Positions 1 to 64,000 of a stretch of 64,000 nucleotides of DNA are shown here, piece by piece. Source of the stretch: an uncultured Bacilli bacterium. GTDB taxonomy: Bacteria; Bacillota_I; Bacilli_A; RF39; UBA660. The first letter of the stretch is position 1, and every line of letters begins with the position of its first letter. The DNA is taken from assembly GCA_947624565.1 (NCBI GenBank), contig CANQKX010000002.1, positions 2,059-66,058 of the forward strand, read 5' to 3'. A model generated the notes under the pieces. The model was not told the origin of the DNA. It saw only the letters and a program-made list of their open reading frames with translations, and made no database searches. The translations under genes and the position numbers were made by a program.

Positions 1-1262
1 CTGGATATTTAGAAGATTTAATAAGTAATGACTTAGTTTCTAAAGATAAAAACGGGAAAAGTTTATTATATTACTTAATTAATATAGATAAAGATTTAAC
101 TTTAAAGGAAATTTTATCTTTCAAAGAAAAAATAAAACCTGAAGTATTCACTGAACTTAAATTACTAGGTATTTCTGATTCGCTTATAAATATTAACTAT
201 ACTAAATTTCAGTGTAGTGATATTTATAGAAAACAAAAAAATAGCATTTATGACGAAAACATGGTTTCACCAGTTGATGATTTACTAAATGAACTTGAAA
301 GTTTATTTGAAAATGATGGGCATAGTGATAAGGAAATAATAAGTGCTCTTATTACTTCATATAAATATTCAACAAGTGTAAACCCTATTATGATAGAAGA
401 AGTAAAACAGTTAATAGAAATTAAAAAAAATAATCCTGACTTTTACTATCTTAAAAAAATAGATGGTGGATATTTTTCTTGTTTTGATAAAGCAGTTATT
501 GTAGAAAATAGCACAATTAGTACACTCAACCATGAAACAGGACATGCTATTCATTATTTTTTAGCAGATTTTCAAATACCAGAAAATTATGACAGTCTTA
601 TTCATTCAATTGCTAATAGTCCAGATTGGTTAGGCAAAGTAGAACAATATTCAAACAAATTTAAAGAAATTTATAATTATGTTAAAAGTGTATCTGAAAA
701 TATTATAGATAGTTATATATCTGAAGAAACTGTTAGTATTAATCAAAAGGAAATACATGCACTGTTAAATGAAACAAAAGAAAAACAAAAACAAATGTAT
801 TTAGAAAAAGGATATTCTGATGAAACGATAAGTATAATTTTAGATGGTACATTTACTGCAGAAGAATTCATGAGACAAAAAAAAGATATCGAAATTCATG
901 AAATGAATAATACTCTTATGGAATATAATTATGATGCTTTTATAGCTATAGGGGATATTGTAGATGCCATTACAGTTGGGAAATTTCGCAGTGATTTGTT
1001 AAAAAATGAAAAGAATGAAACGATTAAATCAGGTTATGGTCATGGAATTAGGTATTATTCTGCAAGAAAAGAAGTTGGATTTCATGAAATGATAGCCAAT
1101 TACTCATCTATTATCAAATCAAAAAAATGCAATGAAAATATTGAACTTTTAAGATATATTGTTGGTGATGAATTAGTTGATTTACTAGAAAATTTTTATA
1201 ATAACAATATACTTAAAATTGATTATGAAAAAGATGAAAGTTTAAATGGCTACACTATATAG
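1..1262 (+). CDS. 5'-partial hypothetical protein with an HExxH motif (LNHETGHAIHYF), a possible metallopeptidase-like domain. The frame is open from window position 3, so the protein is longer than the 333-aa ORF listed
   Basis: I traced the frame of ORF 261..1262 back to the window edge without finding a stop. The upstream translation (GYLEDLISNDLVSKDKNGKSLLYYLINIDKDL...) reads like real protein. The HExxH motif is visible. Confidence 0.45.
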   Translation, partial: GYLEDLISNDLVSKDKNGKSLLYYLINIDKDLTLKEILSFKEKIKPEVFTELKLLGISDSLININYTKFQCSDIYRKQKNSIYDENMVSPVDDLLNELESLFENDGHSDKEIISALITSYKYSTSVNPIMIEEVKQLIEIKKNNPDFYYLKKIDGGYFSCFDKAVIVENSTISTLNHETGHAIHYFLADFQIPENYDSLIHSIANSPDWLGKVEQYSNKFKEIYNYVKSVSENIIDSYISEETVSINQKEIHALLNETKEKQKQMYLEKGYSDETISIILDGTFTAEEFMRQKKDIEIHEMNNTLMEYNYDAFIAIGDIVDAITVGKFRSDLLKNEKNETIKSGYGHGIRYYSARKEVGFHEMIANYSSIIKSKKCNENIELLRYIVGDELVDLLENFYNNNILKIDYEKDESLNGYTI

Positions 1263-1271
1263 GAGGAAATT

Positions 1272-1493
1272 ATGGATGATATGGACTTAAATTTATATGT
1301 AATTGCTGAAATAAGATACCAAAAGGAACATGAAAACGAAGATAATATTTTTCCTATCGATTGGTATTCTAGTCAAAACTATAAATTAAAAACTGAAATT
1401 ATTGCTGAAGCAATCAAAAATCATACTACTATAGAACAAACGAATTTATATAATGAAAAATTTAAAGAAAAAATTAAATTTTATGAAAATTAA
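1272..1493 (+). CDS. small hypothetical protein (73 aa), likely translationally coupled to the upstream gene
   Basis: RBS aggagg 6 nt upstream of the ATG, and only a 9-nt gap after the upstream stop. Confidence 0.35.
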   Translation: MDDMDLNLYVIAEIRYQKEHENEDNIFPIDWYSSQNYKLKTEIIAEAIKNHTTIEQTNLYNEKFKEKIKFYEN

Positions 1494-1700
1494 CAAATAA
1501 GTAATTATCTTATTTGTTTTTTATTTATTTAATTTATCACAAATAAATCCATTTAATATAGTTAGTATTTTTTTTATCTGAAATACTTGTAATATCAGAA
1601 AAAGTATAATTATTCATATACATTTTAAATGTTCTTTTAGCAACTTTAGTTTTTATCTCATTTATTGTTTGTTCTCTTTAAAGTTATACAACAATATCAT

Positions 1701-1853
1701 TTATTTTTTGACTACATATATATCAAAAATTGTCCATTCTTGAACCTTAAAAAAATTTATTAAATTTATTTGAACAGAAACAGAATATGCTTCTTGAATT
1801 TGTCTTTCGGTTGAAACTCTTATATATATTCTTGTGCTTTTATTTTTCATCAT
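1701..1853 (-). pseudogene. truncated serine recombinase/resolvase fragment (N-terminal ~50 aa only)
   Basis: Minus-strand translation MMKNKSTRIYIRVSTERQIQEAYSVSVQINLINFFKVQEWTIFDIYVVKK* matches the resolvase N-terminal catalytic motif (Y-x-R-V-S-T-x-x-Q ... GYSL..Q ... GW.I.DIY.D) and then terminates prematurely. An aaggaa RBS lies upstream. Confidence 0.45.
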
Positions 1854-1985
1854 GAGTTCCTTGTAATATTTTCTGTATTTTTTTAGATAAAATTATTTTT
1901 TTACTCATATTAAGCATTTGCTAAATAATAATTTTTTTTATTTGAATTAGTCATATTAATTTAAACTATAGCCGAAGCAATAAGT

Positions 1986-2150
1986 ATGTGTAATAAGATA
2001 TTAGTTTTAACAAAAAGACCATCTACAATAAAGAAAACATACAATATTGATTATAATTTTGATAGAGATAATCCTGTAAAAAGTAGAAGTAGTAAAGAAT
2101 TTATGGAATATTATGAAAAAATTTGGGAAGATCTTAATAATGAAAAGTGA
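1986..2150 (+). pseudogene. C-terminal remnant of an ABC transporter ATP-binding protein (NitT/TauT-type)
   Basis: The 54-aa ORF MCNKILVLTKRPSTIKKTYNIDYNF...EFMEYYEKIWEDLNNEK* resembles the C-terminus of SsuB/TauB-like ATPases (ILVL..RP..I). It overlaps the start of the downstream permease in the usual operon arrangement, and no intact N-terminal Walker A region lies upstream. Confidence 0.4.
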
Positions 2151-2925
2151 AGGCTATAAAAAGTATTTAAAAAGAATAAAAAGGAATAATATTCTAGTAT
2201 TTACTACACAGATAATTTTAGTTGTTTCATTTATTGTTATATGGCAGATATTAGCAAATAAAAAAATAGTTAATACATTTTTGGTATCTAGTCCTAGTAA
2301 GGTTTATTCAACGATTATTGATTTATTTAAATCCAATAATTTATGGAATCATATATTTACTACAGTATATGAAATTATTATAAGCTTTTTATTAGGTAAT
2401 TTTATAGGAGTTTTTGTAGCAAGTATATTATGGTTTAATAAATTTTTAGCAAGAGTGTTTGAACCATTTTTAACTATTTTAAATAGTTTGCCTAAAGTAG
2501 CACTTGGTCCTCTTATTATAATATGGGCGGGGGCAAATGTTAAATCTATAATAATTATGGCACTTTTGATATCATCTATTATAAGTATAATAAATATATA
2601 TAATAGTTTTAAAAGTACTGATGTCAATAAAATAAAAATAATAAAATCAATGGGTGGAAGTAAGTTTCAAATATATAAAAATGTAATTTTAAGAGATAAC
2701 TATACAAAAATAATAGAATCTTTTAAACTAAATGTTAGTATGTGTTTTGTTGGAGTTATTATGGGAGAATTATTAGTATCAAAAGAAGGAGTAGGTTATT
2801 TAATAATGTATGGATCACAAGTATTTAATATGAATTTTGTAATAACAGGAGTAGTGCTTTTAGTAATACTTACAATTATACTTTATTATGTTATTAATTA
2901 TATAGAAAAAGTTTCTAGAAAATAG
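2140..2925 (+). CDS. ABC transporter permease, binding-protein-dependent inner-membrane component (NitT/TauT family). The listed ORF starts at 2113; 2140 is the likelier start
   Basis: Multiple TM segments and a permease signature region (LNSLPKVALGPLIIIWAG). It overlaps the ATPase remnant stop. Confidence 0.7.
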   Translation: MKSEGYKKYLKRIKRNNILVFTTQIILVVSFIVIWQILANKKIVNTFLVSSPSKVYSTIIDLFKSNNLWNHIFTTVYEIIISFLLGNFIGVFVASILWFNKFLARVFEPFLTILNSLPKVALGPLIIIWAGANVKSIIIMALLISSIISIINIYNSFKSTDVNKIKIIKSMGGSKFQIYKNVILRDNYTKIIESFKLNVSMCFVGVIMGELLVSKEGVGYLIMYGSQVFNMNFVITGVVLLVILTIILYYVINYIEKVSRK

Positions 2926-2989
2926 AGACTTTTTTGTTTTACAAAATTAGTCTATATATGTTAAAATATTTAGTAGGAAGGCAGTAAAT

Positions 2990-5083
2990 ATGAATATTGA
3001 CAGTTTAAATGAAAAGCAAAAAGAAGCAGTAATAAATTATACTGGTCCTATGCTCATACTAGCAGGGGCAGGTTCAGGTAAAACAAAAGTATTAACAACT
3101 AAGGTTGCTTATTTGATTAATGAAAAAAATATTTATCCAGAAAATATTTTAGCAATTACATTTACTAATAAAGCTGCTAAAGAAATGAAGTCAAGGATAT
3201 ATTCAATTGTTGGTTCAAAGGCTTTTAAAATTCAAATATCTACATTTCATTCTTTTGGGCTTAAAATAATTAAAGAAAATGCAAGATTACTTGGTTATGA
3301 TAGTAATTTTACAATACTTGATTCAGATGATTCATTATCAGTTGTAAAAAAAATATTAAAAGAATTTAATATAGATTCAAATAAATATAATCCAAAAGCA
3401 ATAAGAAATGTTATCAGTAATAATAAAAATGAAATGATAGATGCGATTAGTTTTTCAAAATATGCTCATACCGATTTTGATGAAATTGTAAATAAGGTAT
3501 ATGAAAAATATGAAAGAAATTTAAAACTAAATAATGCTATTGACTTTGACGATTTACTTATTCTTCCTTTAAAATTATTTAAAGAATATCCAAGAATATT
3601 ACAAGAATATCAAGAAAAATACAAATATGTATTTATAGATGAATATCAAGATACCAATGAACCACAATATATATTATCTAAAATGATAAGTGCAAAATAT
3701 AAAAATATAACGGTAGTTGGTGATGCAGATCAGGCAATATTTACTTGGAGAGGGGCTAATTATAAGAATATATTAAATTTTGAAAAAGATTATCCAAATT
3801 GTAAAGTTGTTTTATTAGAGGAAAATTATAGATCTACTAAAATAATATTGAAAGCAGCAAATAATGTTATAAAAAATAATAAAATTAGAAAAGAGAAAAA
3901 TCTTTGGACACAAAATGATGAAGGATGTAAAATTGTATATTACAAAGCATTTGATGAAAAAGATGAATCAAGTTATGTTGTTCATGAAATAAAAAGATTA
4001 CTTGAAGAAAATGTAAGTCCAAATGATATATGTGTCTTATATAGAGCAAATGCACAATCAAGAACAGTAGAAGAGGCTTTTTTAACAAGTAATATATCTT
4101 ATAATATTGTAGGATCATATGCATTCTATAATAGAAAAGAAATAAAAGATTTAATTGCATATTTAAAACTTATCTATAATAATAAAGATGATATATCATT
4201 ACTTAGAGTAATAAATTATCCTAAAAGAGGAATAGGAAATAAATCAATAGAAAATTTAAGTATAAAAGCGGATATAGAAAATAAATCGTTATATGAAGTT
4301 ATATCATCCGGAAAAGAATTGCAATTTAAAAATATTATTGAAGATATAAAACAAGAGGTAGATAAAATCTCATTAACAGAACTTATAGATTTGATTTTAG
4401 ATAAAGCAGGAATAAAAAGTGATTTGGAAAGTGAAAAAACAATAGAAGCAGATATTAGACTTGAAAATTTAGAGGAATTTAAATCTATAACAAAAACATT
4501 TGAAGATAGTGAAGGAATTATATCACTTGGTGATTTTTTAGATGAATTATCACTAGTTAGTGATGTAAGCGAACAAAAAGATGATAATAGTGAAAAAGTA
4601 ACTTTAATGACAATGCATTCAGTTAAAGGACTTGAATTTGATTACGTTTTTGTAGTAGGATTCGAAGAAGGTCTTTTTCCACATGTAAATAGTATGGAAT
4701 CTAATGATGAATTAGAAGAAGAAAGAAGATTATGTTATGTTGCTATAACAAGAGCAAAGAAAAAACTATATTTAATAAATGCAAGAAGTAGAATTTTATA
4801 TGGAAAAGTATCATCAAATATACCAAGTAGATTCGTAAAAGAAATTGGTGATGATTTACTGGAAACAGTAGGTAAAAAAGAAGAAGTTATATTTAAAAAT
4901 AAAATAGATAAAACTAATATGTATAACGATGATAATGATTTACATCCAGGAGATATAATTACGCATGATAAATATGGTACAGGTGTAGTAGTATCTATAG
5001 ATGGAGTAATTGCTAGTATTGCATTTAAAAAAGATGGATTAAAAAAATTAATGAAAAATCATAAAAGTATAAAGAAGGTATAA
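2990..5083 (+). CDS. pcrA: ATP-dependent DNA helicase PcrA/UvrD family
   Basis: Walker A AGAGSGKT, motifs DEYQDTN and VVGDADQAIF, the TMHSVKGLEF motif, and a C-terminal tudor-like tail. Length is 697 aa. Confidence 0.9.
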   Translation: MNIDSLNEKQKEAVINYTGPMLILAGAGSGKTKVLTTKVAYLINEKNIYPENILAITFTNKAAKEMKSRIYSIVGSKAFKIQISTFHSFGLKIIKENARLLGYDSNFTILDSDDSLSVVKKILKEFNIDSNKYNPKAIRNVISNNKNEMIDAISFSKYAHTDFDEIVNKVYEKYERNLKLNNAIDFDDLLILPLKLFKEYPRILQEYQEKYKYVFIDEYQDTNEPQYILSKMISAKYKNITVVGDADQAIFTWRGANYKNILNFEKDYPNCKVVLLEENYRSTKIILKAANNVIKNNKIRKEKNLWTQNDEGCKIVYYKAFDEKDESSYVVHEIKRLLEENVSPNDICVLYRANAQSRTVEEAFLTSNISYNIVGSYAFYNRKEIKDLIAYLKLIYNNKDDISLLRVINYPKRGIGNKSIENLSIKADIENKSLYEVISSGKELQFKNIIEDIKQEVDKISLTELIDLILDKAGIKSDLESEKTIEADIRLENLEEFKSITKTFEDSEGIISLGDFLDELSLVSDVSEQKDDNSEKVTLMTMHSVKGLEFDYVFVVGFEEGLFPHVNSMESNDELEEERRLCYVAITRAKKKLYLINARSRILYGKVSSNIPSRFVKEIGDDLLETVGKKEEVIFKNKIDKTNMYNDDNDLHPGDIITHDKYGTGVVVSIDGVIASIAFKKDGLKKLMKNHKSIKKV

Positions 5084-5086
5084 AGT

Positions 5087-5950
5087 ATGAAAAAAATAAG
5101 AAAATGTGTAATTCCAGTCGCAGGTATGGGGACAAGATTTTTACCTGCAACAAAAGCAACTCCAAAGGAAATGCTTCCAATAATTGATAAACCAACTTTA
5201 CAATATATAGTTGAAGAAGCAGTAAATAGTGGGATTGAGGAAATTTTATTTATAACAAGTCCATATAAAAATTCTGTATTGGATCATTTTGACAAAAGTT
5301 ATGAACTTGAAAATAGACTTAGACAATCTGGAAAATTAGATAAACTTGAGATGATAGAAAATATATCATCACTTGCTAAATTTTATTATATAAGACAAGG
5401 TGAACCAAATGGTAGTGGACATGCTATTAATCTTGCTAGATTTTTTGTTGGTGATGAACCATTTGCAGTTATGTATGGTGATGATTTAATGAAGTCAGAT
5501 GTACCAGTATTAAAACAGTTAATAGATATCTATGAACAAAGAGATTGTAATGTAATTGGTGTTCAAGAAGTTGATCCTAGAATTGTTTATAAATATGGAA
5601 TAATTGAGTATGATAATGTAGAAGGGAAAATTAAAGATATTATTGAAAAACCAAGTATACAGGAAGCTCCAAGTAATCATGCTGGATTAGGTAGATATAT
5701 AGTAAAACCTGAAATATTTGATGAATTAGAAAATCTGAATAGAGGAGCAGGTAATGAATATCAATTTACTGATGGTATGAGAGCACTAATGAAAAAACAA
5801 GATTTTTATGCTTGTAAATTTGAAGGTAAATACTTTGATATAGGTAATCAGTTTGGATATATAAAAGCAAATATTGAATATGCATTAGATAGAACTGATA
5901 TAAAAGATGATTTACAAGATTATTTATCTAAAAAATTAGTATTAAAATAA
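5087..5950 (+). CDS. galU: UTP--glucose-1-phosphate uridylyltransferase
   Basis: N-terminal VIPVAGMGTRFLPATKATPKEMLPI signature of GalU-type nucleotidyltransferases. Confidence 0.85.
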   Translation: MKKIRKCVIPVAGMGTRFLPATKATPKEMLPIIDKPTLQYIVEEAVNSGIEEILFITSPYKNSVLDHFDKSYELENRLRQSGKLDKLEMIENISSLAKFYYIRQGEPNGSGHAINLARFFVGDEPFAVMYGDDLMKSDVPVLKQLIDIYEQRDCNVIGVQEVDPRIVYKYGIIEYDNVEGKIKDIIEKPSIQEAPSNHAGLGRYIVKPEIFDELENLNRGAGNEYQFTDGMRALMKKQDFYACKFEGKYFDIGNQFGYIKANIEYALDRTDIKDDLQDYLSKKLVLK

Positions 5951-5993
5951 TAAAAATAAATATAATAAAAATAATTATTATAAAGGAAGATGA

Positions 5994-7988
<1,995 letters not shown>

Positions 7989-8037
7989 AAATTTGATAAA
8001 CTTATAAAAATATGATAATATTTAATTAGGTGATAGT

Positions 8038-9087
8038 ATGAAAGTATCAGTAATTATACCTGCGTATAATGCAGAAAATTATATTAAAAGATGTCTTGAT
8101 AGTGTAATTAATCAAGTATATAAAAATTTAGAAATCATTGTTGTAGATGATTCGTCAACAGATAATACAAAACAAATTATTAAAGAATATAGTGAAAAAG
8201 ATAGTAGAATAATTCCGTTTTATTCAAGTTTAAATAAAGGTGTTAGTGCATCAAGAAATATTGGTTTAAAATCAGCAACAGGAGACTATATAATGTTTGT
8301 AGATTCTGATGATGAAATTACTAAAGATGCAATAAGAAGAATGGTTGATATTTCAAATAAGTATAATTCTGATTATGTGGATAGTTATCATTTATTAAAT
8401 TATACGAAAGATAATAATAAAAAAGTAACATTTACTGAACATAAAGTTCCTAAAAATGTATTAGTTCTTGGTTCATTAAAAGAAAATAATAAAGTTTTGG
8501 ATACATATACATATGTAACTGGTAAATTATTTAAAAAAGAATTAATTGGTGAATTACAGTTCGATGAAAATTTATCTAGATATGAAGATTTAGTATTTGA
8601 ACATCAATTAAAAAGTAGAGTTAAAAATTATGTACTTTTAAATAAAGTTATATACATATATTATCAAAGAGAAGATTCTTTGGTAAATACATTTGGTAAG
8701 AAACATTTATGTTATTTAGATGCTGCTAAAAGTGTAAGAGAAATATATAAAAAATATGATTTAGAAATAAAGAATAAAATAGATTCAATATTATTTTCAA
8801 ATATGGTATTAACATTATTTACAAAAGTAATAAAAAATGATGATAGTATAGAAGAAAATATAAAAATTGTAAAAGATTGTTTAAATGAATTAATAGATAC
8901 ATTTAAAAACTATAAAGAAAATAAGTATATAAATCCATTTATGAAAAAATTTATTGATAAATATATTAATAATGAAACAAAATTAAAAAAATTAATTATT
9001 AGATTACAAAAGAAAAATTTAATAAAATTATATTTTAATTATCTATCATTAACAAATAAATATGAAATAAAAAATCCATTAGCATAA
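8038..9087 (+). CDS. family 2 glycosyltransferase
   Basis: N-terminal VSVIIPAYNAENYIKRCLDSVINQ...VVDDSSTD GT2 motif and a DSDD motif. Confidence 0.75.
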   Translation: MKVSVIIPAYNAENYIKRCLDSVINQVYKNLEIIVVDDSSTDNTKQIIKEYSEKDSRIIPFYSSLNKGVSASRNIGLKSATGDYIMFVDSDDEITKDAIRRMVDISNKYNSDYVDSYHLLNYTKDNNKKVTFTEHKVPKNVLVLGSLKENNKVLDTYTYVTGKLFKKELIGELQFDENLSRYEDLVFEHQLKSRVKNYVLLNKVIYIYYQREDSLVNTFGKKHLCYLDAAKSVREIYKKYDLEIKNKIDSILFSNMVLTLFTKVIKNDDSIEENIKIVKDCLNELIDTFKNYKENKYINPFMKKFIDKYINNETKLKKLIIRLQKKNLIKLYFNYLSLTNKYEIKNPLA

Positions 9088-9097
9088 GTCATTAAAG

Positions 9098-9137
9098 AGC
9101 AATAAAATAAACTTTGTTAAAAGTATTGCTTTTTTTA
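9098..9137 (+). terminator. rho-independent terminator-like hairpin after the GT2 gene
   Basis: agcaata...tattgct stem followed by a T-run. Confidence 0.45.
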
Positions 9138-9225
9138 TTTTGTTATGTTAAAATTGTTATTGCGTGAAAGCAATCCGATGTTTTGTTTTTAATATGATTG
9201 CTGGGTAGAAAAGGAGTGAAATCGA

Positions 9226-9567
9226 ATGAGTAATATTATTGATAAAATTACTGAAAAACAAATTAATCCTAATATTCCAGAATTCAGAGTTGGAGATACA
9301 CTAAGAGTAGATGTTAGAATTATTGAAGGAAAAAGAGAACGTATACAAGCATTTGAAGGTGTTTGCGTAGCCAAAAGAAGTGGTGGAATATCTGAAACTT
9401 TTACTGTTAGAAAAATGTCATCAGGTATTGGTGTTGAAAGAATATTTCCTGTTAACTCACCAAAAATTGATAAAATAACAGTAGTAAGAAGAGGAAAAGT
9501 AAGAAGAGCTAAACTAACTTTCTTAAGGGGATTAGTTGGTACATACAGAATAAAAGAAAGAAAATAA
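9226..9567 (+). CDS. rplS: 50S ribosomal protein L19
   Basis: 113 aa. The sequence [12 protein letters not shown]...[35 protein letters not shown] is typical L19. Confidence 0.9.
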
Positions 9568-9589
9568 GGCTTTATTCGCCTTATTTTTG
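9565..9589 (+). terminator. rho-independent terminator after rplS
   Basis: taaggc/gcctta stem with a 7-nt loop followed by TTTTT. Confidence 0.6.
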
Positions 9590-9603
9590 TTATGGAGGAA
9601 TTT

Positions 9604-10128
9604 ATGACAAATAAAAGAAAAGAAATATTAAAGAATGTTGCAACATATATAATTATAATATTAATTGTAATATTAATAAGGATATTTTTTATTGATCCAG
9701 TAAGAGTAGATGGAGGATCTATGAATACCACATTAGCAGATGGAGAAATAATGATATTAAATAAAATAATATATAAAAAACAAGATATAAAAAGATTTGA
9801 TATTGTTGTAATTGATGAGGAAGATAAATATATTATAAAAAGAGTAATAGGTTTACCAGGAGAAACTATTGAGTATAAAGATAATGTTCTTTATATTAAT
9901 GGTAAAGTACTTAATGATCCATATCCATCAACTAAAACAGATGATTTTAGTATTACAGATGTGGGACATACAAAAATACCAGGTGATACATATTTTGTAA
10001 TGGGTGATAATAGAAGTGATTCACTTGATAGTAGATATCCATCAGTTGGCGTTATTAAAAAAGATCAAATAGTAGGTAGAGCAAAACTTGTAATATGGCC
10101 TTTAAACAAATTTGGTAATGTTAAATAA
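9604..10128 (+). CDS. lepB: signal peptidase I
   Basis: N-terminal TM segment, S26 catalytic Ser box (VDGGSMNTTL) and Lys box (YIIKRVIGLPGE), and GDNRSDSLDSR. The ORF starts at 9592; I prefer the ATG at 9604 because of the ggagg RBS. Confidence 0.85.
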   Translation: MTNKRKEILKNVATYIIIILIVILIRIFFIDPVRVDGGSMNTTLADGEIMILNKIIYKKQDIKRFDIVVIDEEDKYIIKRVIGLPGETIEYKDNVLYINGKVLNDPYPSTKTDDFSITDVGHTKIPGDTYFVMGDNRSDSLDSRYPSVGVIKKDQIVGRAKLVIWPLNKFGNVK

Positions 10129-10141
10129 GGGATAACTTATA

Positions 10142-11083
10142 ATGAATAAAGATATATATAATTATTATTTAAAAACATTAAATTATGATAAAATTCCATA
10201 TTTTTTAAAGAAATATTTAAATGTCCCTAGTCTAATTAGATTAAAAAATATTGGATATTTTTGTGGTATGGATTATGCATCAAAAAATATATATGACTTT
10301 AAAGAGAAAATTTCTAGGTATGATCATTCACTTACAGTAGCATTATTAACATGGAAATTTACTAATGATAAAGTAGCAACACTTGCTGGTTTATTTCATG
10401 ATATTGCAACTCCATGTTTTTCACATGTAATTGATTATATGAATAAAGATTATGAAAATCAAGAAAGTACTGAAGAATATACTAAAGAAATTATTATGTC
10501 CGATAAAAAATTACAAGAATATTTAAAAGAAGATAATATTTCTTGCAATGATATTATAAATTTTAAAAAATATAGTATTGTTGATAATGATAGACCAAAA
10601 TTGTGTGCAGATAGACTTGATGGTATAATATTAACTGGTATTGCATGGACAAAAGCAATTGATAATGATGATATAAATAATATTATAAGTGATTTATATA
10701 TTTATAATAATGAAGATAATGAAAAAGAACTTGGATTTAAGTCAAAAGATATTGCTTTAAAAGTATTAGAAATAAGTGATGAAATTAATGAATATTGTCA
10801 TTCAAATTCAGATAATTATATGATGGAATTACTTGCTCATATAACAAAAATGGCAATACAAAATAGAATAATAGATTATAAAGAATTGTATTTTTTAGAT
10901 GAATTAACTTTATTAAACAAAATTGAAAGTAGTAATATAAAAAAATTAAATCAATTAGTTAATAAGTTTAAAACAATAAAATTGAAAGACATCCCTATTA
11001 TTGAATTAAAAAATATAAAAATAAGAAATATAGATCCTTTAGTTAATGGGGTTAGATTAAAAAATTACTTACAAAAAAATTAA
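10142..11083 (+). CDS. HD-domain phosphohydrolase family protein
   Basis: H...HD motif (SLTVALLTWKF...LFHDIATPCFSH). Confidence 0.55.
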   Translation: MNKDIYNYYLKTLNYDKIPYFLKKYLNVPSLIRLKNIGYFCGMDYASKNIYDFKEKISRYDHSLTVALLTWKFTNDKVATLAGLFHDIATPCFSHVIDYMNKDYENQESTEEYTKEIIMSDKKLQEYLKEDNISCNDIINFKKYSIVDNDRPKLCADRLDGIILTGIAWTKAIDNDDINNIISDLYIYNNEDNEKELGFKSKDIALKVLEISDEINEYCHSNSDNYMMELLAHITKMAIQNRIIDYKELYFLDELTLLNKIESSNIKKLNQLVNKFKTIKLKDIPIIELKNIKIRNIDPLVNGVRLKNYLQKN

Positions 11084-11150
11084 AATTGTGTTATAATTAA
11101 TGCGTTGAGAAAATATACTAAGTCAAATTATAATCAATGAGCAGCGAAAA

Positions 11151-11188
11151 TGCGTAAGTCCAATTGTATAAGGACTTGCGTATTTTTA
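11151..11188 (+). terminator. terminator-like hairpin plus T-run between the HD gene and the MATE gene. It may be the HD-gene terminator or a leader attenuator
   Basis: tgcgtaagtcc / ggacttgcgta stem (11 bp with G-U pairs) followed by TTTTT. Confidence 0.5.
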
Positions 11189-11219
11189 TGCTCAAAAATA
11201 AATTGATGGAGGTATAATC

Positions 11220-12614
11220 ATGGAAAAAGTTGATTTGGAAAATGAAAAAATTTCTAAATTAATTAAAAAATTTGCAATACCATGTGTTATTAGTATGATA
11301 GTTGCAGCCTTATATAATATTGTTGATCAAATATTTATAGGTTGGAGTGATGCAGGTGCATATGGTAATGCAGCAACAAATATTGTTTATCCATTTACAG
11401 TAATTGCTCTTGCATTTGCACTTTTAGTAGGTGATGGATCTGCAGCATTATTTAATTTATCATTAGGAGCAAAGAATAAAGAAACAGCAAATAAATCGAT
11501 AGGTAATGGAGTAATATTATTAATTATTGTATCCATAGCATTAACAATTATAGGCATTATTTTTAATAATCAAATATTAAATATATTTGGGGGTAATCCA
11601 AAAGAAATAAAGTGTTATAATTATGCAAAAGATTATTTAAAAATAATATGTTATGGATTACCTTTTTATATAATTGGTCAAGGATTAAATGCTTCTATTA
11701 GAAGTGATGGCAGTCCTAAATATGCGATGTTTGCAACTTTAATAGGTGCAATATCAAATATAATTTTAGATTCAATATTTATATTTGCATTTAAAATGAG
11801 TGTTAAAGGAGCAGCAATTGCAACTATAATTGGTCAAATTTTAACTTTTGTAGTAAGTATTTTATATTTAAAAAAATCTAAATTATTTATAATTAATAAA
11901 GAATCAATAAAATTAAATAATAAAATATGTAAAAAATTAATATTATTAGGCTTGTCATCTTTAATTACGCAACTTGCTATAGTAATTATAATATCAGTTA
12001 CAAATAATTTAGTAAGTAAATATGGATATTCTACAATATCTTCAACAGGTAAGCCTTATGGAGTAGTTACGCCACTTGCAGTTATTGGAATATGTATGAA
12101 AGTTTTTGGTATAGTAGTTTCTATAATAATTGGTGTATCATTAGGTGGTATGCCAATTATTGGCTATAATATGGGAGCACATAATATTAAAAGAGTTAAG
12201 GAAGTAATAAAATATATATTAATTATTAATTTAATTATTGGATCAATAGCATTTATACTATTTGAATTTTTTCCAACATTTATTATAAATATTTTTGGTA
12301 ACCAAAATTCAATTGAATACACAGAATATGCTAAATATTGTTTAAATATATTTTTAGGTGGAATTATATTAACTTGTTTGATTAAATCTATATCTATAAT
12401 ATTACAATCAATGGGATCAAGTTTAAAATCTACTTTACTAGCACTATCAAGAGATGTATTTTTCTTTGTTCCATCAATTATAATAATTGCAATTATATCA
12501 AATAGTGTAGTAACAATGTTATTTAGTGCAATAATATCTGATGTTCTAGCATTTATTATAGGAATAGTATTGTTAAAAAGCGAAATTAAAAAAATAGGAG
12601 GAGAAAATGTATAA
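11220..12614 (+). CDS. MATE family efflux transporter
   Basis: 464 aa with about 12 TM segments and a typical MATE N-terminus (IPCVISMIVAALYNIVDQIFIG). Confidence 0.75.
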   Translation: MEKVDLENEKISKLIKKFAIPCVISMIVAALYNIVDQIFIGWSDAGAYGNAATNIVYPFTVIALAFALLVGDGSAALFNLSLGAKNKETANKSIGNGVILLIIVSIALTIIGIIFNNQILNIFGGNPKEIKCYNYAKDYLKIICYGLPFYIIGQGLNASIRSDGSPKYAMFATLIGAISNIILDSIFIFAFKMSVKGAAIATIIGQILTFVVSILYLKKSKLFIINKESIKLNNKICKKLILLGLSSLITQLAIVIIISVTNNLVSKYGYSTISSTGKPYGVVTPLAVIGICMKVFGIVVSIIIGVSLGGMPIIGYNMGAHNIKRVKEVIKYILIINLIIGSIAFILFEFFPTFIINIFGNQNSIEYTEYAKYCLNIFLGGIILTCLIKSISIILQSMGSSLKSTLLALSRDVFFFVPSIIIIAIISNSVVTMLFSAIISDVLAFIIGIVLLKSEIKKIGGENV

Positions 12615-13101
12615 AGTAAATGATTATGTTGTATATAAAAAAGATGTTTGCAAAATAAGAGAAATAAAGAAAAATCAAATGAATGGTAAAGATTATTATA
12701 TTTTATCTCCAATTGATGATCAATCATTAATTATTGGAATTCCAATTGATAATAAAATAGATTATTTAAAAAGTGTAATGACTAAAAAAGAAGCATATGA
12801 TTTGATAAATAAAATTCCTAATATAGAACCATTAAAGAATATTGATGATAGATATATTGAAAAATCATATAAAGAATTATTATTAAGTGGAACTCATGAA
12901 GATTTAATAAAAATTATAAAAACTACTTATTTAAGAAATAATGATAGATTAAAAAATAATAGAAAAATTAGTGAAAAAGATAGTAACTATTTTAAACAAG
13001 CAGAAAAATATTTATATAATGAAATTTCAGTTTCATTAAATATGACTTTTGATGAAACAAAAGCCTATATAATTAAAAAGGTACAAGAATTAATAAAATA
13101 A
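12607..13101 (+). CDS. CarD/CdnL/TRCF-family RNA-polymerase-interacting domain protein
   Basis: N-terminal YKVNDYVVYKKDVCKIREIK...YYIL resembles the CarD-like Tudor domain, with a helical C-terminus. Overlaps the MATE gene stop. Confidence 0.45.
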   Translation: MYKVNDYVVYKKDVCKIREIKKNQMNGKDYYILSPIDDQSLIIGIPIDNKIDYLKSVMTKKEAYDLINKIPNIEPLKNIDDRYIEKSYKELLLSGTHEDLIKIIKTTYLRNNDRLKNNRKISEKDSNYFKQAEKYLYNEISVSLNMTFDETKAYIIKKVQELIK

Positions 13102-13119
13102 GTTAAGATAAATTATAAA

Positions 13120-13142
13120 GCAGGAACAAATTCCTGTTTTTC
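13120..13142 (+). terminator. rho-independent terminator
   Basis: caggaa-caaa-ttcctg hairpin followed by TTTTT. Confidence 0.6.
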
Positions 13143-13301
13143 TATGATATAATAAATTAGTAGTAAGAAGTTGATAAAGATAAAACAAATATTAACTTGT
13201 ATATATCAATTTATGAAAAAAATACTAGAAAACCATTGTAAGTAAAAATTTGATATAATTACGGAATATGGTAAATTTTGGTAGAATTGAAGGTGGATTT
13301 T

Positions 13302-13952
13302 TTGAAAATAGAAGATTTAAAAAAAGAATATGATAAAATGCAAGTCAAATATGGTGCTAAAGAATTAGATTCTATTTATAATGGTGGATGTGAGAAAAAT
13401 CCTGATATTTGTTTTGTTTTTATGAATCCTACTGGTAAAAATATTGCAAGTAATAAATCATGGAAAGGTAGAAAATCTCCATGGCTTGGAACTAAAAATA
13501 TATGGAAGTTATTTTATAAAGTTAATTTATTAAGCGAAGATATATTTAACAAAATTCAAGAAAAGAAACCAAAAGATTGGAATTATGAATTTTGTGATAA
13601 TGTTTATGAAGAAATCACAAATAATAAAATATTTATTACTAATTTAGGAAAATGTACACAAATAGATGCAAGACCTTTATCAGATGATGTATTAAAAAAA
13701 TATCTTGATTTATTATTTAAAGAAATTGATATAATAAAACCAAAGGTGATTATTACTTTTGGAAATCAAGTTAGTTCTATTATTTTAAATAAAAAGATTT
13801 CAGTATCTGAAAATAGAAAAATATGTCACAAAATAAAAATTAATGAAAATATATATAATGTTTATCCTGTTTATTATCCAGTAGGTAATGGTATATTCAA
13901 TATGGATAAATCAATAGAAGATATTAACTGGATAATTAATGCATTAAAATAA
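13302..13952 (+). CDS. uracil-DNA glycosylase superfamily (family 4/5-like) protein
   Basis: FVFMNPTGKN (a variant of the GEAPG motif)...WLGTKNIW...ITNLGKCTQ...ITFGNQVSS layout. The ORF is listed from 13278 (TTG); the TTG at 13302 has an aggtgg RBS. Confidence 0.4.
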   Translation: MKIEDLKKEYDKMQVKYGAKELDSIYNGGCEKNPDICFVFMNPTGKNIASNKSWKGRKSPWLGTKNIWKLFYKVNLLSEDIFNKIQEKKPKDWNYEFCDNVYEEITNNKIFITNLGKCTQIDARPLSDDVLKKYLDLLFKEIDIIKPKVIITFGNQVSSIILNKKISVSENRKICHKIKINENIYNVYPVYYPVGNGIFNMDKSIEDINWIINALK

Positions 13953-14023
13953 AAGAATACAAAAATTAAATTAAAGTTTTTCAAATAAGTTAGATTAAAA
14001 TGTTTATAGAATGTGAGGTAAAA

Positions 14024-14614
14024 ATGAATATAATAGAGTTTAATAAAAAAAATATAGTTAATTATTTGAATGAAAAAAATATTGATATTGGAAATATAGA
14101 AGAAATATTTAGTAAAATGAAAATAGAAGTTGGTAAAAGAAGAAGTAGTCCATATGCTTGTATTGATCAAGAAGATTCATATAAAATGATAATAAGTGAA
14201 GATATACCTGAAGAAGAAAGATATAAATGGCTAAATCATGAAATGATACATGTAATATCCAATAATCAACCAACGGTTAATGAAACTAATGTAGGTGGAA
14301 TTATTGTTGAAGATAAAGAAAAAGATATTTGGATAGGACAATATTTAAATGAAGCTATTACAGAATATATTAATCAACAAATAATAAAAGATAAATATAG
14401 TAATTACTATGATAGGTATTTAGAGGCATTGGATTATATTTTAAAAATTGTTGGTGAAGATGTAGTCATAAAATCATATTTTACTAATAATTTAAACATG
14501 TTAGTAAATAGCTTGTTAGAAAAAACAGGTAAAACTAAAACAGAAATATTAAAATATATAAATTCTATTGATTATCTATACGACAATGATGAATATAATG
14601 CTAAATTATTATAA
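14024..14614 (+). CDS. hypothetical protein with an HExxH motif (WLNHEMIHVI)
   Basis: ORF with a gaggt RBS before the ATG at 14024. The motif resembles the one in the first CDS of the window. Confidence 0.4.
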   Translation: MNIIEFNKKNIVNYLNEKNIDIGNIEEIFSKMKIEVGKRRSSPYACIDQEDSYKMIISEDIPEEERYKWLNHEMIHVISNNQPTVNETNVGGIIVEDKEKDIWIGQYLNEAITEYINQQIIKDKYSNYYDRYLEALDYILKIVGEDVVIKSYFTNNLNMLVNSLLEKTGKTKTEILKYINSIDYLYDNDEYNAKLL

Positions 14615-14916
14615 ATATGAAAAAATTTCAAATGAAGTATAAATATAATTTTGAAAAAATTCAAAAAAAATTAAATAGATGTAAAAATATGCAACTAGAA
14701 GATGTAACTTTAGATGATGTAGATGAAATAAGTTATATAAAAATAGATAGAAGAAAATAAGTAATGAAAGAATATTAGATTTTATTATGAAATTAAAGAA
14801 TACTTATATATTTAAGGTAAATGGGAGATTAGTTAGAATATATAGATAAAACTTATGATGATTACCTAACTAATGTTTTAAAGAATTTGTATAAGTATTT
14901 TGGGGAGAATGAAATT

Positions 14917-16083
14917 ATGATAGATATAAAATATAAAAATATATATGATAAATTTGTTGAGCACTATAAAAATACACATGTTAATCCATGGCATGAAATA
15001 AGTAAATATCAATTAGAACAGTTGTATAATAATTTAATTGATTCTATGGATGTCGATAATGAATACAATTTTAAATATTTCATGGATTATATTATAAAAA
15101 GATTGAGTGGGGAAACAGATGCGCATACCAAATATGATGCAGTATCTTTAATTCCTATGAATTTTAGGATGTTTGATAATGAAATATTAGTTAATTATCC
15201 AGATAATTTAAGAAATAGTAGATTATTATCTATCAATGGTATAAATATAAATATAATAATCAGTGAGTTAGAAGAAGTTATTACTTATGGTACTATTGGA
15301 AAAAGAAGATATGAACTAGAAAAATCACTATTTAATAGATATATATTATTTGGTCTTCCACATTTTAGAAATACGGATGAATTAATTTTTGAAATAGAAA
15401 AAGTTGATGGTCAAAAAATAATAAAAAAATTCAATAAAAGTGAAAACTATTCTGAAGAAGAATTGTTCGATTACAATAATTATCGCTATGGAGATAATGC
15501 AACATACAAAATTATCGATAATTGTCTAATTTATAATCATAGTTCTGTTAAAGAAAGATTTAAAGAAAAAATAGAGGATGCTATTGATAACTTAAAACAA
15601 GAGGATTTATCTCATATAGATACAATTATTATAGATATTAGAGGCAATACAGGTGGTAACTCTACTTTAAATAAAATATTAATGGACTTTGTTGAAGAGC
15701 ATAAAGATAAAAAACTAATATGTTTAACTGATTATAGAGTTTTTTCTGGTGGAAGATATGCGTTAAGAGATTTAATTAATTTAGGAGCAACTACGATTGG
15801 TGAAGAAATAGGTACGCCAATAAACTGTTATGGTAATAGTAATTGGATTAACATAGATGGACGTTATTTTTCAGTATCAGAATGTTATTTTCATCCATTT
15901 TTAGGATGGAGTGCTTCTTCGAAAGAAGAATTTCAAAAAGAAGCAAATGATGAAGTGCTTTTGCCATATATATTTAAACCTGATATTTTAATTGAAACCA
16001 AAAAAGAGGATTATATACAAAATATAGATACAATTTTAAATTATTCAATAGATTATAGTAAAAATAAAATAAAAAGGAAGTGA
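14917..16083 (+). CDS. S41-family peptidase (C-terminal processing peptidase-like) without a signal peptide
   Basis: The IIIDIRGNTGGNS motif is characteristic of S41 peptidases. Start placed at the ATG after a ggggag RBS (the ORF is listed from a TTG at 14887). Confidence 0.55.
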   Translation: MIDIKYKNIYDKFVEHYKNTHVNPWHEISKYQLEQLYNNLIDSMDVDNEYNFKYFMDYIIKRLSGETDAHTKYDAVSLIPMNFRMFDNEILVNYPDNLRNSRLLSINGININIIISELEEVITYGTIGKRRYELEKSLFNRYILFGLPHFRNTDELIFEIEKVDGQKIIKKFNKSENYSEEELFDYNNYRYGDNATYKIIDNCLIYNHSSVKERFKEKIEDAIDNLKQEDLSHIDTIIIDIRGNTGGNSTLNKILMDFVEEHKDKKLICLTDYRVFSGGRYALRDLINLGATTIGEEIGTPINCYGNSNWINIDGRYFSVSECYFHPFLGWSASSKEEFQKEANDEVLLPYIFKPDILIETKKEDYIQNIDTILNYSIDYSKNKIKRK

Positions 16084-16088
16084 TTTAA

Positions 16089-16655
16089 ATGGATATAGTA
16101 AATCAAGTTGAAAAAGAAGTAAGAAAATATATTGAAGAATATAAAAATAATTCAGAAGATAATTACGATTTTTGGAATGAACATGTAAAATATGTATATA
16201 AAGAGTCTATTGATTTAGCAAAAAAATATAATGCTGATGAAGAAGTAGTACGATTAGGAGCTTTATTACATGATATTGCTTTAATTCGTCAAGTAGGAGA
16301 TAAGAAAGACCATCATATAAATGGAAAGATAATTGCAGAAGAAATATTATCTAAATATTTATATCCAGTGGATAAAATGAATAGAGTATTGAACTGTATT
16401 TATAATCATAGAAGCAGTAAAAATGGAACTACTTTAGAAGAGTTGTGTGTAGCAGATGCAGATATTTTAGCACATTTCGATAATATTTCAATGTTGTTTA
16501 ATTTAGCTTATAATAGATACAACATTAATTTAAATGAAGTTAGAGAGTGGATGAGAAATGCTTTTGAAAAAGACTATAATGATTTAAGTGAAAAAACAAA
16601 AGAAAGTTTTAAAGAAAAATACACTCAGATTTGTAAAATAGTACTAGGTGATTAA
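16089..16655 (+). CDS. HD-domain protein
   Basis: LGALLHDIAL...H HD motif; 188 aa. Confidence 0.55.
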   Translation: MDIVNQVEKEVRKYIEEYKNNSEDNYDFWNEHVKYVYKESIDLAKKYNADEEVVRLGALLHDIALIRQVGDKKDHHINGKIIAEEILSKYLYPVDKMNRVLNCIYNHRSSKNGTTLEELCVADADILAHFDNISMLFNLAYNRYNINLNEVREWMRNAFEKDYNDLSEKTKESFKEKYTQICKIVLGD

Positions 16656-16682
16656 TTAATAATTTATAAGGAAGTGATAATA

Positions 16683-17546
16683 ATGGAAAATCGACAAAAT
16701 CAGGCAAACATCAACTGGTATCCAGGTCATATGGCAAAGACAAGAAGAGAGATAAAAGAAAAGATAGATTTAATAGATATAGTTTATGAAGTAATAGATG
16801 CAAGAATTCCTATATCTTCAAAAATAAAAGATATAGATGATTTAGTAAAAAATAAACCTAGAATATTAATAATGACTAAAACTGATTTATGTGATATAAA
16901 TAAGACAAATAAACATGTAAAATACTATGAGAGTTTAGGATATAAAGTAGTATTAGTTGATTTAGTAAATAATAAAAATGTTGATAAGATAAAGATAGTT
17001 ACTGAAAATGTATTAAAAGAAATAAATGAAAAAAGAGAGTCAAAAGGATTAAAAGTTAGAACAGCAAGGGCTCTTATAATTGGAATACCAAATGTTGGTA
17101 AATCAACTTTAATCAATCGTTTATCAGGTAAAAAAGTTGTAAATGTAGGTGATAAACCTGGAGTTACAAAACAACTTAGTTGGATAAGAATTAGTAAAGA
17201 TGTAGATTTAATGGATACACCTGGAATATTATGGCCTAAGATAGATAATGAAATTCAGGCAATTAATTTGGCATGTTTTTCAGCAATTAAAGAAGAAATA
17301 ATTCCAACAGATGAAATTGCTTGTTATATTCTTAAATATATGTTTAAAAATTATAAAGAAAATGTAAAACAAAGATATGGTGTTACATCAATGGATTTTG
17401 ATGATTTTACAGATGTATATGAATTAATTGGAAGAAAAAGGGGTTGCATTTTAAAAGGAAATGAAGTAGACTATGATAAGGTATCAAATATTATTATTAA
17501 AGATTTAAAAGAAGGATACTTAGGTAAGGTAACATTTGATGATTAA
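16683..17546 (+). CDS. rbgA: ribosome biogenesis GTPase A (YlqF/RbgA)
   Basis: Circularly permuted GTPase: G4 (MTKTDL) lies before G1 (GIPNVGKST), and WYPGHM is at the N-terminus. Confidence 0.85.
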   Translation: MENRQNQANINWYPGHMAKTRREIKEKIDLIDIVYEVIDARIPISSKIKDIDDLVKNKPRILIMTKTDLCDINKTNKHVKYYESLGYKVVLVDLVNNKNVDKIKIVTENVLKEINEKRESKGLKVRTARALIIGIPNVGKSTLINRLSGKKVVNVGDKPGVTKQLSWIRISKDVDLMDTPGILWPKIDNEIQAINLACFSAIKEEIIPTDEIACYILKYMFKNYKENVKQRYGVTSMDFDDFTDVYELIGRKRGCILKGNEVDYDKVSNIIIKDLKEGYLGKVTFDD

Positions 17547-18177
17547 TATGACTGAATATGAAGAAAATTTAAATAAACAAGGATATAATTATATTGGTGG
17601 ATGCGATGAAGCAGGTCGTGGTCCACTAGTTGGTCCTGTTGTGGCAGGTTGTGTAGTTTTTCCAAAAGGATATAAAAATGATTTAATAAATGATTCAAAG
17701 AAATTATCTGAAAAGAAAAGAGAAAAACTATATGATATAATTATAAAAGATGCACTAAGTTATGGAATTGGAATTGTATCTGCTAAAGAAATAGATGAAA
17801 TAAATATACTTGAAGCATCAAGAAAAGCAATGATACTTGCTTATAATGAGGCATCAAAAAAAATAAATATAGATTATTTACTTACAGATGCGATGAAAAT
17901 AAATACACTTGATATACCTGTTTTAGATATAATAAAAGGAGATTCAAAGAGTGTATCTGTTGCGGCAGCATCTATACTTGCTAAGGTAACAAGAGATAAT
18001 ATATTATATGAACTTGATAAAAAGTATCCAGAGTATGAATTTAGAAATCATAAAGGATATCCAACAAAAAGACATTTAGAACTTCTAGAAAAATATGGAG
18101 TATTTGATGAATATAGAATGACATATAAACCTGTAAAAAATATAATTGATAGGGGAATATTTAGAAAAAAGAGTTAA
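17539..18177 (+). CDS. rnhB: ribonuclease HII
   Basis: IGGCDEAGRGPLVGPVV catalytic motif. Confidence 0.85.
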   Translation: MINMTEYEENLNKQGYNYIGGCDEAGRGPLVGPVVAGCVVFPKGYKNDLINDSKKLSEKKREKLYDIIIKDALSYGIGIVSAKEIDEINILEASRKAMILAYNEASKKINIDYLLTDAMKINTLDIPVLDIIKGDSKSVSVAAASILAKVTRDNILYELDKKYPEYEFRNHKGYPTKRHLELLEKYGVFDEYRMTYKPVKNIIDRGIFRKKS

Positions 18178-18202
18178 TAATATATTAGAAAGGATTGATT
18201 AT

Positions 18203-20233
18203 ATGAGCAAAAATTTAGTTATAGTTGAATCACCAGCCAAAAGTAAAACTATAGAAAAATATTTAGGTGATGGTTATAAAGTATTATCATCTAAAGGACA
18301 TATTAGAGATTTAGCGACTTCTGGTAAATATGGGTTTGGTGTTGATATTGAAAATGGATTTAAACCTACATATGAACCAATTAAAGGTAAGAAGAAAGAT
18401 ATATCAGCATTAAAAAAAGAAGTAGAAAAAGCAGATAAAGTTTATCTAGCAACCGATCCTGATAGAGAAGGAGAAGCTATAAGTTGGCATTTAAAAGATG
18501 CACTTGATATAAAAGATGATGAATATGAGAGAATTGTATTTAATGAAATAACTAAAGATGCAGTAGTAAATTCTTTTAAAAATGCAAGAAAAATAGATGA
18601 TTTAATGGTTAGAAGTCAAGAGACAAGAAGAATACTTGATAGAATAATTGGTTTTAGATTAAGTAAACTTATGCAATCTAAAACAGGTGGTAAGAGTGCT
18701 GGTAGAGTTCAATCTGTTGCTTTAAAATTAATAGTAGATAGAGAAAAAGAAATACAAAAGTTTATACCTGAAGAATATTGGACAATAAAAGCAATATTTC
18801 CAAATTTTGATGCAACTTTGTTTGGGTATAAAGATGATAAAAAATTAGAGATAAAAAATGAACTTGAATCTCAAGAAATAGTTAATAAACTTTCTAATAG
18901 TTATAAAATAGAATCAGTAGAAAAGAAAAATAAAAATAAATCATCAAAACCTGTATTTATAACTAGTACAATGCAGCAAGAAGCAGCTAATAAACTAAAT
19001 TTTTCTTCAAAAAAAACTATGAGTGTTGCTCAAAAGTTGTATGAAGGTATTAATATAGGAAAAGAAACTGTAGGTTTAATTACTTATATGAGAACTGATT
19101 CTACGCGTTTATCTAATGAATTCATAAATAGTGCATTAAAATATATTGAAGTAAATTATGGTAAAGAATATGTAGGAACAGTAAAAAAACAAAAGAAAAC
19201 TGAAAATGTTCAAGATGCTCATGAAGGTATTAGACCAACAAGTATACTTAGAACTCCAGAAAGCATTAAAGAATATTTAACAAACGATGAATATAAATTA
19301 TATAAATTAATATATTATAGAGCACTTTCATCACTAATGAAAGAATCTAAACAACAATTAACTTCAGTAGTTCTTGATAATAATAACTATAAATTTAAAA
19401 TTACAGGAACAATTACTACATTTGATGGTTATTTAAAAGTATATAAAGAATATGAAAAACAAGAAGATAATATATTACCTGATTTTTCTAAATATAATTC
19501 AAGTGTAATAATAACTGATAATATAGAACAAAAACAACATTTTACAGAGCCACCAGCAAGATATACTGAGTCATCACTAATCAAAGAAATGGAAAAATTA
19601 GGTATAGGTAGACCATCTACATATGCAACTACAATTAGTACAATAATTGATAGAGGATATGTAAATATTACTGATAAAAAATTTTTCCCAAGTGAAATAG
19701 GTATTCAGACAACTGATAAATTACAAGAATTTTTTAGTAATTTAATCAATGTAAAATATACTGCAAAGATGGAAGAAGATTTAGATAATATTGCATCAGG
19801 TGAGGTAATATGGAATGAATTATTAGAAGAATTTTATAAGGAGTTTGAACCTATGGTTAAAGATGCATTTGATAATATGGAGAAAAAAGAACCTGAAAAA
19901 ACTGGTGAAACATGTCCAGAATGTGGTAAAGATTTAGTAAAAAGAAATGGTAGATATGGAGAATTTATCGCATGTTCTAATTATCCTGAATGTAAATATA
20001 TTAAAAAAGAAGAAAAGAAAATTATAGAAGTATGTGATTGCATTAAATGTGGAAGTAAAATAGTAGAAAGAAAGACTAAAAAAGGTAAAATTTTCTATGG
20101 ATGTTCTAATTTTCCAAAATGTAAAGAAGCATACTGGGATAAACCAACTGGTAAATTATGTCCAGAATGTAATAGTATGTTAGTTGAAAAGAAAGATGAA
20201 GTAAAATGTTCAGCATGCGATTATAAGGAATAG
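18203..20233 (+). CDS. topA: DNA topoisomerase I
   Basis: TOPRIM N-terminus (LVIVESPAKSKTIEKYLG), active-site region, and three C-terminal C4 zinc ribbons (CPECGK..., CDCIKCGS..., CPECNS...). The ORF is listed from 18146; the ATG at 18203 with an aaagga RBS is preferred. Confidence 0.9.
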   Translation: MSKNLVIVESPAKSKTIEKYLGDGYKVLSSKGHIRDLATSGKYGFGVDIENGFKPTYEPIKGKKKDISALKKEVEKADKVYLATDPDREGEAISWHLKDALDIKDDEYERIVFNEITKDAVVNSFKNARKIDDLMVRSQETRRILDRIIGFRLSKLMQSKTGGKSAGRVQSVALKLIVDREKEIQKFIPEEYWTIKAIFPNFDATLFGYKDDKKLEIKNELESQEIVNKLSNSYKIESVEKKNKNKSSKPVFITSTMQQEAANKLNFSSKKTMSVAQKLYEGINIGKETVGLITYMRTDSTRLSNEFINSALKYIEVNYGKEYVGTVKKQKKTENVQDAHEGIRPTSILRTPESIKEYLTNDEYKLYKLIYYRALSSLMKESKQQLTSVVLDNNNYKFKITGTITTFDGYLKVYKEYEKQEDNILPDFSKYNSSVIITDNIEQKQHFTEPPARYTESSLIKEMEKLGIGRPSTYATTISTIIDRGYVNITDKKFFPSEIGIQTTDKLQEFFSNLINVKYTAKMEEDLDNIASGEVIWNELLEEFYKEFEPMVKDAFDNMEKKEPEKTGETCPECGKDLVKRNGRYGEFIACSNYPECKYIKKEEKKIIEVCDCIKCGSKIVERKTKKGKIFYGCSNFPKCKEAYWDKPTGKLCPECNSMLVEKKDEVKCSACDYKE

Positions 20234-20250
20234 AAATATTCCTTATTTTA
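20224..20250 (+). terminator. rho-independent terminator overlapping the topA stop
   Basis: aaggaata-gaaa-tattcctt hairpin followed by a T-run. Confidence 0.6.
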
Positions 20251-20251
20251 T

Positions 20252-20280
20252 TTGACATATTAAAATATGATATGTATAAT
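20252..20280 (+). promoter_or_regulatory. consensus sigma-A promoter (TTGACA-17-TATAAT)
   Basis: TTGACA at 20252-20257, a 17-nt spacer, and TATAAT at 20275-20280 (TGtATAAT, extended -10-like). Confidence 0.55.
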
Positions 20281-20307
20281 ATGGTAAAAAAAGGGGGGTG
20301 TTTTATT

Positions 20308-20943
20308 TTGCTAAATAATTTTGAAGTAATTGAAGAAAGATATGATAAAGAATTTATAAATCGTTTAAGTAAAGAAAAATGTAGTAATATTAAAATTGGT
20401 AATATTTATTATGGTGGTATTCCTCTTAATATATTAGCGCTTTCTTATTATTTATGTAGGAAAAATTGTCATTTTATTGCTATACAACTATCTAGAGTAT
20501 TAGATGAATTTAACCTTGTTACAGGTAATGTTAGAGGAATGAATTATACAAAAGATGGAAATCATAGTTGGATAGAAACAAGAGATTGGGTAATAGATCA
20601 AACTTGTGGTTCTAAATATAAAATACCTTATTATTATGCAATTTTTGATCCTAAGGTAGTAAGTGTAATAAATCAAGATACATATTTTATGAATAATATT
20701 TATATGTATTATTTAACTCGTAATGATAAATATGATATAGATGAAAGAACTAATTTAGAATTAATATTTAAATTATTAGAATATTTAGAAAAATTAAAAC
20801 CTACTCCTAATGGTAAAAAATTATTTGAAGAAATAGAAAAATATAAAATTAAAAATCCATATAATGATAAATTATCAAATGAAACTATAAAAAAATATAT
20901 ATACAATGCCGCACCACAATGTTTACAAGGTATAAAATATTGA
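20308..20943 (+). CDS. transglutaminase-like cysteine peptidase superfamily protein
   Basis: Cys-His-Asp triad motifs in the canonical order and context: KNCHFIA (G-x-C-x-x-F-A), NHSWIE (H-x-W-x-E), and DWVIDQT. Start placed at the TTG at 20308 after a ggggggtg RBS; the listed ORF start at 20272 lies inside the promoter. Confidence 0.45.
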   Translation: MLNNFEVIEERYDKEFINRLSKEKCSNIKIGNIYYGGIPLNILALSYYLCRKNCHFIAIQLSRVLDEFNLVTGNVRGMNYTKDGNHSWIETRDWVIDQTCGSKYKIPYYYAIFDPKVVSVINQDTYFMNNIYMYYLTRNDKYDIDERTNLELIFKLLEYLEKLKPTPNGKKLFEEIEKYKIKNPYNDKLSNETIKKYIYNAAPQCLQGIKY

Positions 20944-20984
20944 CATAATTAAATAAAAAAAGTACAATAATAGTGTAAAAACGT

Positions 20985-21178
20985 TGATGAAAGAATAGTA
21001 ATAAGAAATATTTATTTAATAGAGAATCAGTATTTGGTGAAAACTGATAATAAATATTCTTACGAATCTACTTTCTAGTGCGACTAACAATCGCCGGATA
21101 AAACCGTTATTAAATTAAGTAAAACAAAGGATGGTACCGTCTTAAGACTCCTTATAGGTACTATCCTTTTATTTTTTA
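20985..21178 (+). promoter_or_regulatory. T-box riboswitch leader of serS
   Basis: AGAGA box at about 21022, the conserved T-box sequence AAGGATGGTACCG at 21127-21139, and an overlapping terminator (aaggatggtacc...ggtactatcctt followed by a T-run) directly upstream of serS. Confidence 0.6.
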
Positions 21179-21194
21179 GAAAGGAACTGATAAT

Positions 21195-22487
21195 ATGTTA
21201 GATATTAAATTTGTAAGAGAAAATAAAGAAATAGTAAAGGAAAATATTAAAAAGAAATTTCAAGATAAAAAATTACCACTTGTAGATAAAGTAATTTCTT
21301 TAGATGAAGAATATAGAAAAATTAAAGTAAAGGCAGATAATTTAAGAAAAGAAAGAAATGATATTAGTGATAATATAGGTTCTTTAATGAGAGAAGGTAA
21401 AAAAGAAGAAGGGCTTGCTTTAAAAGATAAAGTAATAAAGATAAACGAAGAGTTAAGTGTTTTAGAAAAAGATGAAAATAAATATGAAGAAGAAATAAAA
21501 AAAATTATGTATTTAATTCCTAATATAATTGCGGATGATGTACCTATTGGAGAAGATGATTCAAAAAATGTAGAAATAGAAAAAATAGGAGATCCTATTA
21601 TTCCAAATTATGAAATTCCATATCATGCTGATATAATGAATAGTTTTAATGGACTTGATAAAGAATCAGCAGCTAAAGTATCAGGATCAGGATTTTATTA
21701 TCTTATGGGTGATATTGCAAGACTTCATTCAGCAGTACTTTCTTATGCAAGAGATTTTATGATTGATAAAGGATTTACTTATTGTATACCACCATTTATG
21801 ATTAGAAGTGACGCTGTTAATGGAGTTATGAGTTTTGAAGAAAAAGAAGCAATGATGTATAAAATAGAAGGAGAAGATTTGTACTTAATAGGAACATCAG
21901 AACACTCTATGATTGCTAAATTTAAAAATCAAATATTGAAAGAAGATAAATTGCCAATAACTATGACATCATATTCACCATGTTTTAGAAAAGAAGTAGG
22001 TGCGCATGGCATAGAAGAAAGAGGAGTATATAGAGTTCATCAATTTGAAAAACAAGAAATGATTGTAATATGTAAACCAGAAGATAGTGAAATTTGGTAT
22101 GAGAAAATGTTAAATTATACAGTAGAATTATTTAGAAATTTAGATATACCTGTTCGTAAACTTGTGTGCTGTTCAGGCGATTTAGCAGATTTAAAATATA
22201 GATCATGTGATGTAGAAGCATTTTCACCAAGACAAAATGCATACTTTGAAGTAGGTTCATGTTCTAACTTAACTGATGCACAAGCAAGAAGACTTGGTAT
22301 AAAATACAAAACAGAAACTGGTGAAAAAGTATATGCACATACACTTAATAATACAGTATTAACTCCTCCTAGAATGTTAATTGCATTTTTAGAAAATAAT
22401 TATAATGAAGATGGAAGTGTGAATATACCAAAATCTTTACAGCCATATATGGGTGGAAAAGATAAAATATACCCAAATAATAAATAA
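21195..22487 (+). CDS. serS: seryl-tRNA synthetase
   Basis: N-terminal coiled-coil arm followed by a class II core; 430 aa. Confidence 0.9.
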   Translation: MLDIKFVRENKEIVKENIKKKFQDKKLPLVDKVISLDEEYRKIKVKADNLRKERNDISDNIGSLMREGKKEEGLALKDKVIKINEELSVLEKDENKYEEEIKKIMYLIPNIIADDVPIGEDDSKNVEIEKIGDPIIPNYEIPYHADIMNSFNGLDKESAAKVSGSGFYYLMGDIARLHSAVLSYARDFMIDKGFTYCIPPFMIRSDAVNGVMSFEEKEAMMYKIEGEDLYLIGTSEHSMIAKFKNQILKEDKLPITMTSYSPCFRKEVGAHGIEERGVYRVHQFEKQEMIVICKPEDSEIWYEKMLNYTVELFRNLDIPVRKLVCCSGDLADLKYRSCDVEAFSPRQNAYFEVGSCSNLTDAQARRLGIKYKTETGEKVYAHTLNNTVLTPPRMLIAFLENNYNEDGSVNIPKSLQPYMGGKDKIYPNNK

Positions 22488-22498
22488 AAGGATTGATA

Positions 22499-23080
22499 AT
22501 GATTATAAAAGGTAGTAATGTTATTATTTATGTAAATAATAAAAATATCAATAAATTAATTAAGAAAACTAAAAAAATATTAAAATTATGTGATGAAAAT
22601 AATTATAAATTAATGTTTAATTATTTAGAAAATATAATAGATGAAGAGAAGTTATTTTGGATTAAAAATATCCAAAAAACGATAAATATAAAAGACATCA
22701 AAAAAAGATATAGTTTTATTTATGATGTTGTATGTAGTTATATTGATGATAAATATAAAAAATATAATTATTGTGATTTCAAAGATGATGTATGCATATT
22801 TTTTAGGAATAATCCTAATATATGTCATAAAAATGGATGTTGTTATAGTGATGCAAGAGGAGGACTTTGCAAAAATTTAAAAAATAATTCTTGTCAAATT
22901 AAATCAATATCATGTAAACTATATTCATGTGAATATTTAAGAAAAAATAAAGTTAATTTTAGAATGAAATACATTCCTTTAATTAAATATTTTTTCAATA
23001 TAAAACAAAAATATTATATTAAATATAGTTTCTTTAAAGAAAAAAATTATGTTTTAAATAGATTATTAGATAAGAGGTAA
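22499..23080 (+). CDS. cysteine-rich hypothetical protein (possible CxxCxxCC-type metal-binding cluster, YkgJ/UPF0153-like)
   Basis: Nine or more Cys in about 70 aa: YCDFKDDVC...CHKNGCCYSD...C...SCQIKSISCKLYSC. It is a paralog of the next gene. Confidence 0.35.
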   Translation: MIIKGSNVIIYVNNKNINKLIKKTKKILKLCDENNYKLMFNYLENIIDEEKLFWIKNIQKTINIKDIKKRYSFIYDVVCSYIDDKYKKYNYCDFKDDVCIFFRNNPNICHKNGCCYSDARGGLCKNLKNNSCQIKSISCKLYSCEYLRKNKVNFRMKYIPLIKYFFNIKQKYYIKYSFFKEKNYVLNRLLDKR

Positions 23081-23083
23081 AAA

Positions 23084-23698
23084 ATGGATTTAAAAAAAAT
23101 GGTATTAGATAATAAATTAATATTACAAATAACTGATGATAATTTAAAGTATATAATAAAAAATACAAAATCTTTAATAAAATTTTGCGATAAACGAAAT
23201 TTAATAGTGGAGTTAATATATAATGACAAAAAAATAGATGAAAAATATTTAAAAAAAGATATATCTAATGATTTAAGAGATATTATTACTATAATGCATG
23301 CGATAAATATAAAAGATAAATATAAAAGATATGATTATATATATGATACAGTATGTGGTTATCTAGATGAAAGAATAAAAACAAATTATTGTGAGTTTAA
23401 AGATAATATATGTGTAAAATATAGAAATAAAGGATCAAATCATGAAAATGGTTGCTGTGAATGTAAAGGAAGAGGTAGATGTAAATACTTAATTGATGGA
23501 GTATGTACAATGAAATCATGTATGGCATGTAAATTATTTACTTGTCATACACTTAAAAAATTAGGTATAACTCAAAATATAAATGATTTTGTACTTACTA
23601 GATATTTCTTTGACACAAAAGAAAAAGATATATTACAATTTAGTTATTGGACCCCAAAAGAAATAGTTATGGATAAATTAATGAAAAGAGTTAGATAA
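23084..23698 (+). CDS. cysteine-rich hypothetical protein, tandem paralog of 22499..23080
   Basis: Shared pattern: RYD.IYD.VC.Y.D......YC.FKD..C...RN....NGCC...C....C..KSC..CKL..C..L.K...RYFF. There is a gaggt RBS. Confidence 0.35.
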   Translation: MDLKKMVLDNKLILQITDDNLKYIIKNTKSLIKFCDKRNLIVELIYNDKKIDEKYLKKDISNDLRDIITIMHAINIKDKYKRYDYIYDTVCGYLDERIKTNYCEFKDNICVKYRNKGSNHENGCCECKGRGRCKYLIDGVCTMKSCMACKLFTCHTLKKLGITQNINDFVLTRYFFDTKEKDILQFSYWTPKEIVMDKLMKRVR

Positions 23699-23753
23699 TA
23701 TATTTAAAATTATTATTTTGGTATGATATAATACAAATCGTGAGGTGTTAGAT

Positions 23754-25193
23754 ATGTTAAAATATGTGAATGTAAAACCATCTTATTTAGAGGCTAAAAA
23801 AAGAAGTAATTCTAAAGTTAAGATATTAACAGATGAATATATTATGAATAATGAATTAAGTAAAATAGGAATAGGTAAAAAATATTATATAATTACCTAT
23901 GGTTGTCAAGCAAATGAAAGAGATTCACAAACCATAAGTGCAATACTTGAAGATATGTCATTTACTAGTACCAATGATATGAAAGATGCTGATTTAATAC
24001 TTTTAAATACATGTGCAATTAGAGAAAATGCACACAATAAGGTTTTTGGTATGCTTGGAAGAATCAAACATTTAAAAATGCAAAAGCCAGAAATAATTAC
24101 TTGTTTATGCGGATGTATGGCTCAAGAAGAATCAGTAGTTAATGAAATAGAAGAAAAATATAAATGGATGGATGTAGTATTCGGTACTCATAATATTCAA
24201 AATTTACCTTGTTTAATTAGTAATGCAATAAATAATAATGAACTTATTATTGAAGTATTTAGTAAAGAGGGAGATGTAATTGAAAATTTACCTGTTAAAA
24301 GAGATAATAAATATAAAGCATATGTAAATATAATGTATGGATGTGATAAATTTTGTACTTATTGCATAGTTCCATATACAAGGGGTAAACAAAGAAGTAG
24401 AAGATTAGAAGATATAAAGTGTGAAGTTCAAAAATTAATTAATGATGGATATAAAGAAGTAACATTACTTGGGCAAAATGTTAATGCATATGGTAAAGAT
24501 TTAGATGATGGCATTACTATGGACAAATTACTAGAAGAAATCGCTAAGATGAACATTGAAAGAATAAGATTTATTACTTCACATCCATGGGACTTTTCAG
24601 ATGAAATGATACAAGTAATAAAAAAATATGATAATATAATGCCATATATTCATCTTCCACTTCAATCAGGTAGTGATAAAATTTTAAAATTAATGGGTAG
24701 AAGATATACTAAAGAACAATATTTAAATCTTGCAAATAAAATAAAAAAAGAAATACCTAATGTATCATTAACAACAGATATTATAGTAGGATTTCCTAAT
24801 GAAACACAAGAAGATTTTAAAGAAACTTTAGATGTAGTAGAAAAATGTAAATATGATGGTGCATTTACATTTATATATTCTCCTAGAGAAAATACACCTG
24901 CATCTAAAATGGAGGATAGTATACCTTTAGAAGAAAAACAAGAAAGATTACAAAGATTAAATGAATTAGTAAATAAATATGCATTAATTAATAATAAAAA
25001 GTTGGAAAATAAAATAGTTAAAGTTTTAATTGAGGGTAAATCTCAAAAAGGAAATAATTTATATTCTGGATATACAGATACTATGAAATTAGTTAATGTA
25101 AAGTGTGATGATAAAGATGTTGGTAATATTATTGATGTAAAAATTACTGAAGCTAAAACTTGGAGTTTAGATGGAGAAAAAATAAATGAATAA
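23754..25193 (+). CDS. miaB: tRNA-2-methylthio-N6-dimethylallyladenosine synthase (radical SAM methylthiotransferase)
   Basis: N-terminal MTTase Cys triad (YGCQANE...NTCAIRE...CGCMAQ), radical-SAM CxxxCxxC (GCDKFCTYCIVP), and a TRAM C-terminus. Confidence 0.85.
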   Translation: MLKYVNVKPSYLEAKKRSNSKVKILTDEYIMNNELSKIGIGKKYYIITYGCQANERDSQTISAILEDMSFTSTNDMKDADLILLNTCAIRENAHNKVFGMLGRIKHLKMQKPEIITCLCGCMAQEESVVNEIEEKYKWMDVVFGTHNIQNLPCLISNAINNNELIIEVFSKEGDVIENLPVKRDNKYKAYVNIMYGCDKFCTYCIVPYTRGKQRSRRLEDIKCEVQKLINDGYKEVTLLGQNVNAYGKDLDDGITMDKLLEEIAKMNIERIRFITSHPWDFSDEMIQVIKKYDNIMPYIHLPLQSGSDKILKLMGRRYTKEQYLNLANKIKKEIPNVSLTTDIIVGFPNETQEDFKETLDVVEKCKYDGAFTFIYSPRENTPASKMEDSIPLEEKQERLQRLNELVNKYALINNKKLENKIVKVLIEGKSQKGNNLYSGYTDTMKLVNVKCDDKDVGNIIDVKITEAKTWSLDGEKINE

Positions 25194-25521
25194 TATTGTA
25201 GAAGAAGTTGAAAAATTAAAAGATATGATATTATCATCTAATGAATATAAAGACTATAAAAAATATGAAAAAATACTTGATAATAATAGAGAAATAAATC
25301 TTATAATAGATAATATAAAAAATGTTCAAAAAATAATAATTAATAAAGAAGATAAAAAAGAAAATACTGATAAAGAAGAAATAGAACTGCAAAGTTTATA
25401 TAAAAAGTTAAATACTTATGATGAATATATAAATTATATTAATTCATCAAAAATTCTTAATGAAGTAATTACATATATACAAAAAGAGTTTGAAAACTAC
25501 TTTAATCAATTTATAGTTTAA
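25186..25521 (+). CDS. YlbF/YmcA (RicA-like) family protein
   Basis: 111-aa helical protein immediately downstream of miaB, the same arrangement as B. subtilis ymcB-ymcA. The N-terminus is YmcA-like. Confidence 0.5.
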   Translation: MNNIVEEVEKLKDMILSSNEYKDYKKYEKILDNNREINLIIDNIKNVQKIIINKEDKKENTDKEEIELQSLYKKLNTYDEYINYINSSKILNEVITYIQKEFENYFNQFIV

Positions 25522-25601
25522 TATATAAAGTGATTAAAGTTTTTTTTTTGACAAATTATTAATTATGTATATAATATACTATTACTTAATGGAGAAAAAT
25601 C

Positions 25602-25895
25602 ATGGAAGAAAAAAATTTAAATAAATTCTTAAAACTAGTAAATATATATTATGAAAGATTATTGTCAGGAGTTTCTGTGCATGACTTAGTTAGTCAACTT
25701 GATACAGAATGTTTTTTATATGATTATAATAAAATTGCCAAAATAGATGATTTATCTAATTATGTTGGTTTTATTGAAAAACAGGAAGATAAAGAAGAAA
25801 ATTGGTATGCATTGTCATATGCAGTATATAGATTTTTAGGTAATAATTTTTCTAATAATCAAACTATAGATAAATATATTTTACAAATGACTTAA
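25602..25895 (+). CDS. hypothetical protein (97 aa)
   Basis: ORF preceded by a TTGACA-17-TATAAT-like promoter at about 25548-25575 and a ggagaaaaa RBS. Confidence 0.35.
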   Translation: MEEKNLNKFLKLVNIYYERLLSGVSVHDLVSQLDTECFLYDYNKIAKIDDLSNYVGFIEKQEDKEENWYALSYAVYRFLGNNFSNNQTIDKYILQMT

Positions 25896-25932
25896 AGATA
25901 AAAATATGATAGAATATAATTGGTGAAGTAAT

Positions 25933-26565
25933 ATGTATTTTGAATATAATGGAAATAAATATGAAATAATTATTGAAAAAAAAAATAATAAAAATACATA
26001 CATAAGAGTTAAGGAAGATTTGAAAATATATATTTCAACATCATATTTAACTCCTAAATATGTAATTAAGTCACTAATTAAAAATAATAGAAGTCAAATT
26101 TGTAAAATGATAGATAATGTAATTAAGAAAAACGATAAAAAAAATGAATATTGGTATTTAGGAAAAAAGTTAAATATAATTAAAACTAATGTTAAAAAGG
26201 CATATTTAGATGATGATAATTTATATGTTAATAGTCAAGAAGATATTGATAAATGGTTTAATAAAATGAGTAAAAAAGTATTTAAAGAAAGATTAGATAT
26301 TATTTATAATAATTTTACTGAAATTGTTCCATATCCTAAAATTGTCATAAGAAAAATGAAAACAAGATGGGGAGTATGTAACAAAAATTTAGAAAAAGTA
26401 ACATTAAATTATAATTTAATTTATATGGATAGAAAATACTTAGATTACGTAATAGTTCATGAATTGTCACATTTTATACATTTTAATCATAGTAAAGAGT
26501 TTTGGAAATTAGTAGAAGAAAATGAACCTAATTATAAACAAATTAGAAAAGAGATGAGAAGTTAA
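25933..26565 (+). CDS. YgjP-like (DUF45/M48 family) metal-dependent hydrolase
   Basis: TRWGVC and HELSHFIHFNHS (HExxH) motifs in the layout typical of the YgjP/SprT-like family. Confidence 0.55.
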   Translation: MYFEYNGNKYEIIIEKKNNKNTYIRVKEDLKIYISTSYLTPKYVIKSLIKNNRSQICKMIDNVIKKNDKKNEYWYLGKKLNIIKTNVKKAYLDDDNLYVNSQEDIDKWFNKMSKKVFKERLDIIYNNFTEIVPYPKIVIRKMKTRWGVCNKNLEKVTLNYNLIYMDRKYLDYVIVHELSHFIHFNHSKEFWKLVEENEPNYKQIRKEMRS

Positions 26566-27290
26566 TGATTATTGAATCTATAGATAATAAGAAAATTAAA
26601 AATCTAAGAAAATTAAAGCAAAAAAAATACAGAGATATAGAAGAGAAATTTTTAATTGAAGGAATTCATCTCGTACTAGAAGCATATTCAAGTGGTGATT
26701 TATTAGAAGTATTACTTGAGAAAGATGAACATATTGATATTGATGTAAAAACTACATACGTAACAAAAGATGTAATTAAATCTTTGTCAGAACTTCAAAC
26801 ACCATATAATGTAATTGGAGTTTGTAAATATAAAAAAGAAAGCAATATTGCAGAAAAAGTATTAATATTAGATAACATTCAAGATCCAGGTAATTTAGGT
26901 ACAATAATTAGAAGTAGTGTTGCATTTGATGTAGATACAATAATTTTAAGTAATGATACAGTAGATTTATACAATTCCAAGGTGTTAAGAGCAGCTCAGG
27001 GTATGAATTTTCATATTAATATATTAAAAGGTGATATCAAAGAATATATATTAAAATTAAAAAAAGATAATTATAGAATATATACAACAGATGTAAAAGA
27101 TGGTAAATTAATAAAAAATATTAATAATAATGGAAAATATGCTATAATAATGGGTAATGAAGGAAGCGGAGTATCGGATGATATTAAATTGCTTTCTGAT
27201 GATAAAATATATATAAAAATGAATAAAAAATGTGAAAGTTTAAATGTTGCTGTTTGTACATCAATAATTTTATACGAATTAAATAAATAA
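26565..27290 (+). CDS. TrmH/SpoU-family RNA 2'-O-methyltransferase
   Basis: SpoU motifs LILDNIQDPGNLGTIIRS and IIMGNEGSGVS. Confidence 0.75.
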   Translation: MIIESIDNKKIKNLRKLKQKKYRDIEEKFLIEGIHLVLEAYSSGDLLEVLLEKDEHIDIDVKTTYVTKDVIKSLSELQTPYNVIGVCKYKKESNIAEKVLILDNIQDPGNLGTIIRSSVAFDVDTIILSNDTVDLYNSKVLRAAQGMNFHINILKGDIKEYILKLKKDNYRIYTTDVKDGKLIKNINNNGKYAIIMGNEGSGVSDDIKLLSDDKIYIKMNKKCESLNVAVCTSIILYELNK

Positions 27291-27303
27291 GTAGGTGAAT
27301 TAT

Positions 27304-27786
27304 ATGAAGTTTATAAAAATAGGTAAAATAGTAAATACACATGGAATAAAAGGTGAACTTAGAATATTATCAAATTTTAGACATAAAGATAAAGTATTTG
27401 TTAAAAATATGAAAGTTTATGTTGGTAAAAAGAAACAAGAATTTATTATAAACTCATATAGATTTCACAAAATATATGATATGGTAACATTTGAAGGTTT
27501 TAACAATATTAATGATGTAGAATATTTAAAGGGAGATTATGTATACATAAACGAAGATGATTTGATTTTGGATAATGATGAAATTTATTCAGAAAAGTTA
27601 ATTGGTTTTGATGCATATATAGGTGATAAAAAAGTAGGCATAGTAACTGAAGTTATAGATACTCCTGCAAATGAAGTAATAAGAATTAATGAAAATATAT
27701 TAGTTCCATATGTAAACGATTTTATAAATAAAATAGACATGGATAATAATAGTATTTACATTAATGATATAGGAGGTTTAATATGA
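27304..27786 (+). CDS. rimM: 16S rRNA processing protein RimM
   Basis: KIGKIVNTHGIKGELRI N-terminus and a PRC barrel C-terminus. The ORF is listed from 27295; the ATG at 27304 follows an aggtga RBS. Confidence 0.8.
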   Translation: MKFIKIGKIVNTHGIKGELRILSNFRHKDKVFVKNMKVYVGKKKQEFIINSYRFHKIYDMVTFEGFNNINDVEYLKGDYVYINEDDLILDNDEIYSEKLIGFDAYIGDKKVGIVTEVIDTPANEVIRINENILVPYVNDFINKIDMDNNSIYINDIGGLI

Positions 27787-28895
27787 AATTTAAGGTCTTA
27801 ACATTATTTCCTCATATGTATGATGGTTTTTTAACAGAATCTATTATAAAAAGAGCAATAGATGAAAAATTAGTAAAAATTAGTATACATAATATAAGAG
27901 ATTATACTGAATATAAACATCATCAAGTAGATGATACTCCATATGGTGGAGGAAGTGGAATGCTTTTAATGTGTGATCCTATATTTAAAGCAATTGAGGA
28001 TTTAAAGAAAAAAAATACAAAAGTAATAATGATGAGTCCTGATGGAATTAAATATGACCAAAATAAAGCTTATGAATTAGCAAAAGAAAAAGATTTAATC
28101 ATATTATGTGGACATTACGAAGGATTTGACGAAAGAATTAGTTCTATAGTAGATGAAAAAATAAGTATTGGTGATTATGTTTTAACTGGTGGAGAATTAC
28201 CATCAATGGTGTTAATGGATTCTATTACAAGATTAATTCCTGGTGTAATAAAAGAAGAGTCTCATATAAAAGATTCATTTAATGATAATTTGCTTGATTA
28301 TCCACAGTATACAAAACCAAGAGAATATAAGGGTATGAAAGTTCCAGACGTACTTTTAAGTGGGGATCATAAGAAGATTGATGAATGGAGAAAAGAAGAA
28401 GCATTAAAGAAAACAGAAAAAGAAAGACCAGATTTATCAGAAATAAAAAGAAAACAAATTGGTAATTACACTTTAATGCAAGATAATAGAAAGAAACAAA
28501 TAGATTCTATTAATATAAATGATGCATATAATTTTAAACCTAAAAATAAAGTAAAAAAAGAAGATTTATCATCTATTAGTAAAATAGTTTTAGTTGAACC
28601 AACATTTATTGAAACAATAGCAAAAAAGAATATTAATAAAAAATTAAATATTTTATTAAAACAAGTTGCAATTGTCATAAATGATGAAACTGATGATGAA
28701 GGTGCAAATTATGTGCTTGGGGAAATAGATAGACTTGAAAATATGATATTAAGTAATTATGAAAAATATTTAAATACTGAATATATAAAATTAATTAAAA
28801 ATAAATTATTAATGCTAAAAGAAGAAATTAAATATAAACAAATGATGAGAGTACAAACTATTGATTATGAAAAGGGGAAAGGAAGAAGTAGATAA
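27783..28895 (+). CDS. trmD: tRNA (guanine37-N1)-methyltransferase with an unusual C-terminal extension of about 120 aa
   Basis: The canonical TrmD core fills residues 1 to about 245 (FKVLTLFP...GGGSGMLLM...GHYEGFDERI...DHKKI), followed by about 125 extra residues in frame. Confidence 0.8.
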   Translation: MKFKVLTLFPHMYDGFLTESIIKRAIDEKLVKISIHNIRDYTEYKHHQVDDTPYGGGSGMLLMCDPIFKAIEDLKKKNTKVIMMSPDGIKYDQNKAYELAKEKDLIILCGHYEGFDERISSIVDEKISIGDYVLTGGELPSMVLMDSITRLIPGVIKEESHIKDSFNDNLLDYPQYTKPREYKGMKVPDVLLSGDHKKIDEWRKEEALKKTEKERPDLSEIKRKQIGNYTLMQDNRKKQIDSININDAYNFKPKNKVKKEDLSSISKIVLVEPTFIETIAKKNINKKLNILLKQVAIVINDETDDEGANYVLGEIDRLENMILSNYEKYLNTEYIKLIKNKLLMLKEEIKYKQMMRVQTIDYEKGKGRSR

Positions 28896-29932
28896 TGAAT
28901 ATAATTTTAACAGGAGATAGACCTACAGGAAAATTACATTTAGGACACTTAGTTGGTTCTTTAAATCAAAGAGTAAAACTTCAAAATGAAGGAAATTATG
29001 ATCAAATGTATATTATGATTGCGGATTCTCAAGCTTTAACAGATAATTTTGATAATCCTAAAAAAATAAAAGAAAACGTAAAAGAAGTAATACTTGATTA
29101 TTTATCAGTTGGAATTGATCCAAATAAAGTAAATATATTTCTTCAGTCACAAGTTTCACAACTTACTGAATTAACATTTTATTATTCTAATTTAGTTACA
29201 GTATCAAGGCTTCAAAGAAATCCTACTGTTAAATCTGAAATAAATCAAAAAAAATTTGAAAAAAGTATACCAGTTGGATTCTTTACTTATCCAATAAGTC
29301 AGGCTGCAGATATAACAGCATTTAAGGCAAACATTATACCTGTAGGGGAAGATCAATTACCAATGATTGAGCAAACAAATGAGATAGTACATTCCTTTAA
29401 TAGAATTTATGGTGATACATTAGTTGCTTGTAAAGCAGTACTTTCAGAAAATGAAGTAGCAAGAAGACTTCCAGGACTTGATGGAAATAGTAAAATGAGT
29501 AAATCACTTAATAATTGCATATATTTATCAGATTCTAAAGAAGAAGTATATAAAAAAGTAATGAGTATGTATACTGATCCAAATCATATAAAAGTAGAAG
29601 ATCCTGGTAAAGTAGAAGGAAATATGGTCTTTACTTATTTAGATGTATTTTCAGATGATAATAAAATAAGTAAGTATTCAGATTTTTCATCACTTAATGA
29701 AATGAAAGAAAAATATAAAAGTGGTGGACTTGGAGATGTTAAAATTAAAAAAATATTATTTGATATTTTAGAAGAAATGCTTACTCCAATTAGAGAAAAA
29801 AGGAAATATTATGAAGAAAATATTAATGAAGTATATGAAATACTAAAAAAAGGTACTGAGAATGCTAAAAAACAAGCAAATAAAACATTACAAGAAGTAA
29901 AAAAAGCAATAATGATAGATTATTTTGATTAA
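28895..29932 (+). CDS. trpS: tryptophanyl-tRNA synthetase
   Basis: HIGH-type motif TGKLHLGHL and KMSKS; 345 aa. The start overlaps the trmD stop (ATAATG). Confidence 0.85.
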   Translation: MNIILTGDRPTGKLHLGHLVGSLNQRVKLQNEGNYDQMYIMIADSQALTDNFDNPKKIKENVKEVILDYLSVGIDPNKVNIFLQSQVSQLTELTFYYSNLVTVSRLQRNPTVKSEINQKKFEKSIPVGFFTYPISQAADITAFKANIIPVGEDQLPMIEQTNEIVHSFNRIYGDTLVACKAVLSENEVARRLPGLDGNSKMSKSLNNCIYLSDSKEEVYKKVMSMYTDPNHIKVEDPGKVEGNMVFTYLDVFSDDNKISKYSDFSSLNEMKEKYKSGGLGDVKIKKILFDILEEMLTPIREKRKYYEENINEVYEILKKGTENAKKQANKTLQEVKKAIMIDYFD

Positions 29933-29967
29933 AGATATATTTATATAATTAGCATAGGTGGTTAATT

Positions 29968-30846
29968 ATGATATTAAATGTAAGTGGTAGATGTGATATA
30001 GTTGCATTTTATACAGATTGGTTTATGAATAGATATAATGAAGGATTTGTAATGGTTAGAAATCCATTTAATAATGATTTAGTAAATAAAATATATTTTG
30101 AAGATGTAGATGCAATACTCTTTTGTAGTAAAAATCCTATTCCTATTTTAGATAAATTAGAAAAAATAAATAAACCTATTATATTTCATGTAACAATTAC
30201 ACCATATAAAAAAGATATAGAACCATATGTCCCTTCAAAAGGAAAAATTATTGAAGCAATAAAAAAAATATCTTCTATTATTGGAATAGAAAATATATAT
30301 GTTAGATATGATCCAATATTTTTAAATAATGTATATGATATAAATTATCATATAAAAGAATTTGATAATTTATGCAAATTACTTGATGGATATGTAAAAC
30401 ATATAATTATTTCGTTTATAGATATTTATAAAAATGTAAAAAATAATATGAGATATTTAAAAATAAAACCATTTAGTAAAGAAGATTATAAATTAATAGG
30501 TATTAGTTTTAGTAGTAGTGCTAAAAAACATAATATGACAGTTCAAACTTGTTGTGAAGATATAAATTTAACTGAATATGGTTTTATAAAAAAAGATTGT
30601 ATGGATATTGAAACAGCATATAAATTAACAGGTAGAGTTAATTATAAAAAATGGAAAGAAAGACCATGTAATTGTATTGAAATGGTAGATATTGGTGTAT
30701 ATAATTCATGTAAACATTTTTGCAAATATTGCTATGCAAATTTTAATGAAAAAATAGTTAATAGTAATTTTGATAAACATGATCCTAATTCACCACTATT
30801 AATTGGTAATTTAAAAGATACAGATATAATTAAAATAAGAAGATAA
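29968..30846 (+). CDS. DUF1848-family protein
   Basis: The N-terminus MILNVSGRCDIVAFYTDWFMNR matches the DUF1848 start, and there are C-terminal Cys clusters (CNCIE...CKHFCKYC). Confidence 0.5.
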   Translation: MILNVSGRCDIVAFYTDWFMNRYNEGFVMVRNPFNNDLVNKIYFEDVDAILFCSKNPIPILDKLEKINKPIIFHVTITPYKKDIEPYVPSKGKIIEAIKKISSIIGIENIYVRYDPIFLNNVYDINYHIKEFDNLCKLLDGYVKHIIISFIDIYKNVKNNMRYLKIKPFSKEDYKLIGISFSSSAKKHNMTVQTCCEDINLTEYGFIKKDCMDIETAYKLTGRVNYKKWKERPCNCIEMVDIGVYNSCKHFCKYCYANFNEKIVNSNFDKHDPNSPLLIGNLKDTDIIKIRR

Positions 30847-30894
30847 TAATGAATATTTATTAATTTAATGTAAATACTATTACTGGGTGATAAA

Positions 30895-31323
30895 ATGCAA
30901 GAAAATATAAATGCACTAGATGAATTAAATAAGGGTGCAACTATGGGGATGGACGCTATTAATTTTGTATTAGATAAAGTAGAAGATGAAGAATTTAAGA
31001 AAACTTTAGAACTTGAATATAATAAATATAAAGATATATCTAGAAGAGCAAATGAATTATATTCAAAGTATAGTGATGATAAACCCCATGAAACAAATGC
31101 TATGAATAAAGCAATGACTTGGTCAGAAGTACAAATGAAAACAATTACAGATAAAAGTAATTCTAAAATAGCAGAACTTTTAATGCAAGGAACTAATATG
31201 GGAATAATAGAAGGAAGAAAATTGTTAAATAACAAGGTTATTGATAAGAAAGTATATGAATTAATAGAAGAATTTGTCAATATGCAAGAAGATAGCGTTG
31301 AAAAATTAAAGACCTATTTATAA
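30895..31323 (+). CDS. hypothetical helical protein (ferritin-like/four-helix-bundle-like)
   Basis: ORF with an RBS; all-helical composition. Confidence 0.35.
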   Translation: MQENINALDELNKGATMGMDAINFVLDKVEDEEFKKTLELEYNKYKDISRRANELYSKYSDDKPHETNAMNKAMTWSEVQMKTITDKSNSKIAELLMQGTNMGIIEGRKLLNNKVIDKKVYELIEEFVNMQEDSVEKLKTYL

Positions 31324-31376
31324 AAGATATTTAAAAAATATCTTTTTTTTGTTATAATTTTTTGTAGGAGGCATGT

Positions 31377-31622
31377 ATGAGAGAATTAAAAATTAATGGA
31401 ATTTATAAGCACTTTAAAGGAGATTATTATTTAGTTGTCGATATTGCTAATCATTCTGAAACTAAAGAAAAATATGTTGTATATAGACGCTTATACGGAG
31501 ATGGAAGCTTATGGATAAGACAAATGGAGATGTTTTTAAGTGAAGTAGATCATGAGAAATATCCTAATGTGAAGCAGAAATATAGATTTGAATTACAAGA
31601 TATAAAAAGTGTAGTAAAATAA
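31377..31622 (+). CDS. DUF1653-family protein
   Basis: [44 protein letters not shown] matches the DUF1653 pattern. RBS aggagg. Confidence 0.5.
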
Positions 31623-31951
31623 TTGATAGTTTGATTATCAAAATTTAATATATATGTTAATACAAGTAAAATTATAGGAGAAAAAATGAAAAAAGTAATA
31701 GAAATTAAGAATTTAACAAAAAAATATAAAAATTTAAATCAATAGAAATATTAAATTTTCAAACAATAAAACCTATTATAACAAATATGTTAGTAATGTT
31801 AGGATTTTCAATAATGTTTATTATATTAACTAATATAGTATCAAAAAGAAAACAAAAAATAGAATAAGATTTAAATAACTTATTCTTTTTTATTGTTTTT
31901 ATTTATGTAAAATGGTATAATTAAATGTATAAGAATACGGAGGGAATAAAA

Positions 31952-32203
31952 GTGGATAGAAAAGTGTTAATTACAAATTCACTAGGTCAACAAATGCAGG
32001 CTGATGTAGTAACTGCATTTACTCTAAAAGAAAATAATAATAGTTATATTGTTTATACATTTAATGAAAAAGACGGTAATAATGTAAAAATATATACTTC
32101 AAGAATAAGAATAGAAAATGGAGAGATATATTTTGATGCAATTACAGATCAAGAAGAGTGGAACAAGGTAAGAAATGCAATAATTGAGCAGGCAAGAGAT
32201 TAA
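31952..32203 (+). CDS. DUF1292-like small protein
   Basis: About 85-aa acidic protein. Start placed at a GTG after a ggaggg RBS (the ORF is listed from 31925). Confidence 0.35.
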   Translation: MDRKVLITNSLGQQMQADVVTAFTLKENNNSYIVYTFNEKDGNNVKIYTSRIRIENGEIYFDAITDQEEWNKVRNAIIEQARD

Positions 32204-32213
32204 GGAGGATATT

Positions 32214-32471
32214 ATGACAGTAAGAAAATTTAAAAATCCTAATTGTAGTGAACAACCTAAAAAAGAATTAAAAAATAGTAATGATAATATTGTTGGACTA
32301 GATTCAATATTGAATAATCAAAAAGATTCTAGTTATACATTTATTGAATCTCCTTTGAAAGGAGTATATACTGGATCAGCAGCATTCAGTTTAGATGAAA
32401 ATGTAATTTCAGATATTTCTGCAAAATATAATTCAAATGTTTATTCAAGTGAAAAAAGAAATATAATTTAG
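32214..32471 (+). CDS. small hypothetical protein
   Basis: aaggagg RBS before the ATG at 32214. Confidence 0.35.
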   Translation: MTVRKFKNPNCSEQPKKELKNSNDNIVGLDSILNNQKDSSYTFIESPLKGVYTGSAAFSLDENVISDISAKYNSNVYSSEKRNII

Positions 32472-32502
32472 TACAAGTTAAATATATATAAGAGGTGTAA
32501 AT

Positions 32503-32994
32503 ATGAAAAATAAAAAACTAAAAAAAATATTAAAAAATAAAAAAATTGTTATTTGTATTATTATTTTATTAGTTATAATATGTCTTTTATTAATTAAAGG
32601 TATATTTTTCTCATCATCAGGATCTAATTATGGAGATAGATTGAATGGTATAGAAAAAATAAGCTTTACTAAAAAAGATCAAGAAAAAATAATAAAATTT
32701 ATAAATGAAAATGAAAAAACTAAATCTGCTAAAATGAATATACATGGAAAAATAATAAATATATTGTATGATGTTAATAAAGATGTTTCAATAGATGATG
32801 CTAAAAATATTGCTTCATCATCATTAGAAAAAATATCTAATGAGGTAAAAGGATTTTATGATATTCAATTTATAATTACAAAAGAAGAAGAAGAAGCAAA
32901 AGAAGTTCAAAATGAAAATGGAGAAACAACTACTCAAAAAGAGTTTCCGATAATGGGATACAAAAATTCTAGTAAAGATAGTATAGTTTGGTAA
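32503..32994 (+). CDS. membrane-anchored hypothetical protein
   Basis: N-terminal TM helix; aggtg RBS. Confidence 0.4.
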   Translation: MKNKKLKKILKNKKIVICIIILLVIICLLLIKGIFFSSSGSNYGDRLNGIEKISFTKKDQEKIIKFINENEKTKSAKMNIHGKIINILYDVNKDVSIDDAKNIASSSLEKISNEVKGFYDIQFIITKEEEEAKEVQNENGETTTQKEFPIMGYKNSSKDSIVW

Positions 32995-33003
32995 GGTGAA
33001 ATA

Positions 33004-35067
33004 ATGAAAAAAAAGAGTAAAAAAACAATAAATATGAAAAAAATATTGATGATTGTATTACCAGTTGTAATAGTATCAATAATTATATTTATAGGAGTAT
33101 ATGTTAAAAATAAAAATGATGAAAATGGTGTTTTTTCAATACTTGAAAAAAGATGGATTGAAAAAAATAAATCTACAGTAGTTGATGTTTCAATAATAAA
33201 TGATTTGCCATTATTTGGAACAGAGGGCGATGGAGTGTTTTTTGATTTTTTAGATGATTTTTCTAAAGAAACATCACTTCAATTTAATATGATTCCATAT
33301 AATATGAATAAGTCAACTAATGAAAATGGATATGTTTTTCAAATTAATAATAAATCACAGATAGACGAAAATGAATTATTGTTTTATACTGATAACTATG
33401 TAATGATTAGTAAAGATAGTGAAAAAGTAAAAGACTATGTAAAATTAGATAATGTAATTATAGGTGTGCTAGAAAAAGATTTAAGTATTACAAAAGAATA
33501 TTTAAAAAATAACAATGAAATTATATATAATACATATAATAATATTAGTTCAATTGTATCTGCATTAAATTCAAATGATATAAAATATGCAATTATACCT
33601 AAAAATATATATCTTAATGAAATATTAAGTAATAATTATTATGTTGTGTACAACATATCTGATATATACACTAATTATGTATTAAAAGTAAATGGTAATG
33701 AAAAAATATTAAATAATATATTTGTTAAATTTTATACAAGATGGATGAAAGAAAAATATGATCAATCATATAACACTAGATTATTTAGTCTTTATTTAGA
33801 TAAGAAAGAATTCAATGAAATTGCAAAAGCAGATTTTTCTAGTAAAGATTATGTATATGGATATGTTAAAAATATACCTTATGAAACTGAAATTAATCAA
33901 GATTTTATAGGTTATAATAGTGAAATATTAGATGATTTTGCAAGCAAAATGGGTATAACTTTTAAAATAAAAGAGTACAATTCTATAAAAGATTTAACAA
34001 ATGCATTAAATGATGGTAAAGTAGATATTGCATTTAATTACTATAAATTTGATAATTTAACTAATAGAGTAGATTATACTTTTTCTCCATATGAAGAAAA
34101 AATAGTTGTATTAACTAATATAAATAATACTAATACAACAATGAATTCATTTGTATCTTTAAAAGGAAAAGAAGTATACATGTTAGATAATAAAATAGCA
34201 AATTATATTTCAGATAATACAAGTTTGAATGTAAAAACATTTAAAAAAATAACAAATTTATTTAATTCTATGAATGAAGATTCAATAATAGTATTAGATT
34301 ATAATACATATAATCATTACAGAAATAATGAATTGAATGAATTTAAAGTTATTTATGAAGAAAATTTAGATATTGATTTTAATTTTATAATGTTAAATTC
34401 AAATAAAAATACAACTTTTGTAAGTTTATTTAAATATTATATTTCTACTATAAATACAGATTTATATAAATCAAGGGCAATATTAAAATTTAATAATGAT
34501 AGTAAAAAAATTGATTTATCATATGCATATCTTTTAGTAGGGGTATTAATATTAACAGTATTTAGTATAGTTTATTTTAAAAATAGAAATATATCTAATA
34601 AAATTAAAAAAGAAGACAAAATGAGATATATAGATCATTTAACATCTTTAAAAAATCGTCATTATTTAAACCAAAATTATTTAAAATGGCAATCTAATAA
34701 AATATATCCTCAAGCAATAATTGTAATTAATATTAATAAGATTGGTCATATTAATGATGTTTATGGTCATGAAGAGGGGGACATGGTTATTAAAAAAGCA
34801 GCAAATATACTTATTAATAATCAATTAGAACAAAGTGATATAGTAAGAACTAATGGTGATGAATTTTTAATATATATGGTTGGATATGAGGAAGCTAAAG
34901 TAATTACATATATGAGAAGACTATATAAAGAATTTAAAAATTTACCATATAAATTTGGTGCATCATTTGGTTATAGCATGATATTAGATGATGTAAAAAC
35001 TATTGATGATGCGATTAATGAAGCAGTTTTAGAAATAAAAACAAATAAAGAATCTCTTGAAAAATAA
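33004..35067 (+). CDS. membrane sensor protein with a large extracytoplasmic domain and a C-terminal GGDEF domain carrying a degenerate signature (NGDEF)
   Basis: N-terminal TM, a region of about 470 aa outside the membrane, a second TM, then a GGDEF domain (HLTSLKNRHYL...GHEEGDMVIK...RTNGDEFLIY). Confidence 0.65.
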   Translation: MKKKSKKTINMKKILMIVLPVVIVSIIIFIGVYVKNKNDENGVFSILEKRWIEKNKSTVVDVSIINDLPLFGTEGDGVFFDFLDDFSKETSLQFNMIPYNMNKSTNENGYVFQINNKSQIDENELLFYTDNYVMISKDSEKVKDYVKLDNVIIGVLEKDLSITKEYLKNNNEIIYNTYNNISSIVSALNSNDIKYAIIPKNIYLNEILSNNYYVVYNISDIYTNYVLKVNGNEKILNNIFVKFYTRWMKEKYDQSYNTRLFSLYLDKKEFNEIAKADFSSKDYVYGYVKNIPYETEINQDFIGYNSEILDDFASKMGITFKIKEYNSIKDLTNALNDGKVDIAFNYYKFDNLTNRVDYTFSPYEEKIVVLTNINNTNTTMNSFVSLKGKEVYMLDNKIANYISDNTSLNVKTFKKITNLFNSMNEDSIIVLDYNTYNHYRNNELNEFKVIYEENLDIDFNFIMLNSNKNTTFVSLFKYYISTINTDLYKSRAILKFNNDSKKIDLSYAYLLVGVLILTVFSIVYFKNRNISNKIKKEDKMRYIDHLTSLKNRHYLNQNYLKWQSNKIYPQAIIVININKIGHINDVYGHEEGDMVIKKAANILINNQLEQSDIVRTNGDEFLIYMVGYEEAKVITYMRRLYKEFKNLPYKFGASFGYSMILDDVKTIDDAINEAVLEIKTNKESLEK

Positions 35068-35079
35068 CAAGGTGAGATA

Positions 35080-35910
35080 ATGAAGAAAACTAAAGATAAA
35101 TTAAAAGTAAAAATAAAAAATATAATTGATTTATCAAGAAAGCCAGTTATGTCAGTTTTACCTGGACAATTGTCTTTCTTTTTGCTGTTATCTTTAATAC
35201 CAGTTATGTTAATTATAGGAGTTATAACTTCATTTTTATCAATGTCGTCAAATTCAATAATTGATTTTTTTAAAAATGGTTTTCCAGCAGGAACAGGGGA
35301 TTTTTTAATTCCACTAATAAATGGAAATGGCAGAGGTTTTGATTATACAATTATATTTCTAATAGTATCAGCCTTATTACTTGTTTCAAAAGGAACTAGA
35401 TCTCTAATGAGAGTAGCATCTATAATTTATAACGTAAAAGATAATAATACAATAAAAGAAATAATAAAATCATTTATCTTAGCAATAATACTTACACTTC
35501 TAATTTCATTTATAATAATAATACCAGTGCTTGGTGGAAGATTATTATCAATATTACATAATTTTAAATTAATTTCTAATTTAACAGATCAGATAATATT
35601 AATTTATAATATATTAAAATGGCCAATATCAATATTTATTATTTTTATAAATTTAAAACTAATTTATATTATTTCACCAAATAAGAAAATATCCCCAAAA
35701 TCAGTAAATACTGGTGCTTTATTCACAACAATTTTATGGACAATATCAACTTATATATATTCGTTTTATATAACTCACTTTTCAAATTATAATTTATTTT
35801 ATGGTAGTGCATCAAATATTATAATTTTAATGCTGTGGATATATATAATTAGTTATATTTTTGTACTTGGTATGAGTATAAATGCAAATTCTACAGATTC
35901 TACATATTAA
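35080..35910 (+). CDS. YihY/BrkB family membrane protein
   Basis: Six TM segments with a YihY-like N-terminus (LSFFLLLSLIPV). Confidence 0.55.
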   Translation: MKKTKDKLKVKIKNIIDLSRKPVMSVLPGQLSFFLLLSLIPVMLIIGVITSFLSMSSNSIIDFFKNGFPAGTGDFLIPLINGNGRGFDYTIIFLIVSALLLVSKGTRSLMRVASIIYNVKDNNTIKEIIKSFILAIILTLLISFIIIIPVLGGRLLSILHNFKLISNLTDQIILIYNILKWPISIFIIFINLKLIYIISPNKKISPKSVNTGALFTTILWTISTYIYSFYITHFSNYNLFYGSASNIIILMLWIYIISYIFVLGMSINANSTDSTY

Positions 35911-35988
35911 TTTTACATATAAGATAAAAAACTATATTAAAATAATAAAAAAAATGATATAATTTATTTGTTATGGAGGTAATAAATT

Positions 35989-38019
35989 GTGAAAGAAAAA
36001 ATAAAAAAATACATAAATAAAGCAAAAGAATTTGATTATAAAGAATATGCAAAAACAAATAAGTTATTTATTACATTTGTAATAACATCTTTAATAAATG
36101 GGATGTTACTTAGATTTTTAACTGTACATAATTATTTTGCGATTAAACCTATACTTGCTGATTTAGCTTTAATATTAATTTTTGCATCTTTTGTTTATTT
36201 ATTTAAACCTAGAAATAGATTTAAATATTTGCTTATTATATCAGTTTTATTTACAGCAATATGTGTAATTAATTCTTTATATTACACATATTATATGTCA
36301 TTTGCATCATTTTCATTAATTGCGGTTTCATTAACCGTTGTTGATGTTGGAGATGCAGTTGTAAAAAATGTATTACAAATAAAAGACTTTATATTTTTAT
36401 GGCAGCCAATTGCACTAATAATCGTCCATAGTATGTTAAAGAAAAAAGATCATTATAATCTGGTTGCTAAAAAAGAAAATAAGAAGAAAAGATTTACAGG
36501 TACATTAATATCTGGTTTAGTGGTTTATGCATTGTTTTTTGCGACAGTTACATCTACAGAATATAGTAGGTTAAGTAAACAATGGAATAGAGAATTTTTA
36601 GTTACAAAATTTGGTGTATATACATACCAATTAAATGATTTATTTAAGAGTTTAGATGCTAAATTTAATACTTTATTTGGTTATGATAATGCTGCTAAAG
36701 ATTTTAGAGAATTTTATTCAGAAAAAAAACCATCTCAGGAAAATGAATATACAGGAATATTTAAAGATAAGAATGTTATAGTTATTCATGCAGAAAGCAT
36801 ACAAAATGTAGCACTTAATACATCATTTAATGGTAATGAGGTTACACCTAATCTTAATAGATTGAAAAATGAAGGAATGTACTTTAGCAATTATTATGCT
36901 CAAGCCAGCAGTGGTACAAGCAGTGATTCTGAGTTTACATTTTCTACATCTCTTTTACCAGTAACAAATGGTGCAGTTGCAATAAGTTATTGGAATAGAG
37001 AATATGAAACATTACAAAAATTGCTTAAAAATGCAGGATATAGAACTATTAGTATGCATGCAAATACAGGAAGTTTTTGGAATAGAATAAATTTTCATAA
37101 TAGTTTAGGTTATGATAAATTTTATAGTAAAGTAGATTATGAAATAGATGAAGAAATTGGATTAGGATTATCTGACAAGTCATTCTTTAGACAATCAGTT
37201 CAAAAATTAAAAAAAGAATATGAAGAAAATGGTAAATTTTATGCAACTTTAATAATGCTTTCTAATCATACTCCATTTGATGATTTAGATAAATATGGAG
37301 AATTTGATACAGACATTAAAGAAGAAGTAAAAACTATAAATGAAAATGGTGAAGAAGTAATACAAGAAGTATCTTATCCATATATGGAGGGAACGAAACT
37401 AGGCAATTATTTTAAATCTGTACATTATGCTGATAGTGCTCTTGGAGATTTAGTTAATGATTTAGATGCAAATGGTCTACTTGATAATACAGTGCTTGTA
37501 ATATATGGGGATCATGATGCAAAATTAGCAAAAAGCGAGTATGTAAGAATGTATAATTATGATAAACAGACAGATGATGTATTAGATAAAGACGATGAGA
37601 ATTATGTTAATATAGATTATTATTGGTATGAATTAAATAGATCAGTTCCATTTATTATTTGGACTAAAGATAAACAATATTCTAAAAAAATAGATACAGC
37701 TATGGGAATGTATGATGCAATGCCAACTCTTGCTAATATGTTAGGAGTAAAACCTACATATAATATTGGTAATGATATAATGAATTTAAAAGATAATATA
37801 GTTGTTTTTCCAAATGGTAACTGGCTTACTAATAACATATATTATAATAGTCAAAAAGATCAATATAAGATACTAAATACAGATTATATAGTAGATAAAG
37901 AGGAAATTTCAAAAAATAATGATTATACTTCAAAAAGACTTGATATATCAAATGATATAATTTTATATGATCTTATAAAAAATGAAAATGATAGATTACA
38001 AAGAGTAGAGGGAAATTAA
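35989..38019 (+). CDS. LtaS-family (lipoteichoic acid synthase-like) sulfatase-domain membrane protein
   Basis: Five N-terminal TM helices followed by an extracellular alkaline-phosphatase-superfamily domain (HAESIQNV...SSGTSSDSEF...GDHD). GTG start with a ggaggt RBS. Confidence 0.7.
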   Translation: MKEKIKKYINKAKEFDYKEYAKTNKLFITFVITSLINGMLLRFLTVHNYFAIKPILADLALILIFASFVYLFKPRNRFKYLLIISVLFTAICVINSLYYTYYMSFASFSLIAVSLTVVDVGDAVVKNVLQIKDFIFLWQPIALIIVHSMLKKKDHYNLVAKKENKKKRFTGTLISGLVVYALFFATVTSTEYSRLSKQWNREFLVTKFGVYTYQLNDLFKSLDAKFNTLFGYDNAAKDFREFYSEKKPSQENEYTGIFKDKNVIVIHAESIQNVALNTSFNGNEVTPNLNRLKNEGMYFSNYYAQASSGTSSDSEFTFSTSLLPVTNGAVAISYWNREYETLQKLLKNAGYRTISMHANTGSFWNRINFHNSLGYDKFYSKVDYEIDEEIGLGLSDKSFFRQSVQKLKKEYEENGKFYATLIMLSNHTPFDDLDKYGEFDTDIKEEVKTINENGEEVIQEVSYPYMEGTKLGNYFKSVHYADSALGDLVNDLDANGLLDNTVLVIYGDHDAKLAKSEYVRMYNYDKQTDDVLDKDDENYVNIDYYWYELNRSVPFIIWTKDKQYSKKIDTAMGMYDAMPTLANMLGVKPTYNIGNDIMNLKDNIVVFPNGNWLTNNIYYNSQKDQYKILNTDYIVDKEEISKNNDYTSKRLDISNDIILYDLIKNENDRLQRVEGN

Positions 38020-38020
38020 T

Positions 38021-38671
38021 ATGAAAAAAAAGAATAGTAATAATAAAAAAAGAAAATTAATATTATTTATAGTTATTGTATTAATTGCATTGGGGTTAAT
38101 ATTTATTGCATTAAATGTTACAAAAAAAGATGATGATAAAGGTGGAAAAAAAGTAGTAGATGAAATAAAAAAATTTGATTATACAGTTTCAAAAACAGAT
38201 ACAAAGTTATTTAAAGATACATTTAAAGAGTTAAAAACTGAATTAACTAAAAAAGAAGTTGATAGAAAAAAATATGCAGAACTTGTTGGTAAGTTATTTA
38301 TAATTGATTTTTATACCTTATCAAATAAATCTAATGTAAATGATGTAGGGGCAGTTCAATTTGTATATTCAAGTTTTAAAGCAGATTTTGTTGATTATGC
38401 AAGAAAAGGTATATACAAACAAGTACAAAGTAATTTAGATAACAATAGAAATCAAAGTTTACCTGAAGTATCATCAGTTACGATTGAAAGTATAGAAGAG
38501 GTAGTTCCATCTTCAATTATTGAACATGAAAATTTTAAAAATGTTACTGAAGCAAATTCGTATGAAATAAATATAAATTGGACATATAAAGATAATAACG
38601 ATTTTCAAACATCTGCAACTATGTTAGTAGTACCTGATGGAGATAAATTATCAGTTGCTAAGTTAGAATAG
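38021..38671 (+). CDS. membrane-anchored hypothetical protein coupled to the LtaS-like gene
   Basis: The ATG lies 2 nt after the upstream stop (taatatg); N-terminal TM. Confidence 0.45.
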   Translation: MKKKNSNNKKRKLILFIVIVLIALGLIFIALNVTKKDDDKGGKKVVDEIKKFDYTVSKTDTKLFKDTFKELKTELTKKEVDRKKYAELVGKLFIIDFYTLSNKSNVNDVGAVQFVYSSFKADFVDYARKGIYKQVQSNLDNNRNQSLPEVSSVTIESIEEVVPSSIIEHENFKNVTEANSYEININWTYKDNNDFQTSATMLVVPDGDKLSVAKLE

Positions 38672-38677
38672 TAGAAT

Positions 38678-38708
38678 TCACGTTTATTAATTAATAAACG
38701 TGATTTTT
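38678..38708. terminator. perfect palindrome hairpin plus T-run (terminator for 38021..38671)
   Basis: tcacgtttattaa/ttaataaacgtga followed by TTTTT. Confidence 0.55.
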
Positions 38709-38730
38709 ATATACATAAATTTATGTATAT

Positions 38731-38760
38731 AAAAAGAACTAGGAAAACCTAGTTCTTTTT
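38731..38760. terminator. bidirectional terminator, A-run/hairpin/T-run, serving the convergent LCP gene
   Basis: aaaa-agaactagg-aaaa-cctagttct-ttttt. Confidence 0.55.
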
Positions 38761-38764
38761 GTTG

Positions 38765-40894
38765 CTATTCATTAGGAAGTATATCATCTAATACATTATC
38801 ATCTTTATTATCATTATTATTACTATCTTCAGTATATTCAGTAGTACATGTTTGTTCAGAATATTTTGTAGGATTTTTATCACCATTTTTATCGTAGTAA
38901 TAATAATAATTTCCTTCTTTGACGCATTTAGGATATTCATTATTATTATCATCTTCGTTGTTATCAGAATCCTCGTCGTTTTTATTATCGTCTTTTTTAC
39001 TATCATTATTTTTGTCATTATCGTCTTTTTGTACATTAGCCACTGTAACAACTAACGCTTCAGTCATATCATCAATATTATAATTAGAAGGTAATGATTG
39101 GGATATAACTTGATCTTGAGTATATCCAGATGTACTAGATACATTTTCTTCTTTAAAGGTTACATTAATACCTCTTGATATACAATAACTACTTACATAA
39201 TCTCTAGTTTTTCCAGTAAAGTCTGGTAGTAAAGTAACAGATGCACCTGCAGTTTCATTTTTACCTATAATTTCTTCTTCGAAAGGAATATCAATTGAGA
39301 AACTAAATGATTTATCGTATTTTTCTTCACTTAATCCTAAATTTATTTTCATTGCTTTTATAATTGCATTTAATGATGATTTTGATGGAACAAAGTTATA
39401 AAGAACTAATCCAGAACGTTTGTCATAAATCATCGCAGAAGATCCGTTTAAATATGTTTTTTGTATATTTATAATATTATTTTTATCACTCAATGAACTT
39501 GAATTTAATAATATTTTCTTAAATACATTATAGAAATCTAATATTTGGTTTCTTGTAAGATTTGTATCTAAACTTATACTTATTGTATCTAAAACTTCAT
39601 ATAACTTATTTATACTTTTTATTTCTTTGGCTTTATTTATAATTGCATTTACAACTAGTTGTTGATTTTGACCTCTTACAAAATCATTTCTAGTTCCTTG
39701 ATTCCAATATGTTCCACACCAGCTAATAGTTTTTCTATTTCTTGATAATGCAAGTGCTTGTCGTCCATCTAAATGTTGCCATCCTTTATCAACATAAATT
39801 GTATCTATGAAATTTCTATTTTCACTACTTTCACAAAAAGCATATGGAACATCAACATCTATTCCACCAAGAGTATCTACAAGTTTTATTAATCCTTTGA
39901 AATTTATTTTTGCATAATAGTCAATATCTATTCCTGTAAAATTTTCAACAGTAGTAATCATACATGAATCTCCACCAGAAGCAGCATGTGTTATCTTATT
40001 TTTATAATTTCCAAAACATGATATTGGTACATAAGTATCTCTTGGAATGCTAAATACAGTTGCATTTAATGTAGTAGGGTTAAATGTTATTAACATTATT
40101 GTATCACCAAGTCCACTTGTTTTAGAAATGTCTTCTGTCTCAGAATCTACTCCTAGTAATAATATAGTAAATGGTTCAGTAACACTTTTAGAACTACTTT
40201 TAGTTGAGGAATCAACTTGTTTTTTCATTAATTTAGAATAACTATCAAGTTCTATTACATCATCTTTTATATTTGTGAATTTTTCCATTGATGAAAATTT
40301 ATCAACATAACTACCAGATACGAAAGCTCCATCTACTTTTTCATCATATAAATCGCTAAGCATCGATACATAATCATCATACTCAATCAAGTTTTCATTA
40401 TTAATTTTGTTATTTTTAATTATTTGCTGTGCTAATACATAACCTTCTGTATCATTCTTATCACTAATAATAGCAATTTGTCCTTCTTTAACTTTTTTTA
40501 TGGTATCATAATTACCACTTTTTAATGCTATTAGTGAAGAAGTATATGTAATTTTATTTTTATTCATCTTATCAATTACATTTACACCTTTACCTATTAC
40601 AGAGCTTATTAGAAATTCTACAGCGCCAAATATTATTAATAAAAGCATAAATAGTAAATATTTACTAACTTTTTTTCCTTTTTTAAACCTTATATACTTC
40701 AGTATTATATATATACATAATATAGCAAGAACACCCATTAATATATATCTAATTAGATTTTCAATACCACTTAATTTAGATATATTATATATAAGATATA
40801 TAGTAGTACAAGTAAACATACCAACTAATATACCTAATAATAGATTTAAAAATTTATTACTTTTTACACCTTTTTCTTTTTTATTCTTTTTCAT
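38765..40894 (-). CDS. LytR-CpsA-Psr (LCP) family cell-envelope phosphotransferase with an acidic low-complexity C-terminal tail
   Basis: N-terminal TM segments and an LCP core (TILLLGVDS...ITHAASGG...). The C-terminal approximately 100 aa are D/N/K-rich and include a poly-Tyr stretch (EGNYYYYYDKNGD). Confidence 0.7.
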   Translation of the reverse strand: MKKNKKEKGVKSNKFLNLLLGILVGMFTCTTIYLIYNISKLSGIENLIRYILMGVLAILCIYIILKYIRFKKGKKVSKYLLFMLLLIIFGAVEFLISSVIGKGVNVIDKMNKNKITYTSSLIALKSGNYDTIKKVKEGQIAIISDKNDTEGYVLAQQIIKNNKINNENLIEYDDYVSMLSDLYDEKVDGAFVSGSYVDKFSSMEKFTNIKDDVIELDSYSKLMKKQVDSSTKSSSKSVTEPFTILLLGVDSETEDISKTSGLGDTIMLITFNPTTLNATVFSIPRDTYVPISCFGNYKNKITHAASGGDSCMITTVENFTGIDIDYYAKINFKGLIKLVDTLGGIDVDVPYAFCESSENRNFIDTIYVDKGWQHLDGRQALALSRNRKTISWCGTYWNQGTRNDFVRGQNQQLVVNAIINKAKEIKSINKLYEVLDTISISLDTNLTRNQILDFYNVFKKILLNSSSLSDKNNIINIQKTYLNGSSAMIYDKRSGLVLYNFVPSKSSLNAIIKAMKINLGLSEEKYDKSFSFSIDIPFEEEIIGKNETAGASVTLLPDFTGKTRDYVSSYCISRGINVTFKEENVSSTSGYTQDQVISQSLPSNYNIDDMTEALVVTVANVQKDDNDKNNDSKKDDNKNDEDSDNNEDDNNNEYPKCVKEGNYYYYYDKNGDKNPTKYSEQTCTTEYTEDSNNNDNKDDNVLDDILPNE

Positions 40895-41187
40895 TTTAAT
40901 CCTCCTAATGTTACAAAAATATTATAAACCTATATAGTACTAATTACAATTTAAAAAAATATTTCAATGTAAATAAATAGTTAATAAAAGTTTATAACAT
41001 TTATTAGTTTTCTATTTATTTTATAATTTCAACTATACTAATTAATTATACCATATATTGATAAATAATTGTATAAAAAAATTCTTAACATTGATTTGAC
41101 AAAATAAAACATTTTTTTTAATATTGTATTTAATGATATAAGTTATTTTGATATAATTGTTATATGAAAATATAAGGAGGAAAAAAT

Positions 41188-43182
41188 ATGAAAAATAAGT
41201 ATTTTAATTTATCAATTTTAATTAGTATATTTTTAATTATTTTTTCTTCTTTCTTTAAAGTAAAAGATGTATATGCCAATACAACATTTACTACATGTAC
41301 TTTAACAGAAGGATCATATTTAAGATCAACTCCCGGAGGAGATAAACTTACTGATGTTGATAATAGTACATTTTTGCTATACGAACCAAAAAGATTAGAA
41401 GTAATTGAAACTAAAACTGTTAATGGAAAAGAATATAAAAAATTAAAAACTAATTATTATAGTAATAATTATGAAGGTTGGATATGGAGTGGATATTTAA
41501 AAGATTTTAGAACATATACAACTGATGATAACTATGCAAATAGTTTAAAAAATAAGGGATTTCCAGATAGTTATATATTACCTTTAACAAAACTTCATGC
41601 AGTATATCCAAATTGGAATTTTGAAGTATCAAAATATGGATCAGGTTTGAATTGGAATGATGTAATAAATGGAGAATATAATCCTGTTTATAAAAATTTG
41701 ATAAGTGGACCAAATGAATCTCTTAGATCGACAGATGGCGCAGCATATAATGCGGGAACTTATACACAATTTGAACCAGGATGGTATGCACCAAGTAAAC
41801 AAACAATAGCCTTTTATATGGATCCAAGAAATTGGCTTTATGATAATACTATATTTATGTTTGAACAATTATCATATAATTCAAAACTTCATACATCAAA
41901 TGCAGTACAACAAATATTAAATGGAACATTTATGCAAGGTTCTTATGAATATAATGGTAAACAATGGACTTATGCCGATACTTTTATTGAAGCAGGAAAA
42001 CAAAGAAATGTAAGCCCAATACAACTTGCAAGTCGTGTAATTCAAGAACAAGGAACAACAGGTAGTGCAACTATAAATATGCAAAGTGATGGTAAAACAT
42101 ACTATAATCATTTTAATATAAATGCATATGGTAGTGATACTGCAACAATTGTTTCAAATGCACTAAAAACTGCAAAAGCACAAGGATGGACGAATCCATA
42201 TTTATCAATATTAGGTGGATCTGCTACAATATCTAATGGATATATAAATATAGGACAAGATACTATATATTATCAAAAATTTAATACAATAAATAGTAGT
42301 GATGTATCATTATATTTACATCAATATATGGCAAATGTTAGAGTATTACCATCAGAAGCAAATACTACATATAATTCTTATTATAAAACTGGATTAATAA
42401 ATAGTTCGTTTACTTTTAAGATTCCAGTTTATAATAATATGCCTGATAAAACTACATTGTCAATAAATAATAATGCAGACAATACATTGAAATCATTATC
42501 AGTAAAAGAATGTTCATTAAATCCATCATTTAATTCAGCAGCAACAGATTATACATGTAATGTTTCAAATAATATTAATCAAGTAACTATTTCAGCAACT
42601 AAATCAAGTCAATATTCTTCATTAAAAGGCGATGGAGTAATAAAATTAAATAGTAGTAGTACTATTGCAAATATCGTAGTAACAGCTGCAAATGGAGAAG
42701 AAAAAATATATAAAATAACTATAAATAAGGTAGAACCAGGTAAAGAAAGTCCTGCTGATATAATTAGTTACTTAGGATATAACAATTCAAATAATGTTGT
42801 TACAGGAATATCATTAGGAACAAATAGAGCAAATATAATATCAAATGTAAAAAATAAATTTAATTTAGCATCAATTACAATAAAAGATAAAAATGGTAAT
42901 GCTAAAGAAGATGGTATAATATCAACAGCAGATCAAATAATTATTTCAATTAATGGTAAAACAACAACATTTACAGTTGCAATAAAAGGTGATGCAAATG
43001 GTGATGGAAAAATAAGTACAATAGATTATGCAAAGTCGAAAAATTATATTTTAGGTGTAAATAATAATTTATCAGGAATTTACTTTTCTTCCTTAGATAT
43101 TAATAGTGATGGAAAAATAAGTACAATAGATTATGCAAAAATAAAGAAATATATTTTAGGTGATACTTCAATAATAAAATAA
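41188..43182 (+). CDS. secreted multidomain protein: signal peptide, SH3b-like domain, putative glucosaminidase-like hydrolase region, cadherin-like beta-sandwich domain, and C-terminal type-I dockerin repeats
   Basis: Signal peptide; two dockerin Ca-binding repeats (DANGDGKISTIDYAKSKNYILG and DINSDGKISTIDYAKIKKYILG); a cadherin-like domain (NTLKSLSVKECSLNPSFNSAATDYTCNV). Confidence 0.6.
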   Translation: MKNKYFNLSILISIFLIIFSSFFKVKDVYANTTFTTCTLTEGSYLRSTPGGDKLTDVDNSTFLLYEPKRLEVIETKTVNGKEYKKLKTNYYSNNYEGWIWSGYLKDFRTYTTDDNYANSLKNKGFPDSYILPLTKLHAVYPNWNFEVSKYGSGLNWNDVINGEYNPVYKNLISGPNESLRSTDGAAYNAGTYTQFEPGWYAPSKQTIAFYMDPRNWLYDNTIFMFEQLSYNSKLHTSNAVQQILNGTFMQGSYEYNGKQWTYADTFIEAGKQRNVSPIQLASRVIQEQGTTGSATINMQSDGKTYYNHFNINAYGSDTATIVSNALKTAKAQGWTNPYLSILGGSATISNGYINIGQDTIYYQKFNTINSSDVSLYLHQYMANVRVLPSEANTTYNSYYKTGLINSSFTFKIPVYNNMPDKTTLSINNNADNTLKSLSVKECSLNPSFNSAATDYTCNVSNNINQVTISATKSSQYSSLKGDGVIKLNSSSTIANIVVTAANGEEKIYKITINKVEPGKESPADIISYLGYNNSNNVVTGISLGTNRANIISNVKNKFNLASITIKDKNGNAKEDGIISTADQIIISINGKTTTFTVAIKGDANGDGKISTIDYAKSKNYILGVNNNLSGIYFSSLDINSDGKISTIDYAKIKKYILGDTSIIK

Positions 43183-43197
43183 TAGGAGATGGTTTAT

Positions 43198-44655
43198 ATG
43201 AAAATTAAAAAATTTATACTTTTAACATTTATATTATACTTCATAATGCCAGTAAAATCTTATGCAATGACTGTTGGCAGTAGTTGCTCGGGAAGCAAGA
43301 CTGTTAATTTAGGTGATACCGTTTCAGTAACTTTTACAACTACTGCTTCATCACCTACAACTTTCACTTTAATGATTGATTATGATTCTTCAATATTAGG
43401 TATACCAACTTTGAGTGGTAATGGCGTAGAGGGGAATGCGTATAAGGCAACTAGTACTGGAAATGATTCAACAAGTAAACAATTTACATATACCTTTAAG
43501 ACTATAGCAACTGGTACAGCAAAAGTAAAAGCTAGCAGATTACAAGTTGCCGACTATGACATGGATCAAGATAAAGATGTATATAATTCATCATCTTGTA
43601 CTATTAATGTTGTAAAAGCATCAAGTTCATCCGGTGGTCAATCAAATAATGTAGTTAAAAATTCAGATAATAATTTAAAATCTTTAAGTGTTGATAAAGG
43701 AACATTAAGTCCTGAATTTAATAAAGATACTTTAGAATATTCTGTGGAACTTGCTAGTGATGTAACAAAAATAAATATTAATGCCGAAAGAAATGATTCA
43801 AAAGCATCAATAACAGGTATTGGCGAAGTACAGGTAAAAGAAGGACAAAATAAAATAGAAATAGTTGTAACTGCAGAAAATGGTAGTACTAAAACATATA
43901 TAATTAATGCATATGTTAAGGAAAAAGATCCAATAAATGTAAAAGTTGCAGGTGAAAAATATACTATAGTTAGAAATTTAAATGAATTAACAATTCCTGA
44001 TGATTTTAAAGAAGTAGATGTAAAAATAAATGATGAAATTATAAAAGGTTGTTATAATGAAGTAAGTAATATAACTTTAGTAGCATTAAAAGATTCTAAG
44101 GGTAATATAAATTTCTATATATATGATTTGAACAAATTGATATATACAAAATATAATTCAATTTCATCTTCAAATTTTAATATAGTAGTAATTGAACCAG
44201 ATAAAAATGTAAGAATACCACATAGATACTATAAGGTAGAATTTGATTATCAAGGTCAAACATTAAATGGTTATACACTTGGAGAAAATTCTGAGTTTAG
44301 AATAGTATATGGAATAAATACATCTACAGGAGAAAAAACATTTTATCAATATGATTTAGTAAATAATACTATACAAAGATTTTATAATGAACAAGTAGAA
44401 ATTTATGTAAATTTAGTAAAAAAATGTAAGTTAGCATTCATTATACTTGGATCATTTATAATAATATTAACAATTATTATAATTGTGTTATTATCAAAAA
44501 ATGTTAAATTTAAAAATAAATATTTAAGTAAAAAACTAAATGAAATTGATAGCCCAAAATATAATGAAGTAAAATATCAAGACTTAGAAGCAACAGGTAT
44601 AATTGAAACAAAAAAAACTAAAAAAAGTAAAGAAAAAACATTTTTAGATGAATAA
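43198..44655 (+). CDS. secreted, C-terminally membrane-anchored protein with a cadherin-like beta-sandwich domain
   Basis: Signal peptide, a cadherin-like domain (NNLKSLSVDKGTLSPEFNKDTLEYSVEL), and a C-terminal TM helix followed by a charged tail. Confidence 0.5.
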   Translation: MKIKKFILLTFILYFIMPVKSYAMTVGSSCSGSKTVNLGDTVSVTFTTTASSPTTFTLMIDYDSSILGIPTLSGNGVEGNAYKATSTGNDSTSKQFTYTFKTIATGTAKVKASRLQVADYDMDQDKDVYNSSSCTINVVKASSSSGGQSNNVVKNSDNNLKSLSVDKGTLSPEFNKDTLEYSVELASDVTKININAERNDSKASITGIGEVQVKEGQNKIEIVVTAENGSTKTYIINAYVKEKDPINVKVAGEKYTIVRNLNELTIPDDFKEVDVKINDEIIKGCYNEVSNITLVALKDSKGNINFYIYDLNKLIYTKYNSISSSNFNIVVIEPDKNVRIPHRYYKVEFDYQGQTLNGYTLGENSEFRIVYGINTSTGEKTFYQYDLVNNTIQRFYNEQVEIYVNLVKKCKLAFIILGSFIIILTIIIIVLLSKNVKFKNKYLSKKLNEIDSPKYNEVKYQDLEATGIIETKKTKKSKEKTFLDE

Positions 44656-44707
44656 AATGTTTTTTTTAGTCCATTATAATAATGACATGATAGTTTATAT
44701 GTTAAAA

Positions 44708-44741
44708 AAGAAAATACGCGGGATGCTATTTTCTTTTTTTA
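44708..44741 (+). terminator. rho-independent terminator
   Basis: aagaaaata...tattttctt stem followed by TTTTTTT. Confidence 0.55.
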
Positions 44742-44794
44742 TTGCAAAAATCATATAAATATTCTATAATTAATTTATGAGAGTAGGTAACTAG

Positions 44795-46177
44795 ATGAAG
44801 TATAATTTTTTAGCAAAAATCTTTATGTATTTAACAATATTTGTATTTTCAATTATTACAATTATTTTTTTATCACGAAATTATTTTATATTTGCTTTAC
44901 TAGCATATGTAATAGTTTTATTTATATCATTAAAAATGAATATAAAAAGATTCCCTTTATTTTTATTTATTATAAGTTTATTAATACGATTAGCAGTCAT
45001 TTTTATAGTAAATTTGCCTCAGCAAGCTGATATGTGGATTATGCTTGATGCTGCTAAAAAATTTGCTGTTAATGATTATTCTTTTAGCAATTTACCATAC
45101 TTTTCTACTTGGGGATATCAAACAGGATTTGTTATATATCAAGGTTTAATTTTAAAATTATTTAAAAATGAATTTGTTTTAAAAATACTTAATGCAGTAT
45201 TTACATCATTAACAACAGTTATAGTATATTTAATATCAAAAAAATTTACATCAGAGAAAAGTGCTAAAATTGTATCTTTATTATATATGATACTACCTAT
45301 GCCACTTTTATTAAATCCAATATTAAACAATCATATATTATCAGCATTACTTATGTATATTGGTATCATGTTTATAATAAAAGAAGAAAAAACTATAAAA
45401 GATTATATTTTTGCTTCTATATTAATTGCTATAGGTAATATTTTAAGACCAGAAGGTATAATAGTTGTTTTTTCATTGATTGTATTTGAAATAATAAAAA
45501 TAAATAAGAAAACAATTTTTGATATATCAAGAAAAATCTTTGTCTTTTTGGCTATATATTTATCTATTAATTCATTTTCTTCATTTTTAATTCAAAAAAC
45601 TGGTATAAATGAAGTGGGATTAAAAAATAATAATCCTTTATGGAAATTTGTACTTGGATTTAACCATGATACATGTGGATATTACAGTTATGATGATGAA
45701 AAATATTCTTATAGTGAAAAAGAAGAAATGGAAGTTATAAAAGATAGAGTATTAACATCTCCATCTAAATTAACTAAATTATTTACTTGTAAAATTGATT
45801 ATTTTTGGTTATTATCAAAACCATCTACAGGAGAATTTAATGCAAAAGAATTTAATTTTATGAATATAAAAATTAGTGCTGAAAAACTTAATGATATTGT
45901 AATAAATTTCAATACATATATTTATATAATAACACTATTCATGTGTTTTATTGGAGTTATATTTAATATAAATAAAATAATACAAAATAATTCAATATTT
46001 TTTGTTATAATGATGATAGTTACATTCTTTGTATATCTACTTATTGAACTTAGAGTTAGATACACATACTTTATTGTAATATCAATATTTATATTATCAT
46101 CATACGGATATGATTATGTTTTAAATTATATATCAAAATTAAAAAAACATAAAAATATATCTAAGAGTAAAATTTAA
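44795..46177 (+). CDS. GT-C fold polytopic membrane glycosyltransferase (ArnT/PMT-like)
   Basis: More than 10 TM segments and a periplasmic-loop acidic motif (QQADMWIMLDAAKKF) early in the protein, typical of GT39/GT83-like enzymes. Confidence 0.45.
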   Translation: MKYNFLAKIFMYLTIFVFSIITIIFLSRNYFIFALLAYVIVLFISLKMNIKRFPLFLFIISLLIRLAVIFIVNLPQQADMWIMLDAAKKFAVNDYSFSNLPYFSTWGYQTGFVIYQGLILKLFKNEFVLKILNAVFTSLTTVIVYLISKKFTSEKSAKIVSLLYMILPMPLLLNPILNNHILSALLMYIGIMFIIKEEKTIKDYIFASILIAIGNILRPEGIIVVFSLIVFEIIKINKKTIFDISRKIFVFLAIYLSINSFSSFLIQKTGINEVGLKNNNPLWKFVLGFNHDTCGYYSYDDEKYSYSEKEEMEVIKDRVLTSPSKLTKLFTCKIDYFWLLSKPSTGEFNAKEFNFMNIKISAEKLNDIVINFNTYIYIITLFMCFIGVIFNINKIIQNNSIFFVIMMIVTFFVYLLIELRVRYTYFIVISIFILSSYGYDYVLNYISKLKKHKNISKSKI

Positions 46178-46189
46178 AGGAGTGATAAA

Positions 46190-47464
46190 ATGATATCTAA
46201 ATTAAATAATATTATAGATAAAAATATAGTAAAAATATTTATGATATTTCTATTTATTCAACCATTTTTAGATGTTATCGCAGCTGTAATATTATATCAT
46301 TTTAAAATAAATTTTACTATAAGTTCTTTAATAAGATTTATATTTCTTATCTTTTGCATTTATTATTTGTTTTTTATAAAAAAACAAAAGGTGCCACTTC
46401 TAATAATACTTACTTATTCATTAATATTTATAGTGCAAAATATATATTATAAAGAAATTTCAAATATATATTTTGAAATAAAAATGTTACTTAATAACAT
46501 ATATTTACCTATTATACTATTATTTATGATTGGTATATTTAAAGATAATAAAATTAATATGAAAAATATCTATATAATATTTATAATATATATTCTATTT
46601 ATTTTCATTCCAGATATATTAAATATAGGATTTAATAGTTATGCATATTCAAAAGTAGGTAGTGCAGGATTATTTTTTTCTGCTAATGCAATAGGAAGTA
46701 TAATAAGTATGTTATTTCCAATTTTACTTGCTTATTTAGTAAGTAAAAAAAGAAAAATATTATTGCCTATATTTTTATTAATTTATTTCTTTATATTATT
46801 CAAAATGGGTACAAAAGCACCATTATTATGTTCTAGTATAGTTATAATATATTATTTTATATTATTATTTATTAATTTATTTAAAAAGAAAAAATATACA
46901 TATATATTTTTAAGTTTTATTATGATATTTGCATTTATTTTATTAATTGTAAAATTATTACCATATACTGCATTTTATAAGAATTTAGTAATTCATTTAA
47001 ATTTCTTAAATGTAAAAAAAGTATCTGATTTATTTAATTTTAAATATATAGATCACTTCTTATTTGGAAGTAGGTTATCATTTTTTAAAGATACATTTAA
47101 AATATATTTAAATTCTTCAATTTTTCAGAAACTTTTTGGAATAGGATATACATTAAATAATAATTATTTAAAGATTTCTGAAATGGATTATTTAGATACA
47201 TTTATTCATCAAGGTATAATAGGATTTATAGTGATTTATTTTACATATTTTAAATGTATTTTTCAAATATTCAAAAATTATATAAAGAACTTTACTAAGA
47301 ATTTTAAAAATATAAATATAACATCTATTATAATATCATTAGTAACATCAATATTATGTGCATTACTTACAGGCCATGTACTTTCAACACCATCTGTTTC
47401 AATTTTCGTTTCATTAATAATTATAATAATATATAATAAAAATATACAAGGAGAAATAAAATGA
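46190..47464 (+). CDS. O-antigen ligase/polymerase (Wzy-like) family membrane protein
   Basis: 424 aa with 10-12 TM segments and a larger loop toward the C-terminal third; located inside the polysaccharide locus. Confidence 0.45.
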
Positions 47465-48012
47465 GAAGATACAAAAAAGATCAATTAAAAAAAATTAGAA
47501 TATATTTAATACTAGATTCTATGAAAAGAACTAAATATATTATTAAACATGATATTTTTAAAGAAGTAGGAAAAAATTTTTTCTTTCAACCAAGAAAAAT
47601 ACCTGCTGATCCAAAACTTATTAAGTTTCATAATAATGTTGTTGTAACAAGTGGAGTATTATTTATAACACACGATGTTACTGATTTTATGCTTAATAAT
47701 AGAGAAAATATAGATCATTTTTATAAATATAATTCAGGATGCATAGAAGTTATGAATAATGTTTTTATAGGTAGTAATTCAATAATTCTTCCAAATATAA
47801 AAATAGGTAATAATGTAATAATAGGTGCTGGATCTGTAGTTACAAAAGATGTTCCTGATAATTCAGTAATCGCAGGTAATCCTGCTAAAATAATATGTTC
47901 TTTTGATGATTATATAAATAAAAGAAAACAAAAAGATGAAAATTTAGTTGAATATACAAATGAAGAAACAGAAAACAAATTATGGGAACAATTTTATAAA
48001 AATAAAGATTAG
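47461..48012 (+). CDS. hexapeptide-repeat (LbH) sugar O-acetyltransferase
   Basis: Hexapeptide repeats ([45 protein letters not shown]). Confidence 0.7.
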
Positions 48013-48021
48013 GTGATTAAA

Positions 48022-49122
48022 TTGAAAAAGAAAATAATATTTATGTCATATAGTTTATGTTTTGGTGGAATAGAAAAAGCACTTATTGAATTATTAAACA
48101 AATTAGATTATTCAAAATATGATGTAACTTTATTGCTTGAGAAAAAAGAAGGAGATTTTTTAGCAAAATTAAATAAAAATGTAAAAATATATAATTATGA
48201 TATATGTAATAGTAAAAATGTATTATATAGAAAATTTAGAAATGGTTTAAAAAGGTTAAAATATTTAATGTTTAATTATATGAAATATGACTTTGCATGT
48301 TGTTATGCTACTTATTCAAAACCATGTAGTTTACTATCTTTAAAATCATCAAAAAATACTGCATTATATGTTCATGGTGATTATGTTAATGAGTTTAATG
48401 ATAATAAAAAAACTATAGATTTTTTTCAAAATCAAGATATAGAAAAATTTAAAAAAGTTATATTTGTATCCAATGAATCAAGAGATAATTTGATAAAATT
48501 AATGCCACAAATAACTAATAAAAGTTATGTGATAAATAATATTATTAATAATAGTGATATAATTAAATTATCTAATGAAAAAATAAATGAAACAAAAAGA
48601 AAAGATACAATATTATTGTTATATGTAGGAAGATTAGATGAAAAAGTTAAAAGAATATCTAAAATGATTTTAACTACAGAATTTTTAAATAAAAATAATA
48701 TACATACTGATTTTTGGATTATAGGTGATGGAGAAGATTATCAATTATATGAAAAAATTATAAAAGAAAAAAAATTGCAGAATAATGTTAAATTATTAGG
48801 TAGTAAAATAAATCCATATCCATATATAAAATTATGTGATTATTTAGTTATTACATCTGATCATGAAGGATTTCCAGTAACTTGTTTAGAAGCAATGTGT
48901 TTAAATAAAAATATTATTTCTACTATTAGTGTTAGCGATGATGAAATTGATATAAAAGATTATGCCTATATAATTTCTAAAGATGTAGATAAAATGAAAA
49001 ATGAAGTATTAAAAATAGTAAACTCAAAAAATAAATTAAAAGAAGTAGACTTTAATACAATAAACAAAAAAAGAATAAAAAAACTTGAAGCAATGTTTGA
49101 AGGTGAATTTGATGAAGTTTAG
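48022..49122 (+). CDS. GT4-family glycosyltransferase
   Basis: C-terminal GT4 E-x7-E-like region (HEGFPVTCLEAM). TTG start after an aggtga RBS (the ORF is listed from a GTG at 48013). Confidence 0.6.
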   Translation: MKKKIIFMSYSLCFGGIEKALIELLNKLDYSKYDVTLLLEKKEGDFLAKLNKNVKIYNYDICNSKNVLYRKFRNGLKRLKYLMFNYMKYDFACCYATYSKPCSLLSLKSSKNTALYVHGDYVNEFNDNKKTIDFFQNQDIEKFKKVIFVSNESRDNLIKLMPQITNKSYVINNIINNSDIIKLSNEKINETKRKDTILLLYVGRLDEKVKRISKMILTTEFLNKNNIHTDFWIIGDGEDYQLYEKIIKEKKLQNNVKLLGSKINPYPYIKLCDYLVITSDHEGFPVTCLEAMCLNKNIISTISVSDDEIDIKDYAYIISKDVDKMKNEVLKIVNSKNKLKEVDFNTINKKRIKKLEAMFEGEFDEV

Positions 49123-50023
49123 TTTAATAATACCTGTTTATAATGTTGAAAAATATTTAGAAAAATGTTTAAAAAGTATTTTAGATAATACATATAAAAA
49201 TTATGAAGTAATTATTGTTAATGATGGATCTACTGATAATAGTGAAAAAATAATAAAAGAAAATTTAAATAAATTTGAAGATATAACTTATATAAAACAA
49301 AAAAATAAAGGACTTAGTAGTGCAAGAAATGAAGGAGTAAAAAAATCTAAAGGAGATTATATTTGCTTTATAGATTCAGATGATTATATTCAAAAAGATA
49401 TGCTTGAAGTATTAAATAATAATTTAAAAGATAATCCTGATATTTTAAGATTTCAACTAAGAGAAGTATATAATGATAAGAGTGTAGATATAAATGAAAT
49501 CTCGTTTAATACAACAAATTCAAATAATGCCTTTAGTAAAATAGTTAAATATAAATATATAGAAATGTCCCAATTATATATATATAAAGCATCTTTCTAT
49601 AAGGAAAATAATTTTTCTTTTAAAGAGGGTATTTATCATGAAGATTTTGCATTAATACCTATTATAATAGCTAGTTGTAAAAGTATAAAATCAATTGATT
49701 ATATTGGATACAACTATGTTATTAGAGATGGAAGTATAATGAGAAGTAATGATAAAAATAAAATTATAAAGAAAATGGATGATAGTTTACTAGCATTTAA
49801 TCAAGCTATACAGATATTAAATAAAATGGAAAATAAAGATGAATTTAAAAATTTTTATGCAAATAGTATATTAGATAAATATTACTCTTTGGATAAAAAT
49901 TCAAAGAAAGAGTATAAAGAAAGAATAAAAAAATTAAATGTATTTAGTTATATGTCAACTAATAATTTTAAAAGAAAAATAAAAAAAATAATATATAAAA
50001 TAAAGTTTGGAGTAGGAATATGA
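49112..50023 (+). CDS. GT2-family glycosyltransferase
   Basis: FSLIIPVYNVEKYLEKCLKSIL...VNDGSTD...DSDD. Confidence 0.75.
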   Translation: MKFSLIIPVYNVEKYLEKCLKSILDNTYKNYEVIIVNDGSTDNSEKIIKENLNKFEDITYIKQKNKGLSSARNEGVKKSKGDYICFIDSDDYIQKDMLEVLNNNLKDNPDILRFQLREVYNDKSVDINEISFNTTNSNNAFSKIVKYKYIEMSQLYIYKASFYKENNFSFKEGIYHEDFALIPIIIASCKSIKSIDYIGYNYVIRDGSIMRSNDKNKIIKKMDDSLLAFNQAIQILNKMENKDEFKNFYANSILDKYYSLDKNSKKEYKERIKKLNVFSYMSTNNFKRKIKKIIYKIKFGVGI

Positions 50024-50967
50024 AAGTAAGTATAATTGTACCTGTATATAATACAAAAAAATATTTGAAAAAGTGTATAGATTCTATAGTAAATCAAACA
50101 TATAAAAATATTGAAATTATAATAATTAATGATTGTAGCAGTGAAAATATAGATGAAATTGTAAATCAATATGAAGATAAAAGAATTATATATATAAAAA
50201 ATACTGCAAATAAAGGTATTGGTTATAATAGAAATTTAGGAATAAAAAAATCTACAGGAAGTTATATTTGTTTTATAGATTCAGATGATTATATAAAAGA
50301 AGATTTTGTTGAAAAAATGTTAAATAAATGTACTAATGAAGATTTAGATATGTGTATTTGTGATTATAATTACGTATATGAAAAGAGTAATAAAATACAA
50401 AGTGTAAATCTTGCTAGTTTTGATACTACAAATTTAGATGAAAATCCAAAACTTTTAATTGATATTCCACTTGGGCCTTGTAATAAAATGTATAAAAAAT
50501 CTATGATTTTAAATCATAAGATAAAGTTTAGTGAGATTTTAAAATATGAAGATGTATCTTTTGTAGCATCTACACTTTATTATAGTGATAAAATTGGAAA
50601 AATAGATGAAGCATTAAATTATTTTCTAGTTCATGAAAATAGTCAAACTACTACTCGTGATGAAAAAGTATTTGATATATTTAAACAACTTGATATGGTT
50701 AAAGATATTTATAAGAATGATAAAAATGATTACTTAGATGAACTTATAATATCTATATTATTTAATTATAATATCCAGCAAAGATATCAAGAAAATAGTG
50801 AGATAGCAAATAAGTTTATAGATCATTCTTTTGAATATTTAAAGAAAAATAATATATCATATAAACAAAGTATGTATTTAATAAATAGACCTATATTAAA
50901 ATCATTTATAGAAAAAAGTAAATTTAGAACAAAGTTATATTGCTTTTTATACAGAAAATTAATATAA
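50020..50967 (+). CDS. GT2-family glycosyltransferase
   Basis: VSIIVPVYNTKKYLKKCIDSIVNQ...DSDD. Confidence 0.75.
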   Translation: MKVSIIVPVYNTKKYLKKCIDSIVNQTYKNIEIIIINDCSSENIDEIVNQYEDKRIIYIKNTANKGIGYNRNLGIKKSTGSYICFIDSDDYIKEDFVEKMLNKCTNEDLDMCICDYNYVYEKSNKIQSVNLASFDTTNLDENPKLLIDIPLGPCNKMYKKSMILNHKIKFSEILKYEDVSFVASTLYYSDKIGKIDEALNYFLVHENSQTTTRDEKVFDIFKQLDMVKDIYKNDKNDYLDELIISILFNYNIQQRYQENSEIANKFIDHSFEYLKKNNISYKQSMYLINRPILKSFIEKSKFRTKLYCFLYRKLI

Positions 50968-51054
50968 TTTTAGTTATTAATTTAATATATTTTATATTGT
51001 TTGTATCTATATGATATGATATAATGATAGTAATTAAAGTAGAGGAGAAGTAAA

Positions 51055-52002
51055 ATGAAAGAATTAATTACAGTAATTGTTCCTTGCTATAACGAGGAAG
51101 AATCTTTACCACTATTTTATGAAGAAATTATTAAAGTAGCAGATAAAATGTCAAAACAAGTTGATTTTGAATTTATTTTGGTAAATGATGGTAGCAAAGA
51201 TAAAACTTTAGAAATATCTAAAAATTTATCAAAAAAAGATAAAAGAGTAAAATATGTTTCTTTTTCTAGAAATTTTGGTAAGGAAGCTGGTATGCTTGCA
51301 GGGTTAGAATATGCAAAAGGAGATTATATAGCAATAATGGATGCTGATTTACAAGATCCACCATCTATGCTTCCAGAAATGTATAATATAATTAAAAAAG
51401 AAGGTTATGATTGTGTTGGTACTAGAAGAGTAACTAGAAAAGGAGAACCACCAATTAGAAGTTTTTTTGCAAGATGTTTTTATAAAATAATAAACAAAAT
51501 GTCAAAAGTAGAAATGGTAGATGGTGCGAGAGATTATAGACTTATGACTCGCCAAATGGTTAATTCTATTATATCTATGAAAGAGTATAATAGATATTCA
51601 AAGGGTTTATTTAGTTTTGTTGGTTATGATACTAAATGGTTAGAATATGAAAATATAGAAAGAGTTGCAGGTGAAACAAAATGGTCATTTTGGAAATTAT
51701 TTAAATATGCGATTGAAGGTATTGTTGCATTTTCAACAGTTCCATTATCAATATCAGCAATATTAGGTATTATTATGTGTTTGGTTGCATTTATTGCAAT
51801 AATTGTAATAATAATAAAAACATTGATGTTTGGAGATCCTGTTGGTGGTTGGCCAAGTATGGTTTGTATCATTTTATTTGTCAGTGGTATTCAACTATTT
51901 TGTATGGGAATAATAGGTCAGTATTTAGCAAAAACATATTTAGAAACTAAAAAAAGACCAGTGTATATTGTAAAAGAAACAAATCAAGATAAAATAGAAT
52001 AA
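51055..52002 (+). CDS. GtrB-like polyprenyl-phosphate glycosyltransferase (GT2 with C-terminal TM helices)
   Basis: ITVIVPCYNEEE...VNDGSKD...DADLQDPP, plus two C-terminal TM helices, as in GtrB/CsbB/ArnC. Confidence 0.7.
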   Translation: MKELITVIVPCYNEEESLPLFYEEIIKVADKMSKQVDFEFILVNDGSKDKTLEISKNLSKKDKRVKYVSFSRNFGKEAGMLAGLEYAKGDYIAIMDADLQDPPSMLPEMYNIIKKEGYDCVGTRRVTRKGEPPIRSFFARCFYKIINKMSKVEMVDGARDYRLMTRQMVNSIISMKEYNRYSKGLFSFVGYDTKWLEYENIERVAGETKWSFWKLFKYAIEGIVAFSTVPLSISAILGIIMCLVAFIAIIVIIIKTLMFGDPVGGWPSMVCIILFVSGIQLFCMGIIGQYLAKTYLETKKRPVYIVKETNQDKIE

Positions 52003-52026
52003 TTCTCATATGAGAATTTTTTTTAT
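52002..52026 (+). terminator. rho-independent terminator
   Basis: attctcatatgagaat palindrome followed by TTTTTTTT. Confidence 0.55.
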
Positions 52027-52127
52027 TAATATAATAGTTTGTTACATTTTATAAAATGTGATATAATGTACATGTTGGTGTTACATCAATTTAAGTATTA
52101 TATTTTTTTAGGGGGAAAATACAAATA

Positions 52128-52829
52128 ATGAAAAATGGGAAAATTATATTTGTATTATGTATAATTAATTTAGTTTTAACATTGTTTATTATTTTTAATG
52201 TAAGGACTAATGAATTATCATATAATACTATTAAAATTAATAAAAAAGATAATTTAACAGAAAAACTTAAAAATGAAAATTTTGTATTCTTAGGTGATTC
52301 AATTACTGATTGGTATCCTTTTGATGAATTATATGAGGATATTATGCCAATAATAAATAGTGGAAGAGCTGGGTATCAAACAAAAGATATTTTAGAAAAA
52401 TTACCTAGTTTAGTTTATGACTATAATCCAACTAAAGTATTTATATTAATAGGTACAAATGATTTAAAAGACGAAAATTTGACAACAGATAATATAGTCA
52501 ATAATATTAAAGAAATTATAGAAAAAATAAAAGAAAATAGACCTAATGCTAAGATATATCTTCAATCTATATATCCTATTAATAATACAGATAATGAAAA
52601 AATAGATAAAAAAGATGTTGGAATAAGAAAAAACGAGAATATAAAAGAAATTAATAAGAAATTAAAATCTTATTGTGAAGAAAATCAAATAGTGTATATA
52701 GATATGTATACTAATTTAATAGATAAAGATGGTAATTTAGATATAAAATATACTGAAGATGGTCTACATTTATCATCACTTGGTTACATAAAAGTTACTA
52801 GAATATTGTTACCGTACCTAGAAAATTAA
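52128..52829 (+). CDS. SGNH/GDSL hydrolase family protein
   Basis: GDSIT block I (FLGDSITDW), block III GTND, and a DGLH block V. Confidence 0.65.
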   Translation: MKNGKIIFVLCIINLVLTLFIIFNVRTNELSYNTIKINKKDNLTEKLKNENFVFLGDSITDWYPFDELYEDIMPIINSGRAGYQTKDILEKLPSLVYDYNPTKVFILIGTNDLKDENLTTDNIVNNIKEIIEKIKENRPNAKIYLQSIYPINNTDNEKIDKKDVGIRKNENIKEINKKLKSYCEENQIVYIDMYTNLIDKDGNLDIKYTEDGLHLSSLGYIKVTRILLPYLEN

Positions 52830-52845
52830 AAGGAGAATAAGTTGT

Positions 52846-53910
52846 ATGAAATCTAGAGTAAAATATTGTGATGCATTAAGAATGTTTGCTATTTTGTGTA
52901 TTGTATTAATACATGTATTTCCGTCATTTAGAGAACAATATTTAAATGTTAATCATAAATACTATTTTATATTAACATTTCTAGATTCTTTAACAAGAAC
53001 AGGAGTACCAATATTTTTTATGATTACAGGTGCTTTTATGTTAAGTAAAAAAAATAAATATTCATATAAAAATTTTTTAAGTAAACGATTATTAAAATTA
53101 TTTATACCATTTTTAATATTATCTTTATTTTATTATTTATATGATTGTTTTATTAATAAAAGTATTAAATTCTCATTAATATTATTTATAAAATTATTTA
53201 CAACAAATGGTATAAGATATCATTTTTGGTTTATGTATGTTATATTACTTATTTATTTGTTTATTCCATATTTGAGAATCTTTGTTCAAAATCTAAAAAG
53301 AGAAAATTTAAAAAATATAATAATATTGATTTTCATATTTGGTAATGTATTAGGAACAATTAATTTATTATGTAGCAAATATGATTTTAGCATATTTTCA
53401 AGTTTTATACTTCCAGATATATTAAGATATTTGAATTATTTATTTTTAGGATATTATCTATATAATTATGAAGTAAAAGTAAATAAAAGAAAAATAATAT
53501 ATGCTTTAGGAATTATATCTATTTGTTTAATGCCATTTGCGGATTCTATATTTATAGATAATGTTAAAAATGATATTATGTTAGAAGCTCAGTCAATGTT
53601 TGCTTTTGCCCCTTCTATTGCTATATTTATTCTTTTTAAATATAATTATTATAAATTAAAAATATCTAATAAAGTCAATAAATTTATATCTGATAGTGTA
53701 CCATTAATATTTTATATTTATATGATTCACATTTTTGTTTTAGAATGCATTGAAAATATAATATTTAAATATTACTACCCAAATAGATTTATTATGGTTA
53801 TTGTTATGATATGCATTATATTTTTATTTACAATTATTATTTCGTACATATTAGCTTATGTATTATATAAATTATTTAATTTTGTTTATAGTAAAGTTAT
53901 CAAAAATTAA
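52846..53910 (+). CDS. acyltransferase family 3 (membrane O-acyltransferase)
   Basis: About 10 TM segments and an AT3 N-terminus (DALRMFAILCIVLIH). Confidence 0.6.
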   Translation: MKSRVKYCDALRMFAILCIVLIHVFPSFREQYLNVNHKYYFILTFLDSLTRTGVPIFFMITGAFMLSKKNKYSYKNFLSKRLLKLFIPFLILSLFYYLYDCFINKSIKFSLILFIKLFTTNGIRYHFWFMYVILLIYLFIPYLRIFVQNLKRENLKNIIILIFIFGNVLGTINLLCSKYDFSIFSSFILPDILRYLNYLFLGYYLYNYEVKVNKRKIIYALGIISICLMPFADSIFIDNVKNDIMLEAQSMFAFAPSIAIFILFKYNYYKLKISNKVNKFISDSVPLIFYIYMIHIFVLECIENIIFKYYYPNRFIMVIVMICIIFLFTIIISYILAYVLYKLFNFVYSKVIKN

Positions 53911-53984
53911 ACTATACTTTTATCAATAAATATTATATAATATTTATTGATATAATAAATGTAGTAACAGAAGAGAGGTATATT

Positions 53985-54722
53985 ATGGATAGAAAAGTAT
54001 CTATAAATGTAAAAAATGTTAGTAAAACTTTTAAGTTATATTATGATAAAGCAAGTACTTTAAAAGAAAAATTATTGTTTTTTAAAAAAGATAATAAACC
54101 AGAGACTTTAGAAGTTTTAAAAAATATAAATATAAAAATATATGATGGAGAAAGTGTTGCTTTAATAGGTACAAATGGTAGTGGGAAAAGTACCTTATTA
54201 AAATTGATGACTAAAATAATATATCCTAATAAGGGTAAAATTGAGATAGATGGCAAATTAACATCATTACTTGAATTAGGCGCAGGGTTTCATATGGATT
54301 TTTCGGGAAGAGAAAATATATATTTTAATGCATCTATATTTGGATTAACTAAAAAACAGATAGATGAAAGATTAGATAAAATTATAGAATTTTCTGAGCT
54401 TGGGGAATTTATTGATAATCCTGTAAGGACATATTCTTCTGGTATGTATATGCGTTTAGCATTTTCTATAGCGATTAATGTAGATGCAGATATATTATTG
54501 ATAGATGAAATTTTATCTGTAGGAGATCAACATTACCAAGATAAGTGTTTTAATAAATTAATGGAATTAAAAGACTCTGGTAAAACAATAGTTATAGTAT
54601 CTCATAGTTTAGATTCAGTAAGAAAATTTTGTGATAGAAGTATTTGGCTTTATAATGGAGAAATTCGTATGGATGGGAATACTAATGATGTATTAGATGA
54701 ATACATCAAAGTTTGTAGGTGA
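53985..54722 (+). CDS. ABC transporter ATP-binding protein, TagH/Wzt-like polysaccharide exporter component
   Basis: Walker A GTNGSGKST, signature SSGMYMRLAF, and Walker B LLIDEIL. Confidence 0.75.
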   Translation: MDRKVSINVKNVSKTFKLYYDKASTLKEKLLFFKKDNKPETLEVLKNINIKIYDGESVALIGTNGSGKSTLLKLMTKIIYPNKGKIEIDGKLTSLLELGAGFHMDFSGRENIYFNASIFGLTKKQIDERLDKIIEFSELGEFIDNPVRTYSSGMYMRLAFSIAINVDADILLIDEILSVGDQHYQDKCFNKLMELKDSGKTIVIVSHSLDSVRKFCDRSIWLYNGEIRMDGNTNDVLDEYIKVCR

Positions 54723-54726
54723 AAAA

Positions 54727-55500
54727 ATGAAAGTATTTAAGGAGTTATATAAATATAGAGAATTATTAAAAAATAATATAAAAAAGGAAATTAGAGGAAA
54801 ATATAAAGGATCATGGTTAGGTGTTGTTTGGACATTTTTAAATCCATTATTAATGCTTTTAGTTTATTCAATTGTATTTCCTTATATATTGAGAGTAAAT
54901 GTAGAACATTATACAATATTTATGATGGTTGCATTAGTACCATGGACATTTTTTACAACAGCAGTACAAACAGGAACAGGAAGTGTAGTAGAAAATGGTG
55001 CAATACTTAAAAAAGTTTATTTTCCACGAGAAATAATACCAATATCAGTTGTTACAAGTGCGCTTATTAACTTTTTAATTACATGTATTATTATGTTTTT
55101 ATTTATATTATTTAGTGGTGTAGGATTTTCAGTTCATTTATTATTATTTCCAGGTTTAGTATTGATTCAATATATTATTACGCTTGCAATTGTATTTGTT
55201 TTATCAGCAATTAATGTGTATATAAGAGATGTTGATCATTTTGTAAGTATTATAATTACACTTGCATTTTATGTAACACCAATTGTATATAAAGCAGATA
55301 TGTTACCTGCCAAATTTAGTTGGGCGTTAAAAGTAAATCCTATGGCTCAGTTAATTGAGGGTTATAGAGCAATTTTATATAGCCATGAGATGCCAGATGT
55401 TAGAATGTTAGGTATTTGGGCAATAATTTCTTTAGTAATTTTAGTAATAGGTTATGTTATATTTAAAAGAAGCGAAAGAAAATTTGTGGAAGAATTATAA
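54727..55500 (+). CDS. ABC-2 type permease, TagG/Wzm-like
   Basis: Six TM segments and an ABC-2 N-terminal motif (LIKKEIRGKYKGSWLGVVW). Confidence 0.7.
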   Translation: MKVFKELYKYRELLKNNIKKEIRGKYKGSWLGVVWTFLNPLLMLLVYSIVFPYILRVNVEHYTIFMMVALVPWTFFTTAVQTGTGSVVENGAILKKVYFPREIIPISVVTSALINFLITCIIMFLFILFSGVGFSVHLLLFPGLVLIQYIITLAIVFVLSAINVYIRDVDHFVSIIITLAFYVTPIVYKADMLPAKFSWALKVNPMAQLIEGYRAILYSHEMPDVRMLGIWAIISLVILVIGYVIFKRSERKFVEEL

Positions 55501-55551
55501 AGTTATTATTTAATAACTTTTTTTAAAATATATAATTGAAAGGGATAAGTT

Positions 55552-56970
55552 ATGATAGATTATAGTTTAACTCCAGGTAGAAAATTAAAAGAAAATGCCA
55601 AACTTATAAATATTGAAAATCCAGTGATATCAATAATTACTCCATTTTATAATGGAGGAGAAACTTTAATGGAAACTGCAAATTGTGTTTTTAGTCAAAC
55701 ATATCCATATTTTGAATGGATTATAGTTGATGATGGATCTACTGATAAAAAATCAATAAAGCAATTAGATAAAGTTAAACAATTAGATAAAAGAGTAAAG
55801 ATATTTCATAAAAATAATGAGGGTCCATCAGTAGCGAGAGATTATGGAATAAGTAAAGCATGTAAGTTTAGTAAATATGTATTCTTTTTAGATTGTGATG
55901 ATATGATTGAAAATAATATGATTGAGTGCTTATATTGGACTTTACAAACACACAGTAATGCAAGTTTTGCTTATACTGCCGCAACTGTTTTTGGAGATTC
56001 GAATCATATATGGGAAAGATATTTAACTACAAAAATTGAAAAAAAGGAAAATGTAATAAATATAAGTAGTATGGTAAATAAATTAGATTTAATAGAAGTA
56101 GGATGTTTTGATATTAAAGAAAAAGGAATGTATGAAGATTGGAATTTATGGCTTAAATTACTTTCTGTAGGAAAGATACCAATAAGAATAAATGCTCCTT
56201 TATTTTGGTATAGATCAAGTAATGCTGGTGAATTTTCAAGAGCCAATATGAATCATGATAAAGCGATGAATGTTATAAATAAGACTGCATCTAATTTAAA
56301 AAATAATGTTCAAGTAATTCAATTTCCTAGATGTAATAAAGATTTAAATTCTTCATTAAATAATGATACTATATTACCTTATTATAAAAGGGGTATAAAG
56401 AAAACAATATTATTTATAATATCATCTATGAGTAATTCAAATGAAGATTTATTTAATATAAATTTAATAAAAGATTTGAATAAAAATAAATATAATATAA
56501 TTGTATTAACTACTACTCCAAAAGATAATGATTTAAGACAAGAATTTTATGAAAATTCAGATGAATGTTATGATATGTCTACATTTTTAGATAGAAAAGA
56601 TTATATAATTTTTACTGATTACATAATTAAATCAAGAAATGTTGATTATATATATATTGGTGATGATTGTTGTGCTAAAGCTATACTTTCGCATTTAGAA
56701 TCTAAAAACATTAATATTTGTATAATAAATAATGATAAAATTAATAATGGAGAAATTATTGAAGATAGTTTAAAGACTTTAAATGTAAAATCAAGTGACA
56801 CATACGAAACATATTTAAATGATTCATATAATCAATTTAAATCATATTGTAAACATTATAATGAAAAGTATAGAGTAAGATTTAAAGATATGTTAAAACA
56901 GGTTATTTATAAAATTAAAAAATTTATAAAGTTAATCTATGAAAAATATATATGTAAAAATAATAATTAG
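55552..56970 (+). CDS. GT2-family glycosyltransferase with an additional C-terminal domain
   Basis: ISIITPFYNGGETL...VDDGSTD...DCDD at the N-terminus, followed by about 250 aa of unassigned C-terminal sequence. Confidence 0.6.
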   Translation: MIDYSLTPGRKLKENAKLINIENPVISIITPFYNGGETLMETANCVFSQTYPYFEWIIVDDGSTDKKSIKQLDKVKQLDKRVKIFHKNNEGPSVARDYGISKACKFSKYVFFLDCDDMIENNMIECLYWTLQTHSNASFAYTAATVFGDSNHIWERYLTTKIEKKENVINISSMVNKLDLIEVGCFDIKEKGMYEDWNLWLKLLSVGKIPIRINAPLFWYRSSNAGEFSRANMNHDKAMNVINKTASNLKNNVQVIQFPRCNKDLNSSLNNDTILPYYKRGIKKTILFIISSMSNSNEDLFNINLIKDLNKNKYNIIVLTTTPKDNDLRQEFYENSDECYDMSTFLDRKDYIIFTDYIIKSRNVDYIYIGDDCCAKAILSHLESKNINICIINNDKINNGEIIEDSLKTLNVKSSDTYETYLNDSYNQFKSYCKHYNEKYRVRFKDMLKQVIYKIKKFIKLIYEKYICKNNN

Positions 56971-57020
56971 ATATTTAAATATCTAATTTTTTAGTTTATA
57001 ATTATATTAGAGGTGATGTT

Positions 57021-58028
57021 ATGAGTATACTTGTTACTGGTGGTGCAGGATATATTGGCTCACATACATGTGTAGAACTTTTAAATAATGGTTATGAACT
57101 AGTAGTTATTGATAATTTTTCAAATAGTAAACCAGAAGCAATAGATTCAATTAAAAAAATAACTGGGAAAGATTTTAAATTTTACAATATTGATTATTTA
57201 GATAAAAATTTATTAGAAAAAGTATTCCAAGAGAATAATATTGATTCGGTAATTAATTTTGCTGGATATAAAGCAGTAGGAGAGTCTGTTGAAAAACCAA
57301 TTGAATATTATATAAATAATGTATCAGGTGCATTAATTTTACTTGATGTAATGAAAAAATATAATGTTAAGAAATTTGTGTTTTCATCATCTGCAACTGT
57401 ATATGGAGATCCAGAAATTATTCCAATAACAGAAGATTGTAAAATAGGAGGTACAACAAATCCATATGGTACTTCCAAATTATTTATAGAGCAAATACTT
57501 CAAGATATATATAAATCTGATAATACATGGGATATTGCAATACTTAGATATTTTAATCCAGTAGGAGCTCATTCTAGTGGACTTATTGGAGAAGATCCTA
57601 AAGGTATACCAAATAATTTGATGCCATATATTGCAAAAGTTGCTAATAAAGAATTAAAAGAATTATCAGTATTTGGTAATGATTATAATACTAAAGATGG
57701 AACAGGTGTGAGAGATTATATACATGTTGTAGATCTTGCCAAAGGTCATTTGTTAGCACTTGATAAATTAAATAAAGAGAAAAAAGGAATATTTATATAT
57801 AATTTAGGAACAGGAATAGGTTATAGTGTACTTGATATGGTTAATACTTATTCAAAAGTTAATAATGTAGATATTCCGTACAAAATTGCCCCAAGAAGAG
57901 CAGGTGATATTGCATCTTGTTATTCTGATCCAAGTAAAGCAAAAAAAGAGTTAGGATTTGAATGTACAAAGACACTTGAAGATATGTGTAAAGATTCATA
58001 TAATTTTATAAAAAATCATGAAAGGTAA
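57021..58028 (+). CDS. galE: UDP-glucose 4-epimerase
   Basis: [13 protein letters not shown] Rossmann motif and YxxxK (YGTSK); 335 aa. Confidence 0.85.
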
Positions 58029-58032
58029 AAAT

Positions 58033-58506
58033 ATGAAAAAAAGAGTATTATTTATATCATCAACAGGTGGACACCTAAAAGAATTATTACAATTAAAGAG
58101 TTTATTTAATAAATATGATTCATATATAATAACTGAAAAAACAAAATCTACGATAAGCATGAAAGATGAATATAAAGATAAAATGGGGTTTCTAATATTT
58201 GGTACAAAAGATTACCCACTTACATATCCTTTTAAATTAATTGCTAATTGTTTTATAAGTTTATATTATTTTATAAAATTTAGACCAAAATATATAGTTA
58301 CAACAGGAACTCATACTGCAGGTCCAATGTGTTGCATAGGAAAAATATTTAGATGTAAAGTTATATATATTGAAACTATGGCAAATTGTAATACAAAAAC
58401 AATAACAGGTAGATTATTATATCATATTGCAGATTTATTTATTGTTCAGTGGCAAAGTATGCTTAAACTTTATCCAAAAGCAGTATATGGTGGATTTATA
58501 TTTTAG
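58033..58506 (+). CDS. Alg14-like (PssD/Cps14F-type) glycosyltransferase membrane-association subunit
   Basis: RVLFISSTGGHLKELLQL N-terminus is typical of Alg14-like proteins. Confidence 0.55.
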   Translation: MKKRVLFISSTGGHLKELLQLKSLFNKYDSYIITEKTKSTISMKDEYKDKMGFLIFGTKDYPLTYPFKLIANCFISLYYFIKFRPKYIVTTGTHTAGPMCCIGKIFRCKVIYIETMANCNTKTITGRLLYHIADLFIVQWQSMLKLYPKAVYGGFIF

Positions 58507-58515
58507 GAGGTTTAT

Positions 58516-58995
58516 ATGATATTTGTAACATTAGGAACACAAGATAAAGGATTTCCTAGATTATTAGAGGCAATTGAAAAACAAATACAAAATGGGAATA
58601 TTAAAGAGAAGGTAATTGTTCAAGCAGGACTAACAGAGTATGAATCAAAAAATATGGAAATTTATAAACTAATGCCAATGCAGCAATTTGATAAATATGT
58701 AAAAGAATGTGATTTACTTATTACTCATGCTGGAGTAGGTTCTATTATGAGTGGGTTAAAAAATAATAAAAAAGTAATCGCAGCAGCCAGATTAAAAGAA
58801 TATGGTGAACATAATAATAATCATCAAGTTCAAATAGCAACTGAATTTTCTAATCTTGGATATATACTATATTTAGAAGATTTTGACAAATTAGGTGAAT
58901 TACTTAAAAAATCTAAAACATTTAAACCTAGAAAATATGAAAATAATAATAAAAATTTTGTAAAAATAATAGAAAATTTTATAGATAACAATTAA
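58516..58995 (+). CDS. Alg13-like (Cps14G/EpsF-type, GT28 C-terminal domain) glycosyltransferase catalytic subunit
   Basis: MIFVTLGTQDKGFPRLL...ITHAGVGSIM. Confidence 0.55.
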   Translation: MIFVTLGTQDKGFPRLLEAIEKQIQNGNIKEKVIVQAGLTEYESKNMEIYKLMPMQQFDKYVKECDLLITHAGVGSIMSGLKNNKKVIAAARLKEYGEHNNNHQVQIATEFSNLGYILYLEDFDKLGELLKKSKTFKPRKYENNNKNFVKIIENFIDNN

Positions 58996-59009
58996 AAGAG
59001 GTGTTTACC

Positions 59010-60203
59010 ATGAAAAAAATAACAATTTTATGTTTACATCTAGGATATGGAGGAATAGAAGTAGCAGTTACTAATTTAGCTAATATGCTTATAGATAAAT
59101 ATGATGTTAATATTGTATCTATTTATAATCTATATGATAAAACAATGTATAAATTAGATGAAAATGTTAATGTTAATTATTTAATAAATAGTGATATAGC
59201 ATTAAGAGTAGATTCTTATAAAAAGAATTTAATCCATTTTCATTTTATAACTTTATTTAAAGAGTTATATAATGATTATTTAAAAAAAGGTAAGATATTT
59301 AAGTTATTTTCAGATACTTTTAATAGTTTAAAAATAATAAAACTAAAGAAAAAATTAATGATAGATTATTTAAAAACATGTGATAGTGATTTAATAATAT
59401 CTACAAGAATTGAAATAACTGAAATATTAAATAAAAATTATAAAGGTAAAGCAAAACTAATATCATGGGAACATTCTCATCATCATAATGATCAAAAATA
59501 TATAAATGGAGTTATTAAATCTTTAGATAATATTGATTATTTTATGCCTGTTTCTAAAAAATTAACTGATTTTTATAAAAATAAAATTAAATCAAATACA
59601 CAAGTTATATATGCACCATTATGTGTTGATTATATACCTGAAAAAGAAGCAAAAAAAACTAAAAAGAATATTGTTGCAATTGGTAGATTATCAAAAGAAA
59701 AAGGATTTTTAGATTTAATAGATGTATTTAATATAATTATAAGTAAAGATAATGAATGTAGACTTCATATTATCGGTGATGGATTTGAGAAAAATAATAT
59801 AGAAAATAAAATAAATGAATTAAATTTAAACAATTATGTAACTTTGTATGGATATAAGGATAAAAGTTTTATAAGAGAAAAATTAAATGATATGAGTTTA
59901 TATTTATTAACATCATATGAAGAATCGTTTGGATTAGTAATATTAGAAGCAAGTTCTTTTGGTATACCAGTAATAGCATTTGATAGCGCAGAAGGTGCAA
60001 CTGAAATAATAAATAATGATATAGATGGTTATTTAATTAGTAACAGAGATAAAAATTTAATGGCAGAAAAAAGTATAGAATTATTAAATAATAAGAAAAA
60101 ACTTGCTAAATTTGGTAATGAAGCAAGATTAAAGGCAATAAAATATTCATATGATTCAGTAAAAGAACAGTGGTTAAAAATAATAGATAATATATTAAAA
60201 TAA
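59010..60203 (+). CDS. GT4-family glycosyltransferase
   Basis: EESFGLVILEASSFGIPVIAFD GT4 motif. Confidence 0.7.
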   Translation: MKKITILCLHLGYGGIEVAVTNLANMLIDKYDVNIVSIYNLYDKTMYKLDENVNVNYLINSDIALRVDSYKKNLIHFHFITLFKELYNDYLKKGKIFKLFSDTFNSLKIIKLKKKLMIDYLKTCDSDLIISTRIEITEILNKNYKGKAKLISWEHSHHHNDQKYINGVIKSLDNIDYFMPVSKKLTDFYKNKIKSNTQVIYAPLCVDYIPEKEAKKTKKNIVAIGRLSKEKGFLDLIDVFNIIISKDNECRLHIIGDGFEKNNIENKINELNLNNYVTLYGYKDKSFIREKLNDMSLYLLTSYEESFGLVILEASSFGIPVIAFDSAEGATEIINNDIDGYLISNRDKNLMAEKSIELLNNKKKLAKFGNEARLKAIKYSYDSVKEQWLKIIDNILK

Positions 60204-60213
60204 GGAGTAAAAT

Positions 60214-60612
60214 ATGAAAAAATTATTTATGCAAATAATAAAATTTGGTTTAGTAGGAGTAATAGCTACAGTTATAGATTATGTATTGTTATATGTGTTA
60301 ACAGAGTTTTTTAACATATATTATTTAATATCATCAATAATATCTTTTTCAGTTTCTGTAATATTTAATTATATTGCAAGTGTAAGATGGGTATTTGATG
60401 TAGATAAAAATAAAAATAGTAAAGTAAAGGAATTAGTTGTATTTATAATACTAAGTGTAATAGGTTTAGGAATAAATCAATTATTCATGTGGTTATTAAG
60501 TGATAAATTAAATATTTATTATATGATTTCAAAATTATTTGCAACTGTAGTTGTGATGTGTTGGAATTTTATTACAAGAAAATTATTTTTAGAAAATAAT
60601 AAAAAAGATTAA
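60214..60612 (+). CDS. GtrA-family membrane protein (polyprenyl-phosphate-sugar flippase-like)
   Basis: 132 aa with four TM segments and a GtrA-like N-terminus (IKFGLVGVIATVIDYVLLYVL). Confidence 0.65.
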   Translation: MKKLFMQIIKFGLVGVIATVIDYVLLYVLTEFFNIYYLISSIISFSVSVIFNYIASVRWVFDVDKNKNSKVKELVVFIILSVIGLGINQLFMWLLSDKLNIYYMISKLFATVVVMCWNFITRKLFLENNKKD

Positions 60613-60628
60613 TCATTAATCTTTTTTT
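60601..60628. terminator. bidirectional terminator between convergent genes
   Basis: aaaa-aagattaat-c-attaatctt-ttttt. Confidence 0.5.
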
Positions 60629-61641
60629 AATATACTAATATAAAATTCTTTCCACATTTTATAAATATTATCTTTACTATAAAAATTAGATATATATTTA
60701 GCAACTTCTATTTGTTCATTATATAGTTTATTATTATTTTTTAATTCCTTTATAATTTTAGCAAACTCATCATTATTACTTCCTTTTAAATACTTTTTAA
60801 ATAATATATCTTCGTATAATTCTAAATCTCTAAGTAATATTGGAGTTTGTGTACTAACTGCTTCAAGTATAGTCATAGGAAATAATTCATTATAAGATGG
60901 AACAAATAATAAATCAGATGCATTAAATAAATCATTCATTTCATCTCTAGGTATAATACCTAAAAATTTAACATTTTTAGGAGGATTTTCCATTAATTTT
61001 TTTAATTCATTATGTCCATCAGTAATTGCACCAAAACTAAATCCACCGGCCCATATGAAGGTTATATCAGGTAATTTTTTTGCAACTTCTGCAAAATCCA
61101 TAACACCCTTTCTATTTTGTACTTGACCTGCGCCAAGTACTACAAAATCATTTTCATTTATATTATACTTTTTTCTTATTTGTTTGATTTCTTTTTTGCT
61201 TTTTTTATAAAATTTTTCTTTTGACACAAAATTAGGTATATAAGTTATTTTATTTTTATCAAGACCAGCTTTAACTAAATCTTTTTTAAATATAGGATTT
61301 ACAACAACAAGATGATCAGCACTTTTATAAAAACTAATAACATATTTTTTAAATATTTTAAATATAGGTTTAGGAAGTTTTATTGATCCATCTAATGTAT
61401 CAGGTAAAAAATGTACATATGCAACTGTAGGATTTTTTGATAATTTTAATTTTAAGTAATTTCTAGGTTCTACAGTATGTGCATGTATAATATCATATTT
61501 AGTACCTTTATTTAAATAAATTTCAAAGTCATCTTTTCCATCTTCTTTTAATAATTTCATAAGTTCAAGATAAGCACTTCCAACACCTTGTCCGTCAACA
61601 GAATCAGCCATTGAAAGCATATTAATTTTAATTTTATTCAT
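60616..61641 (-). CDS. GT4-family glycosyltransferase
   Basis: N-terminal G-rich (SVDGQGVGSAYLEL), C-terminal GT4 core (LFPMTILEA), and an aaggag RBS on the minus strand. Confidence 0.65.
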   Translation of the reverse strand: MNKIKINMLSMADSVDGQGVGSAYLELMKLLKEDGKDDFEIYLNKGTKYDIIHAHTVEPRNYLKLKLSKNPTVAYVHFLPDTLDGSIKLPKPIFKIFKKYVISFYKSADHLVVVNPIFKKDLVKAGLDKNKITYIPNFVSKEKFYKKSKKEIKQIRKKYNINENDFVVLGAGQVQNRKGVMDFAEVAKKLPDITFIWAGGFSFGAITDGHNELKKLMENPPKNVKFLGIIPRDEMNDLFNASDLLFVPSYNELFPMTILEAVSTQTPILLRDLELYEDILFKKYLKGSNNDEFAKIIKELKNNNKLYNEQIEVAKYISNFYSKDNIYKMWKEFYISILKKD

Positions 61642-61740
61642 AAAAAACTCCTTGTTTATAAAATTATATCATATTTATTTATATATATTATATTTTTTTT
61701 ATAAATTGAATATAATATAATTGAATAATTGCCAAAAAAT

Positions 61741-61769
61741 TTGACTAAAATGGTTTTTTTTGATAGAAT
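61741..61769 (+). promoter_or_regulatory. consensus sigma-A promoter (TTGACT-17-TAGAAT)
   Basis: TTGACT, then the 17-nt spacer aaaatggttttttttga, then TAGAAT. The predicted transcription start is at about 61777. Confidence 0.55.
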
Positions 61770-61777
61770 TATTCTCG

Positions 61778-62100
61778 TATGAAGGGTGCAGTATCCTAGT
61801 TGATACATCTATTACGAAGACGAGCCTAAAAATTCGTTAAAGAGCATACCTGTGAAACTTCTTGTGCTTGCTTAAATCGCCCAGATTTGGGTGGGTGCTG
61901 GGAGGTAAGTTATTTGGGAAACTTATAATGGCATATAAGAAGAACCCAAATAGCGTGGAGACTTAATATTGTGCTAAACCCTTGATTTAGTACGAATTAA
62001 GATTAAACCTACTTTGAGGCGAAAGCTTTGGGTAGTGTAGCTTGCCTTGAGTGAATATCTTGGGATTATAGAACTAATGTAGATATTTTTGGCCAAAAAT
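61778..62100 (+). ncRNA. candidate structured non-coding RNA or long structured 5' leader (identity unknown)
   Basis: Sharp local rise in GC (roughly 40% or more, against about 25% background) over about 320 nt with no credible ORF. Multiple local stems (cccag..ctggg; atttggg...cccaaat) and gaggcgaaagc. It lies immediately downstream of a consensus promoter and ends at the palindrome tttttggccaaaaa. Confidence 0.4.
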
Positions 62101-62378
62101 GTTTATATGATATTGCTATATGAAATTGTGTTTGCAAAAAAGACTAGTAATAGATAAAATATCAGGGAGGAAATCTCCTAGGCTGTATGTCAATATAAGA
62201 TTGCAGTGCGTACTAAGTGGCAATCAAGTCATATATTTGGAAACAATATATACATTTATTAAAGGGGAACCGCCTTTTGGTAACGAAAGGTTTAAATGTG
62301 GGAAATCCTACTTGACCTATGACGCAAAGTTTATTATGTTGGTACCAATCATATTTTTTTTATTTTAAGGATGGATTT

Positions 62379-62918
62379 ATGAAAAAGAGTAAAACTAAAA
62401 AAAATGATAGATTAAGATGGTTATTTACTGTATGTATACTATCTTTTATACTTTCAATTATATTCTCATGTGCATCAGAAACTATAATTCCAAATATTAA
62501 TATATTATTTGGGATATTAGTTATAATATTATTTATTTTAATAAGTATAATATTTGATATGATAGGAGTTGCAATAACTGCAGCAGAAGAAACTCCATTT
62601 CATTCTATGGCTTCTAAAAAAGTAAAAGGAAGTAAACATTCAGTAATATTATTAAAAAATTCAGATAAATTAGCATCTATATGTAATGATGTAATTGGTG
62701 ATGTATGTGGTGTAGTTAGTGGTAGTGCAGGGATGCTTGTTGCATCATCAATTTCTACAAAATTTAATTTAAATGCATCACTTGTTGTTCTTTTAGTAAC
62801 AGCAATTATCGCATCACTTACAATAACAGGTAAAGCATTTGGTAAAACAAAAGCAATTAAAAATTCAGAAGCAATTACATTAAAAGTTGGAAAATTTTTA
62901 AATTTTTTTAAAAAATAA
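62379..62918 (+). CDS. small polytopic membrane protein, function unknown
   Basis: Four TM segments. aaggatgg RBS before the ATG at 62379 (the ORF is listed from 62319). Confidence 0.45.
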   Translation: MKKSKTKKNDRLRWLFTVCILSFILSIIFSCASETIIPNINILFGILVIILFILISIIFDMIGVAITAAEETPFHSMASKKVKGSKHSVILLKNSDKLASICNDVIGDVCGVVSGSAGMLVASSISTKFNLNASLVVLLVTAIIASLTITGKAFGKTKAIKNSEAITLKVGKFLNFFKK

Positions 62919-63082
62919 GTATAAAATAATTTTTATAGATAACAATAATAATGTCATATGAAAAATATGACGATAAGTTTGAAGAACCTAATTATTATTA
63001 GGTTCTTTTTTATTTTAATATTTACTTAAATATGTAAAAATGTTAAAATTATATTGTATATAAATGATAAAGTGAGGTAGTT

Positions 63083-64000
63083 ATGGAAAAAAAAGAGTAT
63101 GTATCATTAGAAGAATATAATAAATTGTTAGATAAATACAATGATGTAAGTGAAAAATTATGGCAACTTGAACATAGAAAAGTAGTTAGAGGAGCAAATA
63201 AACTTATAAGAATTGCTAAAAAAATGAAATTAGATAAAGTAGCAAAATTTATAAAAAGAGGATTTAATGGATTTTTTAGAATAGTAGGTATACCTAAAAT
63301 ATTTTTTAATAATCTTTTTGTAAGAAATATAAATAAGTTAACATTGCCAGAATATAAATATTTTAAATTTAAAAAAAATAGAATAGAAAATTATTATTTA
63401 GATACTTCTAAAATTAAACATTCATGTGAGAAAGATTTAGTAACTATTGTACTTCCAATATATAATGGAGATAAATTAATGAGTCAAACGATAGATAGTA
63501 TACTAAATCAAACGTATAAAAAATTTGAATTAATAATTGTAAATGATGGCTCAACAGATAAAACATTAAAAATAGCAGAGGAATATGCAAAAAAAGACTC
63601 AAGAATAAAAGTAATAAATCAAGAAAATCAGAAATTACCACAATCAATTGCAAATGGATTTAAAGTAGCAAATGGAGAGTATTCAATGTGGGTAGGAGCA
63701 GATGATATACTTCATAATAATTGTATAGAGTCTATGCTAAATGATTTAAAAAGCGACGAAAAAGTTGATTTTGTATATCCAAATGTTAGATTAATTGATG
63801 AAAATAATAAAATTATTACTAGCAATAAGTGGTATGCAAGCAATAAAGAACATCCAGAATATGTAATGCTTCCTAAAAATATGCTTGAATTTTGCGAAGT
63901 AAAGAATAATTATATTGCGCCAATATGTATGTATAAATCAATAGTTGTAAAAACATTATCTGATTTTTCAAAAAATAGATTTACTGTTGAAGATTATGAT
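63083..64000 (+). CDS. GT2-family glycosyltransferase with an N-terminal extension, 3'-partial (runs off the window)
   Basis: Manual translation from the ATG at 63083 (gaggtag RBS) has no stop up to the window end. VTIVLPIYNGDKLMSQTIDSILNQ...VNDGSTD...GADD are GT2 motifs. Confidence 0.65.
   Translation, partial: MEKKEYVSLEEYNKLLDKYNDVSEKLWQLEHRKVVRGANKLIRIAKKMKLDKVAKFIKRGFNGFFRIVGIPKIFFNNLFVRNINKLTLPEYKYFKFKKNRIENYYLDTSKIKHSCEKDLVTIVLPIYNGDKLMSQTIDSILNQTYKKFELIIVNDGSTDKTLKIAEEYAKKDSRIKVINQENQKLPQSIANGFKVANGEYSMWVGADDILHNNCIESMLNDLKSDEKVDFVYPNVRLIDENNKIITSNKWYASNKEHPEYVMLPKNMLEFCEVKNNYIAPICMYKSIVVKTLSDFSKNRFTVEDYD

What the first reader, a model, noticed from the sequence alone, without database searches (positions are those of the whole stretch)
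61741..62378. Consensus-promoter-driven GC-rich structured RNA candidate embedded in the glycosyltransferase cluster
A near-perfect TTGACT-17-TAGAAT promoter fires into about 320 nt whose GC content is far above the surrounding AT-rich DNA. This stretch is densely self-complementary (cccag/ctggg, atttggg/cccaaat, and other stems), has no plausible ORF, and ends in the palindrome tttttggccaaaaa. A further AT-richer 280 nt follows (containing gacgcaaag, ggggaaccgcc and ggtaccaa elements) before a small 4-TM membrane protein gene. This is either an independent sRNA or a large riboswitch/attenuator leader. I could not match it to RNase P, tmRNA, SRP RNA, a T-box, the C. perfringens VR-RNA (no VirR boxes), or the common riboswitch cores, so it may be an undescribed RNA family. 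It sits between two blocks of glycosyltransferase genes, which points to a role in cell-surface polysaccharide regulation.
Basis: seen in the sequence. Interest (0 to 1): 0.75.

Follow-up and report, generated by a model that had tools for sequence, protein, structure and literature searches.

The report
OLE RNA with its oapA gene
The "unknown structured RNA" is a full-length copy of the already described OLE (ornate, large, extremophilic) RNA, followed as usual by the gene for its membrane partner OapA, so the feature is real but not a new RNA family.

Summary
Window 61741-62378 holds a promoter followed by about 600 nt of structured, non-coding, relatively GC-rich RNA, and a small membrane-protein gene comes next.

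The RNA is not undescribed. Rfam family RF01071 (OLE RNA) matches 61767-62364 (+) end to end, model positions 1-616 of 616, at 400.2 bits against a gathering score of 50 (E about 1e-114). It is the only Rfam hit in the 64 kb window.

The downstream 179-aa protein has only a DUF21/CNNM transmembrane domain, which fits OapA. In 78 of 80 genome loci that encode a homologue of this protein, an OLE RNA lies directly upstream on the same strand.

The TTTTTGGCCAAAAA palindrome is the internal L9.3 GGCC loop, which forms a dimer kissing contact in the cryo-EM structure. It is not a 3' end.

The promoter is conserved in relatives. The unit reads promoter, ole, oapA, terminator.

The glycosyltransferase neighbourhood is confined to a few close relatives (5 of 80 loci), and the module sits elsewhere in another close relative. 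A role in polysaccharide regulation is therefore not supported.

Verdict: already known, a new genomic instance only. Interest is low.

The parts
61741..61769 (+). Sigma-70-type promoter of the ole-oapA unit: TTGACT, 17-nt spacer, TAGAAT, with a TG extension.
   Evidence: 10 of 12 matches, the best site in the region; the -35 box (AAAATTTGAC) is invariant, and the -10 box (TAnAAT) and the spacing are conserved in L003, L001, L002 and L007 while the flanks diverge. The upstream gene is on the opposite strand, so ole needs its own promoter.
61767..62364 (+). OLE RNA gene (Rfam RF01071). The transcript probably starts near 61776, and the first conserved block, GGGUGCAGUAUCCUAGU, starts at 61784.
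   Evidence: 400.2 bits against a gathering score of 50, E about 1e-114 to 1e-116, model 1-616 of 616, not truncated; 153 consensus pairs across 9 homologues, 68 with compensatory changes. MFE z-score -4.81. GC 0.348 against 0.228.
62086..62099 (+). Tip of the long P9.3 hairpin.
   Evidence: One search aligns it to the consensus uuGGCCaa hairpin loop. GGCC is invariant in 9 homologues. Kretsch et al. 2025 (PMC12286853) show that L9.3 GGCC forms the symmetric intermolecular kissing loop (bridge B3) of the OLE dimer.
62240..62243 (+). GAAA (GNRA) tetraloop aligned to the P13 hairpin, the primary OapB-binding site in H. halodurans OLE.
   Evidence: One search aligns it to consensus ccGGugACgg. 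The requirement for a GNRA loop and a bulge in P13 comes from Yang et al. 2021 (PMC7936274). The assignment here is by alignment only.
62280..62283 (+). GUAA (GNRA) tetraloop aligned to the P14.1 hairpin, the weaker second OapB site.
   Evidence: One search aligns it to consensus cccGGcgACggg. PMC7936274.
62367..62374 (+). Ribosome-binding site AAGGATGG for oapA, which starts 14 nt after the end of the OLE model. No terminator was found between ole and oapA.
   Evidence: Sequence. One search finds no terminator-like site between 61770 and 62980.
62379..62918 (+). oapA: a 179-aa protein with only a DUF21/CNNM transmembrane domain, the membrane partner of OLE RNA.
   Evidence: Pfam PF01595 CNNM at 28.1 bits, just under the 28.4 cut-off, covering residues 47-178; 1177 homologues of similar length, most of the listed ones carrying PF01595; weak match to the transmembrane part of archaeal CorB (7m1t, 7m1u). 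OLE lies directly upstream in 78 of 80 loci encoding homologues; hydrophobic segments.
62981..63008 (+). Intrinsic terminator (12-bp stem followed by a T run) that closes the ole-oapA unit.
   Evidence: the only terminator-like site in 61400-63200, against 0.3 expected from shuffles.

Best explanation
Window 61741-63008 is a self-contained two-gene unit: promoter, ole (OLE RNA, about 590 nt), oapA (179-aa membrane protein), terminator.

Shown here: family membership of the RNA, conservation of its structure, and its tight linkage to the oapA-type gene.

Taken from published work on Halalkalibacterium halodurans and on Clostridium OLE RNAs, and inferred to apply here:
- The RNA folds into an ornate structure and dimerises, in part through the GGCC kissing loop of L9.3.
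- It is bound and brought to the cell membrane by OapA, a transmembrane-only relative of CorB/CNNM/MpfA divalent-cation transporters.
- It also binds OapB at its GNRA tetraloops and OapC at a kink turn.
- The resulting ribonucleoprotein particle helps the cell cope with stress: cold, short-chain alcohols, excess Mg2+ and poor carbon sources.

The biochemical activity of the RNA is still unknown in the field.

In this genome the unit is most likely transcribed from its own promoter as one ole-oapA transcript. This differs from H. halodurans, where it is part of a long housekeeping operon.
For: - Rfam RF01071 matches end to end at 400.2 bits against a gathering score of 50, and it is the only Rfam hit in the 64 kb.
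- The same family is found directly upstream of the homologous protein gene in 11 of 12 relatives scanned with Rfam.
- A profile built from 9 homologues finds it there in 78 of 80 loci.
- 68 of 153 predicted pairs show compensatory changes.
- The fold is more stable than any of 100 shuffles, z = -4.81.
- The ORF inside the RNA is not conserved.
- The downstream protein is a DUF21/CNNM-type transmembrane domain with no cytoplasmic domains. This matches the published description of OapA (PMC12265935).
- The conserved GGCC loop and both GNRA tetraloops are present.
- The promoter is phylogenetically conserved, and the only terminator follows oapA.
Against: Nothing contradicts membership. The limits are these:
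- No expression data exist for this organism, so the transcript ends, and whether ole and oapA share one transcript, are inferred from sequence.
- The Pfam CNNM score of the protein is 0.3 bits below the curated cut-off.
- No direct comparison with an experimentally characterised OapA sequence was possible with these tools.
- No oapB or oapC gene was recognised in the window. Those genes need not be linked to ole.
- The function is extrapolated from distant species.
Confidence: 0.97

Rival explanations
1. The RNA is a cis-acting leader (riboswitch or attenuator) that controls expression of the downstream membrane-protein gene.
For: It lies directly upstream of oapA on the same strand, with no terminator in between in this window. 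A U-rich tract follows its 3' end. In relatives L002 and L007 a hairpin plus T run lies between OLE and oapA, so read-through into oapA could be modulated there.
Against: The RNA belongs to a family described as an abundant, stable RNA that forms a particle with OapA (PMC12265935). No riboswitch family matched at E up to 1. A length of 600 nt with about 25 helices is far beyond any known leader. There is no alternative terminator/antiterminator arrangement next to the ribosome-binding site in this window.
Confidence: 0.03
2. The RNA is a regulator dedicated to the surrounding cell-surface polysaccharide gene cluster.
For: In the window it lies between GT4/GtrA genes and a GT2 gene, inside a glycan-synthesis cluster of about 20 kb. 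The closest relative, L003, has it after the same GalE-Alg14-Alg13-GT4 block. The literature lists cell-wall biosynthesis among the processes whose genes neighbour ole (PMC12265935).
Against: Only 5 of 80 related loci have any homologue of these glycosyltransferases within about 6 kb. In the close relative L001 the same module sits between an LtaS-type gene block and a YgjP-SpoU-RimM-TrmD block. In the window those two blocks lie 23-36 kb away. The invariant partner is oapA, not any glycosyltransferase. The unit has its own promoter and terminator.
Confidence: 0.05
3. The region is a chance GC-rich patch or a degraded gene remnant with no function.
For: None beyond the presence of short ORFs.
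Against: Full-length covariance-model match, compensatory base changes, conserved synteny with oapA in 78 of 80 loci, and a conserved promoter.
Confidence: 0

Closest known systems
OLE (ornate, large, extremophilic) RNA, Rfam RF01071. Puerta-Fernandez et al. 2006; reviewed in PMC12265935; cryo-EM in PMC12286853.
   Same: About 600 nt. All conserved sequence blocks and helices align end to end. The GGCC L9.3 loop and the GNRA loops of P13 and P14.1 are present. oapA lies immediately downstream. The host is an anaerobe-type, low-GC member of the Bacillota.
   Different: Very AT-rich for the family: 35% GC, scoring 400 bits against 542 bits for a Clostridiaceae copy. It is apparently transcribed from its own conserved promoter as a two-gene unit, not from a long housekeeping operon as in H. 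halodurans. It is embedded in a surface-glycan gene cluster. These are differences of context, not of kind.
OapA (OLE-associated protein A). Block et al. 2011; PMC12265935.
   Same: A small protein (179 aa) consisting only of a DUF21/CNNM-like transmembrane domain. It has a basic N-terminus and C-terminus, and it is encoded directly after ole.
   Different: It was not compared residue by residue with the H. halodurans or C. botulinum protein. RNA binding was not tested.
CorB / CNNM / MpfA divalent-cation transporters (PDB 7m1t, 7m1u).
   Same: The transmembrane (DUF21) domain is weakly similar.
   Different: OapA lacks the CBS-pair and CorC/HlyC cytoplasmic domains. The literature proposes that OLE RNA may stand in for them (PMC12265935).
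Other large ornate bacterial RNAs (GOLLD, ROOL, raiA motif).
   Same: Large, highly structured, homo-oligomerising non-coding RNAs of unknown biochemistry.
   Different: They are unrelated in sequence and structure. None matched here.

Membership tests
OLE RNA (Rfam RF01071) | Covariance-model score above the curated gathering threshold, over the full length of the model. | tested here: met
   400.2 bits against 50, model 1-616 of 616, no truncation, E about 1e-114.
OLE RNA (Rfam RF01071) | Conserved multi-helix secondary structure supported by covariation. | tested here: met
   RNAalifold on 9 homologues gives 153 pairs, 68 with compensatory double changes, and a covariation term of -17.4 kcal/mol. 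MFE z-score is -4.81.
OLE RNA (Rfam RF01071) | The oapA gene lies immediately downstream, the most common neighbour. | tested here: met
   A 179-aa DUF21-type gene starts 14 nt after the RNA. OLE lies upstream of its homologues in 78 of 80 loci and in 11 of 12 by Rfam.
OLE RNA (Rfam RF01071) | Palindromic L9.3 loop (GGCC or a covarying palindrome) used for dimerisation. | tested here: met
   GGCC at 62091-62094 sits at the tip of a long hairpin and is invariant in 9 homologues. The role comes from PMC12286853. Dimerisation itself was not tested.
OLE RNA (Rfam RF01071) | GNRA tetraloops on P13 and P14.1 (OapB binding sites). | tested here: met
   GAAA at 62240-62243 and GUAA at 62280-62283 align to the consensus GNRA loops (PMC7936274).
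OLE RNA (Rfam RF01071) | The host is an anaerobic or extremophilic member of the Bacillota. | tested here: inconclusive
   The closest loci are uncultured gut or rumen Bacilli, Erysipelotrichaceae and Mollicutes-type MAGs, and the window has 22.8% GC. This is consistent, but the organism itself was not identified.
OLE RNA (Rfam RF01071) | An abundant, stable, membrane-localised RNA. | not testable with these tools
   This needs RNA-seq, a Northern blot or imaging.
OapA | A small protein of about four transmembrane helices, homologous to the CNNM/DUF21 transmembrane domain and lacking CBS and CorC domains. | tested here: met
   PF01595 over residues 47-178 at 28.1 bits (cut-off 28.4), with no other domain. 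Most of the listed homologues carry PF01595 and are 171-190 aa long. There is a weak match to the CorB transmembrane region. Hydropathy at threshold gave three strong hydrophobic stretches spanning residues 11-71 and 127-155. A weaker glycine-rich segment around residues 105-125 was judged by eye from the sequence, not from that threshold.
OapA | Binds OLE RNA cooperatively and localises it to the membrane. | not testable with these tools
   This requires biochemistry (Block et al. 2011, cited in PMC12265935).
Riboswitch / attenuator leader | A match to a known ligand-binding aptamer, or mutually exclusive terminator and antiterminator structures ahead of the regulated gene. | tested here: not met
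   No other Rfam family matched at E up to 1 in 61600-62500. No terminator lies between the RNA and oapA.

The most novel reading that the evidence does not exclude
In this lineage of very AT-rich gut Bacilli, ole-oapA has become an autonomous module with its own promoter and terminator, and it tends to land next to cell-envelope genes: a surface-glycan cluster here and in L003, an LtaS-type gene in L001. If that placement is selected for, it would fit the recent proposal that OLE spans the membrane and that its outer domain could contact cell-wall polymers. It would also point to wall glycopolymers as a partner or signal of the OLE particle.
Probability: 0.07. Interest if true: 0.45.

Novelty: already known. 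Interest (0 to 1): 0.08.

Why it matters
As a discovery it does not matter. OLE RNA has been known since 2006, is in Rfam, and has been catalogued in hundreds of species. It does show that the first-stage reader can pick out a real large structured RNA from raw sequence.

This copy has some minor value as a specimen. It is a compact, very AT-rich OLE with a clear promoter of its own, a two-gene architecture and a cell-envelope neighbourhood. That could help people studying how ole-oapA is expressed and why it neighbours envelope genes.

Tried and rejected
- I looked for any other Rfam family in 61600-62500 with permissive filters (E up to 1). There was none.
- I checked whether the 82-aa ORF at 62120-62368 inside the RNA could be a gene. 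It is interrupted by stops in all eight relatives, so I rejected it.
- I tested whether the glycosyltransferase context is a general property of ole-oapA loci. Only 5 of 80 loci show it, so I rejected it as a family-wide link.
- NCBIfam gave no meaningful name for the downstream protein.
- The PDB sequence search gave only a marginal CorB match at E 0.12.
- I looked for an oapB-like (KOW) small protein among the unassigned small ORFs of the window, 25602-25895 and 32184-32471. Neither has a Pfam domain. This check was not exhaustive, and oapB need not be linked to ole.
- I considered the palindrome TTTTTGGCCAAAAA as a 3' end or terminator. It is rejected, because it aligns to the internal P9.3/L9.3 hairpin.
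- The organism was not identified to species. I left out a cluster-member look-up because it would not change the verdict.

Full report
**1. What is in the sequence**

It is the best promoter-like site in 61400-63200.
- The following 598 nt have 34.8% GC, against a window mean of 22.8%. No other stretch of that size in the 64 kb is as GC-rich.
- As RNA the stretch folds to -159.1 kcal/mol, against -132.4 +/- 5.6 for dinucleotide shuffles (z = -4.81).

**2. What it is**

A scan of the whole window against Rfam 15 gives exactly one hit above threshold. RF01071, OLE (ornate large extremophilic) RNA, matches 61767-62364 on the plus strand at 400.2 bits (gathering score 50), E = 4e-114. The match covers model positions 1-616 of 616 without truncation. 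A permissive rescan of 61600-62500 finds nothing else at E up to 1.

The conserved blocks all align at high posterior probability: GGUGCAGUAUCCUAGU, CGCCCAG, UGCUGG, AAUGGCAU, CGUGGAGAC, GAUUAAACCU, GUGUAGC, UGCAAAA, GAGGAAAUCUCCUAG, GAUUGCAGUGCGUACUAAGUGG, UAAAGGGGAACCGCC, GGGAAAUCCUAC, GACCUAUGACGCAAAGUUUA.

**3. Independent support from relatives**

The downstream protein has 1177 homologues in the protein collection. The 120 listed are mostly 171-190 aa long, and most carry Pfam PF01595 (CNNM/DUF21 transmembrane domain).

- Eighty genome loci encoding homologues were fetched. The closest (69-80% amino-acid identity) are uncultured Bacilli and Erysipelotrichaceae-type MAGs from guts and rumen, not Clostridium.
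- Rfam finds a full-length OLE directly upstream of the homologue in 11 of 12 loci scanned.
- An nhmmer profile built from nine OLE copies finds one upstream on the same strand in 78 of 80 loci.
- RNAalifold on the nine-sequence alignment (77% mean identity) predicts 153 pairs, of which 68 show compensatory double changes.
- The 82-aa ORF inside the 3' half of the RNA (62120-62368) is broken by stop codons in every relative.

The RNA is thus a conserved, structured, non-coding gene tightly linked to the downstream protein gene.

**4. The partner gene**

The 179-aa product of 62379-62918 is preceded by AAGGATGG at 62367-62374.

- It matches only the CNNM/DUF21 transmembrane domain, over residues 47-178 at 28.1 bits, 0.3 bits under the curated cut-off.
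- It has a marginal match to the transmembrane part of archaeal CorB in the PDB.
- It has a basic N-terminus and strongly hydrophobic segments.

This is the published description of OapA: a small membrane protein of about four helices, related to the transmembrane domain of MpfA/CorB-type transporters, lacking their CBS and CorC domains, and encoded immediately downstream of ole (PMC12265935).

**5.

- The palindrome TTTTTGGCCAAAAA (62086-62099) is not the end of the RNA. It aligns to the tip of the long P9.3 hairpin, whose consensus loop is uuGGCCaa, and GGCC is invariant in the nine homologues. In the cryo-EM structure of the OLE dimer this L9.3 tetranucleotide forms a symmetric intermolecular kissing loop (bridge B3). 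Across the family it covaries between palindromes (GGCC, GAUC, AGCU) (PMC12286853).
- The "ggggaaccgcc" and "gacgcaaag" elements belong to the conserved 3' domain.
- That domain also carries two GNRA tetraloops, GAAA at 62240-62243 and GUAA at 62280-62283. They align to P13 and P14.1, the OapB-binding hairpins (PMC7936274).

**6. Transcription unit**

The upstream gene is divergent, so ole needs its own promoter.

- The -35 box with its upstream A-tract (AAAATTTGAC) is invariant, and the -10 box (TAnAAT) and the spacing are conserved, in L003, L001, L002 and L007. The surrounding sequence diverges.
- No terminator-like site lies between the promoter and the end of oapA. The only one in the region is a 12-bp hairpin plus T run at 62981-63008, just after oapA.

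The most likely unit is therefore promoter, ole, oapA, terminator. This step is inferred from sequence, not shown. In H. halodurans, by contrast, ole lies within a long polycistronic housekeeping operon (PMC12265935).

**7. How it most likely works**

This is inferred from the literature, not tested here.

- OLE RNA folds and dimerises.
- It is bound cooperatively by OapA and taken to the membrane.
- It also binds OapB, OapC and bS21.
- The particle is needed for tolerance of cold, short-chain alcohols, excess Mg2+ and poor carbon sources in H. halodurans (PMC12265935, PMC10898510, PMC9723947).
- Recent structural work suggests that the RNA may even span the membrane (PMC12265935).
- Its biochemical activity remains unknown.

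**8. The genomic context argument**

The window from about 44.8 kb to its end is a surface-glycan biosynthesis cluster. It encodes a PMT_2 protein, an O-antigen-ligase-like protein, an acetyltransferase, GT4 and GT2 enzymes, a GDSL protein, an acyltransferase-3, an ABC-2 exporter pair, GalE, split Alg14/Alg13, GT4, GtrA, GT4 and GT2.

The neighbourhood is not a property of the RNA family, however.

- Only 5 of 80 related loci have any homologue of these glycosyltransferases within about 6 kb.
- The nearest relative, L003, shares the upstream GalE-Alg14-Alg13-GT4 block. Downstream it has a polysaccharide deacetylase and BipA instead.
- In L001 the same ole-oapA module lies between a GGDEF-BrkB-LtaS block and a YgjP-SpoU-RimM-TrmD-aaRS block. 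In the window those blocks sit at 33.0-38.7 kb and 25.6-29.9 kb.

The module has therefore moved relative to its neighbours among close relatives, keeping only oapA. That argues against a dedicated role in regulating this glycan cluster. The literature does list cell-wall biosynthesis among the several processes whose genes tend to neighbour ole, so even that loose association is not new.

**9. Verdict**

It is a new genomic instance of an RNA family known since 2006 and present in Rfam. Novelty: already known. Interest: low.

The only mildly unusual aspects are the very low GC content for an OLE RNA, the conserved promoter of its own with a compact two-gene architecture, and the envelope-gene neighbourhood in this small clade.

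Noticed in passing
L005 5100-6516; L034 1-997: Two loci encode close OapA homologues (73% and 47% identity) with no OLE RNA upstream or anywhere in the fetched flanks. In L005 a protein-coding gene runs right up to the oapA start. These could be orphan oapA genes, or ole could lie elsewhere in those genomes.
   Followed up: partly
L009, L011, L014, L017, L018, L020, L023, L036, L039, L044, L052, L059, L061, L066, L074 (e.g. L014 5505-5985): A subgroup of Bacilli and Mollicutes-type MAGs carries a shortened OLE of about 480 nt, scoring about 210 bits in Rfam. It lacks the middle of the profile, roughly positions 180-355. This is probably the J6/7-P8 variation mentioned in the literature.
   Followed up: partly
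L009 11608-11700, L014 11604-11696, L017 11584-11676 (minus strand): A PGK RNA motif (RF03040, about 82 bits) lies about 5.6 kb downstream of ole-oapA in three of the short-OLE loci.
   Followed up: no
L002 about 5935-5975; L007 about 5937-5975: In these two relatives a hairpin followed by a T run (AACCAGTTTTATTTTAAAACTGGTTTTT in L002) lies between OLE and oapA. The window, L003 and L001 lack it. OLE may therefore end at an intrinsic terminator in some relatives and be read through into oapA in others.
   Followed up: partly
window 62120-62368 (+): An 82-aa ORF lies entirely within the 3' half of OLE RNA and could be mis-annotated as a hypothetical protein. It is not conserved in any of the eight relatives.
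   Followed up: yes
window 25602-29932 and 33004-38671, compared with L001: The gene blocks that flank ole-oapA in relative L001 are GGDEF-BrkB-LtaS-unknown on one side and unknown-YgjP-SpoU-RimM-TrmD-aaRS on the other. In the window both blocks are present but lie 23-36 kb from ole, so the ole-oapA module or its surroundings have been rearranged between close relatives.
   Followed up: yes
window 41188-44655 (+): Two large adjacent proteins (664 and 488 aa) have cadherin-like beta-sandwich domains, and the first also has a type I dockerin. The region is the second most GC-rich part of the window (about 0.31-0.32). A dockerin in a host of this kind (very AT-rich, gut Bacilli-like) is unusual.
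   Followed up: no
window 44795-64000: A surface-glycan (teichoic-acid- or O-antigen-like) cluster of about 20 kb. It encodes PMT_2, an O-antigen-ligase-like protein, a hexapeptide acetyltransferase, GT4, three GT2 enzymes, GDSL, acyltransferase-3, an ABC-2 exporter pair, GT2, GalE, split Alg14/Alg13, GT4, GtrA, a reverse-strand GT4, then ole-oapA, then GT2. GtrA and the reverse GT4 are absent from the syntenic position in L003.
   Followed up: partly
window 33004-35067 (+): A 687-aa protein combines a periplasmic solute-binding (SBP_bac_3) domain with a GGDEF diguanylate cyclase domain. It lies upstream of BrkB-like and LtaS-like genes and is conserved in L001 (75% identity).
   Followed up: no
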